Positions 1-64,000 of a stretch of DNA of 64,000 nt are shown here, piece by piece (positions within the stretch are counted from its first letter, which is position 1; every line of letters starts with the position of its first letter). This stretch comes from Alphaproteobacteria bacterium (GTDB taxonomy: Bacteria; Pseudomonadota; Alphaproteobacteria; MPNO01; UBA830), in contig OZ251539.1 in assembly GCA_965243135.1 (NCBI GenBank), positions 3,488,001 to 3,552,000 on the forward strand, written 5' to 3'. Made by a program: the position numbers and the translations under genes. Under the pieces are notes generated by a model. That model worked only from the letters and a program-made list of their open reading frames with translations. It was not told the DNA's origin and did not search any database.

Positions 1-601
1 GGCGGACGCCTTCCTCCGGGTCCGACAGCAAGTCGAGCGTTTCCTCGAGGGCGAGATCGCGGTCGGCCGGCCTGAAGCGCATGTCGGCAATGGTCTCGTC
101 GAAGAGGCGCGACCAGGCGGCACGGCCGGAAACCCGCTTTTCGTGAAGGAGGGTCTCGACGGGCTCGTCGAGCTCGTGGGGACGCAGCGTTCGGACGTTC
201 GCGATCCACGACCGGCGCCTGCTGGCGGCGCCCTCCAGCATCCCGGCGAGAACCTCGTCGCCGACGCGGTTGATCTCGAGCGCGAAGAACAGGATGCGGG
301 AAGAAATGTCGCTGACGCGCTCCTGCACGTTCTGGCGAAAGCGCCCGATGCCGGGGTCCGAAAGATCGGCGGCGCCGAGAAGCTGGGCGTAGCTCGCGAT
401 TCGGTCCAGCGTTTCGTTGACCGCCTCGTAGGCCGCAATGGCGACGCCGAAGCGGTCGCCGTCGAGTCCGGCGAGATTCCCCTTGTACGTCGCGGCGAAA
501 CTCTCCGCCTCGCGGGCGGCCCGATCGAGATCCGCGGCCAGTTCCGGGCAGTTGGCGCCGGAATAAAGGTCGCCGAGATCCCACTCGGGGAGACTGTCCA
601 T
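1..601 (-). CDS. pepF: M3 family oligoendopeptidase F, 5' part (runs off window start)
   Basis: Manual translation from ATG at 601 gives MDSLPEWDLGDLYSG...LLHEKRVSGRAAWSRLFDET, typical of the alphaproteobacterial PepF N-terminus. Not in the ORF track because it is open-ended. Confidence 0.85.
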   Translation of the reverse strand, partial: MDSLPEWDLGDLYSGANCPELAADLDRAAREAESFAATYKGNLAGLDGDRFGVAIAAYEAVNETLDRIASYAQLLGAADLSDPGIGRFRQNVQERVSDISSRILFFALEINRVGDEVLAGMLEGAASRRRSWIANVRTLRPHELDEPVETLLHEKRVSGRAAWSRLFDETIADMRFRPADRDLALEETLDLLSDPEEGVR

Positions 602-747
602 CGCGCTCTCCCGCCGGTTCTTTTTTTTCGCGCAGCGGGACGAGCATACCCGCAACGGGATTCTCGCTATATAATGCGGACAAGCTCCGCAACCAACCGG
701 GCGGGCGGCGTCGCCTTCCCATGAGTTCCGCACGAGGGAAGCCGCGC

Positions 748-2508
748 ATGATGGATTACGACTCCTGCACCAACCTTCCGGCGATGTTCTTCGCCAACAC
801 GGCCGAGATCGGAGACCGACCCTTTCTCTGGCGAAAGGCCGGCGGAGAATGGCGGCCGACGACGGGCAACGCCGCGCGCGAAACGGCCGCCGCGCTCGCG
901 GCCGGATTGGCTTCGCTCGGCGTCGCGCCGGGCGACCGGGTCGCTCTGGTTTCCGAAAGCAGGCCGGAATGGATGATCGCCGATCTCGGCATCATGGCCG
1001 CCGGGGGGATTTCGGTTCCGGCCTACGTGACCAACCGGGTTCCCGATCATCTGCACATTCTCGCGGACAGCGGCGCGAAGGGCGCCATCGTGTCGGGGCC
1101 GGACCTCGCGCGGAACCTCATGCCGGCCGCTTCGGAGGCCGGGCTCGAATTCGTGATCTTCATGGATCCGCCGAAAAGCGACGCCGGGGGAGCCGTCCTG
1201 TGGAGCGACCTGATCGAGCGCCATGCGGGACCGCCGCCCGACGTTTCCGGCATCGCCCGCGGGGACACCGCCTGCCTCATCTACACGTCGGGAACCGGGG
1301 GCGCGCCGAAGGGCGTCATGCTGAGCCACGGCGCGATCATCGCGAACTGCAAGGGCGCCTACCACGTCGTGGAGGAACTCCTGGGGCCGGGATCCGAGCG
1401 TTTCCTGTCGTTCCTGCCGCTCTCGCATTCCTACGAACACACCGCGGGGCTGATATTCCCGCTGTCGATCAAGGCGGAAGTGTATTACGCCGAATCGCTG
1501 GACCGCCTGGCGGCGAACATGGAGGAAGTCCGGCCGACCGTCATGACCGCCGTCCCCCGGCTCTACGAGACGATGTACGGACGAATCAGGCGCGGAATCG
1601 CCCAGAAGGGAGGGCTTTCCGAAAAGCTGTTCATGAAGGCGGCCGACATCGGGCGGCGGCGCTACGAATCCGCGCCGCTCGCCCTGTCCGACCGCATGCT
1701 GGACCCGCTGCTCGACCGGCTGGTGCGCGCCAAGGTGGCGCAGCGCTTCGGGGGGACGCTGAAGGCGATGGTGTCGGGCGGCGCGCCCCTGAACTACGAC
1801 ATAGGCGCGTTCTTCAAGGCGCTCGGCATCGAGCTGCTGCAGGGATACGGACTGACCGAAACCGCGCCCGTGGTCAGCTGCAATCCGCCGTCCCGCAACA
1901 AGATCACGACGGTGGGACCGCCGGTCGTCGACGTCGAAGTCAAAATCGCCGACGACGGCGAGATCCTCGTGCGGGGAGAACTGCTCATGAACGGGTACTG
2001 GAACCGGCCGGACGACACGGCGGCGACGATCCGGGACGGCTGGCTGCACACAGGCGACATCGGCGAGCTCGACGAGGACGGCCATCTGGTCATCACCGAC
2101 CGCAAAAAAGACATCATCGTGAACTCGGGCGGCGACAACATTTCGCCGCAGCGGATCGAGGGGTTGCTGGCGCTGCAGCCCGAGGTCGCGCAGGCGATGG
2201 TCTACGGCGACGGCAAGCCGCATCTCGTCGCGCTGATCGTTCCCGACCCGGAATTCGCGGACGAATGGTCCGGCGGCGCGAAGTCCGATCTCGCGGCCCT
2301 GGCCAGCGACGAAGCGTTCCGCAAGGCCATCGGCGACGCGGTCGACCGCATGAACGCCGATCTGTCCGTGATCGAACGCATCCGGCGGTTCGCCGTGAGC
2401 GGCGAGGCGTTCACCATCGAAAACGAGATGATGACCCCGTCGATGAAAATCCGCCGGCACGTCATTCGGGAAAGATACGGCGAAACTCTGGAAGCGCTTT
2501 ACGGCTGA
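748..2508 (+). CDS. Long-chain fatty acid--CoA ligase (AMP-dependent synthetase)
   Basis: YTSGTGGAPKG, GYGLTE, WLHTGDIG and C-terminal TPSMKIRR motifs. GAGGGA RBS before ATG 748. Confidence 0.92.
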   Translation: MMDYDSCTNLPAMFFANTAEIGDRPFLWRKAGGEWRPTTGNAARETAAALAAGLASLGVAPGDRVALVSESRPEWMIADLGIMAAGGISVPAYVTNRVPDHLHILADSGAKGAIVSGPDLARNLMPAASEAGLEFVIFMDPPKSDAGGAVLWSDLIERHAGPPPDVSGIARGDTACLIYTSGTGGAPKGVMLSHGAIIANCKGAYHVVEELLGPGSERFLSFLPLSHSYEHTAGLIFPLSIKAEVYYAESLDRLAANMEEVRPTVMTAVPRLYETMYGRIRRGIAQKGGLSEKLFMKAADIGRRRYESAPLALSDRMLDPLLDRLVRAKVAQRFGGTLKAMVSGGAPLNYDIGAFFKALGIELLQGYGLTETAPVVSCNPPSRNKITTVGPPVVDVEVKIADDGEILVRGELLMNGYWNRPDDTAATIRDGWLHTGDIGELDEDGHLVITDRKKDIIVNSGGDNISPQRIEGLLALQPEVAQAMVYGDGKPHLVALIVPDPEFADEWSGGAKSDLAALASDEAFRKAIGDAVDRMNADLSVIERIRRFAVSGEAFTIENEMMTPSMKIRRHVIRERYGETLEALYG

Positions 2509-2552
2509 GACGGGGACGAAGCGCGCACCCGCAACTTGAAAGGAACGCCGAC

Positions 2553-3248
2553 ATGGGAGAGAAGGCGCTTATCGTAGGCGCCGGCCGAGGCCTCAGCGCC
2601 TCGCTGACGCGGCTGTTCGCCAGCGAAGGAATGAAAGTGGCGATCGCCGCCCGCAGAACGGTGAGGCTCATGGGGCTATGCCGGGAGACGGGCGCGCTCG
2701 CCTACGCCTGCGACGCCGCGAAGCCAGCGCAGGTCCACGCCCTGTTCGCCGCCGTCTCGGCGGACATCGGCGAACCGGACCTGGTGGTCTACAACGCGTC
2801 GAACCGCGCCCGCGGTCCGGTGCAGGACCTCGATCCGAAGGCCGTGCGGGAGGCCATCGAAATCTCCTGCTTCGGAGGCTTTCTGGTGGCGCAGGCCGCG
2901 GCGAAACGCATGCTCGCTCGAGGATCCGGAACGATCCTGTTGACCGGGGCTTCGGCCAGCGTCAAGGGCTATCCGAACTCGTCGGCCTTCGCCATGGGCA
3001 AGTTCGGCCTTCGCGGGCTGGCGCAATCGCTGGCGCGCGAATTGCAGCCGCAAAACGTTCACGTCGCCCATTTCGTGATCGACGGCGGCATCCTGCAGGG
3101 AGAGGACGACGCGCGCGCGGCGCAGCGCGGCGAGGACGCGATGCTTCTGCCCGACGAGATCGCGAAAACCTACCTCCACGTCCACCGCCAGCACCGGACC
3201 GCGTGGACCTGGGAGGTCGAACTGCGTCCATGGACGGAGAAATTCTGA
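2553..3248 (+). CDS. Short-chain dehydrogenase/reductase (SDR)
   Basis: GAGRGLS Rossmann motif, YNAS, FAMGKF and AWTWEVELRPWTEKF. AAGGA RBS. This is the 3' part of ORF 849..3248. Confidence 0.9.
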   Translation: MGEKALIVGAGRGLSASLTRLFASEGMKVAIAARRTVRLMGLCRETGALAYACDAAKPAQVHALFAAVSADIGEPDLVVYNASNRARGPVQDLDPKAVREAIEISCFGGFLVAQAAAKRMLARGSGTILLTGASASVKGYPNSSAFAMGKFGLRGLAQSLARELQPQNVHVAHFVIDGGILQGEDDARAAQRGEDAMLLPDEIAKTYLHVHRQHRTAWTWEVELRPWTEKF

Positions 3249-3291
3249 AGCCCTGAAGAGCCGTCACCGAGGCGAACCCGGCCGGCCGCGC

Positions 3292-3549
3292 TCATTCGGG
3301 AGGCGCGTCCAGCATCCCGAGGGCGGCGAGGTACGCGTCGAGGAGATACCCCTCCTCCTGGCGGTCGTTGTCGTCCATTTTGCGCAGGCTGACGACCCTT
3401 CGCATGATCTTCGGATCGAATCCGGCGCTCTTGGCTTCCGCGTAGACCTCGCGGATGTCCGCCATCAGCGCCGCCTTTTCCTCTTCGAGCCGTTCGATTC
3501 TCTCGATGAAGGACCGCAAGCGATCCTGCGCAACCGCGCCGTCGGCCAT
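3292..3549 (-). CDS. gapR: DUF2312 / GapR nucleoid-associated DNA-binding protein
   Basis: [15 protein letters not shown]...[20 protein letters not shown] signature. Confidence 0.9.
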
Positions 3550-3935
3550 ATTCGCCTCTCCCGTTATGCCCGCCCTCGAAGGGCGTCAAGAGCGAGCGAA
3601 CATAGATAGTCGGCGCCGAATCGAAAAACGCTCGCCGCGGCCCGGGTGGACGAAGCGCCGGAACCGGAACGACGCCGCGGCGGCACAGCGCGCGGAAGGA
3701 TCCCGCTCCGCCGTCACGGCGTCGCGCGGAGCGTCTCCGGCCATGGGCGCCGCACCAACGCAACCGGCACGCCCCTTCGCGAAGCGCCGGCAAAGCGCGG
3801 TCCACGATTGAACACCTGCCTCAGATTAGGGTTTTCTCTCCTGCTTCTCGCCGCTAAGTTTCGAATCAGCTTCAGACGCGCGCCGAAACGTCTTCGGGCC
3901 GCGCGGGGAGAGCAGAAGGAACCGGGAGACGAAAG

Positions 3936-4277
3936 ATGGACAAGGAGCATGGCCAACGCTGGGCAGCGATGGTGGCGGACTGGCAGGGGAACCCCGAGTT
4001 CCGCTCGCGGATGGAGGAAGATCCCAAGGCGGCGCTGGCCGAGAACGGAATCGAACTCCCAGGCAGAGTCGAGGACGTGCGCCTCGCGGTGGACAGCGAG
4101 GAAACCGTTCACATGGTTTTCCCGCCCGATCCGAACAGGGCGATATCCGACGCCTCGCTCCAGGACGTCGTTGGCGGCACTGATTGGATGGTCGTGGGCG
4201 ATGGTTGGATGATAGGAACTTATGTTCCTCAAAATTTAGCTGCTTTCGCATTTTCCGGCGGACTGACAGCGGGATAG
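3936..4277 (+). CDS. NHLP (nitrile hydratase-like leader) RiPP precursor peptide
   Basis: Leader NPEFRSRMEEDPKAALAENGIELP...VHMVFPPDP...ISDASLQDVVGG, followed by a 32-aa core after the double-glycine site. Confidence 0.8.
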   Translation: MDKEHGQRWAAMVADWQGNPEFRSRMEEDPKAALAENGIELPGRVEDVRLAVDSEETVHMVFPPDPNRAISDASLQDVVGGTDWMVVGDGWMIGTYVPQNLAAFAFSGGLTAG

Positions 4278-4865
4278 GGCGGCAGCCGGCGTCTCTAACC
4301 CTGTCGGTCGACGGTTCTCCGCGGAGGCGGTTCAGAAAATCCGCGAAATCCGACGTTCTCCCCGGCCAGTATCCGGGTATCGAGCGTAAGCGGATGTTCA
4401 TGGCGCCGCGCCCTGTCCGGATCGAGAGCCGACTTGCGGGTTGGAACGGCCTGCTGCCGGAAGGCCGATAGCTCCACCGGCAGGCATGTTGTCGTAACGG
4501 CGGCGTGCGCAGCGTCGATCATCCGCTCGAATACGGGCTCCGCCGAAATGGTGCCGGGATCTTCGCTGTTTTCGGAGGTCGCAATCGCGACGGCATCCTG
4601 TCGGCGACCGGGTAGCCGGTCCGCCCCTCCCGGCATGCCGATGGCGCTGATCGACCCGCCGTCGACAACGCCGCCTGCCAGAGGTTACCGGTCCGCCGGC
4701 CGTTCAGCAGCCAAGTCCGGCAGACTTCCTCCGCCCGCGCCGCCGACAGTGCCGAGGGAAATTCCCGCGCGGCTTCGCCGTCCCGCCCGGGCGCGTCGGC
4801 CTTCCGTCCGCCCGAAGGCACTGCGCCTCGTCAAGATCGTTCTCGCCAATCCCGGCGACGCGGTC

Positions 4866-5453
4866 CAGCGGCGCGGACAAGATTTACAACCCGTTCGACA
4901 TCCTGCTTCTCTTCGAAACGCGCGAGTTCGAGGCGCAATGGTTCCGGACCGGCTACCTGACCATCGTCGCCGAGGAGCGGGACGAGGGCGTTCGCCTCTA
5001 CCGGCTACCCGAACCAGGAGGTGAAGCGCAGCCTGAACGCGCTCCTGCTGAAGGCGATGGCGCCGGACCTCGCGGTCATCTGCGCCGCCTGATGCGCGCG
5101 AACGACTTCGCGGCCTCGAGCGGCGGTTTCGGGCGTTGCTGAGCACCCCGAACGAGTGGCACGCGAACACGGGCATGGCGGGCTACGAAGCGCACAACGC
5201 CGGCGTGTTCTACTCGCACTTCGTGGCGGCGGGGATGGACGTCCGCACGGAGGAGAGCACGGCGCGCTGCCGCCTGACGGTCCTGTACGGCGGCAGCGTC
5301 TACCTGTTCGAGTTCAAGGTCGCGGACGGGAAGGGGCGTGCGCTGGGTCGGGAGCGCGGCTATGCGGACAAGCACCGGCGTCCGGGCGTACCGGTCCACC
5401 TGATCGGCCGGGAGGAGCGCAACATCGTCGGGTTCGAGTTCGAGACCGTCTGA
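4866..5453 (+). pseudogene. Deleted/frameshifted 3' copy of the AAA-ATPase + PD-(D/E)XK gene
   Basis: Near-identical to 6502..7284 (YNPFDILLLF...NIVGFEFETV) with internal deletions. The 3' flank is duplicated too. Confidence 0.9.
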
Positions 5454-5707
5454 AGCCGGGCGCCAGACCGGTTGGACGTCCCGTCCGGACATTTCGGCAA
5501 GTGAGGCCGCTTCGACGAAAGGCCGCCGCCCTCCGCCGCCTCGCCTTGGCTCAGCATCCCCTGATCGGTGCGACCGTATACCTCTTCGAACTTCCTCAGT
5601 CCTTGTCGCTGTTCCGTCCGCCGCCACCTCCTTGGTCCGGAAGCCTTCTAAATCCAGACAGGGGATCGGACATATCGTCTGTTACTAATACGGACTCCGC
5701 CTCCTCC

Positions 5708-5736
5708 TTGACGGCTCCGGCATGGCCGCCTACCCT
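5708..5736 (+). promoter_or_regulatory. Putative sigma70 promoter for a leaderless transcript
   Basis: TTGACG-N17-TACCCT-N6-ATG(5743). The same architecture is conserved at the paralog (51736-51764, minus strand). Confidence 0.6.
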
Positions 5737-5742
5737 TTTCGG

Positions 5743-7284
5743 ATGACGAGACGCATGCTTCCGACCGGCATGACCTCCCTCCGGGAGATCCGGGAGATGG
5801 ATTGCTACTACGTCGACAAGACGGATCATGTGCGCCGCCTCGTCGAGAGGGGCAAATACTATTTCCTGTCGCGTCCGCGCCGGTTCGGCAAAAGCCTCCT
5901 GGTGGACACGTTCCAGAAGCTGTTCGAGGGAAGCGAGGAACTGTTCCGGAACCTCGCCATACACGGCGGGTGGGACTGGTCGGTGCGCCATCCGGTCGTG
6001 CGGCTGGATTTCAGCGGCGTGGGCCGTTTCGACACCCCGGACGGGGTTCGGGGAACGGTGGAAAGGCAGCTGGCGGCGGCGGAGAGGCGCGCCGGCCTCG
6101 AACCGGGCCCCGCCGGGGCAGCGGTCCGTTTCCACGAGTTGATCGAGGCCCTGCACGAGCGTACCGGGCGGCGGGCGGTGGTTCTGGTGGACGAATACGA
6201 CAAGCCGATTCTGGACGCGCTCGGCGACCGGGAACTGGCGCTGGCCAACCGCGACTTCCTGCGCAGCCTGTACGGGGTGATCAAGGCCTGCGACGAGCAG
6301 CTCCGTTTCGTTTTCCTGACGGGGGTGAGCAAGTTCTCGCAGGCAGGCCTGTTCTCGGGCCTGAACAACCTGCGCGACATCACGCTGGCGCCGGAGTTCT
6401 CGGACATTTGCGGCTACACGGACGCGGAGTTGGACGCGATTTTCGCCCCGGAACTCGGGGGCCTGGACCGGAAGGAAGTCCAGCTCTGGTACAACGGCTA
6501 CAACTGGCGCGGCGCAAACAAGGTCTACAACCCGTTCGACATCCTTCTTCTCTTCGAAACGCGCGAGTTCGAAGCGCACTGGTTCCGGACCGGCACGCCG
6601 ACCTTCCTCGCCGACCTTCTGTCGCGACGCCGTGTCGCGACGCCGGCCCTGGAGGGCATGTTCGCGGATGACGATCTGCTGTCGGCCATCGACGTCGACC
6701 GCATTCCCGTCGAGACGCTCTTGTTCCAGACCGGCTACCTGACCATCGTCGCCGAGGAACGGGACGAGGGCGTTCGCCTCTACCAGCTGGACTACCCGAA
6801 CCAGGAGGTGAAGCGCAGCCTGAACGCGCTTCTGCTGAAGACGATGGCACCGGACGTCACGGTCGCGGCGGAGAGCCGGGAGTTGCGCCGCCTGATGCGC
6901 GCGAACGACTTCGCGGGCCTCGAGAATCTGTTCCGGACATTCCTGGCGAGCATTCCGAACGAGTGGTACGCGAACACAGGCATGGCGGGCTACGAAGCCC
7001 ACTATGCGAGCGTGTTCTACTCTCACTTCGTGGCGGCGGGGATGGACGTCCGCGCGGAGGAGAGCACCGCGCGCGGCCGCTCGGACCTGACGGTCCTGTA
7101 CGACGGCAACGTCTACCTGTTCGAATTCAAGATCGCGGACGGGAAGGGGCGGGCGCTGGCGCAGATACGGGAGCGCGGCTACGCGGACAAGCACCGGCGT
7201 CCGGGCGTGCCGGTCCACCTGATCGGGGTGGAGTTCGGCCGGGAGGAGCGCAACATCGTCGGGTTCGAGTTCGAGACCGTCTGA
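5743..7284 (+). CDS. AAA-ATPase-like protein with C-terminal PD-(D/E)XK nuclease-like domain
   Basis: YYVDKT, SRPRRFGKS Walker A, VLVDEYDKP Walker B, FLTGVSKF, and GRSDL...YLFEFK. Confidence 0.9.
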   Translation: MTRRMLPTGMTSLREIREMDCYYVDKTDHVRRLVERGKYYFLSRPRRFGKSLLVDTFQKLFEGSEELFRNLAIHGGWDWSVRHPVVRLDFSGVGRFDTPDGVRGTVERQLAAAERRAGLEPGPAGAAVRFHELIEALHERTGRRAVVLVDEYDKPILDALGDRELALANRDFLRSLYGVIKACDEQLRFVFLTGVSKFSQAGLFSGLNNLRDITLAPEFSDICGYTDAELDAIFAPELGGLDRKEVQLWYNGYNWRGANKVYNPFDILLLFETREFEAHWFRTGTPTFLADLLSRRRVATPALEGMFADDDLLSAIDVDRIPVETLLFQTGYLTIVAEERDEGVRLYQLDYPNQEVKRSLNALLLKTMAPDVTVAAESRELRRLMRANDFAGLENLFRTFLASIPNEWYANTGMAGYEAHYASVFYSHFVAAGMDVRAEESTARGRSDLTVLYDGNVYLFEFKIADGKGRALAQIRERGYADKHRRPGVPVHLIGVEFGREERNIVGFEFETV

Positions 7285-7536
7285 AGCCGGGCGCGGACGG
7301 GTTGGACGCCCGTCCGGACATTTCAGCAAGTGAGGCCGCTTCGACGACAGGCCGGCGCCCCGCTGGCCGGCACACTCCGATAATGCCCTCGCGCTGCCGA
7401 CAGCCTGTGTTGCGCTCGGGAGTCGATTAGGGAAACCAAATTCAACGTCTGGCGTCTGCCGAAAAGCGGCGTCTCCGGCGCATCCCCGTTCAGGCGACGG
7501 GCCGGAATTTCCCCCGACGGGAAGAGCCCCCTGAAA

Positions 7537-7833
7537 TCAATGCGCCTTCGCGGCTTCCTTGAGTTTGGCCTTCTGCTCCGGCGTCGCCGGGGTCTGATGC
7601 TTTTCGCGCCACTCGGAAAACGGCATGCCGTAAACGATTTCGCGCGCTTCGTCCTTGCCGACTTCGATCCCGCGGTCCCCGGCGGCCTCCTGGTACCAGC
7701 GGCTCAGGCAGTTGCGGCAGAAGCCCGCGAGATTCATCAGATCGATGTTCTGCACGTCGGTACGGTCGCGGAGATGGCCGACAAGGCTCCGAAACGCGGC
7801 GGCCTCGATCTCGGTACGGGTCCGGTCATCCAT
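7537..7833 (-). CDS. DUF1244 domain protein
   Basis: EIEAAAFRSLVGHL...DVQNIDLMNLAGFCRNCLSRWY...VYGMP. Confidence 0.88.
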   Translation of the reverse strand: MDDRTRTEIEAAAFRSLVGHLRDRTDVQNIDLMNLAGFCRNCLSRWYQEAAGDRGIEVGKDEAREIVYGMPFSEWREKHQTPATPEQKAKLKEAAKAH

Positions 7834-7944
7834 GATCTTGTCTCCATTGTCGGAATCGCCCTGTCGATATAGGTCCAAACCGCGACGCCTGCAAACCCGT
7901 CCGGTCGCTCGCCCGCCGTTCGTCCGAACGATATAAGGCCGCTC

Positions 7945-8841
7945 ATGGAAAAGAGCCGTCCAACGCTTCGCGCCGAGCGCCTTGCGATCCTCGCGCTGCT
8001 GGCGGGCGCCGTCACGATCGGCTTCGCGCCGATACTGGTTCGCCTCAGCGAACTCGGCCCGACGGCGACCGCAGGCTATCGCTTCCTGCTGGCGGTCCCC
8101 CTCTATTGGGCGATCTCCGCGATCGCGCCGCAACCGGCGGCCGATCAGCCATGGACGGTTCGCGATTTCCTGCTGGTCGCTCTTGCGGGCGCCAGCCTGG
8201 CCGCCGACATGGGCGCATGGCATTTCTCGATCCACATGACGACGGTGGCCAACGCGACCGTTCTTCCCAACGTCGCGCCGGTGTTCGTCGTGATCGGCAG
8301 TTGGCTGATTTTCCGGGAACGGGTAACCGGCACTTTCCTGATCGGATTGATCGCGGCCATGTTCGGCGTCTTCGCGTTGACCGAAGCGAGCTTCGCCCTT
8401 GGCCGCTCGCAGTTCGTCGGCGATCTTCTGGGCTTGCTTACCGCGCTGTTCTACGCCGTCTACCAGATGTCGATAATGCGCCTGCGGCAACGCTTCTCGA
8501 CCATCGCGATCATGGCGCGGGCGATACCGGTCAGCGCGGCGTCGATCATTCCGTTCGCCGCGGCGAGCGGCGACGCTCTCGCCGCGTCCACGCTGGCCGG
8601 CTGGTCCGTGCTCGTCGCGCTCGCCGCCGGACCGCAGGTATTGGGTCACGGATTGATCGCCTGGGCGCTGGCGCATCTGCCCGTCGCCTTCGCCTCGGTG
8701 ACCCTGCTGGCGCAACCCGTGACCGCCGCCATCGTCGCCTGGATCCTGTTCGACGAACGCATCGGCGGTCAACAAGCGATCGCGGCGGCAGCGATCCTCG
8801 CCGGCATCGCCGTCGCGAGACGCGGGAGCATGCGGCGATGA
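7945..8841 (+). CDS. DMT/EamA family transporter
   Basis: About 10 hydrophobic helices in two EamA-like repeats. Confidence 0.85.
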   Translation: MEKSRPTLRAERLAILALLAGAVTIGFAPILVRLSELGPTATAGYRFLLAVPLYWAISAIAPQPAADQPWTVRDFLLVALAGASLAADMGAWHFSIHMTTVANATVLPNVAPVFVVIGSWLIFRERVTGTFLIGLIAAMFGVFALTEASFALGRSQFVGDLLGLLTALFYAVYQMSIMRLRQRFSTIAIMARAIPVSAASIIPFAAASGDALAASTLAGWSVLVALAAGPQVLGHGLIAWALAHLPVAFASVTLLAQPVTAAIVAWILFDERIGGQQAIAAAAILAGIAVARRGSMRR

Positions 8842-10070
8842 GCGAGACGCGCATTCTGTTGCGAAACCTTTTCGATGCGGCCCTGGCCGCTGCCGACCCA
8901 TCCGCCGTCGTACCGCAGCATCTCCCCGCCCCGCCCCGCGGGCGGACCCTCGCGCTCGCGGCCGGAAAGGCGGCGGCGGCCATGGCCCGCGCCGCCGAGC
9001 GGAATTTCCCCGGCGAAACGAGCGGCATGGCCGTAACCCGTTACGGGCACGGGCTCGACTGCGAACGCATCGAGGTGATCGAAGCGGGACATCCGCTGCC
9101 CGACGCGGCCGGGCGGCGAGCGGCGTCGCGATTTCTCGCCGCCGCACGCCAGCTGACGGCGGACGACCTTCTGCTTTTCCTGGTTTCGGGCGGCGCGTCG
9201 GCGCTGCTTGCGGAACCCGCCGAAGGCCTCGGCCTCGACGAAAAGGCGGCGATCAACCGCGCGCTGCTGAAGGCGGGCGCCCCGATCGGCGATATGAACT
9301 GCCTGCGAAAACACCTGTCCGCCGTCAAGGGAGGCAGGCTCGCGGCGGCGGCGGCGCCCGCGCGCGTCGCGACGCTCGCGATCTCGGACGTGCCGGGGGA
9401 CGATCCTGCGATCATCGGTTCCGGCCCGACCGTCGCCGATCCCACGTCCTGCGGCGACGCGCTCGCGGTGGCCGAAAGATACGGAATCGAATTGCCCCCG
9501 CCCGCTCGCGCGGCTCTCGAGGACGGCCGCTGGGAATCGATCAAGCCCGGAGACCGATGCTTCGACAACGCGATCTACACGATCGTCGCCCGGCCCGCCG
9601 ACGCGCTCGACGCGGCGGCGGCCCGGGCCTCTTCGGAGGGCCTCGTCGTCCGCAATCTCGGCGACGATCTGGAAGGAGAGGCGCGAGATCTCGCGGCGGC
9701 GCACGCCCGGCTGGCGCGGCAACCCGGCGTATTGATCTCGGGAGGAGAGACCACGGTCACGCTGTCCGGAAGTTCCGGCCGCGGCGGGCGCAACTGCGAA
9801 TATCTGCTGGCGTTGGCGCTGGCGCTCGACGAAGCCCCGAACGTTCACGCCATCGCCTGCGACACCGACGGCATCGACGGAACCGAGGATGCCGCCGGCG
9901 CCTGCATCGGCCCCGATACCCTGAGACGCGCCCGCGCCGCCGGGTTGGACGCCAGGCGGATGCTGCGGGAGCACGACAGCTACGGGTTCTTCGAACGACT
10001 CGGCGACCTGATCGTGACCGGACCGACGCGCACCAACGTCAACGACTTCCGCGCCGTCCTGATCGAATGA
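8838..10070 (+). CDS. Glycerate kinase type 2 (MOFRL family)
   Basis: AGKAAAAMA, SGGASAL, GGETTV, GRGGRN, TDGIDG and TGPTRTNVND motifs. ATGA overlap with the upstream gene. Confidence 0.92.
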   Translation: MSETRILLRNLFDAALAAADPSAVVPQHLPAPPRGRTLALAAGKAAAAMARAAERNFPGETSGMAVTRYGHGLDCERIEVIEAGHPLPDAAGRRAASRFLAAARQLTADDLLLFLVSGGASALLAEPAEGLGLDEKAAINRALLKAGAPIGDMNCLRKHLSAVKGGRLAAAAAPARVATLAISDVPGDDPAIIGSGPTVADPTSCGDALAVAERYGIELPPPARAALEDGRWESIKPGDRCFDNAIYTIVARPADALDAAAARASSEGLVVRNLGDDLEGEARDLAAAHARLARQPGVLISGGETTVTLSGSSGRGGRNCEYLLALALALDEAPNVHAIACDTDGIDGTEDAAGACIGPDTLRRARAAGLDARRMLREHDSYGFFERLGDLIVTGPTRTNVNDFRAVLIE

Positions 10071-10228
10071 AGCCGGCTCCCCCGCGTCGCGAAACTCCCC
10101 CGGCGAGCGCGCGGACGCTCGCCCCGACCGCGGCGGACGTCGGGCCGCGCCGGCCGTCGTTCCCGGACGGACCGGCGCAGAAATGATCGCGCATTGACCG
10201 GCGGCGATGCGGCGGGAACATTGCGCCC

Positions 10229-11854
10229 ATGGACCCATACGAAATTCTCGGCGTCGAGCGAGGGGCCTCGGATGGAGAGATCGGCCGCGCGTACCGAAGA
10301 CTCTCGAAAAAATACCATCCCGACGCCCTCCCTCCCGGCGCCGCGCCCGGGGACAGGCTGGAGGCGGAAGAGCGCCTGAAGCGGATCAACGCCGCGCGCG
10401 ACGAACTTCTGGCCGACAAAGAACGACGGGCCGAACGCGAGCCCGACGATCCTCCGCCGTCGTCCGACATCGTTTCGCGTCCGGACGAGTCCGAGACATG
10501 GTCGATGGTGGAGCGGCTAATCGATCTGGCATGGGGCGAAACCGATACCGTTCGGGTAGTCCGTATGGCGCGCTCTATGCCCGTTACAAGCGAAGCGCTC
10601 GATAATGTGGTCGGAGACGCGGAACCGGTCGCGGCGGCGCTCCCGCCGGATCTGAACGAACGGCTGCATGCCGGACTCCGCCATGCATGCGACCGGGCGG
10701 GCCGCCGTTGCGCGGACCGCGCGTTGCTCCGCGGCGGAGTTGCCGCGGTCTTGCTGCTCGTCGCCATCCTGTGGGCCCCGACATGGACGGACTCGAGCCT
10801 GATTGACGGTCTGGCCGTCGGAAAGCCCGGCTCCGGGGCGGCGCAGTCGCTGCTGCGAGGCGCCTTGTTCGCGCTCTGCGCGACCGCGCTCGTCCTTTAC
10901 GTTCGCTGGTCCAGTCGACGCGCCATGCGCGAGCTTTTCGAAACCCGCGTCAAACGGCCCATTCGCCGCGGCGGCATGACCGCGAGCGCGGCGCTCGCGC
11001 TATTCGTATTCAGCATGGCCTTGCCCGGTCCGGCCGGATCGCCCCTCTCGGACTGGTGGTGCGCGACGACTCCCACGAGCGGAGCCTGCGAGACTTCGAG
11101 CCGGATCGCCGGGTCGTTCGCGGAAGCGCAGCGCGCGGCCGCCGCGTTCGTCGGGAAACTGTCCAGCCAAGATCCCGCAGCGCGAGCGCCCAAGCCGCCC
11201 GCCCCCGGAGGTTCCCACGCCCGGCGACAAGATGCGCCGCCAACGGGAGCGGCCGGCCGGAACGGCGCCGGAACTGCCCTGCATGACGCCGCTTCGTTCG
11301 GAATCGCCTCGGATGTCCTGGCGCTTGTGCAAGCCGGCGCAAACCCGCGGTCGCGGGACGAGTCCGGCAGAACGCCGCTGCACGATGCCGCGAGGAACAA
11401 CGAAGATCCGGCGATCGTCAGGATGCTTGTGGAGGCCGGCGCCGATCCCAACGCTCGGGACGCGGACGGAAGGATCCCTCTTCACGACTCCGGGTTGAAC
11501 GAAAATCCGTTGGTCGCTGCGCGGCTGGTGATGGCCGGAGCGGATCCGAACGCCAGGGACGAAAACGGAAGAACGCCGCTTCACGACGCGTGCTTCAACC
11601 GGAATCCGCTGATCGCGGCGGCGTTGATCGCCTCGGGCGCCGACCCGAACATCCGGGACAGGAACGGGCGAACCCCGCTCCACGAGGCGGCCCGGCGGAA
11701 TCCGAACGCATTCGTCGCCGAAACGCTGCTGGACGCCGGCGCCGACCCGCGCGCCATGGACATGCAGGGCAGAACGCCCGGAGATTACGCCCGCGACAAC
11801 CGCGCCTTCAGAAACACGAACGCCATGCGCCGATTGAACGGGATGCCTCGTTGA
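10229..11854 (+). CDS. DnaJ-domain, membrane-anchored ankyrin-repeat protein
   Basis: N-terminal DPYEILGV...KKYHPD J-domain, about 3 hydrophobic segments, and 5-6 ankyrin repeats (GRTPLHDAA...GADPN). Confidence 0.85.
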
Positions 11855-11891
11855 TTTCGGCTCCCGGCCCGTCCCGCTGCCGGGGTCAGCC

Positions 11892-12215
11892 CTATTGGAC
11901 GGTGGATTTGGGAGTCGGCACGACGCGGGTGATCACCGAGGCGTCGCGGTCGAGCATGTCCGGAAGGCGCGGCGCGATCTCGTTCTTCCAATGGTCGCTC
12001 TCGTAGACCGCCTCGTAGAGGCGCTCGCGCTCGGCCTCGTCCTCGAATCGGCGCAGCCAGACATAGACGGAATCGTCCGTCTCGCCCCGAAAGCTTCCGC
12101 AGACGACGGCACCCTTCGAGACCTGGAACGGAATGATTTCGCCTTCCATGAACCGCACCCAGTCGTCCATCTTGCCCGCCAGCACCCTGTATTGCCGCAG
12201 TTCGTAGAACGCCAT
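11892..12215 (-). CDS. NIPSNAP family protein
   Basis: FYELRQY...YVWLRRFEDEAERERLYEAVYESDHW. Confidence 0.85.
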   Translation of the reverse strand: MAFYELRQYRVLAGKMDDWVRFMEGEIIPFQVSKGAVVCGSFRGETDDSVYVWLRRFEDEAERERLYEAVYESDHWKNEIAPRLPDMLDRDASVITRVVPTPKSTVQ

Positions 12216-12334
12216 CGACGTCTCTCCTTCTCGAATTCGCGGAGGCGATCATAAGGCATCCGGGACGGGCGCGCGACACCGTCGCGGCGAACCGCGGTAT
12301 GGCGAACGTCCGGCGGCTCGTCTATATTTCCCGC

Positions 12335-13753
12335 ATGAAACGCCGTGCGAAGATCGTCGCGACGCTCGGCCCCGCGACGGCGGGCGCGGACGGCATCGAA
12401 AACGTCTTTCGCGCCGGAGCCGACGTGTTCCGGCTCAATTTCAGCCACGGCGACCGGGCGGCGCACAAATCCAGCCTGGACGCCATTCGCGCCCTCGAAA
12501 CGAAGCGCGGCCGCCCGGTCGCGGCCATCGCGGATCTGCAGGGGCCCAAGATCCGCATCGGCGCGATGAAGGGCGGCGGCGCGACGCTGTCTCCCGGCCG
12601 GGCGTTCCGGCTGGAACTCGGCGAGCGGGAGGGCGACGCGGACGGGGCGTCGCTTCCGCATCCGGAGATTTTCCAGGCGTTGCGGCCCGAAACGGACGTA
12701 TTGCTGGACGACGGCCGGATCCGCCTTCGTGTGAACGAAGTCCGGGCGGATTGCGCCGAAGCGACGGTCGTGACGGGCGGCAGGCTGACGGACCGGAAGG
12801 GCGTGAACGTGCCCAACGCGGTGCTGCCGCTCGCGGCGATTACCGACAAGGACAGGACCGACCTCGAATTCGCGCTGTCGCAGCAGGTCGACTGGGTCGC
12901 GCTTTCGTTCGTCCAGCGGCCGGAAGACGTCGCCGAAGCGCGGAAATTGATTGGCGACCGGGCCGCCGTGATGACGAAGCTCGAGAAACCGGCCGCCGTG
13001 GAACGCCTCGACGAGATCGTCGCGCTGTCCGACGCGGTGATGGTGGCTCGCGGCGACCTCGGCGTCGAACTGCCTCCCGAGGACGTTCCCGGAATCCAGA
13101 AGCAGATCGTGCGCCGCTGCCGCGAGGCCGGCAAGCCGGTCGTCGTCGCGACGCAGATGCTCGACTCCATGGTCCACGCTCCGACCCCGACCCGAGCGGA
13201 GGCCTCCGACGTGGCGACGGCCGTTTACGACGGAGCCGACGCCGTGATGCTGTCGGCGGAAACCGCGACGGGCGCGTATCCCGTGGAGGCCGTCGCGATG
13301 ATGAACCGGATCATCGAGCGCACGGAGCGCGACGACGCCTATCGCGCCATCATCGACGCCGCGCGCTCGGACCCTGAGCGGACGGCGTCCGACGCGATCA
13401 CCGCGGCCGCCCGCCAAGTCGCCGACACCATCGCCGCCGCCGCCATCGCCACCTACACGACTTCGGGATCGACCACGTTGCGGGCGGCCCGCGAGCGGCC
13501 CGCCGTGCCGATCCTGTGCCTCACCACGAACCTTTCCGTCGCCCGGCGCCTCGCCGTCGCATGGGGCGTGCGCACGGTGGTGATCAGCGGCATCCGGGAT
13601 TTCTCGGACATGGTGGAAAAGGCCTGCCGCATCGCGTCGGACGAAGGCGTCGCGGCCCGGGGCGAGCGCCTCGTCATAACCGCCGGCGTCCCCTTCGGCA
13701 CTTCCGGGACGACGAACGTGCTCCGCATCGCCCGGCTGGGAGACGCCGCCTGA
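12335..13753 (+). CDS. pyk: Pyruvate kinase
   Basis: KIVATLGPA, RLNFSHG, DLQGPKIR, MVARGDLGVE and ATQMLDSM motifs. Confidence 0.97.
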   Translation: MKRRAKIVATLGPATAGADGIENVFRAGADVFRLNFSHGDRAAHKSSLDAIRALETKRGRPVAAIADLQGPKIRIGAMKGGGATLSPGRAFRLELGEREGDADGASLPHPEIFQALRPETDVLLDDGRIRLRVNEVRADCAEATVVTGGRLTDRKGVNVPNAVLPLAAITDKDRTDLEFALSQQVDWVALSFVQRPEDVAEARKLIGDRAAVMTKLEKPAAVERLDEIVALSDAVMVARGDLGVELPPEDVPGIQKQIVRRCREAGKPVVVATQMLDSMVHAPTPTRAEASDVATAVYDGADAVMLSAETATGAYPVEAVAMMNRIIERTERDDAYRAIIDAARSDPERTASDAITAAARQVADTIAAAAIATYTTSGSTTLRAARERPAVPILCLTTNLSVARRLAVAWGVRTVVISGIRDFSDMVEKACRIASDEGVAARGERLVITAGVPFGTSGTTNVLRIARLGDAA

Positions 13754-13792
13754 CCGCTCCCGACTCGCGGGTCGGCGACGCCGGTTCGTTCC

Positions 13793-14356
13793 TCAGCCGC
13801 CTCCGAGCCTTTCCCGCAACGAGCGGATCGTGGACTCCGCGCCCGGCAGCCAGGGATTGGCCGCGAGCGCCGAGTCGAAAGCCGCGAGCGCTTCGCGATA
13901 GTTGCCGCGCCCAAGGTGGATCAGCCCCAGACCGGACAGCGCGCCGAAATGCCGCGGTTCCATCTCGACGGTCTTGCGGATGTCCCGTACCGAGGCGTCG
14001 TAGCGTTCGAGAAGAAAGTTGACCGTCCCGCGCTTGTTCCACGCTTCGGCGAAGTCCGGCTGCGCCTCGATCGCCCGCGTGAACGCGGCGATCGCCTCCT
14101 CGCCGTCCTTGCGGCTCAGCGCCTGAAGGCCCTGCAGCATTTCCAGGTCCGCGGCGCCGTTCCCGGAAATCATCCAGACGTCCTGGATCGACTGTTCGAT
14201 CCGCTCCGCGGCTTCCCGGCTTTTCGCGTTCCTGAGCTGCGCGAAGAGCCCGTCCAGGCGAGGATCGTTCTGCCCGCCCTGAAGCGGCACCGCGAACATG
14301 AGCTCGGCTTCCGCGGCCAGCAACCGCTTGAACGTCTTCATGTCGAAAGTCTTCAT
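13793..14356 (-). CDS. Tetratricopeptide repeat protein
   Basis: PDFAEAWNKRG and EPRHFGALSGLGLI TPR motifs. Coupled to the glcF stop codon. Confidence 0.85.
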   Translation of the reverse strand: MKTFDMKTFKRLLAAEAELMFAVPLQGGQNDPRLDGLFAQLRNAKSREAAERIEQSIQDVWMISGNGAADLEMLQGLQALSRKDGEEAIAAFTRAIEAQPDFAEAWNKRGTVNFLLERYDASVRDIRKTVEMEPRHFGALSGLGLIHLGRGNYREALAAFDSALAANPWLPGAESTIRSLRERLGGG

Positions 14357-15636
14357 GCCCCGCGCTTCCGCCGCGTTTTCTCCATTCCCGCCGGCATCGG
14401 GCCGCCCGTCGCCCAGTCGAGAAGTTCGGCGGTATGCGCGACCGGCGTCGCCAGCGCGTTCCTGAGCTGCACCAGGCAGCCGATGTTGCCGGTCGCCACG
14501 ACGTCGGGCCGGACGGCTTCGAGGCTGGACGCCTTGCGGTCGCGAAGGCGGGCCGCGATCTCGGGCTGCAGCAGATTGTAGGCGCCCGCCGAACCGCAAC
14601 AGAGATGCGCCTCCGCGGGCTCCGCCACCGAGAATCCCGCCGAAGCGAGCAGTTCCCTGGGCTGTCGAACGACCTTCTGGCCATGCTGAAGCGAACAGGC
14701 GCCGTGATAGGCGACCCGCAACGCCTCGCGCCTTTCGACGGAGAGGCCGAGTTCATGGACGACTTCCGAAACGTCGCGGGCGATCGCGCCGATCCGGTCC
14801 GCCGCCGCGGCCAGATCCGGATCGGATCTCAGCAGATGCCCGTAGTCCTTGACCATCGTGCCGCAACCCGAAGCGTTGACGACGACGGCGTCGATGTCCT
14901 CCCGCGTCCACGCGCGAACGTTGCGTCGCGCCGCGGCGCGCGCGTCCTTTCCGAGGTGATGCGCGATCGCCCCGCAACAGCCGCCTGCGACGACCACTTC
15001 GCAACCGTGGCGGGTGAGCAGGCGGATCGTCGCCCGGTCGATCTCGGGCGCGAGCACTTGCTGAACGCAACCGGGAAGCAGCGCGACGCGCCGTCGTCGG
15101 GGTCCGAGAGCGGGATGGACGGCGCGGCCCCGGTGAAACGACGCCCGCACCGGGCCGGCGGGCGCAAGGGACAACATGGCGCGCAGGCGCTCGGGGAGGA
15201 GCGCAGCCGCGAGGCGGCCGGCGGGAACGAGCCCGAGCAGCACGCGGAACAAGCGAGGCTTCGGGAACGCCGCGGCCAGAACGTTCCGCACCGTCCGGTC
15301 GAGCCAGGGCCGCCTGTAGGTCCTTTCGATATACGCGCGCGCATGATCCACCAGGTGCATGTAATCGACGCCCGAGGGGCAGGTCGTCATGCAGGAGAGG
15401 CAGGACAGGCAGCGGTCCACGTGGCGCACGACCGGTTCGTCCGCGGGCCCGCCGGCCTCCAGCATGTTCTTGATCAGGTAGATGCGGCCTCTCGGGCTGT
15501 CGCGTTCGTCGCCCATCAACGCGTAGGTCGGACAGGTGGCGGTGCAGAAGCCGCAGTGAACGCAGCTGCGCAGGATCCGCTCCGCTTCCGCGGTGTCGGG
15601 ATCCGCGAGCTGAGCCAGGCTGAAGCGCGTCTCCAT
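14353..15636 (-). CDS. glcF: Glycolate oxidase iron-sulfur subunit
   Basis: CVHCGFCTATCP, CLSCLSCMTTCP and CCG domains. Confidence 0.95.
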   Translation of the reverse strand: METRFSLAQLADPDTAEAERILRSCVHCGFCTATCPTYALMGDERDSPRGRIYLIKNMLEAGGPADEPVVRHVDRCLSCLSCMTTCPSGVDYMHLVDHARAYIERTYRRPWLDRTVRNVLAAAFPKPRLFRVLLGLVPAGRLAAALLPERLRAMLSLAPAGPVRASFHRGRAVHPALGPRRRRVALLPGCVQQVLAPEIDRATIRLLTRHGCEVVVAGGCCGAIAHHLGKDARAAARRNVRAWTREDIDAVVVNASGCGTMVKDYGHLLRSDPDLAAAADRIGAIARDVSEVVHELGLSVERREALRVAYHGACSLQHGQKVVRQPRELLASAGFSVAEPAEAHLCCGSAGAYNLLQPEIAARLRDRKASSLEAVRPDVVATGNIGCLVQLRNALATPVAHTAELLDWATGGPMPAGMEKTRRKRGA

Positions 15637-15639
15637 CGC

Positions 15640-16878
15640 TCAAACGCCCTCGTACATCCGCCCCGGATTGAGAATTCGCTTCGGATCGAACGCGTCCTTG
15701 ACGCCGCGGGTCAAACGGGCGACCGGAGCGGGTTCCGGCTGAAACGCGCCCGCCGCGCGCCGCGTCGCCGCGTCGGCGCGCAACAGCGTGGCGTGGCCGC
15801 CGCGCCGGGCGGCCTCGTCGCGAACGATCGGCGCTCCACCGGCCCCCGAGACCGAGAGCCAGATCAGGCCGCCGCCCCAGTCCAGCCATCCTTCCGCCTG
15901 CAATTCGCCGCGCGCCCGTTCGTAGATCGCGGGCGCCGCGGAGGGCGGAACCGAAATGCGCCATATTTCCGTTGCCCGGCCCTCCGCGAAATACGCCGCT
16001 TCTCCCGTCTCGCGCCAGAAGACCTTCGAATCGGCGGTATGGAGCTCCTCCACGTCGCCGAAGCTTCCGAGCTCTTCGCGCAGAGACCGGCACCGCGCCT
16101 CGACCGATGCGCCGAAGCCTTCGAGGCGAAGCGCGGCAAGCGAAGCCCGGGCGCTCGCGACCATGGACGCGCCGGATCGCGCGGCGACGTCCGCGGGCAG
16201 CCAGGCCGCGGCGGAAACGTCGTGCGGGCTCGACAGCGCCGCGGTCATGGCCCGAACGGCGGAGGCCGGGTCGGAACAGGAAACCAGCACCGTGCGGGTC
16301 CGCTCGGGGGCCGGCAGAACCTTGACGGTCAGTTCGGTCATGACGCCGAGGGTCCCCCACGATCCGCACATCAGCTTGCACAGGTCGTAGCCCGTGACGT
16401 TCTTGACCACGCGGCCTCCCGATCTGAACGTCTCGGCGCGCCCCGATACCGCTTCGACGCCGAGGAAATGATCCCGCGCGGCGCCCGATCTGACGCGGCG
16501 GGGTCCCGAGAGATTGCCGGCGACGACGCCGCCGATGGTGGCGCGCTCCGGCGCGCCGCCCAGCAACGGCCCGAAATCCGGCGGCTCGAACGCCAGCATC
16601 TGGCCGTGCTGCTCCAGCTGCATCCGTATTCGCTCCATGGGAGTTCCGGGAGCGGCGCGCATCACGAGCTCCTCCGGCTCGTAAAGAGACACGCCGGACA
16701 ACCGCGAAGTGGACAACCTGGACCACTCCCCGGCGGGAAGGCCGATGCCGCGCTTCGAACCGTTGCCGCAAATCTCGAGGGGCGTCCCGGCGGCGAGCGC
16801 CTCGGCGACGGCCGAGCGAGTCTCCTCGACCGATTCCGGTTCGAGAAGGTCGTCCGCCGAAGCCGGAGCGCCGTTCAT
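15640..16878 (-). CDS. glcE: Glycolate oxidase FAD-binding subunit
   Basis: YEPEEL, LAFEPP, GGRVVKNVTGYDL and FDPKRILNPGRM. Confidence 0.93.
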   Translation of the reverse strand: MNGAPASADDLLEPESVEETRSAVAEALAAGTPLEICGNGSKRGIGLPAGEWSRLSTSRLSGVSLYEPEELVMRAAPGTPMERIRMQLEQHGQMLAFEPPDFGPLLGGAPERATIGGVVAGNLSGPRRVRSGAARDHFLGVEAVSGRAETFRSGGRVVKNVTGYDLCKLMCGSWGTLGVMTELTVKVLPAPERTRTVLVSCSDPASAVRAMTAALSSPHDVSAAAWLPADVAARSGASMVASARASLAALRLEGFGASVEARCRSLREELGSFGDVEELHTADSKVFWRETGEAAYFAEGRATEIWRISVPPSAAPAIYERARGELQAEGWLDWGGGLIWLSVSGAGGAPIVRDEAARRGGHATLLRADAATRRAAGAFQPEPAPVARLTRGVKDAFDPKRILNPGRMYEGV

Positions 16879-18365
16879 CAGAAGCGGGGGAGCTCGGGAA
16901 AGCGCGCGCGGCCGGCGTGGATGTGCACCCGTCCGAGCTCGGCGCAGCGCCGCAATTTCGGAAAGACCTTGCCCGGATTGAGTTGCTGGGTCGGATCGAA
17001 AGCGCACTTGACCCTTTGCTGCTGATCGAGGTCGGTCTCCGTGAAAACTTCGCCCATCAGGTCGCGCTTCTCGACGCCGACGCCGTGCTCGCCGGTCAGC
17101 ACGCCGTCGGCCTTGACGCAGAGCCTGAGAATGTCGGCGCCGAGGCGCTCGGCCTTGTCGAGTTCGCCCGGCACGTTGGCGTCGTAGAGGATAAGCGGAT
17201 GCAGGTTCCCGTCGCCGGCATGGAAGACGTTGGCGACCCGGAGCCCGTAGGCGGCGGACAACTCGCTCATCCCGGCCAGCACTTCCGACAGCCGGTGGCG
17301 CGGTATGGTCCCGTCCATGCAATAGTAATCCGGCGAGATGCGTCCGACCGCCGGGAACGCAGCCTTGCGGCCGGCCCAGAAAGAGAGCCGTTCCTCCTCG
17401 TTGCGGCTTACGCGGACGGACTGGGCCTCGTTCTCGCGGGCGATGGCCTCGACCCGGTCGACGAGTTCGTCGACCTCGACCTCCGGCCCGTCGAGTTCGA
17501 CGATCAGCAGCGCTTCGACATCCAGCGGATAGCCGGCCTGCACGAACGCTTCCGCGGCCTGGATCGCCGGACGGTCCATCATTTCCATTCCGCCGGGAAT
17601 GACGCCGGCGCCGATGATCGCGGCCACGCAGTCGCCCGCCGCGCGAACCGTCGGAAAGCCGATCAGCAGCGCGCGGGCGACCGGCGGACGCCGCAGGATG
17701 CGCACCGTGACCTCGGTGACGACGCCCAGCAGTCCCTCGGAACCGGTCATGATCCCGAGCAGGTCGTAACCTCCCGAATCGAGATGCTTTCCGCCCAGCC
17801 GCACGACCTCGCCGTCCATCAGGACGACTTCGAGTCCCATCAGATTGTTCGCGGTCAACCCGTATTTGAGGCAATGAACGCCCCCGGAGTTTTCCGCGAC
17901 GTTGCCGCCGATGGTGCAGGCGATCTGGCTCGACGGGTCGGGCGCGTAATAGAAGCCGTCCGCTTCGACCGCTTGCGTCAGGGCCAGGTTGGTGACGCCC
18001 GGTTGCGCGACGACGCAGCGGTTGTCGTAATCGACGTCGAGAATGCGATTGAACTTGCCGAGACCGAGGGTGATTCCATCGGCGAGCGGCAACGCGCCTC
18101 CCGAGAGCGACGTGCCGGCTCCCCTCGGAACGATCTTGATGCCGCTTCCGTGGCAATAGCGCAGGATCCGGGAGACCTGCAGAGTGGTTTCCGGAAGCAC
18201 GGCGATCAGCGGCAACTGCCGGTACGCCGTGAGACCGTCGCATTCGTAGGCGCGCAGCCCTTCCTCTTCCGCGATCACGCCCTCGCCGGGAACGATCTCC
18301 CTCAGCGCGGCGACAATTTCGTCTCGCCGCGAAAGAACGTCGCTGTCCGGATCGGGCATGCGCAT
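16878..18365 (-). CDS. glcD: Glycolate oxidase subunit GlcD
   Basis: YECDGLTAY, PDPSSQIACTIGGNVAENSGG, HAGDGNLHP and GEHGVG. Confidence 0.95.
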   Translation of the reverse strand: MRMPDPDSDVLSRRDEIVAALREIVPGEGVIAEEEGLRAYECDGLTAYRQLPLIAVLPETTLQVSRILRYCHGSGIKIVPRGAGTSLSGGALPLADGITLGLGKFNRILDVDYDNRCVVAQPGVTNLALTQAVEADGFYYAPDPSSQIACTIGGNVAENSGGVHCLKYGLTANNLMGLEVVLMDGEVVRLGGKHLDSGGYDLLGIMTGSEGLLGVVTEVTVRILRRPPVARALLIGFPTVRAAGDCVAAIIGAGVIPGGMEMMDRPAIQAAEAFVQAGYPLDVEALLIVELDGPEVEVDELVDRVEAIARENEAQSVRVSRNEEERLSFWAGRKAAFPAVGRISPDYYCMDGTIPRHRLSEVLAGMSELSAAYGLRVANVFHAGDGNLHPLILYDANVPGELDKAERLGADILRLCVKADGVLTGEHGVGVEKRDLMGEVFTETDLDQQQRVKCAFDPTQQLNPGKVFPKLRRCAELGRVHIHAGRARFPELPRF

Positions 18366-18525
18366 GCGACCCCCTTTCAGCCTCCGGCGCGCAGGGCGAC
18401 CGGTTCCGCGCCGGCCGCAAGCGGTTCGCCGGGCGGGCGGGGTTTCAAGGCGCCTGCACGGGAGGCGCCGCCAAGCCGACGCGTCCGGTTGCGGCAGGCC
18501 CTTCGGCAATATTCTCGGCGGCCGA

Positions 18526-18651
18526 TCAGCCCTGACGCGCCTTGAAGCGCCGGTTGCGCTTGTTGATAACGTAGGTGCGCCCGCGACGCCGGACGACGCG
18601 GCAGAACCGGTCCCGCTTCTTGGCGGATTTAAGGGAATTGATGACCTTCAT
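18526..18651 (-). CDS. rpmJ: 50S ribosomal protein L36, type B (zinc-free)
   Basis: Manual translation [41 protein letters not shown] (41 aa, below the ORF-track cutoff). Confidence 0.95.
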
Positions 18652-18728
18652 GACCTGCTTCCGACAGCGGTTTCATTCCAGAGGCGAAGCGTAGCTTACG
18701 GGAGCGGCCCACGTTCGTCAACCCATGG

Positions 18729-19038
18729 CGAGGCGTTTGCGCTACGCCATTTTTTGTGAGCTGACGTCCGCTCGGCGCCTCGCGAGCCGCTCCGGCCGCC
18801 CGTCTGCAGGCCCTCGAGGGTCGCTCAGGCGGGCGAATGGGCAACAAAACGGAATATCCGGTTGCCTTGGCACCGTGCGGCTAACTCGGAGCGATCGGGC
18901 CATAACTCGGGCGATGCGGTCGTGGAACGGCTTGGGGTGGAATCTGCGAAAATGGCGCTCTCGGCGTGGAAAATTCGCAGCTTTCCGTACCTGAATCGAG
19001 GTAAAGAAAATTCAGCGATCCCGCAATCTTCACGTATT
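18729..19038. repeat. ~310-bp non-coding direct repeat, copy 1
   Basis: Aligns end to end with 19715..20027. The 3' ~120 bp are almost identical. Confidence 0.9.
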
Positions 19039-19187
19039 TCAATATGATAGAGAAAACGCAAGAGAGTCTGGAATGGAAACCGCTACCGTCGCAGTCATTG
19101 CCAAACAAGCTGTCGATTCCTGTTGTCGACGTATCTCGTTGGCAGAAATCGCAGCAACGAAGGCCCGGTATATTTATAATCTCTCGC

Positions 19188-19619
19188 TCATGTGTAGTAG
19201 AGTTTCCAGATACCCCTGATCACCGATTTCTTATTCCACCCCACTTTTTTGTCGGCTGCCGCGGCAACAACGGACGACGCTCTTTCTTGACCCCAAGGGT
19301 CGACAGCGAGTATCGGTTTTGTGTAATTCCTAGCACCGTTGATTTCTCGCTGGATCCACTTACTGTAGTTTGCATACATCCCAGTGGGAATCACGATGAC
19401 ATGGCAACGTGCGATCTTGGCGCAGATCGCTTGGTTAAGTTTCTTTACCGTCCTTGCATTATGTATCGGATCATCCTTCGGCACAGAATAATCGTGCAGG
19501 GCTAATGAAGCCGACCCGAATCTCCATTTGCCGTCGAATATCCACGATGACAAGGTATTGTAGTGCTTTGAATATGTCCAAGAATGACTGATGAACACAT
19601 GGATACGGTGTGTACTCAT
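19188..19619 (-). CDS. TIR-like domain protein (ThsB/DUF1863-like)
   Basis: VFISHSW, DYSVPKDDPIH, SKWIQREI (catalytic-position Glu), KPILAV and VGWNKKSV. Lower GC than the flanks, with a GGAG RBS. Confidence 0.85.
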   Translation of the reverse strand: MSTHRIHVFISHSWTYSKHYNTLSSWIFDGKWRFGSASLALHDYSVPKDDPIHNARTVKKLNQAICAKIARCHVIVIPTGMYANYSKWIQREINGARNYTKPILAVDPWGQERASSVVAAAADKKVGWNKKSVIRGIWKLYYT

Positions 19620-19714
19620 CGCTCCTGCCTCCGGTACGTTCCATACTCACAATATAATGGCTGTTTGTTCACAGGTAGGACGATTGTATCGATTTTTCAC
19701 CCCCTGACCCGATT

Positions 19715-20027
19715 CGAGGCGTTTGCGCTGCGCCATTTTTGTCAGCTGATGTCCGCTCGGAGTCCCGCGAGTCGCTCCAGCCGCCCGTCTGCAGACCCGC
19801 AAGGGTCGCGCTGGCGGGCGGATGGGCGACAAAAACGGAATATCCGGTTACCCCCTGGCACCATGTGGCGCACTCGGGGTAAGTCGGGCTGTGACTCGGG
19901 CGACGCGGTTGTGGAACGGCTTGGGGTGGAATCCGCGAAAATGGCGCTCCCGGCGTGGAAAATTCGCAGCTTTCCGTACCTGAATCGAGGTAAAGAAAAT
20001 TCAGCGATCCCGCAATCTTCATGTATT
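19715..20027. repeat. ~310-bp non-coding direct repeat, copy 2
   Basis: Aligns with 18729..19038. Confidence 0.9.
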
Positions 20028-20139
20028 ATGCCAGAGAAAATTCAAAGATCTCCACGGCGCGACGCTGTCGATAACCGGCGATATGAACAGTGCCATGATC
20101 TGTCCGGTTCTAGACTCTTCTTTCGCTGGAGAAGCTTCC

Positions 20140-20480
20140 TTAGCGCTTACCACACCGTGTCGTGGCTTGACCTATAGTTCCACCACCTTCTGGGCCAGCA
20201 ACTGCAATGACCAATTGCCTTCGAGGCGGCCCCTGACGCAAGGCAATGACCCTGGCTTCCGCCTCGCTATCGAGAGACTGCGCAGCGCCTCGCGCCACTT
20301 CGTTCCAGAGTTCGCTCGAAACCTCTCTCGACAAAATTCTGTCCAACGTCCGTCTTGGTCCGGTACGAAACCGCATCCACGGATCGATCTATGCCGGGCC
20401 GTCGGCGTCCGTCTTCAACAGAATCTGGGCGCTGCGGACCCTCTCGCTGCTGCCTTTCAGCCAGTGGAGTCGATAGGGCC
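20140..20480 (-). pseudogene. IS630-family transposase N-terminal remnant
   Basis: Fragments LKGSSERVRSAQILLKTDADGP, FVERGFERTL and LDSEAEARVIALRQGPP lie across frames with stops. Confidence 0.6.
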
Positions 20481-20745
20481 GCGGGTGCGCGGTCCCGCAC
20501 CGTCGATCCTCAAGATATGCAAGCCTTACTTCTGGAAGTGTGTCGGTCTTCATCCGTTCTCGGCAATGTTGACTGAACCTCGGGCCCACGGCGCGGCGGG
20601 CGAGGCGAGAAAAGCATTGATCAAGCCCGCTCGTATGGTATCGATAGGCATGCTACCGGTGCGGGATCCGGTCGAAGGCTTCCTTGGGAACATCGGGAAC
20701 GCCCTCGAGACCCGGCGGCTGAATTGCGGATTTTGAGGGTTTCCG

Positions 20746-21975
20746 ATGAGAAGAACCGAATTGACCGACCTGCTCCTCGGCGGCGAGAACTCGATCGTGG
20801 AGTTCAAGCGGAGCGATGTGCAGAGCCACGATCTGGCCAAGGACCTCGTAGCTTTTCTCAACGTTGCAGGCGGCGCAGTCCTGCTCGGCGTCGAGGACGA
20901 CGGCAGCGTTTCCGGCGTTGCGGGCGACCGGCTTGAGAAATGGATCAGAGAACTATGCCGAACCAAGATCGAGCCGCAGGTCGTCCCGCTTCTTTCGTGG
21001 ATTCGGGACGTGGAACCGGGCCGGGACGTGCTTGCGGTCCGTGTCACGCAGGGCCCGGACACCCCCTACAGCCTCATCCATAACGGCCAAAGGACTTACT
21101 ACCTTCGCCTCGGCGCCGCCTCCCGGAAAGCGAGCGGCGAGGAAATGGAAAGTCTCTATCCGGCGGCCGAACGTCTGCGATACGGCATGACGCCGGTGCC
21201 GGGCGCCACCTTCAACGCCCTCGACCTCGACCGCCTTCGCCATTACCTTATCCACGTCCTCGAAATGGACGCGCCGGCGAGGGACGCCCGCCGCGGATGG
21301 GAAACGCTGCTATGCGCTCGCGATTTGATGGCCGAATCCGTCGGCACATGCGTCGCGACCGTTAACGGGCTGCTCCTCTTCGGCAACCACCCGCGCCGGT
21401 ACCTGCCGCAATCGGGCATCCGCGCGGTCTGCTATCCGGGCGTCGAATCCGACCACGCGACGCGCGCAGATGAATACCTTCACGGTGCCATAGTGCCGTC
21501 GACAAGCGTCGCCGCCGTCGCGAAGGAGCTGGGACTCGTCGAACAGGCGTGCGATTTCGTGCGTCGCAACGCGTCGCCGACCGCTCATCTCGACGGCGCC
21601 CGCAGGATCGACGGGCGGGAATATCCGGAGAGCGTGGTCAGGGAAGCGTTGATGAACGCGCTCGTCCACCGCGACTTCAGCGTCGCCCGAGCGTGCGTGA
21701 CGCTGGTTCTCTACGCAGACCGCCTGGAAATCCAGAGTCCCGGCAGATTGCCCGGCACGATGACGGTCGACAAGGTGAAGGCAGGTTCGCGCCACGCGCG
21801 CAACCAAACGCTGTACTACGTCATGCGCGACTGCCATCCTGCCGATATTCGAAAGAGGGGGATGCGAAACGGGATAATCGCCGGAATGCGGGATCATAAC
21901 GGCATCGAACCCGATCTGATCGAGGAGGAGCGCAGCTTTACTGTCCGCCTGTGGAAAACGCGGAAGGTTGCGTGA
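20746..21975 (+). CDS. Schlafen/AlbA_2 domain + HATPase_c_4 (RecG C-terminal-like) protein
   Basis: GENSIVEFKR, VAFLNVAGG.VLLGVEDDG, YPESVVREALMNALVHRDF and LEIQSPGRLP. Confidence 0.85.
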   Translation: MRRTELTDLLLGGENSIVEFKRSDVQSHDLAKDLVAFLNVAGGAVLLGVEDDGSVSGVAGDRLEKWIRELCRTKIEPQVVPLLSWIRDVEPGRDVLAVRVTQGPDTPYSLIHNGQRTYYLRLGAASRKASGEEMESLYPAAERLRYGMTPVPGATFNALDLDRLRHYLIHVLEMDAPARDARRGWETLLCARDLMAESVGTCVATVNGLLLFGNHPRRYLPQSGIRAVCYPGVESDHATRADEYLHGAIVPSTSVAAVAKELGLVEQACDFVRRNASPTAHLDGARRIDGREYPESVVREALMNALVHRDFSVARACVTLVLYADRLEIQSPGRLPGTMTVDKVKAGSRHARNQTLYYVMRDCHPADIRKRGMRNGIIAGMRDHNGIEPDLIEEERSFTVRLWKTRKVA

Positions 21976-22625
21976 TGCCTTGCGATCTCCCTGCGGAAGT
22001 CGGTTGCCGATCTGCAGATGTATCGCGGCAGGAGTTCCGTTTCTGCGGATGTTCCGCAAGCGCCGGAAGCCGAAGCGCGACCCGGCGCTGCGCCTTGACG
22101 CGAAAGCGCCGGTCGACTGCATTTGCTGTGCGGAACTTTCGATAGCCTGATGGCCTGCGGAGTTTCGGCGCTTCGCTCCGGCACCCTCGAGCCGGGCGGC
22201 GCGCGTCTTGGTTCGCGAACGGGGCCGACATGGCGTTTCGCCGAAAGCGAACGGCTTGCAGGAGCCGGAACGCGGCTTCCACCCGTCGATCCCGCGAACA
22301 GACCGCGCTCTTCTTCGGCCCGCAGCCCTCGGTCATGTCGCGGCGGGTCGCGTCTGCCGCTTCCGCATCGCCTGCACCGGCAGGGCGCATACGGGCCGGC
22401 GTCGGGCCGACGGCCCGACAGCGTCCTGTCGCAAGCTGCCTGCCGACGGAGACAGCGCGGCGGAACCGGATGACGCGCCGCTCGGCAACCGAAACCCGAG
22501 CGCGTCTCGTGGAGAAAACTGCGCATGCTTTCGTCCACCGCCCGATTGCCTCCCGGTAGGCGGACGCGAGCGTCCGCCTGTCGCGCTGGACGCGCGCTCC
22601 TTTGCCGGATAGCCGCTTTCCGCCA

Positions 22626-24113
22626 ATGACCGAATCGGAAGATTTCGGCCGGCGCCCCGGACGGGTCGTCGCCGCGCTCTGCGCGGCGCAGGCGCTTTTC
22701 TGGACTCTCGCGCCCGCCTTGTCGCACAACGCGCTTCCGCTCGATACGGTCGAAATGCTGGTCTGGGGACGCGAAGGCGTCGTCGCGACCTACAAGCACC
22801 CGAATCTTCCCGGACTTCTGCTGGAAGCGGCGCGGCTCGTTTCGTTCGGCGCGACGTGGACGGCCTACGCGATCACGCAGGCCTGCATCGTCGCGACCTT
22901 CGCCGCCGTCTATCTGTTGGGCCGCGATCTTCTGGGACCGGCCCGCGCGCTCGCCGGGACGTTGCTGCTGACCGGCATTTACTATTTTTCCTGGCCGACT
23001 CCCGAGATGAAGCACAACCTGATGGAGATGCCGCTCTGGGCATGGCTGTGCCTGGCGCTGTGGCGTTCGACCAGAAGCGGGCGGCTCTCCTATTGGATCG
23101 CGCTCGCCGCGTTCGCCGGCCTCGCCGTGTGGGCCAAATACTCCGCGGCGGTCGCGCTGGCCGCCGCCGCCGCGTGGATATGCGCCGACGCGCAGGCGAG
23201 GGCAGCGCTCGCAGCGCCGCAACCGTGGATCGGATTGGCCGCATTCGCGGCGATCGTCGCGCCGCAGGCCGCCTTCCTGATCGAAACCGACCTGCTGCCC
23301 CTCGAGTACGCGTCCGAGAGGGCCGGCCGGGCCGACGGCCCGGCGCAGTTCCTGCTCGCGCAAATCGCCAATCACGGAGCTTTTTTCGTCATGGCCGCCG
23401 TCGCCGGCCTGTTCGGCGCCGGAGCCGTCCGTTCGTCCTCGAACCCGGACGCCCGCCGCTTTCTGGCGATCATGGGGTTGTGCCCCGCCCTGCTGGCGGC
23501 CGCGCTCGCGACGGCCGCGGGAACCGGTCTCCGGGACATGTGGGGCATGCCGATGTTCAACCTTTCGGGCCTTTTGCTCGTCGCCCTGCTCCCGGGACGG
23601 CTGAACGAGACCGGACTGCGCCGGCTGACCGCCTTCTCGTTCCTGCTCGTCGCCGCAGTCCCGGCGGTCTACGCCGCCTCGGTGCTGTGGCGCGGCGCGC
23701 TGTCCGATCGGCCGTCGCGGGCGGTTTGGCCGCAGGCGGCCATATCCCGCGCGCTGACCGAAGCCTGGATTCGCGAAACCGGCCGGCCGCTGCGCATCGT
23801 CGCCGGGCCGACCTGGGAAGCGGGCCTGGTCGCCCTCGGAGCGCCGGGATCTCCGTCGGTGCTGATCGACGGTTCGGCCCGAAAATCTCCGTGGGTGAAC
23901 GCGGCGGACGTCGCCCGGTTCGGCGCGCTCGCCGTCTGGCGAACCGGCGCGCCGCCCGCGCCGGACCTGCAGGCGCTGATCGGAGGACTTCCGGTCCGGC
24001 GGGAAACCTTCCGGTGGACCGATTCCGTCAGCGCGCGCCCGATCCGGTTGTCGTGGACGGCGATTCTTCCCCGCGCCTCCGAAAGACGTAGAAGCCGTTC
24101 AAAAGATAGGTGA
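22626..24113 (+). CDS. Glycosyltransferase family 39 / ArnT-like membrane glycosyltransferase
   Basis: LPLDTVEMLVWGRE...YKHP, multiple TM helices, WAKYS. Confidence 0.8.
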   Translation: MTESEDFGRRPGRVVAALCAAQALFWTLAPALSHNALPLDTVEMLVWGREGVVATYKHPNLPGLLLEAARLVSFGATWTAYAITQACIVATFAAVYLLGRDLLGPARALAGTLLLTGIYYFSWPTPEMKHNLMEMPLWAWLCLALWRSTRSGRLSYWIALAAFAGLAVWAKYSAAVALAAAAAWICADAQARAALAAPQPWIGLAAFAAIVAPQAAFLIETDLLPLEYASERAGRADGPAQFLLAQIANHGAFFVMAAVAGLFGAGAVRSSSNPDARRFLAIMGLCPALLAAALATAAGTGLRDMWGMPMFNLSGLLLVALLPGRLNETGLRRLTAFSFLLVAAVPAVYAASVLWRGALSDRPSRAVWPQAAISRALTEAWIRETGRPLRIVAGPTWEAGLVALGAPGSPSVLIDGSARKSPWVNAADVARFGALAVWRTGAPPAPDLQALIGGLPVRRETFRWTDSVSARPIRLSWTAILPRASERRRSRSKDR

Positions 24114-24456
24114 CGACCGCGGCGACGCCGGTGAACAGGACGAAGCCGACGCTGTAGTTCAGGCCCGCCCAGTCGGCCCACAAGGCCATCGCCCCCGAAT
24201 GAATGCCGATGACGCATGCGTAAACCGCGAGGAAGCGCAACGAGGCGCCGCCGTGCGCAACCTTCGACCGCATGACGAAATAACGGTTGCCGAGATACGA
24301 AACCACCATCGCGCAGGGCGTGGCGAGGGCATTCGCCATGGCGACGGGCGTCATCTCCGCCGCTTCCACGAGCAGAACCAGAATGGCGTAGTGAACCGCC
24401 GTGGCGGTCAGGCCGCATATGACGAAGCGGACGACCCGGCGCGCTTCGTCACGCAC
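24028..24456 (-). CDS. GtrA family flippase-like protein
   Basis: RFVICGLTATAVHY, SYLGNRYFV and TYLLNGFYVF; four TM segments. Confidence 0.85.
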   Translation of the reverse strand: MRDEARRVVRFVICGLTATAVHYAILVLLVEAAEMTPVAMANALATPCAMVVSYLGNRYFVMRSKVAHGGASLRFLAVYACVIGIHSGAMALWADWAGLNYSVGFVLFTGVAAVVTYLLNGFYVFRRRGEESPSTTTGSGAR

Positions 24457-25407
24457 CGCCGCCGACGGCCTCGACCTCCGACACGAGAGACGCGACGTTC
24501 GCGCCGATCTCGGACGGATAGCGGAAGCCGAACCCGTTCATCAGCAGAGCGACCAGGCTGAGCGCCGCGGTCTGCAGAAAGGCCAGAACCAGAAATCCGG
24601 TCACGATGGTCAGCCACCCCGGCGTCGCCTCGCCCGCCAGCTTGAGCCCGACCGCTATGGCGAGCGCGACCACGCTGAACGACGCGGCGCCGACGCAGAC
24701 AAGTCCCATCCGGGTCAGCACGGCGTCGTCGAATACGGCGATCGCCCTGATTCCGTGCAGCGCGAGGCCGGAAAAATTCATCCGGGAACGGCCGGCGTAG
24801 CGCTTGCCGCGATCGATCGGGATCTCTGTCCGGCGCAGACCGGACTTTATCAGCGCGGCGGCCAGATGAAGCCGGTCTCGTGCATTGCGGCCAGCCTCTC
24901 CAGGCCCCGGCGATCGATCGCGCAGAAATTGCCGAACCGGATCCGGCGGCCGGTGAGAAGGCCGAAAAACAGGCGATACAGCCCATAGCAGAAACGGAAG
25001 GAAAACCTCTCCGTCCGGCGCCTGCGGAGCGCGACGACCGCATTGCAACCTCCGGCCGCCTCCAACAGGCACCGGATGTCTTCGGGCCTGTCCTCGCCGT
25101 CGCAATCCATGACCACCGCCCCGGAGAAGCGCGGCTCCGCCGCGACCCGATGCAGGCCCGCGCATATCGCCGTCTGATGGCCGACGTTCCGCTTCAGGCG
25201 AAGAATCCTGCCCGCGAGTCCGGCCTCCGCGATGGAAGCGGCGGCGGGCGGATCGACGGACGAACCGTCGTCCACGGCGACGATTTCCAGGCGCGCGCCC
25301 AGATCGAGCCGCGACAGGTCGCGGCAAAGGCGCGCGAACGACGCCCCGTCCTCGAACACCGGAGTGACGATCGCCCAGGTCGCGGAATCGTCACGGGCGC
25401 GCAACAT
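24449..25407 (-). pseudogene. Glycosyltransferase family 2 with a single frameshift (~24874)
   Basis: The N-half (AVDDGS, NVGHQTAI, MDCDGEDRP) lies in ORF 24850..25407. The C-half (LHLAAALIKS, RYAGRSRMN, TM helices) lies in the 24449 frame. May be a sequencing indel. Confidence 0.75.
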
Positions 25408-26374
25408 CGATCCGATCTCCCGGAACGGTCTTCAACAACTCGCGAAACCAGGCGGCGGTGATCCCGATCCCCTCCTCGAGCGGGACGCGGGGCGTCCAGC
25501 CGAGCAGGGCGGAGGCGCGCGAGATGTCAGGCTTCCGCCGCAACGGATCGTCTTCCCCTTGTTCCAGACGGACGGTGCCCGACCCGCCGCCGCAAATCCG
25601 CAGTACGGTCTCGGCGAGCGCGGCGATCGTCGTTTCTTCGGGCTTGCCGAGATTCACCGGGCCGGGGGGGGCATCGTCCAGGTCCATATACGCCAGCAAT
25701 CCGTCCACCAGATCGTCCACGAAGCAGAACGACCGGGTCTGGAGGCCGTCGCCCACGAGCGTCAACGGGTGGCCGAGCAGCGCCTGAACGATGAAGTTGG
25801 AAACCACGCGCCCGTCCGAGGCGTGCATGCGCGGGCCGTAGGTGTTGAAGATTCTCGCCACCCTTATGTCGACGCCGTGCTGTCGATGGTAGTCGAAAAA
25901 CAGGGTCTCCGCGCATCGCTTGCCTTCGTCGTAGCAAGCGCGAGGCCCGATCGGATTGACGTTGCCCCAATCCTCCTCCTTCTGAGGATGGGCGAGCGGG
26001 TCGCCGTAGACCTCGCTGGTCGACGCCTGAAGGATGCGGGCGCCGCATCGCTGCGCGAGGTCGAGCATGTTGATCGCGCCGTGAACGGAGGTCTTCACGG
26101 TCTGCACCGGATCGTGCTGGTAATGAATCGGACTCGCCGGGCAGGCCAGATTGAAGATCCGGTCGACTTCGAGCCGCATCGGCTCGGTGACGTCGTGCCG
26201 AACGAGCTCGAAGTTCGCCTTGCCGAGCAGGCCGGCGACGTTGGCCTTGCTGCCCGTGAAAAAATTATCGAGGCAGATCACGTCGTGGCCTTGCGCCACC
26301 AGACGGTCGCAGACGTGCGAACCGATGAAGCCGGCTCCGCCGGTGACCAGCACCCTGTCGGCATAATGCTTCAT
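25391..26374 (-). CDS. UDP-glucuronate decarboxylase (UDP-xylose synthase) family
   Basis: [42 protein letters not shown] and DGRVVSNF. Confidence 0.92.
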
Positions 26375-26771
26375 TCGCGCGTCGCCGGAGACTTCAAGCG
26401 CATTTCGAATCTCTTCCGTTCCGGAGACGCGTCGCCGGGTCTTTCGCGAAAGGTGGTCGGGCCGGCGGGCGGCCGAAGATCGGCCTGGCGGCAGCGTATG
26501 TGGGAACGGCCGGGGAATCAAGGGGGAAGGAAGCGGAGGCGTTTGCGCTGCGCCGTTCCCCGTCCCGCCGTTCGCTCCGCCCGCCCGCCGGCAGGGCGGC
26601 GGCGTCCGGCGAAACCCGGTTTCCGCGGGGCGGCCGCGACCCGGACTTCCGCCCCGGTTTCCGGCGTCCGCGCTTGCGCACCTGCCGTCCGATGGAATAG
26701 GGATGCGCGGGAAACCGGGATCGGCAGGCGCCGCCCGCCGTAAGGGCCGGACGCAGAAAAGGGAACGAAGC

Positions 26772-28307
26772 ATGGCCGGCAGAACCGCTTTCGGCGATTT
26801 GAGAGGCTGGATCGAGGCGTTGCGCGCGACCGGCGAACTCGAAGAGATCGGCGGCGAGGTCGACTGGAACGTCGAGATCGGCAACGTCGTCCGCATGCTG
26901 CAGGGCAGCGGCGACGGACCGGCATTCCTGTTCACCAACATCAAGGACTACAACGGGCCCGACGCCCTTTGCTCGAGGATCTTTACCGGCGGCCAGGCCA
27001 GCTACTCCCGGATCGCCATGATGTTCGGCCTGGAGAGGGATACGCCGGCGCGGGAACTGGTTCGCATCTGCAGAACGATCTTCCAGGAGCGGGTCGAGCC
27101 TCGCGTCGTCAAGGACGGCCCCGTGAAACGCAACGTCGTCGCCGGCGACGACGTCGATCTGCTCAGGTTCCCCGTGCCCAAATGGAACCGGCTGGACGGC
27201 GGCCGGTACGTGCTCACCTACGCCGGCTGCGTGACCAAGGATCCCGACACCGGAGTTCACAACGTCGGCATCTATCGCGGCATGGTCGGCGGGCCGGCGT
27301 CGATCCCGGTGCTCATGTGGCGGGCGCAGCACTGGGGGGCGCATTACGCCGCCCACGAGCGGCGCGGCGACGAGATGCCGGTCGCCTACGTGATCGGATG
27401 GGAGCCGTCCCTCGGCTTCACGGCCGGAGCGCCGGTGCCCCGCAACGTGTCGGAATACGAGGTGATGGGCGCGATCCGCGGCGAACCGGTCGATCTCGTC
27501 CCCTGCGAAACCGTGCCGCTGATGGTGCCCGCGTCGGCCGAGATCGTCATCGAGGGCTGGATTTCGACCGATCCGTCGACCTTCTCCGAGGAAGGCCCCT
27601 ACGCCGAGTTCACCGGATACTACGCGACGGAACGCACGCGGAAGCACACGACGCGGGTGACCTGCATCACGCATCGCGACGATCCGATCTTCCGCGGCAC
27701 GGTGGAAGGCGCGATCCCCGGCAGCGTCGGCGAGAACCCCATCATGAGCTCGGTCCAGAGATCGGCGGTCGCCTGGAACGCGCTCGAAAGCGCCGGCGTC
27801 CCCGGCGTCGTGGACGTGTTCGGCCATCCGATCCACGCCGCCGTCAACGTCAACGTCGCGATACGGCAGACCTATCGCGGCCAGGCGCGGCAGGTGGCGG
27901 CCGCGCTGTGGGGCGATTCGTCCTCCCACGTTCGCTACAAGCACGTCACCGTGGTCGACGACGACATCGATATCCACGATTACGAAGCGGTCGACTGGGC
28001 CTGCGCCTGGCGGTTCAACGCCGGCGAGGACGACCTCATGGTCTACCCGGCCAACTGGGGCGCGGGACTGGACCCCAGCGTAAGGCGCCGCGACGCCGAC
28101 GCCCTGCGGTTCGGAACCGGCAAATGGAGCCGGGTGCTGGTCGACGCCACGGTCAACCTCGATTACGAACCCGAGCGCGACGGGCGCCGCTACCCGCCGA
28201 CCGTCAGTCCTTCGGACGAGGACATGCGCGCGGTCGAAGGCAGATGGGACGCGCTGAAACTGTCCGGCAAATGGCGGAAACGGCTGGGATCGCGGCCCGA
28301 CGATTGA
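26772..28307 (+). CDS. UbiD family (prFMN-dependent) decarboxylase, paralog 1
   Basis: [28 protein letters not shown] and VVDDDIDI. Confidence 0.9.
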
Positions 28308-28360
28308 CTCGCGGGCCGAATGACGGGAAAACCCGACTTCCCACGCAATGAAGGAGCGAC

Positions 28361-29899
28361 ATGGTGTCCGAACCGACGGGCCTGCACAACAAGCTCGTGC
28401 CGAGATCTTTCGACGATCTGCGCGGCTGGATCGAAGCGCTGAAACTGGAGGGCGAACTCCAGGAAATCGACGTCGAGGTGGACTGGGATTGCGAGCTTGG
28501 AACCATCGCCCGCAAGGCGTTCGGCAACGGCGACGGCCCCGCCCTGCTGTTCAACAGCGTCAAGGGCTACGGCCCCGGCGACGACGTCTGGTCGCGGAAG
28601 GTGTTCACGGGAGGCCTCTCGAACTACCGGCGCGTGGCGATGGCGCTCGGCCTGCCCAAGGATGCCCCGGTGCGGGACATGGTGATGGCGACGCGCCACT
28701 ATCTCGGGCAGCGGGTCGCGCCGGTCGAAGTCGGCTCGGGAAAGGTCAAGGAGAACGTCGTCGCCGGCGAGGACGTCGATGTCTACAAGATCCCGGTGCC
28801 GCGCTGGCATCGCGAGGATGGCGGCCGCTACGTCAACACCTACCAGGCGACGGTGACGATGGATCCCGACACCGGCCAGCACAATCTCGGGATCTATCGC
28901 GGCATGCTGGGGCGGCGGGACACGATTCCGGTGCTTCTGTGGCGGGCCCAGAACTGGGGGGTGCATTTCCAGAAATGGGCGGACCGCGGCATGAAGATGC
29001 CGGTCGCGCACGTCTACGGGTTCGAGCCGTGCCTGCCCTTCTGCGCGTCGGCTCCGATCCCCACGGGGGTCTCCGAATACGAGGTCATGGGCGCGATTCG
29101 CGGGCGGCCCATGGAGCTCGTGAAATGCGAGACCAGCGACCTGATGGTTCCGGCCGACTGCGAGATGGTGATCGAAGGCTACATCGATCCCGATCCCGCG
29201 ACCTTCGAGATGGAGGGGCCGTTCGGCGAATACACCGGGTATTTCGGCGGCGACCAGGGGCCGAAGCACGTCACCAAGGTCACCTGCGTGACCTACCGCG
29301 ACGGTTCGATCCACCGCGGGACGCTGGAGGGCACGCTGCCCAAGATGCTGAACGAGAACTCGATCACCAGTTCGGTCCAGCGCGCCGGCGTCGCCTGGAA
29401 CGTGCTCGAGCGCGCGGGCGTGCCGGGAATCACCGACGTGCACTGTCCGCCCGCGAACAACGGCACGACGCTGATGATCCAGATGCGCCAGACCTACCGC
29501 GGACAGGCCAAGCAGGCGGCGGCGGCGATCTGGGGGTCGAATTCCGCGCATCTGCGCTACAAGAACGTATGGGTCGTCGACGAGGACATCGACATTCACG
29601 ACTACGGTGCGCTCGACTGGGCGTTCGCCTACCGCGTCAACGCCGCCGAGGACGACATCGTGTTCTTTCCCGCCACCTTCGGTTCGCTGCTCGACCCGTC
29701 GACCCGGCTGCCTCAGCGCGACCCGCTCAAGTACGGAACCGGCAAGTGGACGCGCGTTCTGATCGACGCGACGGTCAATCTCGATTTCGACGCGGAGGAG
29801 CAGTACGGCGGCGACCGCTACCCGCTCTCGGTCCATCCCCACGAGGAGGACGTGAAGCTGGTGACCTCCCGCTGGAAGGAGTACGGGTTCGAGGACTGA
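28361..29899 (+). CDS. UbiD family decarboxylase, paralog 2
   Basis: DGGRY, NLGIYR, EGPFGEYTGYF and VVDEDIDI. AAGGAG RBS. Confidence 0.9.
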   Translation: MVSEPTGLHNKLVPRSFDDLRGWIEALKLEGELQEIDVEVDWDCELGTIARKAFGNGDGPALLFNSVKGYGPGDDVWSRKVFTGGLSNYRRVAMALGLPKDAPVRDMVMATRHYLGQRVAPVEVGSGKVKENVVAGEDVDVYKIPVPRWHREDGGRYVNTYQATVTMDPDTGQHNLGIYRGMLGRRDTIPVLLWRAQNWGVHFQKWADRGMKMPVAHVYGFEPCLPFCASAPIPTGVSEYEVMGAIRGRPMELVKCETSDLMVPADCEMVIEGYIDPDPATFEMEGPFGEYTGYFGGDQGPKHVTKVTCVTYRDGSIHRGTLEGTLPKMLNENSITSSVQRAGVAWNVLERAGVPGITDVHCPPANNGTTLMIQMRQTYRGQAKQAAAAIWGSNSAHLRYKNVWVVDEDIDIHDYGALDWAFAYRVNAAEDDIVFFPATFGSLLDPSTRLPQRDPLKYGTGKWTRVLIDATVNLDFDAEEQYGGDRYPLSVHPHEEDVKLVTSRWKEYGFED

Positions 29900-29907
29900 C
29901 GCGCGCC

Positions 29908-30366
29908 TCAGCGGCGCGCCCGGAAGAAGCTCCGCAGCAGGCGCGCGGCGGCGGCCTCGCCGATGCCGCCGTATATCTCGGGGCGGACAGCCGCGCCGTC
30001 GAATATGCGGGGACCGTTTTCGACGCCGCCGCCTTTCGGGTCCGCGGCTCCGTAGTAGAGGCGCCGCAGCCTCGCGAACGAAATCGCCTGCGCGCACATG
30101 GGGCACGGCTCCAGCGTCACGTAGAGGTCGCACCCGGGCAGGCGCGGCGCGCCGCGCCGCGCCGCGGCTCTCCGGATGGCCAGGATCTCCGCATGCGCGG
30201 TCGGGTCGTTGCGCGCTTCGGTTTCGTTGCCGGCGCGGGCGAGCACTTCCCCGGTCCCGCCGTCGACGAGAACGGCGCCTACGGGCACTTCTCCCCGCGC
30301 CGCGGCCGCCTCCGCCTCTTCGAGCGCCAGCGCCATGTAGCGCGACATGAACGCGTTCTTCGTCAT
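29908..30366 (-). CDS. tadA: tRNA adenosine(34) deaminase
   Basis: GEVPVGAV, DPTAHAE, TLEPCPMC and DPKGG. Confidence 0.9.
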   Translation of the reverse strand: MTKNAFMSRYMALALEEAEAAAARGEVPVGAVLVDGGTGEVLARAGNETEARNDPTAHAEILAIRRAAARRGAPRLPGCDLYVTLEPCPMCAQAISFARLRRLYYGAADPKGGGVENGPRIFDGAAVRPEIYGGIGEAAAARLLRSFFRARR

Positions 30367-30454
30367 CGCGGCCATACAGCGCCGCGAACGCGGGCCAAGT
30401 CAAGAAACGGCTCGCAGGGTATATTCCGGGCGGAGACGACCGCGGAGGCGGCCA

Positions 30455-31168
30455 ATGAAGCGCCCGATGATCGGAATCACGCTCGATTCCAATGAAGGCG
30501 GAAGCTATTCCAGGTTTCCGTGGTACGCCATCCGGCGCAACTACGGCGAGGCGGTGACGGCCGCCGGCGGCGCGCCGGTCATGCTGCCGCACGAGCCGGA
30601 GCACGTCGGCTCCTATCTCGACCGGATATCGGGGCTGGTCGTCACGGGCGGCGCGTTCGACGTCGATCCCGCGCTCTTCGGCGAGGCGTCGCGGCATCCG
30701 TCGGTGACGCTCAAGCCGCGCCGAACGGAATTCGAATGGGCGGCGACCGAGGAGGCCCTGGCCCGCGACATGCCGGTGCTCGGCATCTGCGGCGGGCAGC
30801 AGCTTCTGAACGTGGTGCTGGGGGGGACTCTGATCCAGCACGTGCCCGACGAAACCGACGGCTCGATCGCCCACGAGCAGCCCAACCCGCGGGACGAGCC
30901 GGGCCACGACGTGACCGTGGTCGAGGGAACGCTGCTTCACCGAATCGTGGACGCGACCACCCTCTCGGTGAACTCCGCGCATCATCAGGCGGTCAGGGAC
31001 GCAGCCGACGACGCCGTCGTCAACGCGACGGCGCCCGACGGCGTCGTCGAAGGGATCGAGGCGCCGGCGTACCGGTTCTGCCTCGGCGTCCAGTGGCACC
31101 CCGAGTTCTTCATCGATTCCGCGGACGAGAAAATCTTCCGCGCTTTCGTCGCGCAAGCGGCGGGATGA
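30455..31168 (+). CDS. Gamma-glutamyl-gamma-aminobutyrate hydrolase family (peptidase C26)
   Basis: LGICGGQQ, VNSAHHQAV and GVQWHPE. Confidence 0.9.
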   Translation: MKRPMIGITLDSNEGGSYSRFPWYAIRRNYGEAVTAAGGAPVMLPHEPEHVGSYLDRISGLVVTGGAFDVDPALFGEASRHPSVTLKPRRTEFEWAATEEALARDMPVLGICGGQQLLNVVLGGTLIQHVPDETDGSIAHEQPNPRDEPGHDVTVVEGTLLHRIVDATTLSVNSAHHQAVRDAADDAVVNATAPDGVVEGIEAPAYRFCLGVQWHPEFFIDSADEKIFRAFVAQAAG

Positions 31169-31911
31169 CCTCCGCGCCCGCGGGAGAGCGGATCGCCAAG
31201 CGCCTCTCGAGGGCGGGGATATGCTCGCGGCGCGAGGCCGAACGCCGCATCGCCGCGGGCCGCGTCCAGGTCGACGGCGAAACGGTCACGGAACCCGGCA
31301 CGCTGGTTACGGACGAATCCGACGTACGGGTGGACGGCAACCCGGTCGCGGCGCCGGAGCCCACCCGGCTGTGGCGTTACCACAAGCCGGCCGGGCTGAT
31401 CTGCGCCAACGGCGATCCGAAGAACCGCCCCACGATATTCGACCGGCTGCCCAAGGGCATGCCCCGAATCATGACGGTCGGACGGCTGGACATGGCCTCA
31501 GAGGGACTGCTGCTGCTGACGAACGACGGGACGGCGGCGCGGCGCATGGAGCTTCCCGCCACGGGCTGGACGCGAAGGTACCGCGTGCGCCTGCGCGGCA
31601 GGCCGACGGAGGCGGAGATAGCCGAACTCGGGCGCGGCGTCTCGATCGACGGCTGGGACTACGGCCCGATCGAGGCGACCGTCGACGGCGAAAACGGCAC
31701 CAACGCCTGGCTGACGGTGCGGCTGCGGGAAGGAAGGAACCGCGAGATCCGGCGCGTGTTCGAGCATTTTCGCTACCCCGTGAACCGCTTGATCCGCGTC
31801 GCCTACGGCCCCTTCCAGCTTGGACGGCTCCCGCGCGGCGCGGTGGAGGAAACGCCGCAGCGGGTGGTGAAGGACCAGCTGCCGGATGCGCATCGTTTCC
31901 GGCAGGCATAG
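31165..31911 (+). CDS. rluB: S4-domain pseudouridine synthase (RluB-like)
   Basis: ERIAKRLSRAGICSRREAE, VGRLD, EGLLLLTNDG and EGRNREIRR. Confidence 0.85.
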   Translation: MTSAPAGERIAKRLSRAGICSRREAERRIAAGRVQVDGETVTEPGTLVTDESDVRVDGNPVAAPEPTRLWRYHKPAGLICANGDPKNRPTIFDRLPKGMPRIMTVGRLDMASEGLLLLTNDGTAARRMELPATGWTRRYRVRLRGRPTEAEIAELGRGVSIDGWDYGPIEATVDGENGTNAWLTVRLREGRNREIRRVFEHFRYPVNRLIRVAYGPFQLGRLPRGAVEETPQRVVKDQLPDAHRFRQA

Positions 31912-32440
31912 GGGGAGGAAGCTTTCCGCTCCGTCCGGCGGCCGCGTCCGGCCGACCGCCGAACGGGTGCGCGAGGCGCTTTTCAACGTTCTCCAGCACC
32001 GGGACTGGAACGCGCCGATCCGGGACGCGCGGGTACTGGACGCGTTCTGCGGCACCGGCGCGCTCGGGTTGGAAGCGCTGAGCCGGGGCGCGGCGCACGC
32101 CACGTTCATGGACAACGATTCGGACGCGGTCGCCTTCTGCCGCCGCAACATCGACGCGCTCGGAGAGGAGGCGCGGTCCGACCTTCTGTTCGGCAATTGC
32201 CTGCGCCCGGTTCGTCCGGCCAGATCCTGCACGCTGCTGTTCGCCGACCCTCCGTACCGCAAGGAGCTCGCGATTCCGGCGCTCGCGGCCCTCGACGCCG
32301 CCGGCTGGGTCGCGCCCGGCGCGGTTTGCGTTCTGGAGACGGGGATTCGCGAAGCCGCGGAGCCGCCCCCGGCGTTCCGGACGCTGGACGAACGGCGCTA
32401 CGGGGCGGCGCAGCTGCTTTTCCTGCAGCGCGGGGCGTGA
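31886..32440 (+). CDS. rsmD: 16S rRNA m2G966 methyltransferase
   Basis: MRIVSG, RPTAERVREALFN, LDAFCGTGALGLEALSRGA and DPPY. Confidence 0.93.
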   Translation: MRIVSGRHRGRKLSAPSGGRVRPTAERVREALFNVLQHRDWNAPIRDARVLDAFCGTGALGLEALSRGAAHATFMDNDSDAVAFCRRNIDALGEEARSDLLFGNCLRPVRPARSCTLLFADPPYRKELAIPALAALDAAGWVAPGAVCVLETGIREAAEPPPAFRTLDERRYGAAQLLFLQRGA

Positions 32441-32534
32441 CGCCGACAAGTCGCCGCGAAGGAACGCGCGCCGCTCTGGCCCGCCCGGTCCGGGATCGCG
32501 TATGATCGCGCGTCCCGTCAGAAGAGTTCCGTCC

Positions 32535-33158
32535 ATGGTTCGCAAGCCCCTCACCCGAGAAGAGCTCGACCGCGCCGACGAGAAGTCGCGAAAGCGAAAG
32601 CAGGCGCGGGACCGCATGCTCGCCGGAAAGACGGTCGAGAAGGGCCTGCTGATCGTCCATACCGGCAAGGGGAAGGGCAAGTCCACGGCGGCGTTCGGAC
32701 TCGCGGCGCGGGCCGTCGGCAACGGAATGAACGTGGGCATCGTGCAGTACGTCAAGGGCAAGTGGGAAACCGGCGAACGCGCCGTGCTGGAACGTTTCCC
32801 CGATCAGGTCACCATCCGCACGATGGGGGAGGGCTTCACTTGGGAAACCCAGGACCGGGCGCGGGACATCGCCGCGGCCGAAAAGGCTTGGGCGGTTTCC
32901 CGGGAGATGATTGCGGATCCTGCTTACGACCTGATCGTTCTCGACGAACTCAACATCGTGCTGCGCTACGACCACCTCGACCTCGGCGAGGTGCTCGACA
33001 CGCTGCGCGGCCGCCGCGAGACGCTGCACGTGGTGATCACCGGGCGCAACGCGAAGCCGGCCCTGATCGAGGCGGCGGATCTGGTGACCGAGATGACCCA
33101 GATCAAGCATCCGTTCCGCGAACAAAACGTCCGGGCCCAGAAGGGGATCGAATTCTAA
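32535..33158 (+). CDS. cobO: Cob(I)yrinic acid a,c-diamide adenosyltransferase
   Basis: HTGKGKGKSTAAFG, GEGFTW, LDELN, ITGRNA and KHPF...GIEF. Confidence 0.93.
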   Translation: MVRKPLTREELDRADEKSRKRKQARDRMLAGKTVEKGLLIVHTGKGKGKSTAAFGLAARAVGNGMNVGIVQYVKGKWETGERAVLERFPDQVTIRTMGEGFTWETQDRARDIAAAEKAWAVSREMIADPAYDLIVLDELNIVLRYDHLDLGEVLDTLRGRRETLHVVITGRNAKPALIEAADLVTEMTQIKHPFREQNVRAQKGIEF

Positions 33159-33545
33159 CCCGGATATCTCGGTGCGCCGCGGAAAGGCGCACCAAGGATC
33201 GTGATCTACTGCGGGCCGAAATTCTCGGAAGCGGACATCGACCGCGCAACGGGATCCACCTCTCAAACGCCCCCCTGTCGCGCGCGAATGCCTCGACTGG
33301 CGCAAGCCCAACGGCGACGTCAAAGACATGAACGCCCGCGTCGCCTCGTTGCGGACGCGGCAGCCTCTGCCGCCGTCGCAGCGCCTGCCGACTCGCGTGG
33401 CGCCTGCTCCCTGCGGCGTCCCCGACAGTTTCGTTTCCGACAGGTATCCTTCGAGTTGAAACGCGCCCGCGGCGCGTTCCGAACGCGGGACGAGCTGCGG
33501 TCAGCCCGTTCCACGCGCAGCGCGGCCCACTCCCCGGCCCGGCCG

Positions 33546-35291
33546 TCAGCGACGCCCGAACAGACGCTCGATGTCGGCCAGATCCAGAGACACGTAGGTA
33601 GGCCGGCCGTGGTTGCACTGGCCCGAATGAGGCGTCGCCTCCATGTCTCGCAGAAGCGCGTTCATCTCCTCGGGCGTCAGGCGGCGCCCCGATCTCACGC
33701 TGCCGTGACAGGCGAGGGTCGAGCACACCTCCTCCAAGCGCTCCTTCAGAGCGAAGCCCTCCCCGTGCTCCGCGAGATCGTCCGCCAGATCCCGCACGAG
33801 AGCGCCGGCGTCCACGGAGCCGAGAAGCGCCGGAACCTCCCGGACGACCACGGCGCCGGGGCCGAACCTCTCGACGACGAGTCCAAGTTCCCGGAATTCC
33901 TCCGCGCGGCCGCAGACCAGGTCGACGGCGGCGTCCTCCAACTCCACGACCGCCGGAACGAGGAGCCCCTGCCGTTCCACGCCGCCGTCCGCGAGCCGCG
34001 CCTTCATGCGCTCGTAGACCAGCCGCTCGTGCGCCGCGTGCTGGTCGACGATCACGATTCCGGATTCCGTCTGGGCGACGATGTAGTTTTCGTGGAGCTG
34101 GGCGCGCGCGACGCCCAGCGGCCCGCCTCGCGGCGGCGCCTCCTCGACGGGGGCGGCGCGGGCGGACGGGCGGTCGAAGCCCGGCAGCGTCCCGGCGAAC
34201 GGCGCCGGAGATTCGCGGACGGGAGGGCTTTCCGGCCTCCGGCCGCCGCCCGGCCGGAAAGCGTCGAACGCGGCCGTCGCCACGGTCGTCGACGCCCGGT
34301 GCCCGGCCGTCTCGAGCGCGCGCCTGAGCCCGCCCACGATCAGCCCGCGCACCAGCGAAACGTCCCGGAACCGCACTTCCGTCTTGGCGGGATGCACGTT
34401 CACGTCGACGGCCTCCGGCGGCGCGTCGAGGAACAGCGCGACCATGGGGTGCCTGTCGCGCGCGAGAAAATCCTGATACGCGCCGCGAACCGCGCCGATC
34501 AGCATGCGGTCCTGGACGGGCCGGCCGTTCACGAACAGGAACTGCGCCCGGCCGTTGCCGCGGTTCAGCGTCGGCAGGCCGGCGTAACCCGAAAGCTGCG
34601 CGCCGCCCCGGTCGGCCTCGACCGGCACGGCGTTGTCCGCGAACTCCCGCCCCATCGCCGCCGACAGGCGGTCGAGGCGCGCGCCGCCGCCGTCCGCCCG
34701 CGGGTACCGAAAACGCTCGCGGGCGCCGTCCGACAGGGAAAACGCGATGCCGGGATGGGCCATCGCGAGCCGCCGCAGGGCGTCGGCCGCGTAGTCGAAC
34801 TCGGTCCGCGCCGACTTGAGGAACTTCAGCCGCGCCGGCGTGGCGTAGAACAGGTCGCGCACCTCGATGCGCGTGCCGGCCCGCAGCGCCGCCGGAGCCG
34901 GCCGGCCCTTGCGGCCCGCCTCGACGTCGATGGCGAAAGCGTCCGGCGCGCCTTCGGCGCGGCTCGCGATGCGCAGACGCGCGACCGCCCCGATCGAAGG
35001 CAGCGCCTCGCCGCGGAAACCGAGCGTGCGGATGTTCACGAGGTCTTCGTCCGGCAGCTTCGACGTCGCATGGCGCTCGACCGCCAGAAGCAGCTCGTCC
35101 GCGGTCATTCCCCGCCCGTCGTCGACCACCGATATCCGCACGCGTCCGCCGTCCTCGAGCGCGACCTCGACGTGGCGCGCCCCGGCGTCGACCGCGTTTT
35201 CGGCGAGCTCCTTCACGACCGCCGCCGGCCGCTCGATCACCTCGCCGGCGGCGATGCGGTTGACGAGCGTTTCGGGCAGAAGGCGGATCAC
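33546..35291 (-). CDS. mutL: DNA mismatch repair endonuclease MutL
   Basis: [35 protein letters not shown] and CNHGRP. GTG start. Confidence 0.96.
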
Positions 35292-36556
35292 GGCTTCGCT
35301 CCCGAAAGATAGGCGCGCGCGAGAACCTTGCCCTCCTCGACGGCCGGCTGGTCGAACGGGTCCACGCCCAGCAGGCGCGCGGCGACGACGGTCTCCAGCA
35401 TGAAATGCATCATCAGCGCGCCGAGAGCGCGCTCGTCGACGGCCGGGAGGCGGAACGTCCGCACCGGGCGCCCCCTGTTCGCCAGCGCGGCGGCGGTGGC
35501 GCGCGCCTCCGCGTCGAACAGGTCTCCCATGGCGCGTCCCCGCATGTAGGGCACGTCCCCGGCGAGGTCGTCGGCGACCCGCGGGCCGCCGCCGGCGCTG
35601 TCCGGCAGGATCAGCGTGAACATCTTGTCCGCGGGGCCGTCGAGGTAGAGTTGAAGCTGGCTGTGCTGGTCCACGGTTCCCGCGGCGGCGACCGGCGTCG
35701 CGCCGAGGCCGTCCTTTCCGAGGCTCTCCGCCCGGAGCTGGCAGTACCAGCGCGCGAACGGCGCCAGCCGGTCGCAGTAGGGCATCAGGACGGACACGCC
35801 GCGGCCGAGGCCCGCCTCCGCCGCCGCGCCGCAGGCGGGCGGCGGCGCCTCGTCTCCCCGGAGAACGCCGTCGAGCGCGAACGCGGCGCCCTCCCGCGCG
35901 GCGACCGGATCGAGGCCCGCGATCGCCGCCGGGAGCAATCCCGTCACCGACAGCGCGGAGAAGCGCCCGCCGACGCCGGGATCGTGGTCGAGGCGCCGCA
36001 TGCCGAACCTGTCCGCGAGCGCCGCGAGCGGGCTGTCGCCCGGCTGCGTGACGGCGACCATCCGGTCCCCCGGCGCGCCGAGGGCCTTCCGCATCGCGTC
36101 GACGACGAGCGCGGCCTGGGTCATCGTCTCCGCCGTGGATCCGGATTTGGAGACGGCGACGACGCCGGCGCGGTCGAGCGCGACGGAGTCGAGCAGGGCG
36201 GCGAACGCGTGGGGGTCGACGTTCTCCATGAAATGAATCCGCGGACGCTCGCCGGCAGGCTCCGCGAGGGCGCACAGCGTCTTGCCGCCGAGCGACGAGC
36301 CGCCGGTGCCGAGAACGATCACGTCGTCGAATCTCTCGCGGAACTCCGCCGCCGCTTCGGCGATGGCCGGGAGGTCGTCGCGCCGTTCCGGCAGACGCAA
36401 CATCGGCAGAGAGCCGTCCGCGTGGGCAGCGCGAATCCCGTCGAGAGCCGCGGCGGCCTCTTCCAGGCGCTCCCGGTAGACCGGTCGCGCAAGCCCGCCC
36501 TCGCCGATGGATTCGGCGAAGCAGTCCGTCAGGTTCTGGTCGTAAGGCGCCGTCAC
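35288..36556 (-). CDS. pgi: Glucose-6-phosphate isomerase
   Basis: [35 protein letters not shown] and [11 protein letters not shown]. Confidence 0.93.
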
Positions 36557-36618
36557 GTCATGCCCCCGCGAGAGATCGACGAAGTAATGTAGGGCGCGGA
36601 ATCGAATCGGAAAGGGCG

Positions 36619-37935
36619 TCAGGGGCTCGCTGCGACGCCTTCCGGATCGCCGACGACGACGACGGCGAGGTCTTCGGCGCGGAAAATCCTGCGCGCCACG
36701 CGATTGGCCTGCTCAAGCGTGACGGAATCGATCAGGCGGCGGCGCTCGTCCACGTAGTCGATTCCGAGCCGGGCGAGCTGGATGCCGACCAGCGTGTCGG
36801 CGATCCGCCTGCCGGAATCGAAGCGCAGCGGGAAGGAGCCGTTCAGATAGGTCTTCGCGTCGCGAAGCTCTTTCCCGTCGACTCCGTCCCTGGCGATCCG
36901 CCGCCACTCCCCGCGAATCGTTTCCAGCGCCTCGCTGGCGCGCGCGTTGCGGGTGGCGACGCCCCCGGCCACCAGGGCCGCGCGATCCATGGGATGCAGG
37001 TAGGCGTAAACGGAATAGGCGAGGCCGCGCTTGTTGCGCACGGCCTCGTTAAGCCGGGAATTGAGGCCGCCCCCGCCGAGGATTTCCGTCACCAGCAGCG
37101 CGGCGTACCAGTCGGGATCGTCGCGCGCGATGCCCGCATGGCCGAACACCATGGAGCTCTGCGGAACCTGCTTGCGGACGATCAGCGTCTTCCCGGCGGC
37201 CGCGGGAACGGTCCGGGGAATCTCCGGGCGAGGAGCTGACGCCGGCAGATCGCCGAAGACTTCGTCCAGGCGCTCCCTGAGTTCGTCCCCCGCGACGTCC
37301 CCGACGACGCCGACGACGAGGCGGTCGCGGCCGAAACGGTCGCGCGCGTAGCTCCTGAGATCTTCCGGGGAGATCGCCGAAACCGATTCCTCCGTGCCGG
37401 TTCCCGGCCGGCCGTAGACGTGCCCGGGAAAGACGGCGGCGCGCCACTGCCTGCCGCCGATCTTCCGCGGATCCTCGGCCGCGGCGCGCAGCGACGCGAC
37501 GATCTGTCCGCGTATCCGTTCGACGGGTTCGGAATCGAAGCGCGGCGCGGTCAGCGCGAGCCGCAAAAGGCCGAAGGCGCGGTCCCGCTCCGACGCGAGC
37601 GTCTGGAGCCGCCCCGAGAAATCGTCCGCGTCGGCGTCGAACGACAGTCTGGCGGCGGTTTCCTCGAGCGCCCGCTGGAACGACTGGGAATCGACGTCGC
37701 CCGCGCCCTCGTCGAGCAGCGCGGAAGCCATGTCGGCCAGCCCTTCCTTGCCGTCGGGGTCGGAGGACCAGCCGGCGCCCCTGAACGCGAAACTCACCGC
37801 GATCAACGGCACGGACCGGTCGCGCACGAACCAGGCCGAGACGCCCTTGCCGGAGACGACCTGCTGGATGTCGACGGACGCCGCCGGAAGCGGCAGCGCC
37901 GCGACGAGGAGCAGGACCGCCAGCCGGAGCTTCAC
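36619..37935 (-). CDS. M16 family peptidase, non-catalytic-type subunit
   Basis: Signal peptide, LLDEGAG and SRL...VRNKRGLAYS; no HxxEH motif. Confidence 0.88.
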   Translation of the reverse strand: MKLRLAVLLLVAALPLPAASVDIQQVVSGKGVSAWFVRDRSVPLIAVSFAFRGAGWSSDPDGKEGLADMASALLDEGAGDVDSQSFQRALEETAARLSFDADADDFSGRLQTLASERDRAFGLLRLALTAPRFDSEPVERIRGQIVASLRAAAEDPRKIGGRQWRAAVFPGHVYGRPGTGTEESVSAISPEDLRSYARDRFGRDRLVVGVVGDVAGDELRERLDEVFGDLPASAPRPEIPRTVPAAAGKTLIVRKQVPQSSMVFGHAGIARDDPDWYAALLVTEILGGGGLNSRLNEAVRNKRGLAYSVYAYLHPMDRAALVAGGVATRNARASEALETIRGEWRRIARDGVDGKELRDAKTYLNGSFPLRFDSGRRIADTLVGIQLARLGIDYVDERRRLIDSVTLEQANRVARRIFRAEDLAVVVVGDPEGVAASP

Positions 37936-39284
37936 GGCTTCCCCGGCAGCAGAACGCCGGTCACCGACCGGCGAAGGTCGAGCGCCTTCCGGGCGGCCGA
38001 CATGATTTCCGGTCCGGTCACCGCGGCGATCCGGTCGGGCCAGGATTCCACGTCCTCGATCGTCCGGCCGACCGCGAAGGCCCGTCCGATGGCCATGGGT
38101 CCGGCGCGAAGGCCGTCGCGAGCGTAGACCGCGGCGCTCGCCATCAGGCGCTTGGCGCGCCGGACGTCCCGCGCCTCGAAGCCTTCCTCGAGGGCGGCCT
38201 CCAGCTCCTCCTCCAAGGCGGCTTCGAGCGCTTCGACGTATCCGCCGGGCCTGGGAGTGGCGTACAGCCCGAACTCGGCGTAATCGCGGGAATCGCCGGA
38301 AAACCATGCGCCGGCGCCGGCCGCCAGTCCGCGCTCGACCACGAGCCTGCGATAGAGGCGGCTCGTGGACCCGCCGCCCAGCAGTTCCGCGAAAACCTCC
38401 AGCGCGTGCAGCCGGTCCTCGAAGTCCGGGACCAGATACATCCTGGACCACGACGGCTGGCGGACGCGGTCGCTGGTCAGGGTCACGCGGCGCGGCGCCA
38501 GGTGCGGCGGCTCCTTCCCCCGCTCGCGCGCCGGCGCGGCGCGGGAGGAAATCGGGCCGTAGTGCTTGCGGGCCAGTTCCTTCACCCGGTCCGGCGTCAC
38601 GTCGCCCGCGACGATGAGCATGGCGTTTCCGGGCGCGTAGTGCCGCCGGTAGAAGGCCATGGCCTTGTCCGTCGTCAGCCGCCTTATCTCGCTCTCCCAG
38701 CCGATCACGGGCCTGCCGTAGGGATGATTGAGATAGAGGAGCCGCCGCATCCGTTCGCGCAGCTGCGCCGCCGGCCGGTTGTCGGTGCGGGAGCGCCGCT
38801 CCTCGAGAACGACCTCGCGTTCGGGCAGAACGACGACGTCGGTCAACGCGAGATTCCGCATCCGGTCGGCCTCGATCCGCATGACCGTTTCGAGCTCGTG
38901 CGCCGCCACGCGCTGGAAATAGGCCGAATAGTCGTAGCTGGTGAAGGCGTTGTCCCGGCCGCCGACGCGGGCGACGATCCGCGAGAACTCCCCGGGCTCG
39001 AGGTTCTTCGTGCCCCTGAACATCAGGTGTTCGACGAGATGCGCGAGGCCGATCTCGCCGGGCCGTTCGTCGGCCGCGCCGACCCGGTACCACACCATCT
39101 GCATGACGATGGGCGCCCGGTCGTTTTCCAGCACGACGACCTCGAGGCCGTTGTCCAGCTTGAAGCCGACCGGGTTGAACACGCCCGCCGCGGCGGGCGG
39201 CGGCGCGGCGAGGCAGACGGCGAGCGCGAGCGACCCGAGCGCCGCCGGGAAGGGCAGCCGGCCCGCGCCGCGCCGCGCGGTCAG
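37932..39284 (-). CDS. M16 family (pitrilysin-like) zinc peptidase
   Basis: LDNGL, GLAHLVEHLMFRGT and NAFTSYD. Start codon uncertain. Confidence 0.88.
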   Translation of the reverse strand: MTARRGAGRLPFPAALGSLALAVCLAAPPPAAAGVFNPVGFKLDNGLEVVVLENDRAPIVMQMVWYRVGAADERPGEIGLAHLVEHLMFRGTKNLEPGEFSRIVARVGGRDNAFTSYDYSAYFQRVAAHELETVMRIEADRMRNLALTDVVVLPEREVVLEERRSRTDNRPAAQLRERMRRLLYLNHPYGRPVIGWESEIRRLTTDKAMAFYRRHYAPGNAMLIVAGDVTPDRVKELARKHYGPISSRAAPARERGKEPPHLAPRRVTLTSDRVRQPSWSRMYLVPDFEDRLHALEVFAELLGGGSTSRLYRRLVVERGLAAGAGAWFSGDSRDYAEFGLYATPRPGGYVEALEAALEEELEAALEEGFEARDVRRAKRLMASAAVYARDGLRAGPMAIGRAFAVGRTIEDVESWPDRIAAVTGPEIMSAARKALDLRRSVTGVLLPGKP

Positions 39285-39820
39285 TTGAAGATCCTCTCGA
39301 TCCAGCCTCTGGACCTGCGCTCGATCCGCGGCGTCTCGCCCTCGGTCGGCGGCTTGCCCCGTTCGGCGTTCTCCCGAAGCCGTTCGGCTTCCCGTTTCGC
39401 GTCGACCACGTCTTCCGACCCCGCGTCGTCGCCCCGGGAAAGGATGCGGTCCACGAAACCCCGGTCCTCCGCCTTCAGGACCGAAGCGTCGCGATCGAGC
39501 TTGCGGCGAATGCCGGGTTCGGCGTCCGCCGCGCGCGAGGCTTCCAGCAGTTCCGCTTCTCCCGACGAGGCGGACGCTTCGTCCTGCGAATCCGGAGCCA
39601 GCAGATCCTGCGCCTCGGTCGCGACCTCCGGCTCCTGGGGCCGCGCCGCGCCCGGCCGGGGCGGCCGCAGCCCGTAATCGGGCGGCAGGCTCAGAGGCGC
39701 CCGCGTGACGACCGCGAACTCGTCGGGCGATTGTTTTTCGAGCCCGGAAACCTGCCGCACCTGGTCGCATGCCGACAGAGCCAGCAGCGCCGCCACGCAG
39801 CCGAGAACCTTCGCTTTCAT
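39281..39820 (-). CDS. DUF3035 lipoprotein
   Basis: Lipobox LSAC and PDEFAVVTRAPLSLPPDYGLRPPRPGAARPQE. Confidence 0.88.
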   Translation of the reverse strand: MKAKVLGCVAALLALSACDQVRQVSGLEKQSPDEFAVVTRAPLSLPPDYGLRPPRPGAARPQEPEVATEAQDLLAPDSQDEASASSGEAELLEASRAADAEPGIRRKLDRDASVLKAEDRGFVDRILSRGDDAGSEDVVDAKREAERLRENAERGKPPTEGETPRIERRSRGWIERIFN

Positions 39821-40320
39821 GGATGCCTCTCCCTGTCGTCGGCCCGTTTCAATTTAGGGTCGCGGCGGCCTCCGATCAAGCCGTCCACGACGATGGCGGC
39901 GACGCCGACCGAAATCGCCGCGTCGGCGGCGTTGAACGCCGGCCAATGATACCCGAAGGCGTGAAAATCGAGGAAGTCGGCGACGGCGCCGTGCACCAGG
40001 CGGTCGACGACGTTGCCGGCCGCGCCGCCGATGACGAGGCCGAGCGCGGCGGCGAGCGGCCGCGAGCCGACGCGCGCGAGCCAGACGGCCAGTCCGGCGC
40101 AGATCGCCGCGGCGACGGCGACGAGCAGATATCGCCCCCAGGCCGGCGCCGATCCGAACAGGCCGAAGCTCGCGCCCGCGTTCCACACCATGACCAAGTT
40201 GAAGAACGGCGCGACCTCGATGACCCGGGGCGGGTTCATCACGCCGTAGACGATCCAGGCCTTCGACGCCTGGTCGAGCGCGGCGGTCGCGGCGGCCACC
40301 GACAGTCCGTAGCGAAGCAA
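39817..40320 (-). CDS. lspA: Lipoprotein signal peptidase II
   Basis: DQASK, NAGASFG, GNVVDR, GAVADF and WPAFNAAD. TTG start. Confidence 0.93.
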   Translation of the reverse strand: MLRYGLSVAAATAALDQASKAWIVYGVMNPPRVIEVAPFFNLVMVWNAGASFGLFGSAPAWGRYLLVAVAAAICAGLAVWLARVGSRPLAAALGLVIGGAAGNVVDRLVHGAVADFLDFHAFGYHWPAFNAADAAISVGVAAIVVDGLIGGRRDPKLKRADDRERHP

Positions 40321-40331
40321 GGCGCCTTCGC

Positions 40332-41276
40332 CTATCCGGCCGGAGGCGCGCCGCCTTCGAGCGCGGCGCGGGCAGCGGCGCAGTCGCGGGCGATCTGCTC
40401 CCGCAGGCTCTCGACGCCGTCGAACTTCCGTTCGGAACGGATGTAGGCGGCGAAGGCGACCCGCAGCAGCCGGCCGTAGAGGTCGCCGGCGAAATCGAAA
40501 ACGTGGGCCTCGACGTTCACGTCTTCCCCGCCGAAAGTGGGGCGGCGGCCGACGTTCGCGCAGCCCGCGCGCCAGACGGTCGCGCCGTCCTCCTCGACGC
40601 CGGCCCATACGGCGTAGACGCCGAGGGCAGGCTCGATGTATTCGCCGATCGGGAGGTTCGCGGTCGGAAATCCGATCTGCCGGCCGCGCCTGTTTCCTTC
40701 GGCGACGACGCCCTCCACCTCCCAGAGGCGGCCGAGCAGGGAGGCGGCGCCGACGGGGTCGCCGCCTGCCAGGAAGGCGCGAATGCTGGTCGACGAGCAG
40801 GCCGCGCCGCCCGCGTCCTTGACCGGTTCGACGACGGACAACCCGAAGCCGTCCTCCGCGGCCCGGTCCCGCAGGTAGCCGGCGTCGCCCTTGCGGCCGG
40901 CGCCGAACATGAAGTCGTAGCCGACGGCGACGTGCCTGGCGGCGAAGCCGCCGCGGACGAAGACGTCGACGAACCGGCCGTGGCCGATTCGTGCGGTTTC
41001 GCGGTCGAAGCCGACGACGAGGAGGTGGTCCACGCCGAGCGCCCGGAGGCGCCGCGCCTTTCCGTCGAGGGGCGTGAGCTGGAAGGACGGCTCGTCCGGC
41101 CGGAAGAAGCGCCGGGGATGCGGTTCGAACGTGATCACGGCCAGCGGCGCGCCGCGCGCCGCCGCCTCGGAGATCACGGCCTGGTGGCCGAGGTGCACGC
41201 CGTCGAAATTGCCGATGGCGACCGCGGATCCGCGGGCGGCGTCCGGCAGGTCGGCCACGTTTCTGGAAATCCGCAT
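40332..41276 (-). CDS. ribF: Bifunctional riboflavin kinase/FAD synthetase
   Basis: GNFDGVHLGHQ, SSTSIR, GRQIGFPTAN and GRRPTF. Confidence 0.95.
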   Translation of the reverse strand: MRISRNVADLPDAARGSAVAIGNFDGVHLGHQAVISEAAARGAPLAVITFEPHPRRFFRPDEPSFQLTPLDGKARRLRALGVDHLLVVGFDRETARIGHGRFVDVFVRGGFAARHVAVGYDFMFGAGRKGDAGYLRDRAAEDGFGLSVVEPVKDAGGAACSSTSIRAFLAGGDPVGAASLLGRLWEVEGVVAEGNRRGRQIGFPTANLPIGEYIEPALGVYAVWAGVEEDGATVWRAGCANVGRRPTFGGEDVNVEAHVFDFAGDLYGRLLRVAFAAYIRSERKFDGVESLREQIARDCAAARAALEGGAPPAG

Positions 41277-41329
41277 GGCGGCGGTCTAGTAGTCGGCGGG
41301 GCGGCCCGTGTCAAACCGCCCGCCGGGAA

Positions 41330-41803
41330 TCAGGGTTTTCGGCGGCTCGGCACCCAGAGGGTCGCCACGCCGTCGATGACGACCTTTTCGCCGATGGAGC
41401 AGACGACCTCGCAGGTCGCCCTGTTCGCTTCCGGTTCGACCAGCTTGACCGTCACGCGGGTCTGGACCGTATCCCCGATGCGCACCGGCGCCCGGAAGTT
41501 GAGGTTCTGATTGAGGTAGGCGCAGCCGGGTCCGGGCAGCTGGGTGCCGAGCACGGCGGAGATGTAGCCGCAGGTCAGCATGCCGTGGGCGATGCGGCCC
41601 TTGAACACGGTTCTGCGGGCGAACTCGTCGTTCACGTGAAGCGGGTTGTCGTCCCCCGAGATCTGCGAGTACTGGACGATGTCGGTCTCGGTCACCGTCC
41701 GCACGTAGACCTTCGTCATTCCGGCTTCGAGTTCGTCGATGTAGAAGCCGCGCAATTCGTCGAAGCTGGCGACGACCGCCGCCGGGAGGGTTTGCTGATC
41801 CAT
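41330..41803 (-). CDS. MaoC family (R)-specific enoyl-CoA hydratase
   Basis: SGDDNPLH, RIAHGML, LPGPG and FRAPVRIGD. Confidence 0.9.
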   Translation of the reverse strand: MDQQTLPAAVVASFDELRGFYIDELEAGMTKVYVRTVTETDIVQYSQISGDDNPLHVNDEFARRTVFKGRIAHGMLTCGYISAVLGTQLPGPGCAYLNQNLNFRAPVRIGDTVQTRVTVKLVEPEANRATCEVVCSIGEKVVIDGVATLWVPSRRKP

Positions 41804-41998
41804 CGGTCCTTCCAGAAATGTCCGGCGGGCAGCCTGCACGTTTCGGTTTTGCATTGCAACATGAAATTTGATGCGGCGCACATGGGGCGTCCAGGCGCGA
41901 CCGGCGATTCCGCGAAGCCGCCGGTTCCGGAGGCAGCGCTGGGGGGCGGTACGGAAGCCGTTCGGCCGCAACTCCCCGCAGTCGCCCGCTTCCGCAGG

Positions 41999-42497
41999 TC
42001 AGCAGCCCCTTCCCCCGGACCGCGTTTCCGCCGCGATTCGCCTCGTCCGTCGGAATCGCGCGACTCGCCCGCGAAACGGATTCGCGCCGCACGCCTCTTC
42101 CGAACACGTCCTTCGGTTCCGTAGCCGCGCTACGCGCCTTCGCGCCGCACCCGACAGCGCCTCCACACGCCGGACGACCTCGCTGCGGTCAAGCGGCAAA
42201 AAGCCGGCACAGGAGTAGCGGAACCGGACAGCGTAAGGCGCGTACTCGACCATTTCGTCGAATAGGGAAGCGCTTTCGTCGCGCCTCCTTAACCGCTCCA
42301 GCAAGCGCACGAGACTGCGGATTGTCGGGTACGTCTCGCCCAGCAACGCGAGCCATGCCTTAAACAACTTTTCGACCGCCTGTTGCGCATGGAAGCCAAA
42401 TATCTGCGAAAGTGTCTGCATCTCCCATGCCGCGCAGGGCGGACAGATCCCTTTCGGCGGCTTCCAGAAGTTCGCGCGCTTGCTTATGGTCGCTCAT
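41999..42497 (-). pseudogene. HEPN domain protein, frameshifted (~42405)
   Basis: MSDHKQARELLEAAERDLSAL in one frame, then IFGFHAQQAVEKLFKAWL...YAVRFRY in another. Confidence 0.8.
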
Positions 42498-42819
42498 AGA
42501 GCGTCCTTCCTTCCCGCAGCGCGCGAGCGGCGACATGGTTGAGGGAGTCGCGCCAGTACGCCATCTCGTCTTTGCTGTAAACAAGAACGTCGACATCGAT
42601 ATCGAACCCCGCCAACGCCCGGTAGAGGCGCACGGCTTCAGCGCGGCGACACCGGCCGGCACCGAAGGGTTCGGCCTCCACGACGAGCAAATCGACATCG
42701 GACTCCGCCGTCGCGCCGCCCCGCGCCCGCGAGCCGAACAGGATGACCTGCTCCGGATCCGCCTCGTCCACGATAACGCGCACCATCCGGTCGAGCAGCG
42801 CGGCGCCCGCCTGCGTCAC
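42484..42819 (-). CDS. Minimal nucleotidyltransferase (MNT) antitoxin-like protein
   Basis: VILFGSRARG...SDVDLLV motif, directly upstream of the HEPN gene. Confidence 0.88.
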   Translation of the reverse strand: MTQAGAALLDRMVRVIVDEADPEQVILFGSRARGGATAESDVDLLVVEAEPFGAGRCRRAEAVRLYRALAGFDIDVDVLVYSKDEMAYWRDSLNHVAARALREGRTLYERP

Positions 42820-43200
42820 GGCGCCGTTTCCTCGAAAAGCATCGAGACGCTTACATGGCTCGTCCGCGCCGGTACCGAAAATCCCTCGAAAGGTCTGGCG
42901 GGAAGCCAGTTCCGATCAGGGCGCTCGATGCCGACCGCTGCGGTTACCCCAAACGAAGGTTCGGCATCGTCCGCGCCGAACGAGACCGTCCGGCCAACCG
43001 TATCGTCTCCGAAGTCTCCAGCAGCCATGTCGATCGCGATCCCGTTTCCCATTTTATGGACGCGCCGGTCCCAATGTTCGAGTTCGACCGCTTCCGGTCC
43101 GGGTGCGCAGGAAGCCAACGCGCCCGCCGGGACAAGCCCTTCCCGCACCCGCCCGGCGGGATCGCTGATCGTCGCCATGACGCGCGTCGTTCCCCTCGAC
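42816..43200 (-). pseudogene. Degenerate clan AA aspartic protease-like gene
   Basis: GTTRVMATISDPA...FGADDAEPSFGVTA.VGIE resembles small clan AA proteases, but the DTG motif is missing. Confidence 0.45.
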
Positions 43201-43432
43201 TCACGGCGGCGGCGTTCATCGTGCGCCGCCGCGCCCATCGACATGTTAACCCGGATAAATCGCCAGTTCCAAAGCCGCCGGGCAACGCCCGAAACTACGC
43301 ATCGGAGGGGATAGTCCTCCCTCCGGCCCGGTTCTTCGGCCATGACCTTGAAGGCCTGGCAGCCTATGGCGCACTCCTTATTCACGGTCGGTCGCGCCCC
43401 TCGCACATTGTCCAGGCAAGAGCGTTCGGGCG

Positions 43433-45468
43433 CAGGGCGAATTCAAGAATGGCGCGATCATTGCCAAGCGCCGCCCTTGAGGAGGCGGCCGCGGCGTGAG
43501 ATTCGCGTCGGCGAGACGATGGCGGCGCGAGATCCGCGTCGGCGAGACGATGGCGGCGTGAAGAGACGGCAGCGGTGCTGACAGCGGTGGTGCGAGAGGC
43601 GAGGCTACTGGCGGACGTCAGAAGACCTCCGTGGACAGCTCTCGAACGGCCTGGCGCAGGTCGTAGTGCCGGTGAGCCTGCGGCAGGTAATCGTCCGCGC
43701 AACCGAACGATGGAGATCGCGGCGTTGCGAATCGAAGCCAGTGCACGGGCACTGCCCCCGACGTGGTTGCGGCGGCGGTCCTCGTCGTAAGTCATGTCGC
43801 GAACATGATGCACCCGGTTCTCGATTTCCCAGTGACGGCGAGCAATATCGAGAATCTCGGCAGGTCCTCCGTGCGATGGCGGGACGGAAGTTACTCCGTA
43901 AATGATTTCCGAAGTTGTCCCGACGATCTTTCCCTTTCTGAGTTTCTGGCGTATACGTTCGATGCGGAACGCTTGCCGTCGCCCGGGCAGTTCAACGTAC
44001 CCGTCCCAAGTTTTGTCGAGTTCGACGACCAGACAACTACGAGTGTCGATTCGACCGTGCGTTTTTTCGACCGTCTCGCTTTTACCGACCTCCTGATCGT
44101 TCCAGTCAATCGCTTTCGTCGAGTATCGTCTTCTGATTGCCCTTGACGACCATAAGATAATCGGCTCCCCTGTCCAAGATCAACTGGGTGGTTTCGACCT
44201 GAGTGTGCATGGCGTCAGCGGTCACAATACGTCCAGACAACTGCATGCTCCGTAACAACTTTCGCGCAGCTGGAATCTCGTTTGACTTGTCTGCGACTTT
44301 CACCTGACCGCAAATTAGTCCGGTTTCGTGCTCGACGGCGCCGACCAGATGGCATCCGTCCCCCCGCCGCGACGCTCCGCGCACGGATTTCCCGTCAAGG
44401 ATTCCGTTGGGATCCTGGTATTGCGCGGTCCATTCTCGCAAAGCCTTGTCAAGAGCTTCCGGGTCGACATTTGAAAGCACGCGATGGAAGGTAGCTCGGC
44501 GCCGTGCGGTTTCCATTATCGCTCTGAGCGCACCTCCGCCAGCTGCGGTTGCTTCAACTTTCTGGAGAAGTCCGCTATGGCGGTCACGCTGAACAAACCG
44601 CACAGTTGCGCCGCTATCGCGAGAACCGTTGCCAAAGCGCTGACCGCGACGACTTCGGAAGTCCGGCACCGTACTCAAATACTCGTACAGACTCCCCATT
44701 CTGTGATCCGGTATCTCGTCTACGTTCAATGTCTTGCAGTTCCAGCTCTTGTCGTCGGAAAGCATGCGAAGTTGCTTGCGGGCATCCTTTTCCAGCTCGA
44801 ACATCTTTCTGGACGTTCCGTGTTCGCGGTAACCGCCGCATGCGCTCGTATCCTTTTGTGAACCCAATGGCTTGCCAGTTTGCCGCTTGGTAACACGTTC
44901 CCTCGAAACGGTCCGGATCCACAAAAGTCTCCGCCATCAGGACTGGATGACCGTATGCCGCCTGAAAGTCGTCCGACAGGCGCTGGGTGCTGAGGGACAA
45001 AATATGGGACGCCAGATTGTGTCGCCGCCAAGGCGGAAGAATCAGTAAGCGTGCGTTGTTCGCTACAAGATGCAACCGGCGGCCACGCTGCTCGGGCGTC
45101 CAGCCACCGGTCTCGCGCCCGCAGCCGCCAGGCCCCGGCTTTCCAACCCAGCAACGCTACCCATTCCCCGTTCGGGGCCACGGCGACATGCCGCACCGCC
45201 TCGCCGACCATGCCGCGAAACTCAAGGTAGTGATGCTTCCGCATCGTCTCGTCCCACCGGTCGCGTTCGGCCCGGTCGAGCACCGGCCGAACGGCAATGT
45301 CGTTCGGCCCCCAAATGTTTTTCAGCATCATGGCCGGCACATTGGCGGCAAAAACCGGAAATGTCTAGAAAAAAATTACCCGCCGGTATTTCCGATCATT
45401 CGCCCCCTTCTTGAACGGCCTTTACCTTGCATTATCATTAGGTTAGGCTGAAAGATAAATTCGCCCTG
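43433..45468 (-). mobile_element. ISAs1-family insertion sequence (decayed) with DUF4338-fused transposase
   Basis: Terminal inverted repeats CAGGGCGAATT (43433) and AATTCGCCCTG (ending 45468). 9-bp target duplication GTTCGGGCG at 43424-43432 and 45469-45477. Transposase motifs DGKSVRG, KSNEIPA, VTADAMHTQ, VKGNQ and HHVRDMTYDED. Confidence 0.9.
43660..45340 (-). pseudogene. DUF4338 (DruA-like) + ISAs1 transposase, multiply frameshifted
   Basis: HHYL, VANNARLLILP, NLASHIL and ETFVDPDRFEGTCYQAANW, followed by ISAs1 DDE fragments in several frames. Confidence 0.85.
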
Positions 45469-45782
45469 GTTCGGGCGACTGCGCAGCGCCTTTCCGAACC
45501 CATGGCGGACCACGAAAGAAAGAACGTTCGCGGCGTTGGCCCTTGCCTGCCCGCTTGTTTCGCACCTCCGCCGAGCGGCGGAACGGCAGGACGTTCGTGC
45601 TCGCCTCATAGCGCGGCCTTTCACGCCGCAACGACAGCCTGGCCGAGGCACTCCGCGTTCCGGCGGCGGCGGTCACCGCTTCGGACGACGGCGCGCCCGG
45701 AACGACGGGCGGGCGTCGGTCGGAAATTCCGACCGGAGAACGTCCTGGTGGAACAAACCCGGCATCCGGCTATAATCGGCGA

Positions 45783-46199
45783 ACGACGCCTCGCGTTGCC
45801 GACTTCGCCGATGCCCATCTCCGCCACTGGGAGGATGCAAAATCGCTCTTCGCCCTTGACCGATGGGCGAATGCGGATCACCTCTACGGCCTCAGCGCGG
45901 AATGCGGCCTGAAGGCGGTGATGCAGGCGCTTGGCATGCAGGTAGACGACGAGGGCAAGCCCACGGAGAAAGAACACCGCGAGCACGTAGACAAGCTATG
46001 GCCCGCATACATAGACTTTGTTAAGCATCGCAACGGTGAGCGATACCTTCTTGATGGCGAACCATTTGATGACTGGTCGATCCACGACCGCTATGCGAAT
46101 CGGAGCCACTTCACGCGACCGAACGTAGCGCCGCATCGCGCTGCAGCTTGCCGGATACGCGATGTAGTCGAACTTGCGACCACTGAAGGCCTGCTATGA
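45783..46199 (+). CDS. Small HEPN-like protein (first gene of a three-gene module); start uncertain (ACG 45783 or GTG 45918)
   Basis: The frame is open upstream of 45918: DFADAHLRHWEDAKSLF...ADHLYGLSAECGLKAVM...H..L...DRYANRSH. Confidence 0.65.
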   Translation, partial: TTPRVADFADAHLRHWEDAKSLFALDRWANADHLYGLSAECGLKAVMQALGMQVDDEGKPTEKEHREHVDKLWPAYIDFVKHRNGERYLLDGEPFDDWSIHDRYANRSHFTRPNVAPHRAAACRIRDVVELATTEGLL

Positions 46200-47503
46200 T
46201 CGACAATCCCGTCTTTTTCGACGACATGCGTCCCCGCGTCGTGGAAGCACTCCGCGAAGCGGAGATACCGGACATCGACATCTATCTGGTGCGCAACCTG
46301 TATGGAATGCTGCGCATATCGGTATCTGAAGAATTTGAAGACAACCAGGCATGCTTGAAAGCCGTGAACCGCCTTGCAGACAAACTGAGCGTCGCTTTAG
46401 GGACGCACGGCCATCCTCCAGGTCGCCGCTCCCTCTTCGTGAGCGATCACCTGCTGAAAGACCTCGCAAAGACCGCGCAGCCGGTCGAAGGCTTCGGCAA
46501 CGTATTCTGGGAGGATCGCCTGATCACCGGCGAAGACTGGTGGACAATAAACGAGCCTTGCGCGAATGGGCGCGCAAAGCGTTGGACGCTATACTCGATC
46601 AAAGGCGGCGTCGGGCGCAGCACCACCACCGCAGTCCTCGCCCGGCATCTGGCTGGCAAGGGCCATCGAGTTCTAGTCGTCGATCTGGACCTGGAATCGC
46701 CAGGACTGTCATCAGCGATGCTCGACCCTTCCGCGCAGCCCAAATACGGCATAGCCGACTGGTTCGTGGAAGAATTGGTCGGGCAAGGCGACCTTCTGAT
46801 CGACGAGTTGACTGCCGAGCCAACCTGGGCGCAAGAACTCGCGGGGGCGGTGGCTGTCGCGCCCGCCCACGGCCGCGAGCCCGGCGAGTATCTGGCCAAG
46901 CTGGGACGCGTCTACATGCAGAGGGCCGACGCCCCCTGGATCGTTCGCCTCGAACGTCTGCTGACGGGTCTGGAGGCTCGTTTCGACCCTGATTTCGTCC
47001 TTATCGAAAGCCGTAGCGGACTGCACGACGTCGCAGCGGCATCCGTCACCGACCTCGGCGCCGACGTTATGCTATTCGCCACCGACTCGGAGAGCTGTTG
47101 GACCGATTACGGAATCCTCTTCGACCATTGGCGAGACCGAAATCTGGCGGCGAAAATCAGGGAACGCCTGTCGATCGTGTCCGCCCTGACGCCCGAACTC
47201 GAAACGGAACGATATTTGCAAGGCTTCAAGCAACGAGCGTGGGGCCTTTTCCGGGATCGGCTTTACGACGGCGTAGCCAACGCCTTCCTGCACGTACCTG
47301 ACGCTTCCGACGGGAATTTTTCGTTCGGCCTGAACGACGAAAGCGCGCCGCACAACCCGATCGCCGTTCACTGGACGCGCGGACTGGCGGCCGGCACCTC
47401 GCTGCGCGACCTGGAGCGGACCGCGGTGCAGCAGGCGCATGCGGAATTTCTACGCCGGTTCGATCGACTCGCCGACTTCGACGACCGTGGATTCGACCGA
47501 TGA
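46196..47503 (+). CDS. ParA/MinD-like ATPase with variant KGGVGR Walker A and N-terminal extension
   Basis: YSIKGGVGRSTT, VLVVDLDLESPGL and LIESRSG. ATGA overlap with the upstream gene. Confidence 0.85.
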   Translation: MIDNPVFFDDMRPRVVEALREAEIPDIDIYLVRNLYGMLRISVSEEFEDNQACLKAVNRLADKLSVALGTHGHPPGRRSLFVSDHLLKDLAKTAQPVEGFGNVFWEDRLITGEDWWTINEPCANGRAKRWTLYSIKGGVGRSTTTAVLARHLAGKGHRVLVVDLDLESPGLSSAMLDPSAQPKYGIADWFVEELVGQGDLLIDELTAEPTWAQELAGAVAVAPAHGREPGEYLAKLGRVYMQRADAPWIVRLERLLTGLEARFDPDFVLIESRSGLHDVAAASVTDLGADVMLFATDSESCWTDYGILFDHWRDRNLAAKIRERLSIVSALTPELETERYLQGFKQRAWGLFRDRLYDGVANAFLHVPDASDGNFSFGLNDESAPHNPIAVHWTRGLAAGTSLRDLERTAVQQAHAEFLRRFDRLADFDDRGFDR

Positions 47504-47726
47504 GCCAGGTCCCTGACGCTTCCGACGGGAATTTTTCGTTCGGCCTGAACGACGAAGGCGCGCCGCACGACCCGATCGCCGTTCACTGGACGCGCGGACT
47601 GGCGGCCGGCACCTCGCTGCGCGACCTGGAGCGGACCGCGATGCGGCAGGCGCATGCGAAATTTCTACGCCGGTTCGATCGACTCGCCGACTCCGACGAC
47701 CGTGGATTCGACCGATGAGCCAGGTC
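47297..47726 (+). repeat. 215-bp tandem duplication (2 copies, 6 substitutions)
   Basis: 47297..47511 aligns with 47512..47726. Confidence 0.92.
47500..47718 (+). CDS. 72-aa mini-ORF created by the duplication (copy of the ParA-like C-terminus)
   Basis: MSQV plus the C-terminal 68 aa of the ParA-like protein. ATGA-coupled on both sides. Confidence 0.5.
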   Translation: MSQVPDASDGNFSFGLNDEGAPHDPIAVHWTRGLAAGTSLRDLERTAMRQAHAKFLRRFDRLADSDDRGFDR

Positions 47727-49160
47727 AGCGTCGAGAAGGCCCGCAAGGCGCTCACCGCCCTACCGGAGGGAACGACGCGCGGGGAAATCCCTTCGCTCAA
47801 ACAAGTGTATCTGCCGCAGTCCCACATAAAGGCGATCGACCCGGACGTTCCGCTCGTGGTCGGGATGCGCGGGGCCGGCAAGACCTTCTGGTGGAGCGCG
47901 CTCCAGAATCCCGCTGTGCGCCAACTAGCGAGGCTGTCCGCGAGACGGTCCGGTTTGGCCGAAGACACCGAAGTGCGAACCGGGTTCGGCATCGGCCTCG
48001 CCCCGAACGAGCGCCCGGACAAGGACACGTTGCGGCTGCTGATGGAAAATGACGAACCGAGATCGATTTGGCGAACCGTGCAGGCTCGACACCTCGCGCC
48101 GGACAACCATCCGCTTCGAAAACAGAATACATGGGCGGAGCGCGCAAGATACGTCCGCGACAATCCGGAAGAGATCTCCCAACTGTTCCATCGGCGCGAT
48201 GCCGAGTGCAGCGAGAAGAACGTATATTTCATCATTCTTTTCGACGCATTGGACCAGTGCGCGGACGATTGGACAAACATGTACAGGGCCATTCGCGGCC
48301 TGCTGCAAACCGCTTTGGAGATGCGTTCGTACCGACGGCTTCGGACGAAGGTATTTCTGCGATCCGATCAAATTGACGAAACGAAAATCGGCGACTTTCC
48401 GGACGCGCGGACGATCCTGTCCTCGTCCGTGACATTGAGCTGGCCCCGCAACGAGTTATATGGTTTGTTGTGGCATTCTCTCGCGAACGGAAAAAACGGT
48501 TCCGCGCTCAGAAATTTTCTCTCGAACGGAGATTGGAAAGAATTGCTTCTCGACGGAAATCATTTGTTCGTCGTACCGAGAGACTTGGCGTTCGACGAAG
48601 AGACTCAACGCGAAAAATTCCGCGAACTGGCCGGTCAGCGCATGGGAGAAAGCCGCAGGCTCGGCATCCCTTATTCCTGGATCACGGATCACCTGGCGGA
48701 CGCAGATGGTCGGATAGGTCCCCGCTCGTTCATGGAAGCGTTGCGAAAGGCCGCCGAACACACCACCGAACGACATCCGAAACATCGCCATGCATTGCAT
48801 TACGAAAGCATCAGGCATGGGGCGCTTGCGGCCTCCGCGATACGGATCAACGAACTTCGGGAAGACTATCCGTGGATAGACCAGGTCCTCGCCCCCCTTG
48901 CAGGCATGTCCGTTCCCTTCGAATTCAGAGACGTCGCGCAACGGTGGCGGGAAGAACATCTTCCCGAACGCCTCAAAGCCGCCGACGGGGAGGCGAAACT
49001 GCCGCCCCGCCGCGTCGACGAAGGCGCGAACGGCATTCGCGAGGATCTGGAGCAGCTCGGCATCTTCCAACGCCTGGACGACGATTGGGTCAACGTCACC
49101 GAGGTGTTCAGGGCAGGCTACAGGCTCGGCCGGAAGGGCGGGGTGAAACCAGTTCAATGA
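47715..49160 (+). CDS. P-loop NTPase (STAND-like), third gene of the module
   Basis: VVGMRGAGKT Walker A, IILFDALD Walker B, KVFLRSD and HLADADGRIGPRSF. Confidence 0.8.
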   Translation: MSQVSVEKARKALTALPEGTTRGEIPSLKQVYLPQSHIKAIDPDVPLVVGMRGAGKTFWWSALQNPAVRQLARLSARRSGLAEDTEVRTGFGIGLAPNERPDKDTLRLLMENDEPRSIWRTVQARHLAPDNHPLRKQNTWAERARYVRDNPEEISQLFHRRDAECSEKNVYFIILFDALDQCADDWTNMYRAIRGLLQTALEMRSYRRLRTKVFLRSDQIDETKIGDFPDARTILSSSVTLSWPRNELYGLLWHSLANGKNGSALRNFLSNGDWKELLLDGNHLFVVPRDLAFDEETQREKFRELAGQRMGESRRLGIPYSWITDHLADADGRIGPRSFMEALRKAAEHTTERHPKHRHALHYESIRHGALAASAIRINELREDYPWIDQVLAPLAGMSVPFEFRDVAQRWREEHLPERLKAADGEAKLPPRRVDEGANGIREDLEQLGIFQRLDDDWVNVTEVFRAGYRLGRKGGVKPVQ

Positions 49161-50208
49161 CCTCGGGAAGGATTCTCCGGCTCACAAACGCACCCGAGAA
49201 CTTGATCGACGATCGCCAACCAAGCCGACAAGGATCGCGCCGTCCGCAGGGCTGTATCGTAAATCCGAAAACCGACGCAAGCTCGGTCAGAATTTCCCTG
49301 CCTCTCCGAGCCATTCCTATCCATTCCGTGAGCGTACAAATTTAATTGCGCCATAATCTCCCGTCAACCCATCTTCAGCACTTTTCACTGACGCCATCCC
49401 GTAACACATTGAAAATAAATCAACCAAATTTTTCATCGGTGCTGTATGGCACTACATTTTGTTGCGCTGCCTGTGCGGGCTGGTCCGAACGCCCAAGGCA
49501 TGCACGATAGCGCAGGCGTGGGCATCTAGACGGGCATCTTGGCGGATCACGATTTGGTCCCCATGCCGGGATTGTAGTGCGCCACGCGACTCGAATTATG
49601 GCACTACAAAGAAGGTTTCAGGCTCGACATTCAATAATATCATTAGGTTATGGCAGACAAATTGGCCGAAAAGGCCCTAATTCAACCGGAAAGTGCTGAA
49701 GATGGGTCAAGTTCGAGGCGCAAAGAATCCCGGATGATCCCACGTTAATTTTGCGTTGCATTTCCGGGTTTCTTCGTTGGTTCCCTCCGGCTTTCGCGAG
49801 CCGCTTCGGTTATTCCCGAGCCATGGCTTCGAACGGGCACTTGGGCATGGAGGCTTCTTCCGCTGCGGGAGTCCGCCTCGCTCGACCGGACGAGCGGAAC
49901 GCTCCCGTTCGACGGAACCATTGCCTGGAGTTCGGGCGTTTCGCCGCTTGCGGCGCATGTCGTCGCTCGCGTCGTCCGGCGCCTGCAGGCCCGGCGCGCG
50001 CCACGCGCCGAAAGTTCGGGACGCAAGCCCGGACGCCCCACAGGATTTTCGCGGAGCAACAGGCCCGCTCGCCCCCGCGCCGAGGCAAAGAGGGAGGCGG
50101 TTGAGGGAAACGTTCATCGCCAAGCGCTGTCCGCGAGGAGGAGCGGCAGCGGCCTTTCGCGGAAGCGGCTGTCGAAATGTCCGAACGGGACGTCGAACTC
50201 GCCCGGCT

Positions 50209-51729
50209 TCAGGCGGCCTCGCAATCGAAGCCGACGACGTTGCGCTCCTCGCGGCTGAACTCCACCCCGATCAGGTGGACCGAACGACCGAGATGGCGGT
50301 ACTTGTCCGCATAGCCCTTCTCCCGCAGTTGCGCGAGCGCGGTTCCCTCCCGTCCGCGCTCCACCACCTTGAACTCGAACAGGTAGACGCGCCCGCCGGC
50401 GCGGACCGCCATGTCGGCGCGCCCCCGGCTGCCGCTGTCCTCGGCCACCGGCTCGAGGCCCTCCATCAGGAAGCAACTGGACGCTCGCGTAGTGGGCCTC
50501 GTACTTCGCGACGGGGCTGGTCGCGTACCATTGGTGCGGGATGGCGGCGAAGACGCCGCGGAACAGGGTCTCGATGCGCTCGAAGTCGTTCGCCTCCAGC
50601 AATTCGCCCAGCCGCAAGTTATCCGCCTTCTCGCGGGCATGACGCGGGAGCAGCTCTTCCAACAGGGCTTCGCCCAGGCTCCGGCGCACCTCGAGGTTCG
50701 GGTAGCCCAGCCTGTAGCGCCCGTCCTCCTCGCCCGCGATGGTGAGGTAGCCGGTTTGGAACAGAAGCGCCTCCACCGAGATCCTGTCCACGTCGACGGA
50801 CGAAAGCAGGCTTTCGCTGCCGGTCATGCCGTCCAAGTCGGGAGTGGGCAGGTCGCGGCGCGCCAGCGTCTCGACCAGAAAGGTCGGCGTGCCGCTCTGG
50901 AACCAGTACGGGCGGAACTCGCGCCGTCGAAACAGCAGCAGGAGGCCGAACGGGTTGTAGACCCTCTCCGGCCCGCGCCAGTTGTAGCCGTTGTACCAGC
51001 GCCGGATCTCGTCCCGGTCCAAGCCCTCGAGTTCAGGGGCGAAGACCGCGTCCAGCTCGTCGTCCGTGCAGCCGCAGATGTCCGAGAACTCAGGCTCCAG
51101 CGTGATGTCGATCAGGTTGTTCAGGCCAGAGAACAGGCCCGCATGCGAGAACTTGCTCACCCCCGTCAGGAAAACGAAACGGAGATGCCTGTCGCTGTCC
51201 TTGATCATCGCGTAGAAGCCGCGCAGGAAGTCGCGGTTGGCCGCCGCCAGCTCCCGGTCGCCGAGCGCGTCCAGAATCGGCTTGTTCGTCCACCAGCACG
51301 ACCGCCCGCTGCCCGGCGCGCTCGTGCAGCGCCCTTATCAGGCGCCGGAAACGGACCGCCGCCTCGGCGGGGCCCGGTTCGAGGCCGGCCAGCCGTTCCG
51401 TCTCCTCCAGCTGGTCTTCCACGTTTCTCCGAACGAGGTCCGGGGAGTCGAAATTGCCCCCGCCGAAGCTGATCCGCACGACGGCGCGTCGACCAGTCCC
51501 ACTTGCCGTGCACGGCGAGGCCCCGGAACAGCTCCTCGCTTCCCTCGAACAACTCCTGCAGCGTGTCCACCAGCAAGGTCTTGCCGAACCGGCGCGGACG
51601 CGACAGGAAATAGTAATCGCCCCCTTCGACGAGGCGGCGCACATGGTCCGTCTTGTCGACGTAGTAGCAGTCCCTCGTCCGGATTTTCCGGAGGGAGGTC
51701 ATGCCGGTCGGCAGCATGCGCTTCGTCAT
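50209..51729 (-). pseudogene. AAA-ATPase + PD-(D/E)XK paralog, frameshifted
   Basis: MTKRMLPTGMTSL, SRPRRFGKT, FLTGVSKF and GRADM...YLFEFK spread over several frames. Confidence 0.9.
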
Positions 51730-51831
51730 CCAAAAAGAGTAGGCAGCCGCGCCGGAGCCGTCAAGGAGGCGGCGGTCGCAAGCAGGGCGAATCCAGGAAC
51801 GGGGCGGTCGTTGCCAAGCGCTGCCCGCGAG

Positions 51832-51929
51832 GCGGCAGCAGTGCGGGAAGCGGCAGCAGTGCGGGAAGCGGCAGCAGTGCGGAAAGCGGCAGCAGTGCGG
51901 AAAGCGGCAGCAGTGCGGAAAGCGGCAGC
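51832..51929. repeat. 18-bp tandem repeat GCGGCAGCAGTGCGG(G/A)AA, about 5.4 copies
   Basis: Read directly from the sequence; no spacers between units. Confidence 0.92.
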
Positions 51930-51942
51930 GTCGGGAGGCCAA

Positions 51943-52052
51943 GTGCGAGCAGTCACGATAACCGGCAGTTTCAGGCGCAAAGCCGCGCCTGAAAGGAAGG
52001 CGTTTCCGTTTCCTCTCACGCCTGAGAGTGATCGGGCCGGAAAATGCCGTTT
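51943..52052. repeat. Left arm of a long inverted repeat
   Basis: GTGCGAGCAGTCACGATAAccGGCAGTTTCAGG...GGAAGGCGTTTCCGTTTCCT...CACGCCTGAGAGTGAT matches the reverse complement of 57177..57305. Confidence 0.85.
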
Positions 52053-52056
52053 GCGG

Positions 52057-52551
52057 TCAAGACGGCCTCAGGCACCAAGATCGTATCCGTTTGCGGATCT
52101 CCGACTTCGGCAACCGGCATCTCGGATGCGCGGCGATCGCTCGGAGGCCCGCGCAGAGCTTGTCTCCGTCCTCCTCGCCATCCTCGAACATCCGGTCTAT
52201 CAGCCACAGAACGCCGTGGCATGCGACCTTTTGCTCCGCAGCCAATTTACGCAACTCACCGTCGCCGGACAACAACGTCCAGGATCTGGTTTTTGCGAGG
52301 GCAAGAGCGAAGCTGTCCGGCAACGAAAGTGCCCGTCGTCTCCGTCGGTAGTCCAGCGCAAGCGCAACCTCGCCGCCGTCCAGCTCTTCCACACGGAGCC
52401 CGAGTTTGGTCAGGGTAGAATCGCCACGGTCCTTGAGTTCCCGTCGATACAGCAAATCCGGCACGGCGAATTCGAACGGAAGGCGGAAAGCGGTCTCCAG
52501 CAGCGATCCGCGTTCGAGATCGATTAAAACCGAAGTGTCGGAAACCAGCAT
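52057..52551 (-). CDS. PIN domain protein (putative toxin)
   Basis: LVSDTSVLIDL, LSLPDSFALALA and LLSGDGELR. Confidence 0.85.
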   Translation of the reverse strand: MLVSDTSVLIDLERGSLLETAFRLPFEFAVPDLLYRRELKDRGDSTLTKLGLRVEELDGGEVALALDYRRRRRALSLPDSFALALAKTRSWTLLSGDGELRKLAAEQKVACHGVLWLIDRMFEDGEEDGDKLCAGLRAIAAHPRCRLPKSEIRKRIRSWCLRPS

Positions 52552-52586
52552 CGTCACGATGTTCCTACCCGGCCGAGGATAGATTT

Positions 52587-53654
52587 CTACCGGGGAGGTT
52601 CCTGCATCCGGCGGCTCAACTCGTGAACCGAACTTCCCAGGAGTTCGGCCGCCTTGGCCTCCGAGATCGCGCCTTCCGCGAGAGCGCGGAAGCACAGGCG
52701 CTCGAAACGCTTGGGCTTCTCGCCCTTCATGGCGTGGGGCTCCCGATACGGCGGACTGCGCCAGCCACGACGCGAGAACTCGTCGAACAACTGCCGGAAC
52801 AACGTTTCACTGAAAATGCCAAGCTCCCTGCAACGATAGGCGAGAGCTTGCACGCTCACGCCGAAAATTCGTTTCAAGTCGAAGAGTTCATCCCAGACCA
52901 CGGACTTGCGACGTCTACCGATCTCCGCTCGAAGCGTCTCCGCCGGCATGAGGAACGCCCCGGCAAATCGGTGCGCTGCCTTCTCGGCGTCGACCTTCGG
53001 GGCAACATCCATGATCATGTGGCCGAGCTCATGCGCAATCGTAAAGCGCTGCCGCTCGCCCCAGTGCTCTTGCTCTTGGTTCACGACAATGACGGATGCT
53101 GCGCTTCCGTCTTCACGGCGGACCCTGGCCGTCAGGCCGTCGACACCGGTGAGGTCCACAGAGATGACCTTGATGCCGCGCACTTCCGACAAGTCGACCA
53201 GATTGGCTATCGGATTGAGACCTACCCTCCAGTGAACGCGAAGCCCTTGGGCGGCGAGCTCCGCCTCGGCCGGATCGCGCAGTACAGGCCAGGGCGCCTC
53301 TCGCGGCCGATCCCAAGCGACGCTGGGCAGACGGAGAAGTTCCTCGACCGTAAGATACCGTTCCAGCAGGTGCAGCACTCTGGCCTCGATTCGGGCTTCC
53401 TCGCGTTTGCTCGTAGGCTTCTTCCTACGGAACTCGACAGCCTCCAAAACTATGTCCTGATCGCCGACCAGATAGTCCACGGTCACGTCGAGCGCGTCGG
53501 CAAGCGCGATAAGAACCCCGGAACTCGGCATTGCCTCGTCGCGCTCGTACTTGCTGATCGCCTGCGCCGTCACGCGGTTGTCGATTCTGGCCTCCAGATC
53601 CCTCAACGACAATCCTGCGGCTGATCTCAAGACATTAAGCCGTTGACCTATCAT
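52587..53654 (-). CDS. XRE HTH + ImmA/IrrE Zn-metallopeptidase
   Basis: N-terminal HTH, RQRFTIAHELGH, AHRFAGAFLMP and FGVS. GGAGGA RBS and TTGACA-N17-TATTTT promoter. Confidence 0.92.
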   Translation of the reverse strand: MIGQRLNVLRSAAGLSLRDLEARIDNRVTAQAISKYERDEAMPSSGVLIALADALDVTVDYLVGDQDIVLEAVEFRRKKPTSKREEARIEARVLHLLERYLTVEELLRLPSVAWDRPREAPWPVLRDPAEAELAAQGLRVHWRVGLNPIANLVDLSEVRGIKVISVDLTGVDGLTARVRREDGSAASVIVVNQEQEHWGERQRFTIAHELGHMIMDVAPKVDAEKAAHRFAGAFLMPAETLRAEIGRRRKSVVWDELFDLKRIFGVSVQALAYRCRELGIFSETLFRQLFDEFSRRGWRSPPYREPHAMKGEKPKRFERLCFRALAEGAISEAKAAELLGSSVHELSRRMQEPPR

Positions 53655-54457
53655 TGTTTTTATCCTCCATTAGACAGTTGATAAAATATGCATTGAAATC
53701 TAATTTGTCAAACAAGATCTGAAACTGAGCCGTTTGCGCTGTGCCATTTTTTTGTCGGCGGCCGGCCGGCACCCCGCGGACCGCGCCGCCTTCAGAACAA
53801 AAGCGAATATCCGGTTGCCGCGGGCCGCGCCGCAAACCCGGGGCGAGCCGGGCGGCCTGAACGCAGGCGGCCGGATCGGGGGGCAGCGGTCGGACGACCG
53901 CAGCGGTCATCCCGTGTCGCGCACCTGACCGATCAGCTACCGCCCCGACGTTCCACCCGCAAACGCCCGAGCACGACCGCCGTCACGAGACCGAGTCGCG
54001 GACGCATTTACGCCGCGGACATAGTGCTTCTTCATAAGCGTTGTCGAACCGGCTGTAGCTTCGCGGCGGAGCGGCGGTTCGCGCTTCCAAGAGGGGTTGC
54101 CCCTGAAGACTGGCGTGAAGATCCGCCCGTCATGCTTTTCCGGGTCGACGCGGGCGACCGTACTCGCCGGCTTGGCACCCGGCGGCCCGGCGGCATTCCT
54201 ACCCGTAGCGAACCCGCCAGGTTTTTTTGCGCGGCGCGGCCGTTTGCCGCAGGGGGCGGCGTCCGGCCGGTCCTTGGGGTGGAATCTGCGAAAATCGCGG
54301 CATCAGCGCGGAAAATTCGCAGTTTTCCGCGCCCGAGGAAAAATTCCGCGCCCCTGAAAGCTGTCCGCATTTCAAGACGTTACGAACAGCGCACGCGACT
54401 CATCCGCCGCGACCCGCAGGTAGTTGCACACGCCAAAGGTCAGAAGACGAACACACA

Positions 54458-54976
54458 TCAGGCGCATACTTCCCTGAAGCTACGGAGTTTCAGGCGGAAC
54501 CGGTGATGGGATGACCAATCATCCTTGATGCTATCCGCCTCCGCAATATCGAGTAACCCTTCTTTGATCATGGAAGCCATGAGATCCTGTGTTGTAAGGA
54601 GACGGAGTGCTTGATCGGTACGCCGTGCTTGCGCCATGGCTTGGCGATCATCAATAGCCAATACATACTGCCGATGTACGGCCACGGCGATGGCAGAGCA
54701 TTCACCGGCTCCCAGGCGGCCGGACGCTGACAAAGATCCGAAGAGAGACATCTCCCCGGGATTGGCAATGCTTACTTGCGAAACGGCGCTCTCGTCGATT
54801 GTCTCGGAGAACCGTTTCTGCTGCTCTGGATATTGATCGGATATTTCGGCGGCGACATGATCCGTAGCGACGAAATCGTGAGAGTGGCGAGCAACGAGAT
54901 CCATCCGGTCAATGCGGAGGAAATTCACCAAGACTGACGTATCTGCCACGATAATTGCGGGTTTGCCTTCTACCAC
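54458..54976 (-). CDS. PIN domain protein (putative toxin)
   Basis: VADTSVLVNF, LGAGECSAIAVA and LAIDD. Confidence 0.85.
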   Translation of the reverse strand: MVEGKPAIIVADTSVLVNFLRIDRMDLVARHSHDFVATDHVAAEISDQYPEQQKRFSETIDESAVSQVSIANPGEMSLFGSLSASGRLGAGECSAIAVAVHRQYVLAIDDRQAMAQARRTDQALRLLTTQDLMASMIKEGLLDIAEADSIKDDWSSHHRFRLKLRSFREVCA

Positions 54977-54984
54977 AACACAGA

Positions 54985-56223
54985 TTATTCCCCACGAGCA
55001 ATTTTGGCTAAATCAAGCAGAGTGCGGCCGCGCATATTCAGCGTCTTGTTCAATTCGAGAACGCGGCCGCGAGAAATCTCCTTGCGGCGATAGGCCTCGA
55101 TGGCGAGATGAGCTATCTCTCTTCGGAGTTCGCGGTCCCAACGATGGCGCCGCTCAGGTTTCCCCACTTCGCCGAACATGTCGAGAGCCTTCAGATACTT
55201 GCGCCCGGCGTTTTCCTGTTCCCTGAGCTCCTGGCATTCTGGATGGGAGATGCACCGAAGGCTTTTCGACCGGTACAAGGCCGCTTGGTAGCTCACGCCG
55301 AAATGGTGCGCCAGCATGGCGATATCCTTGTAGGCGATGCGTTGAGAATGCGCCGGCGAGCGAAGCTCGGTTTCAATACGGCCACCGGTGGCGACATCGA
55401 AGACGGTCTGCCCCTGACGGCTCGCACGGCCTTTGTCCAAGCTCTGCAACGCTTCGTAGACCCCATTTCTCGGCATGAGGAAAGCGGCGGCAAACGCGTT
55501 CGCGCGCCGCTCTACCATTTCGGATGCGTTGTCGGCGCTGGAAACCGCAATGTTACGATTCCGATCGAGCAGGGTATGAGCATATTCATGGGCATAGGAG
55601 AAACGCTTGCGGCCCCTCGGATGAAGCGAATTGACGAGGATCGCCAGTCCAAGGCTCGAATGCCGCAGGAACAGACCCGACATCCAGTCCGGAAGTTCGA
55701 CACCCGATGCCCAGATGTCTTGGGACGCAATCAGTTTGCAGATATCGGCAATCGGTGCGTTGCCGACGCCGAGTCGGCGCCGCTCCTGTTCCGCGGTCCG
55801 CTCGCCTTGGGCCACGGCTTCTCCTATGGTGCGCGGCATCCGCGTCTCGTAGCTTGGCGGACCGGGGCGAGGTTCGGCGCCGAGCAGACGCTTCAGCCTC
55901 ACGCCTTCACGGCAAAGGCCGATACAGCGAGCGACCTGTTCGCGCGTCAATGAATTCCGTTCCAGCCTGGGCGCAGCGCGGCACAGCGCCACCAGCATGT
56001 CCTCGTCCTCGTTCTGAGCGCCTTCCTGCAGGAACTTAGCGACCGGGTGGAGGTAGAGCTCGGCAAGCCTCGTCAGTTCAAGCGTCGACACCGAGCGATT
56101 GCCCGCCTCCAACTGAGTGATCGCGGTTCGCGGCAGGCTCAGCGCATCGGCCACCGCCTGTTGACTGAGGCCCCTCGCCTCGCGTTTCGTGCGCAATCTG
56201 CGTCCGAGCTCCTCCGCCTCCAT
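54985..56223 (-). CDS. XRE HTH + ImmA/IrrE Zn-metallopeptidase
   Basis: GLSQQAVA HTH, RFSYAHEYAH and ERRANAFAAAFLMP. AGAGGAG RBS before ATG 56223. Confidence 0.92.
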   Translation of the reverse strand: MEAEELGRRLRTKREARGLSQQAVADALSLPRTAITQLEAGNRSVSTLELTRLAELYLHPVAKFLQEGAQNEDEDMLVALCRAAPRLERNSLTREQVARCIGLCREGVRLKRLLGAEPRPGPPSYETRMPRTIGEAVAQGERTAEQERRRLGVGNAPIADICKLIASQDIWASGVELPDWMSGLFLRHSSLGLAILVNSLHPRGRKRFSYAHEYAHTLLDRNRNIAVSSADNASEMVERRANAFAAAFLMPRNGVYEALQSLDKGRASRQGQTVFDVATGGRIETELRSPAHSQRIAYKDIAMLAHHFGVSYQAALYRSKSLRCISHPECQELREQENAGRKYLKALDMFGEVGKPERRHRWDRELRREIAHLAIEAYRRKEISRGRVLELNKTLNMRGRTLLDLAKIARGE

Positions 56224-56270
56224 CGTCTGATCTCTCCTCTGCTGCATCGCTCATGACGGCAACAGGTCAA

Positions 56271-56336
56271 ATTTTGCAATGTCGAACATAAAATGTCAAG
56301 ATAATCTATTGACAGGTCGAAAATCGAACATATATC
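56271..56336. promoter_or_regulatory. Back-to-back sigma70-like promoters with a repeated TCGAACATA operator
   Basis: Minus strand TTGACA(56299)-N17-CAAAAT; plus strand TTGACA(56309)-N16-TATATC. TCGAACATA at 56282 and 56325. Confidence 0.55.
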
Positions 56337-56369
56337 TCGGGATCAGGCAGCTCCTGACGTGCTGCGCCT

Positions 56370-56772
56370 CATGCGGTCGATGATACTGGCATGCAGCAGG
56401 CGTGACGATACGCGTGTTGCAACCCGTAAGCAGGCGGAATTCGGCGAGAGGTGAGGCGACAGGGCATCGCGCCCGGGTGACCCAGCCGCAACCGGCGGTT
56501 CACGCTCCGCCGGTGACGGTCCACGCCAGTATCGTCGAACAGGCTTATGTCGTCGGCGATGAACCGATGACGCGGCGTGGACACGGCGGTCCGGAGGCGC
56601 GCCATGGCTTCCCCGACGCTCAAGGCGTACCGGGGTTGGAAGAGGATGCGAACGCTTCTGCGTCAGGGGACAGGATGCCCGCGCTTCGCGAGTCAGTCCG
56701 ACGCCGCCGCGTGATAGACATGGATCTCGTCAAGCAGCGCAATCAGGACGTTGACGCCGAGCAACGCCCTCG
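56370..56772 (-). pseudogene. VapC-type PIN toxin remnant
   Basis: RALLDVNVLIALLDEIHVYH, then stop codons, then HRFIADDISL. Confidence 0.75.
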
Positions 56773-56776
56773 CGAG

Positions 56777-57028
56777 TCAGGCTCTCGCCTCCTCGCGAAG
56801 CTCGTTGACCAGTTCGTCGGTGACGACGGCTCCCCCCGCAGGAATGGGATCGAAGCCATGTGCATGCAAAACGTGTCGCGGTCTGTCGGCGGACACGGGA
56901 AGCGAACGCAGCTGCAAAGCTTCACGCATCACGTCCGAGACGAACTTCCCGGTCGTCGTCCGTTTCCGCCTGGCGAGTTCCTTCGCCGCCGCAAGGATGT
57001 CGTCGTCAATGTTGAGCGTGGTGCGCAT
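56777..57028 (-). CDS. VapB/CopG-like antitoxin
   Basis: MRTTLNIDDDILAAAKELARR...GGAVVTDELVNELRE. Confidence 0.85.
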   Translation of the reverse strand: MRTTLNIDDDILAAAKELARRKRTTTGKFVSDVMREALQLRSLPVSADRPRHVLHAHGFDPIPAGGAVVTDELVNELREEARA

Positions 57029-57176
57029 GGGCGTTTCCCGAGGATGCTTCAAACTATCTTGTGCACGGGCATGATAAGGAAACATTCGAAGAACTCGATC
57101 AAAAGGCTTTTGGCAGCAGCCGAGTTCACTGGTTGCCTTCAGGGCCACGCCATGGCGCTGCGGGCTGTGTTGAAAG

Positions 57177-57305
57177 AAAACGGCGTTTCCCGACCCCATC
57201 ACTCTCAGGCGTGCGAGGAAACGGAAACGCCTTCCTTCCAAGCGCGGAGCGGACATCCTCGTCTATTTTGCACCTGAAACTGCCGATTATCGTGACTGCT
57301 CGCAC
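57177..57305. repeat. Right arm of a long inverted repeat
   Basis: Reverse complement of 51943..52052, with one short internal insertion. Confidence 0.85.
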
Positions 57306-58051
57306 GCGGGTAGTGTGTTGCGGGCTCCCGGCCGTCCGTCTACGGCTACCGTCCTGATTCCGTTCCAGAGCGTGGGCTCTGCGTCGTACGCATCCGCGAC
57401 TCCAGTTCCTGCTCCAGTCTGCGTCGCTCCTCCGCTGCATCCGCTTCCGTCACGATCCCTGCCCCTACATATGCCCGTACCGCTTCGGCCACGGACTCAA
57501 CCTTCACGACACGCCTCAGGTTGCCGTCCCGCCCGCCAGTGAACCTCCACCCCGATGTCGGTCACCAATTACAGCTCTGGCTTGCCAAGTGGATCTTCCT
57601 CCTTCAGCGTCGCCAGCAGCACGAGGGCTCCTCGCCATACCTCCATGAACCGGGCGCGCTCCGCCCTGCCCGGCAACTTACCACGTGGCTCGCGCTGTAT
57701 TTCAGCATGCGCTCGATTCCCCGGCACAGGTCCGTCCGTGACACTCCGAAGCCTGTTCCCTTCGGCATCCGTCAGTCTGCGGATGTCTCCCGCCTTGGCC
57801 TTGATCGTGCCCCGCGTTCCTCGCCGGCCTGCGATTCCACCCTGCGCATCTCCGGTCTACCGATGCCCCGCCTTCCTCCTCGGTCCACTGGAGTTTCCTG
57901 CGGGGAAACGCGGCCTGGGAAGGCGCACCGCCGACAGTCTCTTGCCCTCCAAGGGTAATCTACGTTCCAGCTCTTCGTCGTTCTCGACGATCCCAGGCGA
58001 TCCGTGCGTTCGTTCCTCCTCCGGAAACTTCTCCCCGCGCCTCGCCAACCC

Positions 58052-58445
58052 TTATATCCCCTCGCGCGCCTCGTCCAACCATGACATGACCCGGCTGAGT
58101 TCTTCTCCGCCGTATCTCCGGAAGTATCCTTCTCTGCTCTCCTCGCTCAGGGTACGGCTGACGTAGTACCCGACGCTGCCATCCTCCTCCGTGCCGATCT
58201 CGACCCTGCCGTACCCGCTGCGCCAGACGATGCAGATCTCCCATGCCTCGTCGGCGTAGACCTCGTCGGGTCGCTTCCACTCCTCGCGCAGCCCGAGCAA
58301 CGCCGCGATCCGGTCCCTGTTTTCTGCGATCCGCTGGCTCGTCGCGCCCTTGACTTGGGCTGCCCGCAAGGTGTCGGCGTCGATCGTGTCCAAGATCTCC
58401 CGGGTCGTCTTCGTCTCCCGGCCGCTTCCACTCGTGTCGATCATC
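58052..58445 (-). CDS. Hypothetical protein
   Basis: Protein-like ORF (EICIVWRSGYGRVEIGTEEDGSVGYY) in a purine-skewed stretch; no family recognised. Confidence 0.35.
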
Positions 58446-58699
58446 CACCCAAGACCTCTCTCATCTGCCTGCCATACGGTTCCGCTCCCGCATAGCATCT
58501 GCCGCTCCGCAGCGTCCCCTCCTCCTCCTCCTGCCTCGGCGCTTCGATGGACTGCAGCGTCCGGCTCGATCCTCGCCTCGGCGCCATCCATGGAACCGCA
58601 GGTGCCCGGGCCCGCTCCGCGCTTGCCGTCAAGCTCATGTCAACTCTCCTGGTTGAATGAGTCCGGCCGACCATATCCTCCGTGATCAGACCCCCGAAC

Positions 58700-58937
58700 A
58701 GCGCATGGGTTCGCCCGTGCAGTCCTTCGGCTCGACCGTCGTTGTCCTTCCCGTCGACGGGCTGGAGGTTCCCGAACGCTCTGTCGAGCTTCAGGCGAAC
58801 GCTTGTCTATCCGAATCCCCAGGTCGTCACCACTGACTGGGCGTATCCGGTTTCCTTCCCGGCGCAGCTCCGCCTCGACGACGCGGAGATTCGATCATTT
58901 CAGGCGTCGGCAAAATCAGCAGCGGACGTTCCGCCAT
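58700..58937 (-). pseudogene. Truncated 5' end of a probable S8 peptidase (IetS-like)
   Basis: MAERPLLILPTPE...RRRGG overlaps the AAA gene's 3' end and stops after 36 codons. Confidence 0.5.
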
Positions 58938-59919
58938 CGGCCTTCACCTGATGCTTCACGGTTCCGGCGCGCGCGGTCCAGATCGCAAGTTGATCCGACA
59001 CGATCGACTTCAGCGGCTTGCCGCCCATGGCAAGGGCATGGCAGCGTGCGATGTCGAGACAGAATTGCTCGACTTCGGCATAGCTTATCCTGCCGAGCTT
59101 TCTCGCAAGAACCATAGCCGAATGGCCCAGCGAGTCGTCGAACCGTTCCGCAAACGCCTCGATATAGTCCGCGACCGCCTTTTGCGTCGGCATAGGCAGC
59201 GACAGGCGAAGCTGGAAGCGGCGCCATGACGCCCGGTCCAGAAGTTCCGGATGGTTCGTCGCGCCGATAATGATCGTATAGCTCGGCAGATCGTCGAACT
59301 GCATGAGAAGCGAAGTGACGACGCGCTTGATTTCGCCGGTCTCGTGGCGGTCGCCCCGCTCCTTTCCGATCGCGTCGAACTCGTCGAAGAACAGAACGCA
59401 GGGCGTGGTGCGCGCATAGTCGAACACCCGCTTCAGACGCGCGGCTGTCTCTCCAAGATAGCTCCCGATCATCGCCTCGTAGCGCACTACGAGCAGCGGA
59501 ACGGCGATCGCCTCGGCGATTGCTTCGGCCAAGCTGGTCTTTCCCGTTCCCGGCGGCCCCGCGAGGAGAACGCGATGCCGCGGCTCCAGGCCGTACGCCC
59601 GCAACACGTCGGCCCGAATTTGTTCCTGAATTAATTGCGCGACAGCATTGTTCAGGGAGCCGGGCAGGATCAGGTCGTCGAGTCGGCGCCTCGGAACGAC
59701 CTCGGATACGAAATCGCGGCTTCCGGTGCGGGAGGCAGCGGCGGCCGGGGAGAGGTTGCCCCCGTTCAATCGCAGCACCCGGGTCAAACGCTCAGCCAGC
59801 ACGTTATGTTGTTTCGTGCGTTCTTCCGCGATGATCGCTTCCGCAGCGGCGCGCGCAGCGGCCTTGTCTCCCGACGTTCCGGCCTTCACCAAGGCTATCA
59901 ACAGATCGCTACGGGCCAT
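58900..59919 (-). CDS. AAA ATPase (IetA-like)
   Basis: MARSDLL, GPPGTGKT, SYLGETA, FFDEFD, ETGEIKRVV and ATNHPELLDRA. Confidence 0.88.
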   Translation of the reverse strand: MARSDLLIALVKAGTSGDKAAARAAAEAIIAEERTKQHNVLAERLTRVLRLNGGNLSPAAAASRTGSRDFVSEVVPRRRLDDLILPGSLNNAVAQLIQEQIRADVLRAYGLEPRHRVLLAGPPGTGKTSLAEAIAEAIAVPLLVVRYEAMIGSYLGETAARLKRVFDYARTTPCVLFFDEFDAIGKERGDRHETGEIKRVVTSLLMQFDDLPSYTIIIGATNHPELLDRASWRRFQLRLSLPMPTQKAVADYIEAFAERFDDSLGHSAMVLARKLGRISYAEVEQFCLDIARCHALAMGGKPLKSIVSDQLAIWTARAGTVKHQVKADGGTSAADFADA

Positions 59920-60516
59920 GGCATCGCGCCGGAAATTCAGCCTGCCGGGCAGAGCGCCTTACATGGGCATCCGCCAAGACAGCGTCGGCAAGAGGTTCCC
60001 CAACCTCCGCAGTACCGGTCTTTCCCGAACCGATGCCGGAAAACCGGCGTCCGATCAGTCGGCCGGAAACGGCGGGGCGAATAAGCGACATGCCTCCTCT
60101 CCCTGCGGATGCAGGCGGTCAACTGAACCGAATCCAGAAGTTTCGATACCAGCGCAGATTGCACGACGCAAACCGACACCGCGAATAATCCGCCGCATGT
60201 TCGAACGGCCGGCTGCTCGAACAGCGTAAACTCCGTCGTCACCATGTTGCGGATGAGGATGGCTACCCGAAGCTCACCATGGTGGTCCAAAGACTCATTG
60301 ACCCGCGCGTTCCATACCGTCAGCACGGCCCGACCGGTGTTTGCTGGTCGGACGCGCGGGTCGGAAATGCCGAGCGACAGGCTACAGGAAGACCAGCCTC
60401 AATGTCTGAGCGAGCTGCTTCTCCCCGCTGACACCCAAATTATGACCTTGCCTCCCGGCGCCGTGCGCATGCCGGCTATTCGGGTTATGATCGCACGTAG
60501 CGAAAGCCGTTCGACC

Positions 60517-62042
60517 ATGCGCTTCTTCAACACGGCCGGCCCGATCAGGCCCGAAAAGCACTATTGCATCCCGGCGCTGGAACGCCTGGACATGGACGAG
60601 GTGCTGCGGCTCGTTCGGGACGACAAGTATTTTGTGCTGCATGCCCCGAGGCAGACGGGCAAGACTTCCATATTGATCGCCCTGCAGGGTCTGCTGAACC
60701 GGCAAGGCTACCATTGCCTGTACGCCACCGTCGAGGGGGCGAGCACCGCTGGCCAAGACTTGGAGAGAGCAATAGGGACGGTGCTCGCCAATCTGGCATT
60801 CGAGGCGCGGGACGAGCTCGGCGATCCGTTCCTGGACGAAGTCTGGCCCGGCGTTCTTGCCGGGTCCCGATCATGCGTTGATGGAGGCGCTGGCGCGCTG
60901 GTCGCGGGCGTCGCCGAAGCCGCTCGTGCTGCTGATCGACGAGATCGACGCCTTGCAGGGCGGATCGCTGCTCTCGGTGCTCCGGCAGTTGCGCGCGGGT
61001 TACCGCAAGCGTCCGGGAGGCTTTCCGCAAAGCGTGGTGCTGTGCGGGATGCGGGACATGCGCGACTACCGCATGGACTCGACGGGCAGTCCCTTCAACA
61101 TCGTCGCGAAGTCGCTGCGTCTGGGGGACTTCAGCCGGGAGGAAACGCTGGCGTTGCTCGGCCAGCATACCGCCGAGACGGGGCAGGCGTTCACGGCGGA
61201 GGCGCAGGAGACGGTTTGGGAGCAGACCCTTGGCCAGCCGTGGCTGGTGAACGCGCTGGCGCAGGAGGCCTGCTTCGAGAGCGCGGCCGGGCGCGACCGC
61301 TCGCGCGCCGTGACGGGCGGCGACATCGCCGACGCGCGGGAGCGGCTCATCCTGAGCCGGGTGACCCATCTGGACCAGTTGGCGCACAGGCTCAGGGAGG
61401 ATCGCGTGCGGCGGGTGATCGAGCCGCTGTTGAGCGGCAGCGACCGCCGCCGCGCCACCAACCTCGACACCGAATACGTGCGGGATCTCGGCCTGATCGC
61501 GAAAGATGCGCCGCCGCGCATCGCCAACCCGATCTATGCCGAGGTGATCCCGCGCGAACTGACCTTCGAAGCCCAGGACGAGATCGAGGAAGACTCGGCC
61601 TGGTACGTCGGCGTCGGCGGCGGCCTCGACACGGCGAAGGGCGGCGTTCCAGACGTTCTTCCGCGAGAACTCGGAGCACTGGAAGGACCGCTTCGCGTAC
61701 CCGAAGGCCTGGCCGCAGCTTCTGCTGCAGGCGTTTCTGCAGCGGGTGCTCAACGGCGGCGGGCGGATCGAACGAGAGTTCGGGCTGGGTCGGAGGCGCG
61801 TCGACTTGCTGATCGTCTGGCCGAAGGGCGGCGGCGAGCAGAAGTTCGTGGTCGAGTGCAAGGTGCTGCGCGGGAGCCTGGAGGCGACGGTCGCCGCGGG
61901 ACTGGAGCAGGTTGCGGGCTACATGGACCGCTGCGCGGCGGAGACGGGCCACCTGGTGATCTTCGACCGCGACGAGAAGAAGCCCTGGAGCGAGAAGATC
62001 TTCCATCGCTCGGAATCGAACGTCGAGATCTGGGGGATGTAG
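60517..62042 (+). pseudogene. AAA ATPase with C-terminal PD-(D/E)XK-like domain, two frameshifts
   Basis: MRFFNTAGP, HAPRQTGKTS, LLIDEID, SPFNI, GQPWLVN and RIEREFGLGRRRVDL...VECK across three frames. Confidence 0.85.
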
Positions 62043-62760
62043 CTGGCAATTTTCCCTCGGACAGCCAAGATTCGCGTGCGGAGGTCAGCCGGGCGGCGGC
62101 TCTCGTCCACACGCCACGGGAACCGGACATTGCCTTGGCAACCACCCTCGTGGACATGTCCGACCGGGCGCGAGAACTTAACCGGACAAGCGGACGAGGC
62201 CGCCGGAAACGAACGAGAAGCCGCGTGGCCATGACGACGTCAAAGGACGCGCACATGATCGCGCAGTTCACCGATTTCGGCGCGGCGGGCGTCGGCCAGA
62301 GCCGCCCTCCTCCGGGAAGCGCCTGAAGTGCCCGTGATCGACCTGCAGCACGATGCGCCGCCGTTCCGGGCGCAAGCATCCGCCTACCTGCTTGCGGCAA
62401 CCAAGCCGTACGTTGCGTGGGCGAATGCCGAAAACACGCTGCCCAGCTGCGGTCGGGCGAGACAGGTTGCCGGTCGGGGCGTGGATCGAGAACTTGCCCG
62501 AGCTTTCGCTTCTCTCGCGAAACTCGGCCCGTCATTCTTGTTCGAGCGCCTGTCAACATGATCGACGCACCGGAGGCAAACCCGAGATGCCGACAGCGAT
62601 CGTTCGGCTCACATGCAGATGTCTCCTTCGCCGACGCCGCTCTCAAGATGCCAAAGCGAACGCATCTGAGTTTCGGCGCGTGGCCTCCCCTCGAGGCATC
62701 CTGAGCGCCTCCCGGCGGCGCGCGCCTGTCCGAAAACCGAAAGCCCGCACCTGCACGCGT

Positions 62761-64000
62761 CTACGGTTGCTTCTCTAGCGACAGCAAACGCTCCACGGCG
62801 GACATGGTTACCTGACCATTCTCCATAAACACGTCGGGGATTCCGCCGCCGTAGAAATAGACGTTCTCCTTTCCAAAAATTTCGCGGGCGTCCCTCAATG
62901 TGTCCCCTTCTCGGCTCCCTAAATCCGATAGCCGGACTTCCGAGAACGGTCGCCATCCGCGATAATCAGCATGCTGTCCGACAACAACGCTGCACTTCAC
63001 TTGCCGCGGCGGTTCCTTACGTTGGCAACGCGCGGCGAAAAATGCGCGATACTCTGCGTCATCCCGCGGCAGCGAATATCCCATGAATACGATATGGTCG
63101 GCCTGTTGGACCAAGACTCGTAAATCTCTCTCGATTTCCTCTATGAACGGCGGCGGCGACTTCTTAAAGTTACTCTGCATTACGAGTTGGGCGTCATGCG
63201 CCGAGGTCAACGTTCCGCAGTGAACGCAAGCGCGCGCATCCACTCGGCCTTCGCCCCAAGCTTCGTCTTCCTCCGAATTCGGGCGGCGAAACGTATCCGG
63301 CGGCACAAACGCTTTGAGCGGCGGCGGAGGAATGAGCGTAGGAGAATGCACCTCCCACTCATCGCCCATGTGCGACGACGGTTTGCCGCAATCGGGACAC
63401 TCCCGCCACCACAAGCATCCATGCGGAAAAAGAAACTTCGTAATTCGGATCCTGTCCGTCGCGCCGTGACCCGCGTCATTGAGACGTTGAGCGACCGACT
63501 CGTTCATCGGGTAGAAAGGTCGCTGTCCTTCTTCTTCTCTTGCGATACGATGGCCGCCGACGAAATGTCCCAGGTCATGGAACAACTGGAGCCTCGACGC
63601 CGGACAGCCGACATGGGGCACGGTTGCCATTTTGTTGAGTTCCCGATTGGCAAGGAACTGCATCCACAGCGCGATCGGGTCGTAGTTCATGCTCGCAAAT
63701 GCGACATCGCCCAAATAGAATCCGCGATCATCGAAAGCCACTTTTTGATCGACAAGTTCTCGTCCCTGTCGCTGCATACGCTTTCCGAGCATCTTCGCGA
63801 ACTCGTAATGACGTTGCAGATCGTCCGTCTTTTCGCGTCGGCAATGCTGCCAACTCACGTAAAACATCGCCTGCAAGATGAGCTTCAGCGCGTCACGCGC
63901 TCCACGCACTCGATTCGGGGTCAAAAACTCCTCGGACAGGTTTTTCGCTCTGACGCGAAAACCGTGACCGCTCCGGTCGTGCAAATCCAGAATATTGAAA
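62761..64000 (-). CDS. SIR2-like protein with inserted Zn-ribbon (5' end beyond window)
   Basis: SMNYD, HGCLWWRECPDCG...CVHCG and IVFMGYSLPRDD. Lower GC than the core genes. Confidence 0.75.
   Translation of the reverse strand, partial: FNILDLHDRSGHGFRVRAKNLSEEFLTPNRVRGARDALKLILQAMFYVSWQHCRREKTDDLQRHYEFAKMLGKRMQRQGRELVDQKVAFDDRGFYLGDVAFASMNYDPIALWMQFLANRELNKMATVPHVGCPASRLQLFHDLGHFVGGHRIAREEEGQRPFYPMNESVAQRLNDAGHGATDRIRITKFLFPHGCLWWRECPDCGKPSSHMGDEWEVHSPTLIPPPPLKAFVPPDTFRRPNSEEDEAWGEGRVDARACVHCGTLTSAHDAQLVMQSNFKKSPPPFIEEIERDLRVLVQQADHIVFMGYSLPRDDAEYRAFFAARCQRKEPPRQVKCSVVVGQHADYRGWRPFSEVRLSDLGSREGDTLRDAREIFGKENVYFYGGGIPDVFMENGQVTMSAVERLLSLEKQP

Follow-up and report, generated by a model that had tools for sequence, protein, structure and literature searches.

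The 64,000-nt stretch of DNA analysed here (the window) carries a defence-island module of three co-oriented plus-strand reading frames, denoted A, B and C, that is likely a copy of the PADLOC candidate system PDC-M28, which also fits the description of HINPO, and this copy is probably losing its function. The three genes are real and seated in a defence island. The family to which they belong is already known, having been catalogued as PDC-M28 and described computationally as HINPO, and its predicted anti-phage role makes it a candidate defence system; the copy in the window is probably an ordinary, decaying member. The features of the locus are as follows.

45771..45776, + strand: putative -10 element TATAAT, read from the sequence
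45786..46199, + strand: gene A, 137 codons, HEPN-fold, PDC-M28A, at the position of PA-HEPN1 in HINPO (PADLOC, AlphaFold2, Foldseek)
46196..47503, + strand: gene B, 435 aa, ParA/MinD-class NTPase with KGGVGR, PDC-M28B (NCBIfam, PADLOC)
47297..47726, + strand: 215-nt tandem duplication, two copies (repeat search, TRF)
47500..47718, + strand: chimeric 72-aa ORF (ORF list, PADLOC)
47715..49160, + strand: gene C, 481 aa, ORC/Cdc6-like ATPase, PDC-M28C (PADLOC, NCBIfam, AlphaFold2, Foldseek)

Identity of the module

The adjacent genes A, B and C match the three PDC-M28 profile HMMs of PADLOC-DB v2.0.0 nearly end to end: A matches PDLC04558 (PDC-M28A) with E 3.4e-48 over profile positions 3-137 of 138, B matches PDLC04559 (PDC-M28B) with E 1.6e-129 over positions 3-432 of 438, and C matches PDLC04561 (PDC-M28C) with E 1.8e-159 over positions 1-480 of 480. 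The original prediction placed three co-oriented genes here, which are indeed found on the plus strand, and proposed a candidate defence system, in agreement with the PADLOC match and the description of HINPO. Its further statement that no known system has such a layout did not hold, because PADLOC already lists this layout (PDC-M28) and a preprint describes it (HINPO); a match to a described system was an outcome that the prediction itself had named as counting against it.

HINPO (HEPN, inactive-NTase-ParA, ORC/Cdc6) comes from a computational study by Li, Burroughs and Aravind (bioRxiv, October 2026, 10.64898/2026.10.19.760177). The module in the window shares with it, as far as the accessible text of the preprint goes, a HEPN gene upstream, a ParA with an extra N-terminal domain in the middle, and an AAA+ gene of the ORC/Cdc6/STAND clade downstream, as well as the replacement of the Walker A Lys by Arg, a later PG motif and a predicted immune role; occasional ParA-ORC fusions, several of which the preprint reports, are represented among the relatives of the module by a single locus (L073). 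The equation of A with PA-HEPN1 follows from position and fold only, and the window copy differs in the loss of the start codon and in the junction duplication described below. The same text stresses enrichment in multicellular bacteria, whereas the 80 related loci surveyed here belong to metagenome-assembled genomes (MAGs) of Acidobacteriota, Pseudomonadota, Gemmatimonadota and others.

The PDC systems are untested candidates, found because some of their members sit inside loci of the BREX, DISARM or type I RM kind (Payne et al., bioRxiv 10.1101/2024.01.29.577857); no such embedding of the module was seen in the window. The name PDC-M28 was absent from the literature searched, and no experiment on the PDC-M28/HINPO family was found in the accessible text of either Payne et al. 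or the HINPO preprint.

Gene B is a ParA/MinD-class protein with an altered Walker A motif

Gene B carries the sequence SIKGGVGRSTT and, judging from its sequence, is a ParA/MinD-class protein in which Arg replaces the Walker A Lys. It matches the NCBIfam model NF047398 (AAA_KGGVGR, the KGGVGR-motif variant of AAA ATPases) with 167.2 bits against a cut-off of 90, as well as the Pfam families CbiA, ParA and MinD, and its profile matches in the PDB (ArsA, Soj, ParA, MinD and Mrp) span only the P-loop region, about 45 residues. The deviant Walker A reported in the original prediction is a property of the family, R141 of KGGVGR being invariant in 35 of 35 sequences. The motif DLDLE is followed by SPG (DLDLESPG), with P169 and G170 present in at least 90% of the sequences. 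According to the HINPO preprint, members of the ConB2 ParA assemblage have an Arg instead of the Lys in Walker A and carry a PG motif after sensor-1; B has both features, with sensor-1 placed by eye.

The predicted N-terminal extension of about 130 aa was recovered as a conserved domain of about 125 aa (46196-46570) that precedes the NTPase (residues 127-313). Sequence methods did not reproduce the Pol-beta (iNTase) nature of this domain: hhalign gave a probability of 0.24% against the MNT protein of the window itself, the best PDB profile match had E 0.22, any Pfam NTase family was detected in at most 1 of 32 members, and the Atlas yielded no match.

Gene C is a predicted ORC/Cdc6-like ATPase

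Intact Walker A and B motifs had been predicted for the third gene, and C indeed contains GMRGAGKTF and ILFDALDQ. Its match to NCBIfam NF047389 (P-loop ATPase, Sll1717 family) is borderline (75.6 bits against a cut-off of 75) and covers residues 149-453 only, and no sequence-level PDB matches were obtained at E<=1. In the AlphaFold2 model (pLDDT 84.6), the C-terminal domains are exclusively helical. Foldseek aligned it with structures of ORC/Cdc6 and BrxC (13 of them with E<=1e-3), so that the modelled C folds like these ATPases; the closest structures are 9bcx_B (1.5e-04), 9zll_B (1.7e-04) and 2qby_A (TMt 0.45), with TM-scores of the matches reaching only 0.29-0.38 on the query. Leads from the Atlas were ORC-CDC6-like, nSTAND1 and NPHP3_N. 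Classical STAND NTPases (Avs/NLR-like) carry a C-terminal array of repeats, such as TPR or WD40, that serves as their sensor. Avs3 appeared only at rank 37 of the structural matches, with a probability of 0.44, and no Pfam repeat family was detected in the 481 aa of C at E<=0.01. BrxC, for all its structural similarity, is much longer than C and has different partners.

Gene A has a predicted HEPN-like fold and lacks a conserved canonical motif

The frame of A is open over 45612..46199 and contains ADHLYGLSAECGLKA and RYANRSH. The start assigned in the original prediction, 45771, is a TAT codon and had to be discarded; it falls within a TATAAT hexamer (45771..45776) located 9 nt 5' of the ancestral start. 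The homologs of A are 137-140 aa long and begin with Met at the codon that reads ACG in the window (45786-45788): in the alignment, codon 1 encodes M in 67 of the 74 homologs and T in the window. Thus, A lacks a usual start codon because ACG replaces the ATG of its homologs, and the first in-frame ATG, GTG or TTG downstream is the GTG at 45918. ACG is a very poor initiator; here, it may act as a weak start, or it may stem from an error in sequencing. The hexamer may be a -10 element, as predicted from its sequence, although it is missing from the output of the promoter scan, for want of a -35 hexamer with at least 4 of 6 positions matching.

The AlphaFold2 model of A (pLDDT 91.8) has four long helices forming a HEPN-like helical bundle, and every one of the 10 highest-ranking PDB structures in the Foldseek search is a HEPN protein, with probabilities of up to 0.99 and otherwise weak statistics (a lowest E of 0.16, TM-scores of about 0.5 and no match at E<=1e-3), which bears out the HEPN-like assignment made originally. 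Pfam HEPN_AbiV (PF18728) is weakly matched by 54 of the 75 family members (best E 7.8e-05), all of them below the curated cut-off; A itself scores 14.6 bits (E 0.038) against the required 27.1. AbiV, a lactococcal abortive infection protein, is the Pfam family nearest to A at this sub-threshold level, and it acts as a single gene. A-like proteins form 987 clusters at 50% identity.

The RYANRSH sequence (R102-x5-H108) had been interpreted as the HEPN motif of an RNase effector. It is present in the window, but it is not the HEPN motif of the family because H108 is retained in only 12% of 109 relatives. R102 is conserved in 95% of these, with H117 (83%) as the closest His that is conserved, which gives R-x14-H. 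A conserved canonical Rx4-6H at the start of the last helix is not present across the 109 relatives, so that the RNase activity of A is unproven and the predicted motif lends it no support. The same relatives share a different set of polar residues: R13 (97%), H14 (93%), E39 (100%), K43 (99%) and H67 (98%), along with R102, Y103 (96%) and H117.

A tandem duplication at the B/C junction

The genes had been described as joined by ATGA overlaps. The A/B overlap is in place (46196-46199), whereas the single B/C overlap is replaced by a duplication. The repeat search identified copies at 47291-47505 and 47506-47720 that are 96% identical, and TRF delimited 47297-47726, with a period of 215, 2.0 copies and 97% matches. 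The duplicated unit consists of the last 68 codons of B and the first 4 of C. Microhomology, CA(C/G)GT(A/C), is present at the junction, and the copies contain 6 internal differences, all non-synonymous. The duplication created a chimeric 72-aa ORF that starts with MSQV, the beginning of C, continues as a copy of the B tail, and has ATGA overlaps with both B and C. This ORF matches PDC-M28B over profile positions 373-434 (PADLOC, E 1.3e-06) and carries M at the position corresponding to the invariant V411 of B.

Conservation and genomic context

Relatives of C were found 224 times among 185,579 species genomes, and 80 related loci anchored on C were surveyed. The three-gene order A-B-C recurs among them: 53 of the 80 loci encode full-length A, B and C, and at least part of B, adjoining C, was detected in 78 and at least part of A in 68. 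Among 49 ordered intact loci, 4-nt overlaps occur at 41 A/B and 40 B/C junctions, and B and C are fused into one ORF in 1 of the 80. The module was found on 24 plasmid records; on the plasmids of Enterobacter bugandensis and Tistrella mobilis, the A-B-C order is preserved at 35-39% identity, and the Enterobacter copy adjoins an integrase, a transposase and GNAT/DUF1778 pairs. On the tree of C, the phylum label changes 19 times, against a minimum of 8. PADLOC defence genes are located within 6 kb in 7 of 16 sampled related loci, a count made without a background control.

In the window, the module is close to a HEPN/MNT pair, RmrA-like genes, PDC-S70 and IetA. Of the island of TA, SIR2 and AAA genes described originally, the TA and AAA components are confirmed, whereas SIR2 was matched neither in 126 ORFs of >=110 aa at 38.9-64 kb (Pfam, E<=1e-5) nor in the 66 of these at 42-64 kb (PADLOC) or 20 further ORFs, including those at 18.3-22.1 kb. 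The lower G+C content of the module compared with the core genes also stands, the values being 0.565-0.642 at 45-49 kb and 0.65-0.75 at 1-42 kb, apart from the region at 19-22 kb, where the content falls to 0.51-0.64.

Probable decay of the window copy

The copy in the window would be losing function by three routes: the ATG of A is gone, the tandem duplication is inserted at the B/C junction, and C has diverged at positions that its relatives keep. The original description of the large genes as intact is accurate for the full-length frames of B and C; it missed the duplication between them and the state of C, which is changed at 20 of the 206 columns that are >=90% conserved, whereas the 31 other sequences have a median of 6 such changes and 16 at most. 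Some of the changes at columns where all 31 agree are non-conservative (R316L, R458W, S232R and K233T). C evolves faster than its closest relatives, at marginal significance only: the Tajima relative-rate tests gave 44:27 and 48:30 (chi-square 4.07 and 4.15), p being about 0.04 in each, and both tests share the window branch. The same tests revealed no rate excess in A or B. Genes neighbouring the module are broken as well.

It is possible, although we rate it as rather unlikely, that the copy still works, with A starting at ACG or being dispensable, the 72-aa ORF doing no more than linking the translation of C to that of B, and lineage-specific adaptation, as in an arms-race sensor, accounting for the altered residues of C. 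B and C match their profiles from end to end, both ATGA overlaps around the 72-aa ORF are retained, and neither A nor B has an excess rate. Moreover, B-C pairs may function alone because A was not detected beside B and C in 6 of the 80 related loci, and the HINPO preprint, in its accessible part, takes ParA plus sensor to be the core, with HEPN in a backup role. Against this stand the poor initiation expected at ACG where nearly all homologs have Met, the alteration of C at positions uniform in the 31 other sequences, and the broken nearby genes.

Proposed mechanism and alternatives

For the intact module, we infer a mechanism that follows the proposal of the HINPO preprint. A single translationally coupled operon would yield A, B and C, which probably act as a complex. 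C would sense foreign DNA or another sign of infection via its AAA+ and C-terminal helical domains and drive a nucleotide-dependent assembly or switching of B; B would then block the invader through multimer formation or release A, which, as a toxic effector, would stop the infected cell from growing or kill it.

A could instead be a non-catalytic HEPN-fold adaptor or sensor without nuclease activity, the B multimer or another activity being the real effector, a possibility that we hold only tentatively. The scarcity of the Rx4-6H histidine among the relatives of A favours it, as does the sub-threshold affinity to AbiV, placed among the HEPN folds that lack the canonical Rx4-6H in the consulted part of Anantharaman et al. 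2013 (PMC3710099), and the HINPO preprint argues, in its accessible part, for ParA as the primary effector across such systems. By contrast, the strongly conserved polar set of A looks like an active or specific binding site, and the HEPN proteins of related ParA systems are anticodon nucleases according to work cited in the same preprint. More speculatively, R13-H14, E39, K43, H67, R102-Y103 and H117 might serve A in place of Rx4-6H, making it either a new catalytic HEPN variant or an adaptor or sensor without catalysis. An independent possibility is that the 72-aa ORF yields a free B tail that disturbs B-C coupling, which would be a natural dominant-negative that silences the system.

A primary role of the module in stabilising mobile elements, as an addiction or toxin-antitoxin cassette with a HEPN toxin, a ParA-like antitoxin and no dedicated anti-phage sensor, appears improbable. 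Its presence on plasmids and the mobile-element neighbours in Enterobacter are in line with this idea, and Anantharaman et al., in the part consulted, predicted a toxin-antitoxin role for an operonic dyad of a HEPN protein (MAE_18760 family) and a SIMIBI-type ParA/Soj ATPase, in which the ATPase would control the toxin; A gave no Pfam match that would place it in this HEPN family. That dyad, however, has two genes and retains Rx4-6H, whereas the present module lacks the conserved motif and has a large third AAA+ gene, conserved next to B in nearly all loci, that a two-part system does not need; the toxin-antitoxin and abortive infection roles can also coexist. A ParABS-like partition or cargo-positioning system, of a plasmid or chromosome, is highly improbable. 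B does match CbiA, ParA and MinD families and ParA/Soj structures over the P-loop, but the ParA-type matches span only about 45 residues, the canonical Walker A KGGxGK[ST] is absent, its Lys being replaced by an invariant Arg, the genes conserved alongside B encode a HEPN-fold protein and an ORC/Cdc6-like ATPase, and the module lies in a defence island. In accord with the originally noted absence of parB, no ParB family match was detected among the 126 ORFs of >=110 aa at 38.9-64 kb.

Significance

The copy in the window adds little to what is known of the family, apart from a probable route of decay through start-codon loss, junction duplication and faster change in the presumed sensor. The PDC-M28/HINPO family itself is widespread and joins a KGGVGR ParA-class protein, an ORC/Cdc6-like ATPase and a HEPN-fold protein without the usual catalytic motif, with their interplay being predicted. 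Characterization of an intact homolog would turn the PDC-M28/HINPO predictions into a known system and would show whether ParA-class proteins are immune effectors.

Identity of the module and its relation to described systems

The module comprises three co-oriented genes, A, B and C, and a short additional ORF at the B/C junction:

45786..46199, + strand: gene A, candidate HEPN-fold protein, assigned without a usual start codon
46196..47503, + strand: gene B, ORF of 435 aa, ParA-like NTPase with a KGGVGR motif
47500..47718, + strand: 72-aa chimeric ORF, product of a duplication
47715..49160, + strand: gene C, ORF of 481 aa, ORC/Cdc6-like ATPase

The products of A, B and C match, nearly end to end, the respective models of the PADLOC-DB candidate system PDC-M28 (E-values of 3.4e-48, 1.6e-129 and 1.8e-159). 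According to the source preprint (Payne et al., bioRxiv 10.1101/2024.01.29.577857), the PDC systems, which were added to PADLOC, are 145 untested candidates drawn from genes that sit within BREX, DISARM or type I RM loci; the name PDC-M28 was absent from the literature searched. The closest description of the module is HINPO (HEPN, inactive-NTase-ParA, ORC/Cdc6; Li, Burroughs and Aravind, bioRxiv 10.64898/2026.10.19.760177, 22 October 2026). In this computational description, HINPO belongs within ConB2, ParA carries, as a fusion, a fast-evolving inactive Pol-beta nucleotidyltransferase at its N-terminus, and the AAA+ NTPase is fused to ParA in several cases. The layout in the window agrees with HINPO, down to a B-C fusion in one related locus, whereas one defining feature, the N-terminal nucleotidyltransferase fold of B, was not reproduced by sequence methods. 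A dyad of a HEPN protein (MAE_18760 family) and a ParA/Soj ATPase has also been proposed to be a toxin-antitoxin system with the ATPase as the antitoxin (Anantharaman et al. 2013, PMC3710099). A reading of A-B-C as a partition module was considered and rejected. Look-ups in 9 clusters yielded a single source name, "AAA family ATPase".

The original prediction, a coupled HEPN/ParA/P-loop NTPase triple forming a candidate defense system of novel layout, described a largely real arrangement, with three details wrong or missed. Its defense interpretation is reasonable and agrees with the two independent computational sources, PDC-M28 and HINPO; because the layout matches both, it is not new.

Predicted products of genes A, B and C

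The frame of gene A, which lies upstream of B and overlaps it by ATGA, is uninterrupted between 45612 and the TGA at 46197-46199; it contains both strings noted originally, ADHLYGLSAECGLKA and RYANRSH. The start proposed at 45771 is a TAT codon within the hexamer TATAAT, not a start codon, and the first ATG, GTG or TTG in the open frame is a GTG at 45918. A search for homologs retained 385 of 388 candidates at E<=0.001, mostly of 137-141 aa, and their alignment places the N-terminus M-P-R-V-A-D-F against T-P-R-V-A-D-F in the window. For one relative (P0003, 74% identical), the gene call extends further upstream, and this extension aligns with the window (...NPASGYNRRTM PRVADF versus ...NPASGYNRRTT PRVADF); therefore, the codon at 45786-45788, ACG in the window, stands at the position of the ATG of the homologs, where 67 of 74 have M. 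On this alignment, we assign gene A to 45786..46199, lacking a usual start codon.

Gene A has no NCBIfam match and no Pfam match at E<=0.01. Its AlphaFold2 model, built with 75 sequences, consists of four long helices (pLDDT 91.8, pTM 0.88). The top ten PDB matches in Foldseek are all HEPN proteins, among them ST0689, 4nqf, TM0613, SsR10, TT1696, AF_0298 and the sacsin HEPN domain, with a probability of up to 0.99, a best E-value of 0.16 and TM-scores of about 0.5; none reached E<=1e-3. Pfam HEPN_AbiV weakly matches 54 of the 75 family members (best 7.8e-05), the window protein itself scoring 0.038, under the curated cut-off. These structural and sequence matches are two independent, if weak, lines that support a HEPN fold for A. 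The R-x5-H motif seen in the original prediction is present in the window protein and does not extend to the family, as H108 is kept in only 12% of 109 relatives (107 representatives of 128-160 aa from the best 150 matches, plus two plasmid proteins). The polar residues strongly conserved in this set are R13 (97%), H14 (93%), D17, E39 (100%) and K43 (99%), followed by H67 (98%), R102 (95%), Y103 (96%) and H117 (83%).

Gene B encodes a protein of two parts, a conserved domain of about 125 aa at the N-terminus and, after it, a ParA/MinD-class domain. NCBIfam identifies it as a "KGGVGR-motif variant AAA ATPase" (score of 167.2 bits, threshold 90), Pfam matches are confined to the P-loop region (CbiA, AAA_31, ParA), and PDB profile matches (ArsA, Soj, ParA, MinD, Mrp and BcsQ; best 2.4e-08) span residues 122-191 only. 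For the N-terminal domain, an Atlas search with the 125 residues gave no usable match, and kinship to nucleotidyltransferases was found neither by hhalign against the MNT protein of the window nor by PDB profile search or Pfam at E<=10. The signature lysine K136 and R141, the arginine replacing the P-loop lysine, are both invariant in 35 of 35 sequences; the segments DLDLESPG and ESRSGLHD lie downstream. The invariant Lys-to-Arg change suggests slow or absent hydrolysis, so that B may work as a switch through binding and not as a motor.

Gene C narrowly passes the NCBIfam cut-off for "P-loop ATPase, Sll1717 family" (75.6 bits versus 75) and has no Pfam match at E<=0.01; a PDB sequence search with its profile returned nothing at E<=1. 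K56 belongs to its Walker A motif, and D177 and D180 to Walker B. In Foldseek, the predicted model (pLDDT 84.6, pTM 0.86) resembles ORC/Cdc6 proteins and BrxC, an ATPase of BREX, with 13 matches at E<=1e-3 and RdrA and Avs3 lower; the TM-scores on the query are low (0.29-0.38), as expected for a multi-domain protein. Atlas leads concur (ORC-CDC6-like, nSTAND1, NPHP3_N).

Conservation and spread of the module

Scanning a single genome from each species identified 224 relatives of C, of which the best 80 loci were kept; their six-frame ORFs were searched with HMMs built from our alignments of A, B and C, a gene being counted as full if one match covered at least 85% of the profile and as partial with any match scoring 25 bits or more. 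All three genes were full in 53 of the 80 loci. At least partial B adjoins C in 78 loci and at least partial A is present in 68, whereas six loci have B and C with A undetected and two (L076 and L077) have C alone. Split genes occur in many loci (e.g., L006, L015, L041 and L048). A filter for the order A<B<C passed 49 of the 53 full loci, and in these a 4-nt overlap through an in-frame start is found at 41 A/B and 40 B/C junctions; the rule used, which takes the start closest to the upstream stop, biases these counts towards overlaps.

Individual loci depart from this layout in various ways. In L042, one of the 53 full loci, A (7456-7923) lies downstream of C instead of upstream of B; in L073, B and C form a single ORF (4615-7452); and L059 (2711-6004) carries an additional partial A-B copy upstream of A-B-C. 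Loci that have B and C without A differ in the gene upstream: L032 carries a 333-aa ORF (3501-4499) with CxxC pairs, and L030 a 600-aa ORF (2477-4276), by visual guess a transposase. A short remnant of A, MMTHPEDFSDAHRRHWEDADK, persists under the detection threshold in L051.

More distant copies, with C 30-39% identical, are present in 24 plasmid records; tblastn of C found nothing in a phage collection. Two of the plasmids, pSurvcare220 of Enterobacter bugandensis and pTM2 of Tistrella mobilis (intact copy at L082 4243-7422), have annotated genes that abut or overlap in the A-B-C order, and the first gene of each matches the A profile (1.3e-27 and 1.6e-44, respectively). In a FastTree phylogeny of 74 C sequences, the phylum label changes 19 times, compared with a mean of 36.7 for shuffled labels and a minimum of 8, which is compatible with repeated transfer without proving it.

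Genomic context

The housekeeping genes of the window, including lspA, ribF and a gene for a MaoC-type dehydratase, end near 42 kb. The G+C content is 0.565-0.642 at 45-49 kb versus 0.65-0.75 at 1-42 kb, save for a dip at 19-22 kb (0.51-0.64). The region beyond 42 kb contains, in addition to the module:

42002-42915, - strand: HEPN/MNT pair (HEPN, Pfam PF05168, 5.9e-10; NTP_transf_2, 4.6e-10; PADLOC PDC-S09)
44109-45364, - strand: transposase/DruA-like remnant, three overlapping ORFs in different frames (DDE_Tnp_1, 1.7e-10)
50117-52056, - strand: AAA-ATPase_like (PF09820) and PDDEXK_9 gene, frameshifted and split over at least three frames
52060-56250, - strand: PIN ORF, two RmrA-like genes (9.5e-53 and 1.3e-25) and PDC-S70 (2e-11)
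58903-59958, - strand: IetA AAA ATPase (PADLOC, 4.9e-142)

The HEPN/MNT pair, directly after the last housekeeping gene, looks like a toxin-antitoxin module. The remnant, with a DruA Pfam match of 2.4e-15 over profile positions 117-225 of 297 and no PADLOC DruA model at 1e-5, appears to be a broken mobile or defense gene directly upstream of the module. The genes at 52060-56250, the RmrA-like ones combining HTH and M78 peptidase domains, are predicted to be further defense or TA-type genes. No IetS partner of IetA was found among scanned ORFs of at least 110 aa. These neighbors, from HEPN/MNT to IetA, therefore confirm the defense-island setting proposed originally. The SIR2 gene named there was not found in the scanned ORFs (those at 38.9-64 kb and a further set that included 18.3-22.1 kb).

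Two repeats lie in this region: a 31-nt unit (2.2 copies, 94% matches) at 43491-43558, in the interval from the HEPN/MNT pair to the transposase remnants, and an 18-nt unit (5.4 copies, 98% matches) at 51832-51929, inside the upstream part of the AAA-ATPase_like/PDDEXK_9 gene. At 57-59 kb, GC skew (-0.16, -0.22) and AT skew (-0.17, -0.25) are strongly negative. The segment at 19000-22000, where G+C falls to 0.514, is a putative second, small defense-like islet:

19188-19616, - strand: ThsB TIR-like ORF (4.4e-13)
20746-21972, + strand: ORF with Schlafen AlbA_2 and HATPase_c_4 domain matches

We also sampled every fifth of the 80 related loci (16 loci, 109 flanking ORFs). PADLOC defense genes (E<=1e-8, within 6 kb) were found in seven of the 16, as a raw count. 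They are a DRT-like RT, mad3, DrmMI with dGTPase, type IIG RM, HmaA/DrmD, Ppl with pAgo/SIR2-like and ThsB, and HEC-01A with PDC-M68 and HmaB.

Duplication at the B/C junction and state of the window copy

The direct ATGA overlap of B with C in the original prediction is interrupted by a 215-nt duplication, a direct repeat identified by repeat search as 47291-47505/47506-47720 (96%) and by TRF as 47297-47726 (period 215, 2.0 copies, 97%). The duplicated unit comprises the final 68 codons of B plus the opening codons of C. Its product, the 72-aa ORF, reads MSQV and then a copy of the B tail, overlaps by ATGA with the B stop at its start and with the C start at its stop, and matches the tail of the PDC-M28 B model (1.3e-06). 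The copies differ at 8 positions. Two of these fall inside the junction microhomology CA(C/G)GT(A/C), and each of the remaining 6 is a non-synonymous transition. In the second copy, M takes the place of V411, a residue invariant in B.

Four observations on the sequence point to loss of function of the window copy. These are the loss of the ATG of A; the junction duplication, with its six internal differences all non-synonymous; the departure of C at 20 of 206 columns with at least 90% conservation among 31 other sequences (median 6 and maximum 16 in the comparison), among them S232R, K233T, R316L and R458W, where all 31 agree; and a faster rate of change in C than in its two closest relatives (44:27 and 48:30, compared with 22:21 for a control pair), which is only marginally significant (chi-square 4.07 and 4.15). 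C in the window also carries the substitution R181Q. The relative-rate test was used instead of the long terminal branch of the window C (0.61 versus a median of 0.15), which we set aside as evidence of acceleration because close relatives are absent from that tree. Against decay, however, neither B (9 of 177 columns, rates 15:15) nor A (3 of 47 columns, rates 3:4) shows an excess, the frames of B and C are still open, and the ACG of A could be a sequencing error. On balance, the window module is probably decaying, and it belongs to a family that has been catalogued and described by computation but is experimentally untested.

Proposed mechanism

The family identities, predicted folds, conserved order, translational coupling and defense-island setting are shown by the analysis. 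From the HINPO preprint and general knowledge of these families, we infer that C would bind invader DNA or another infection signal and would drive ATP-dependent assembly or switching of B. B would then, in multimeric form, block the invader, and/or it would release A, in whose family Rx4-6H is not conserved; A would arrest or kill the cell.
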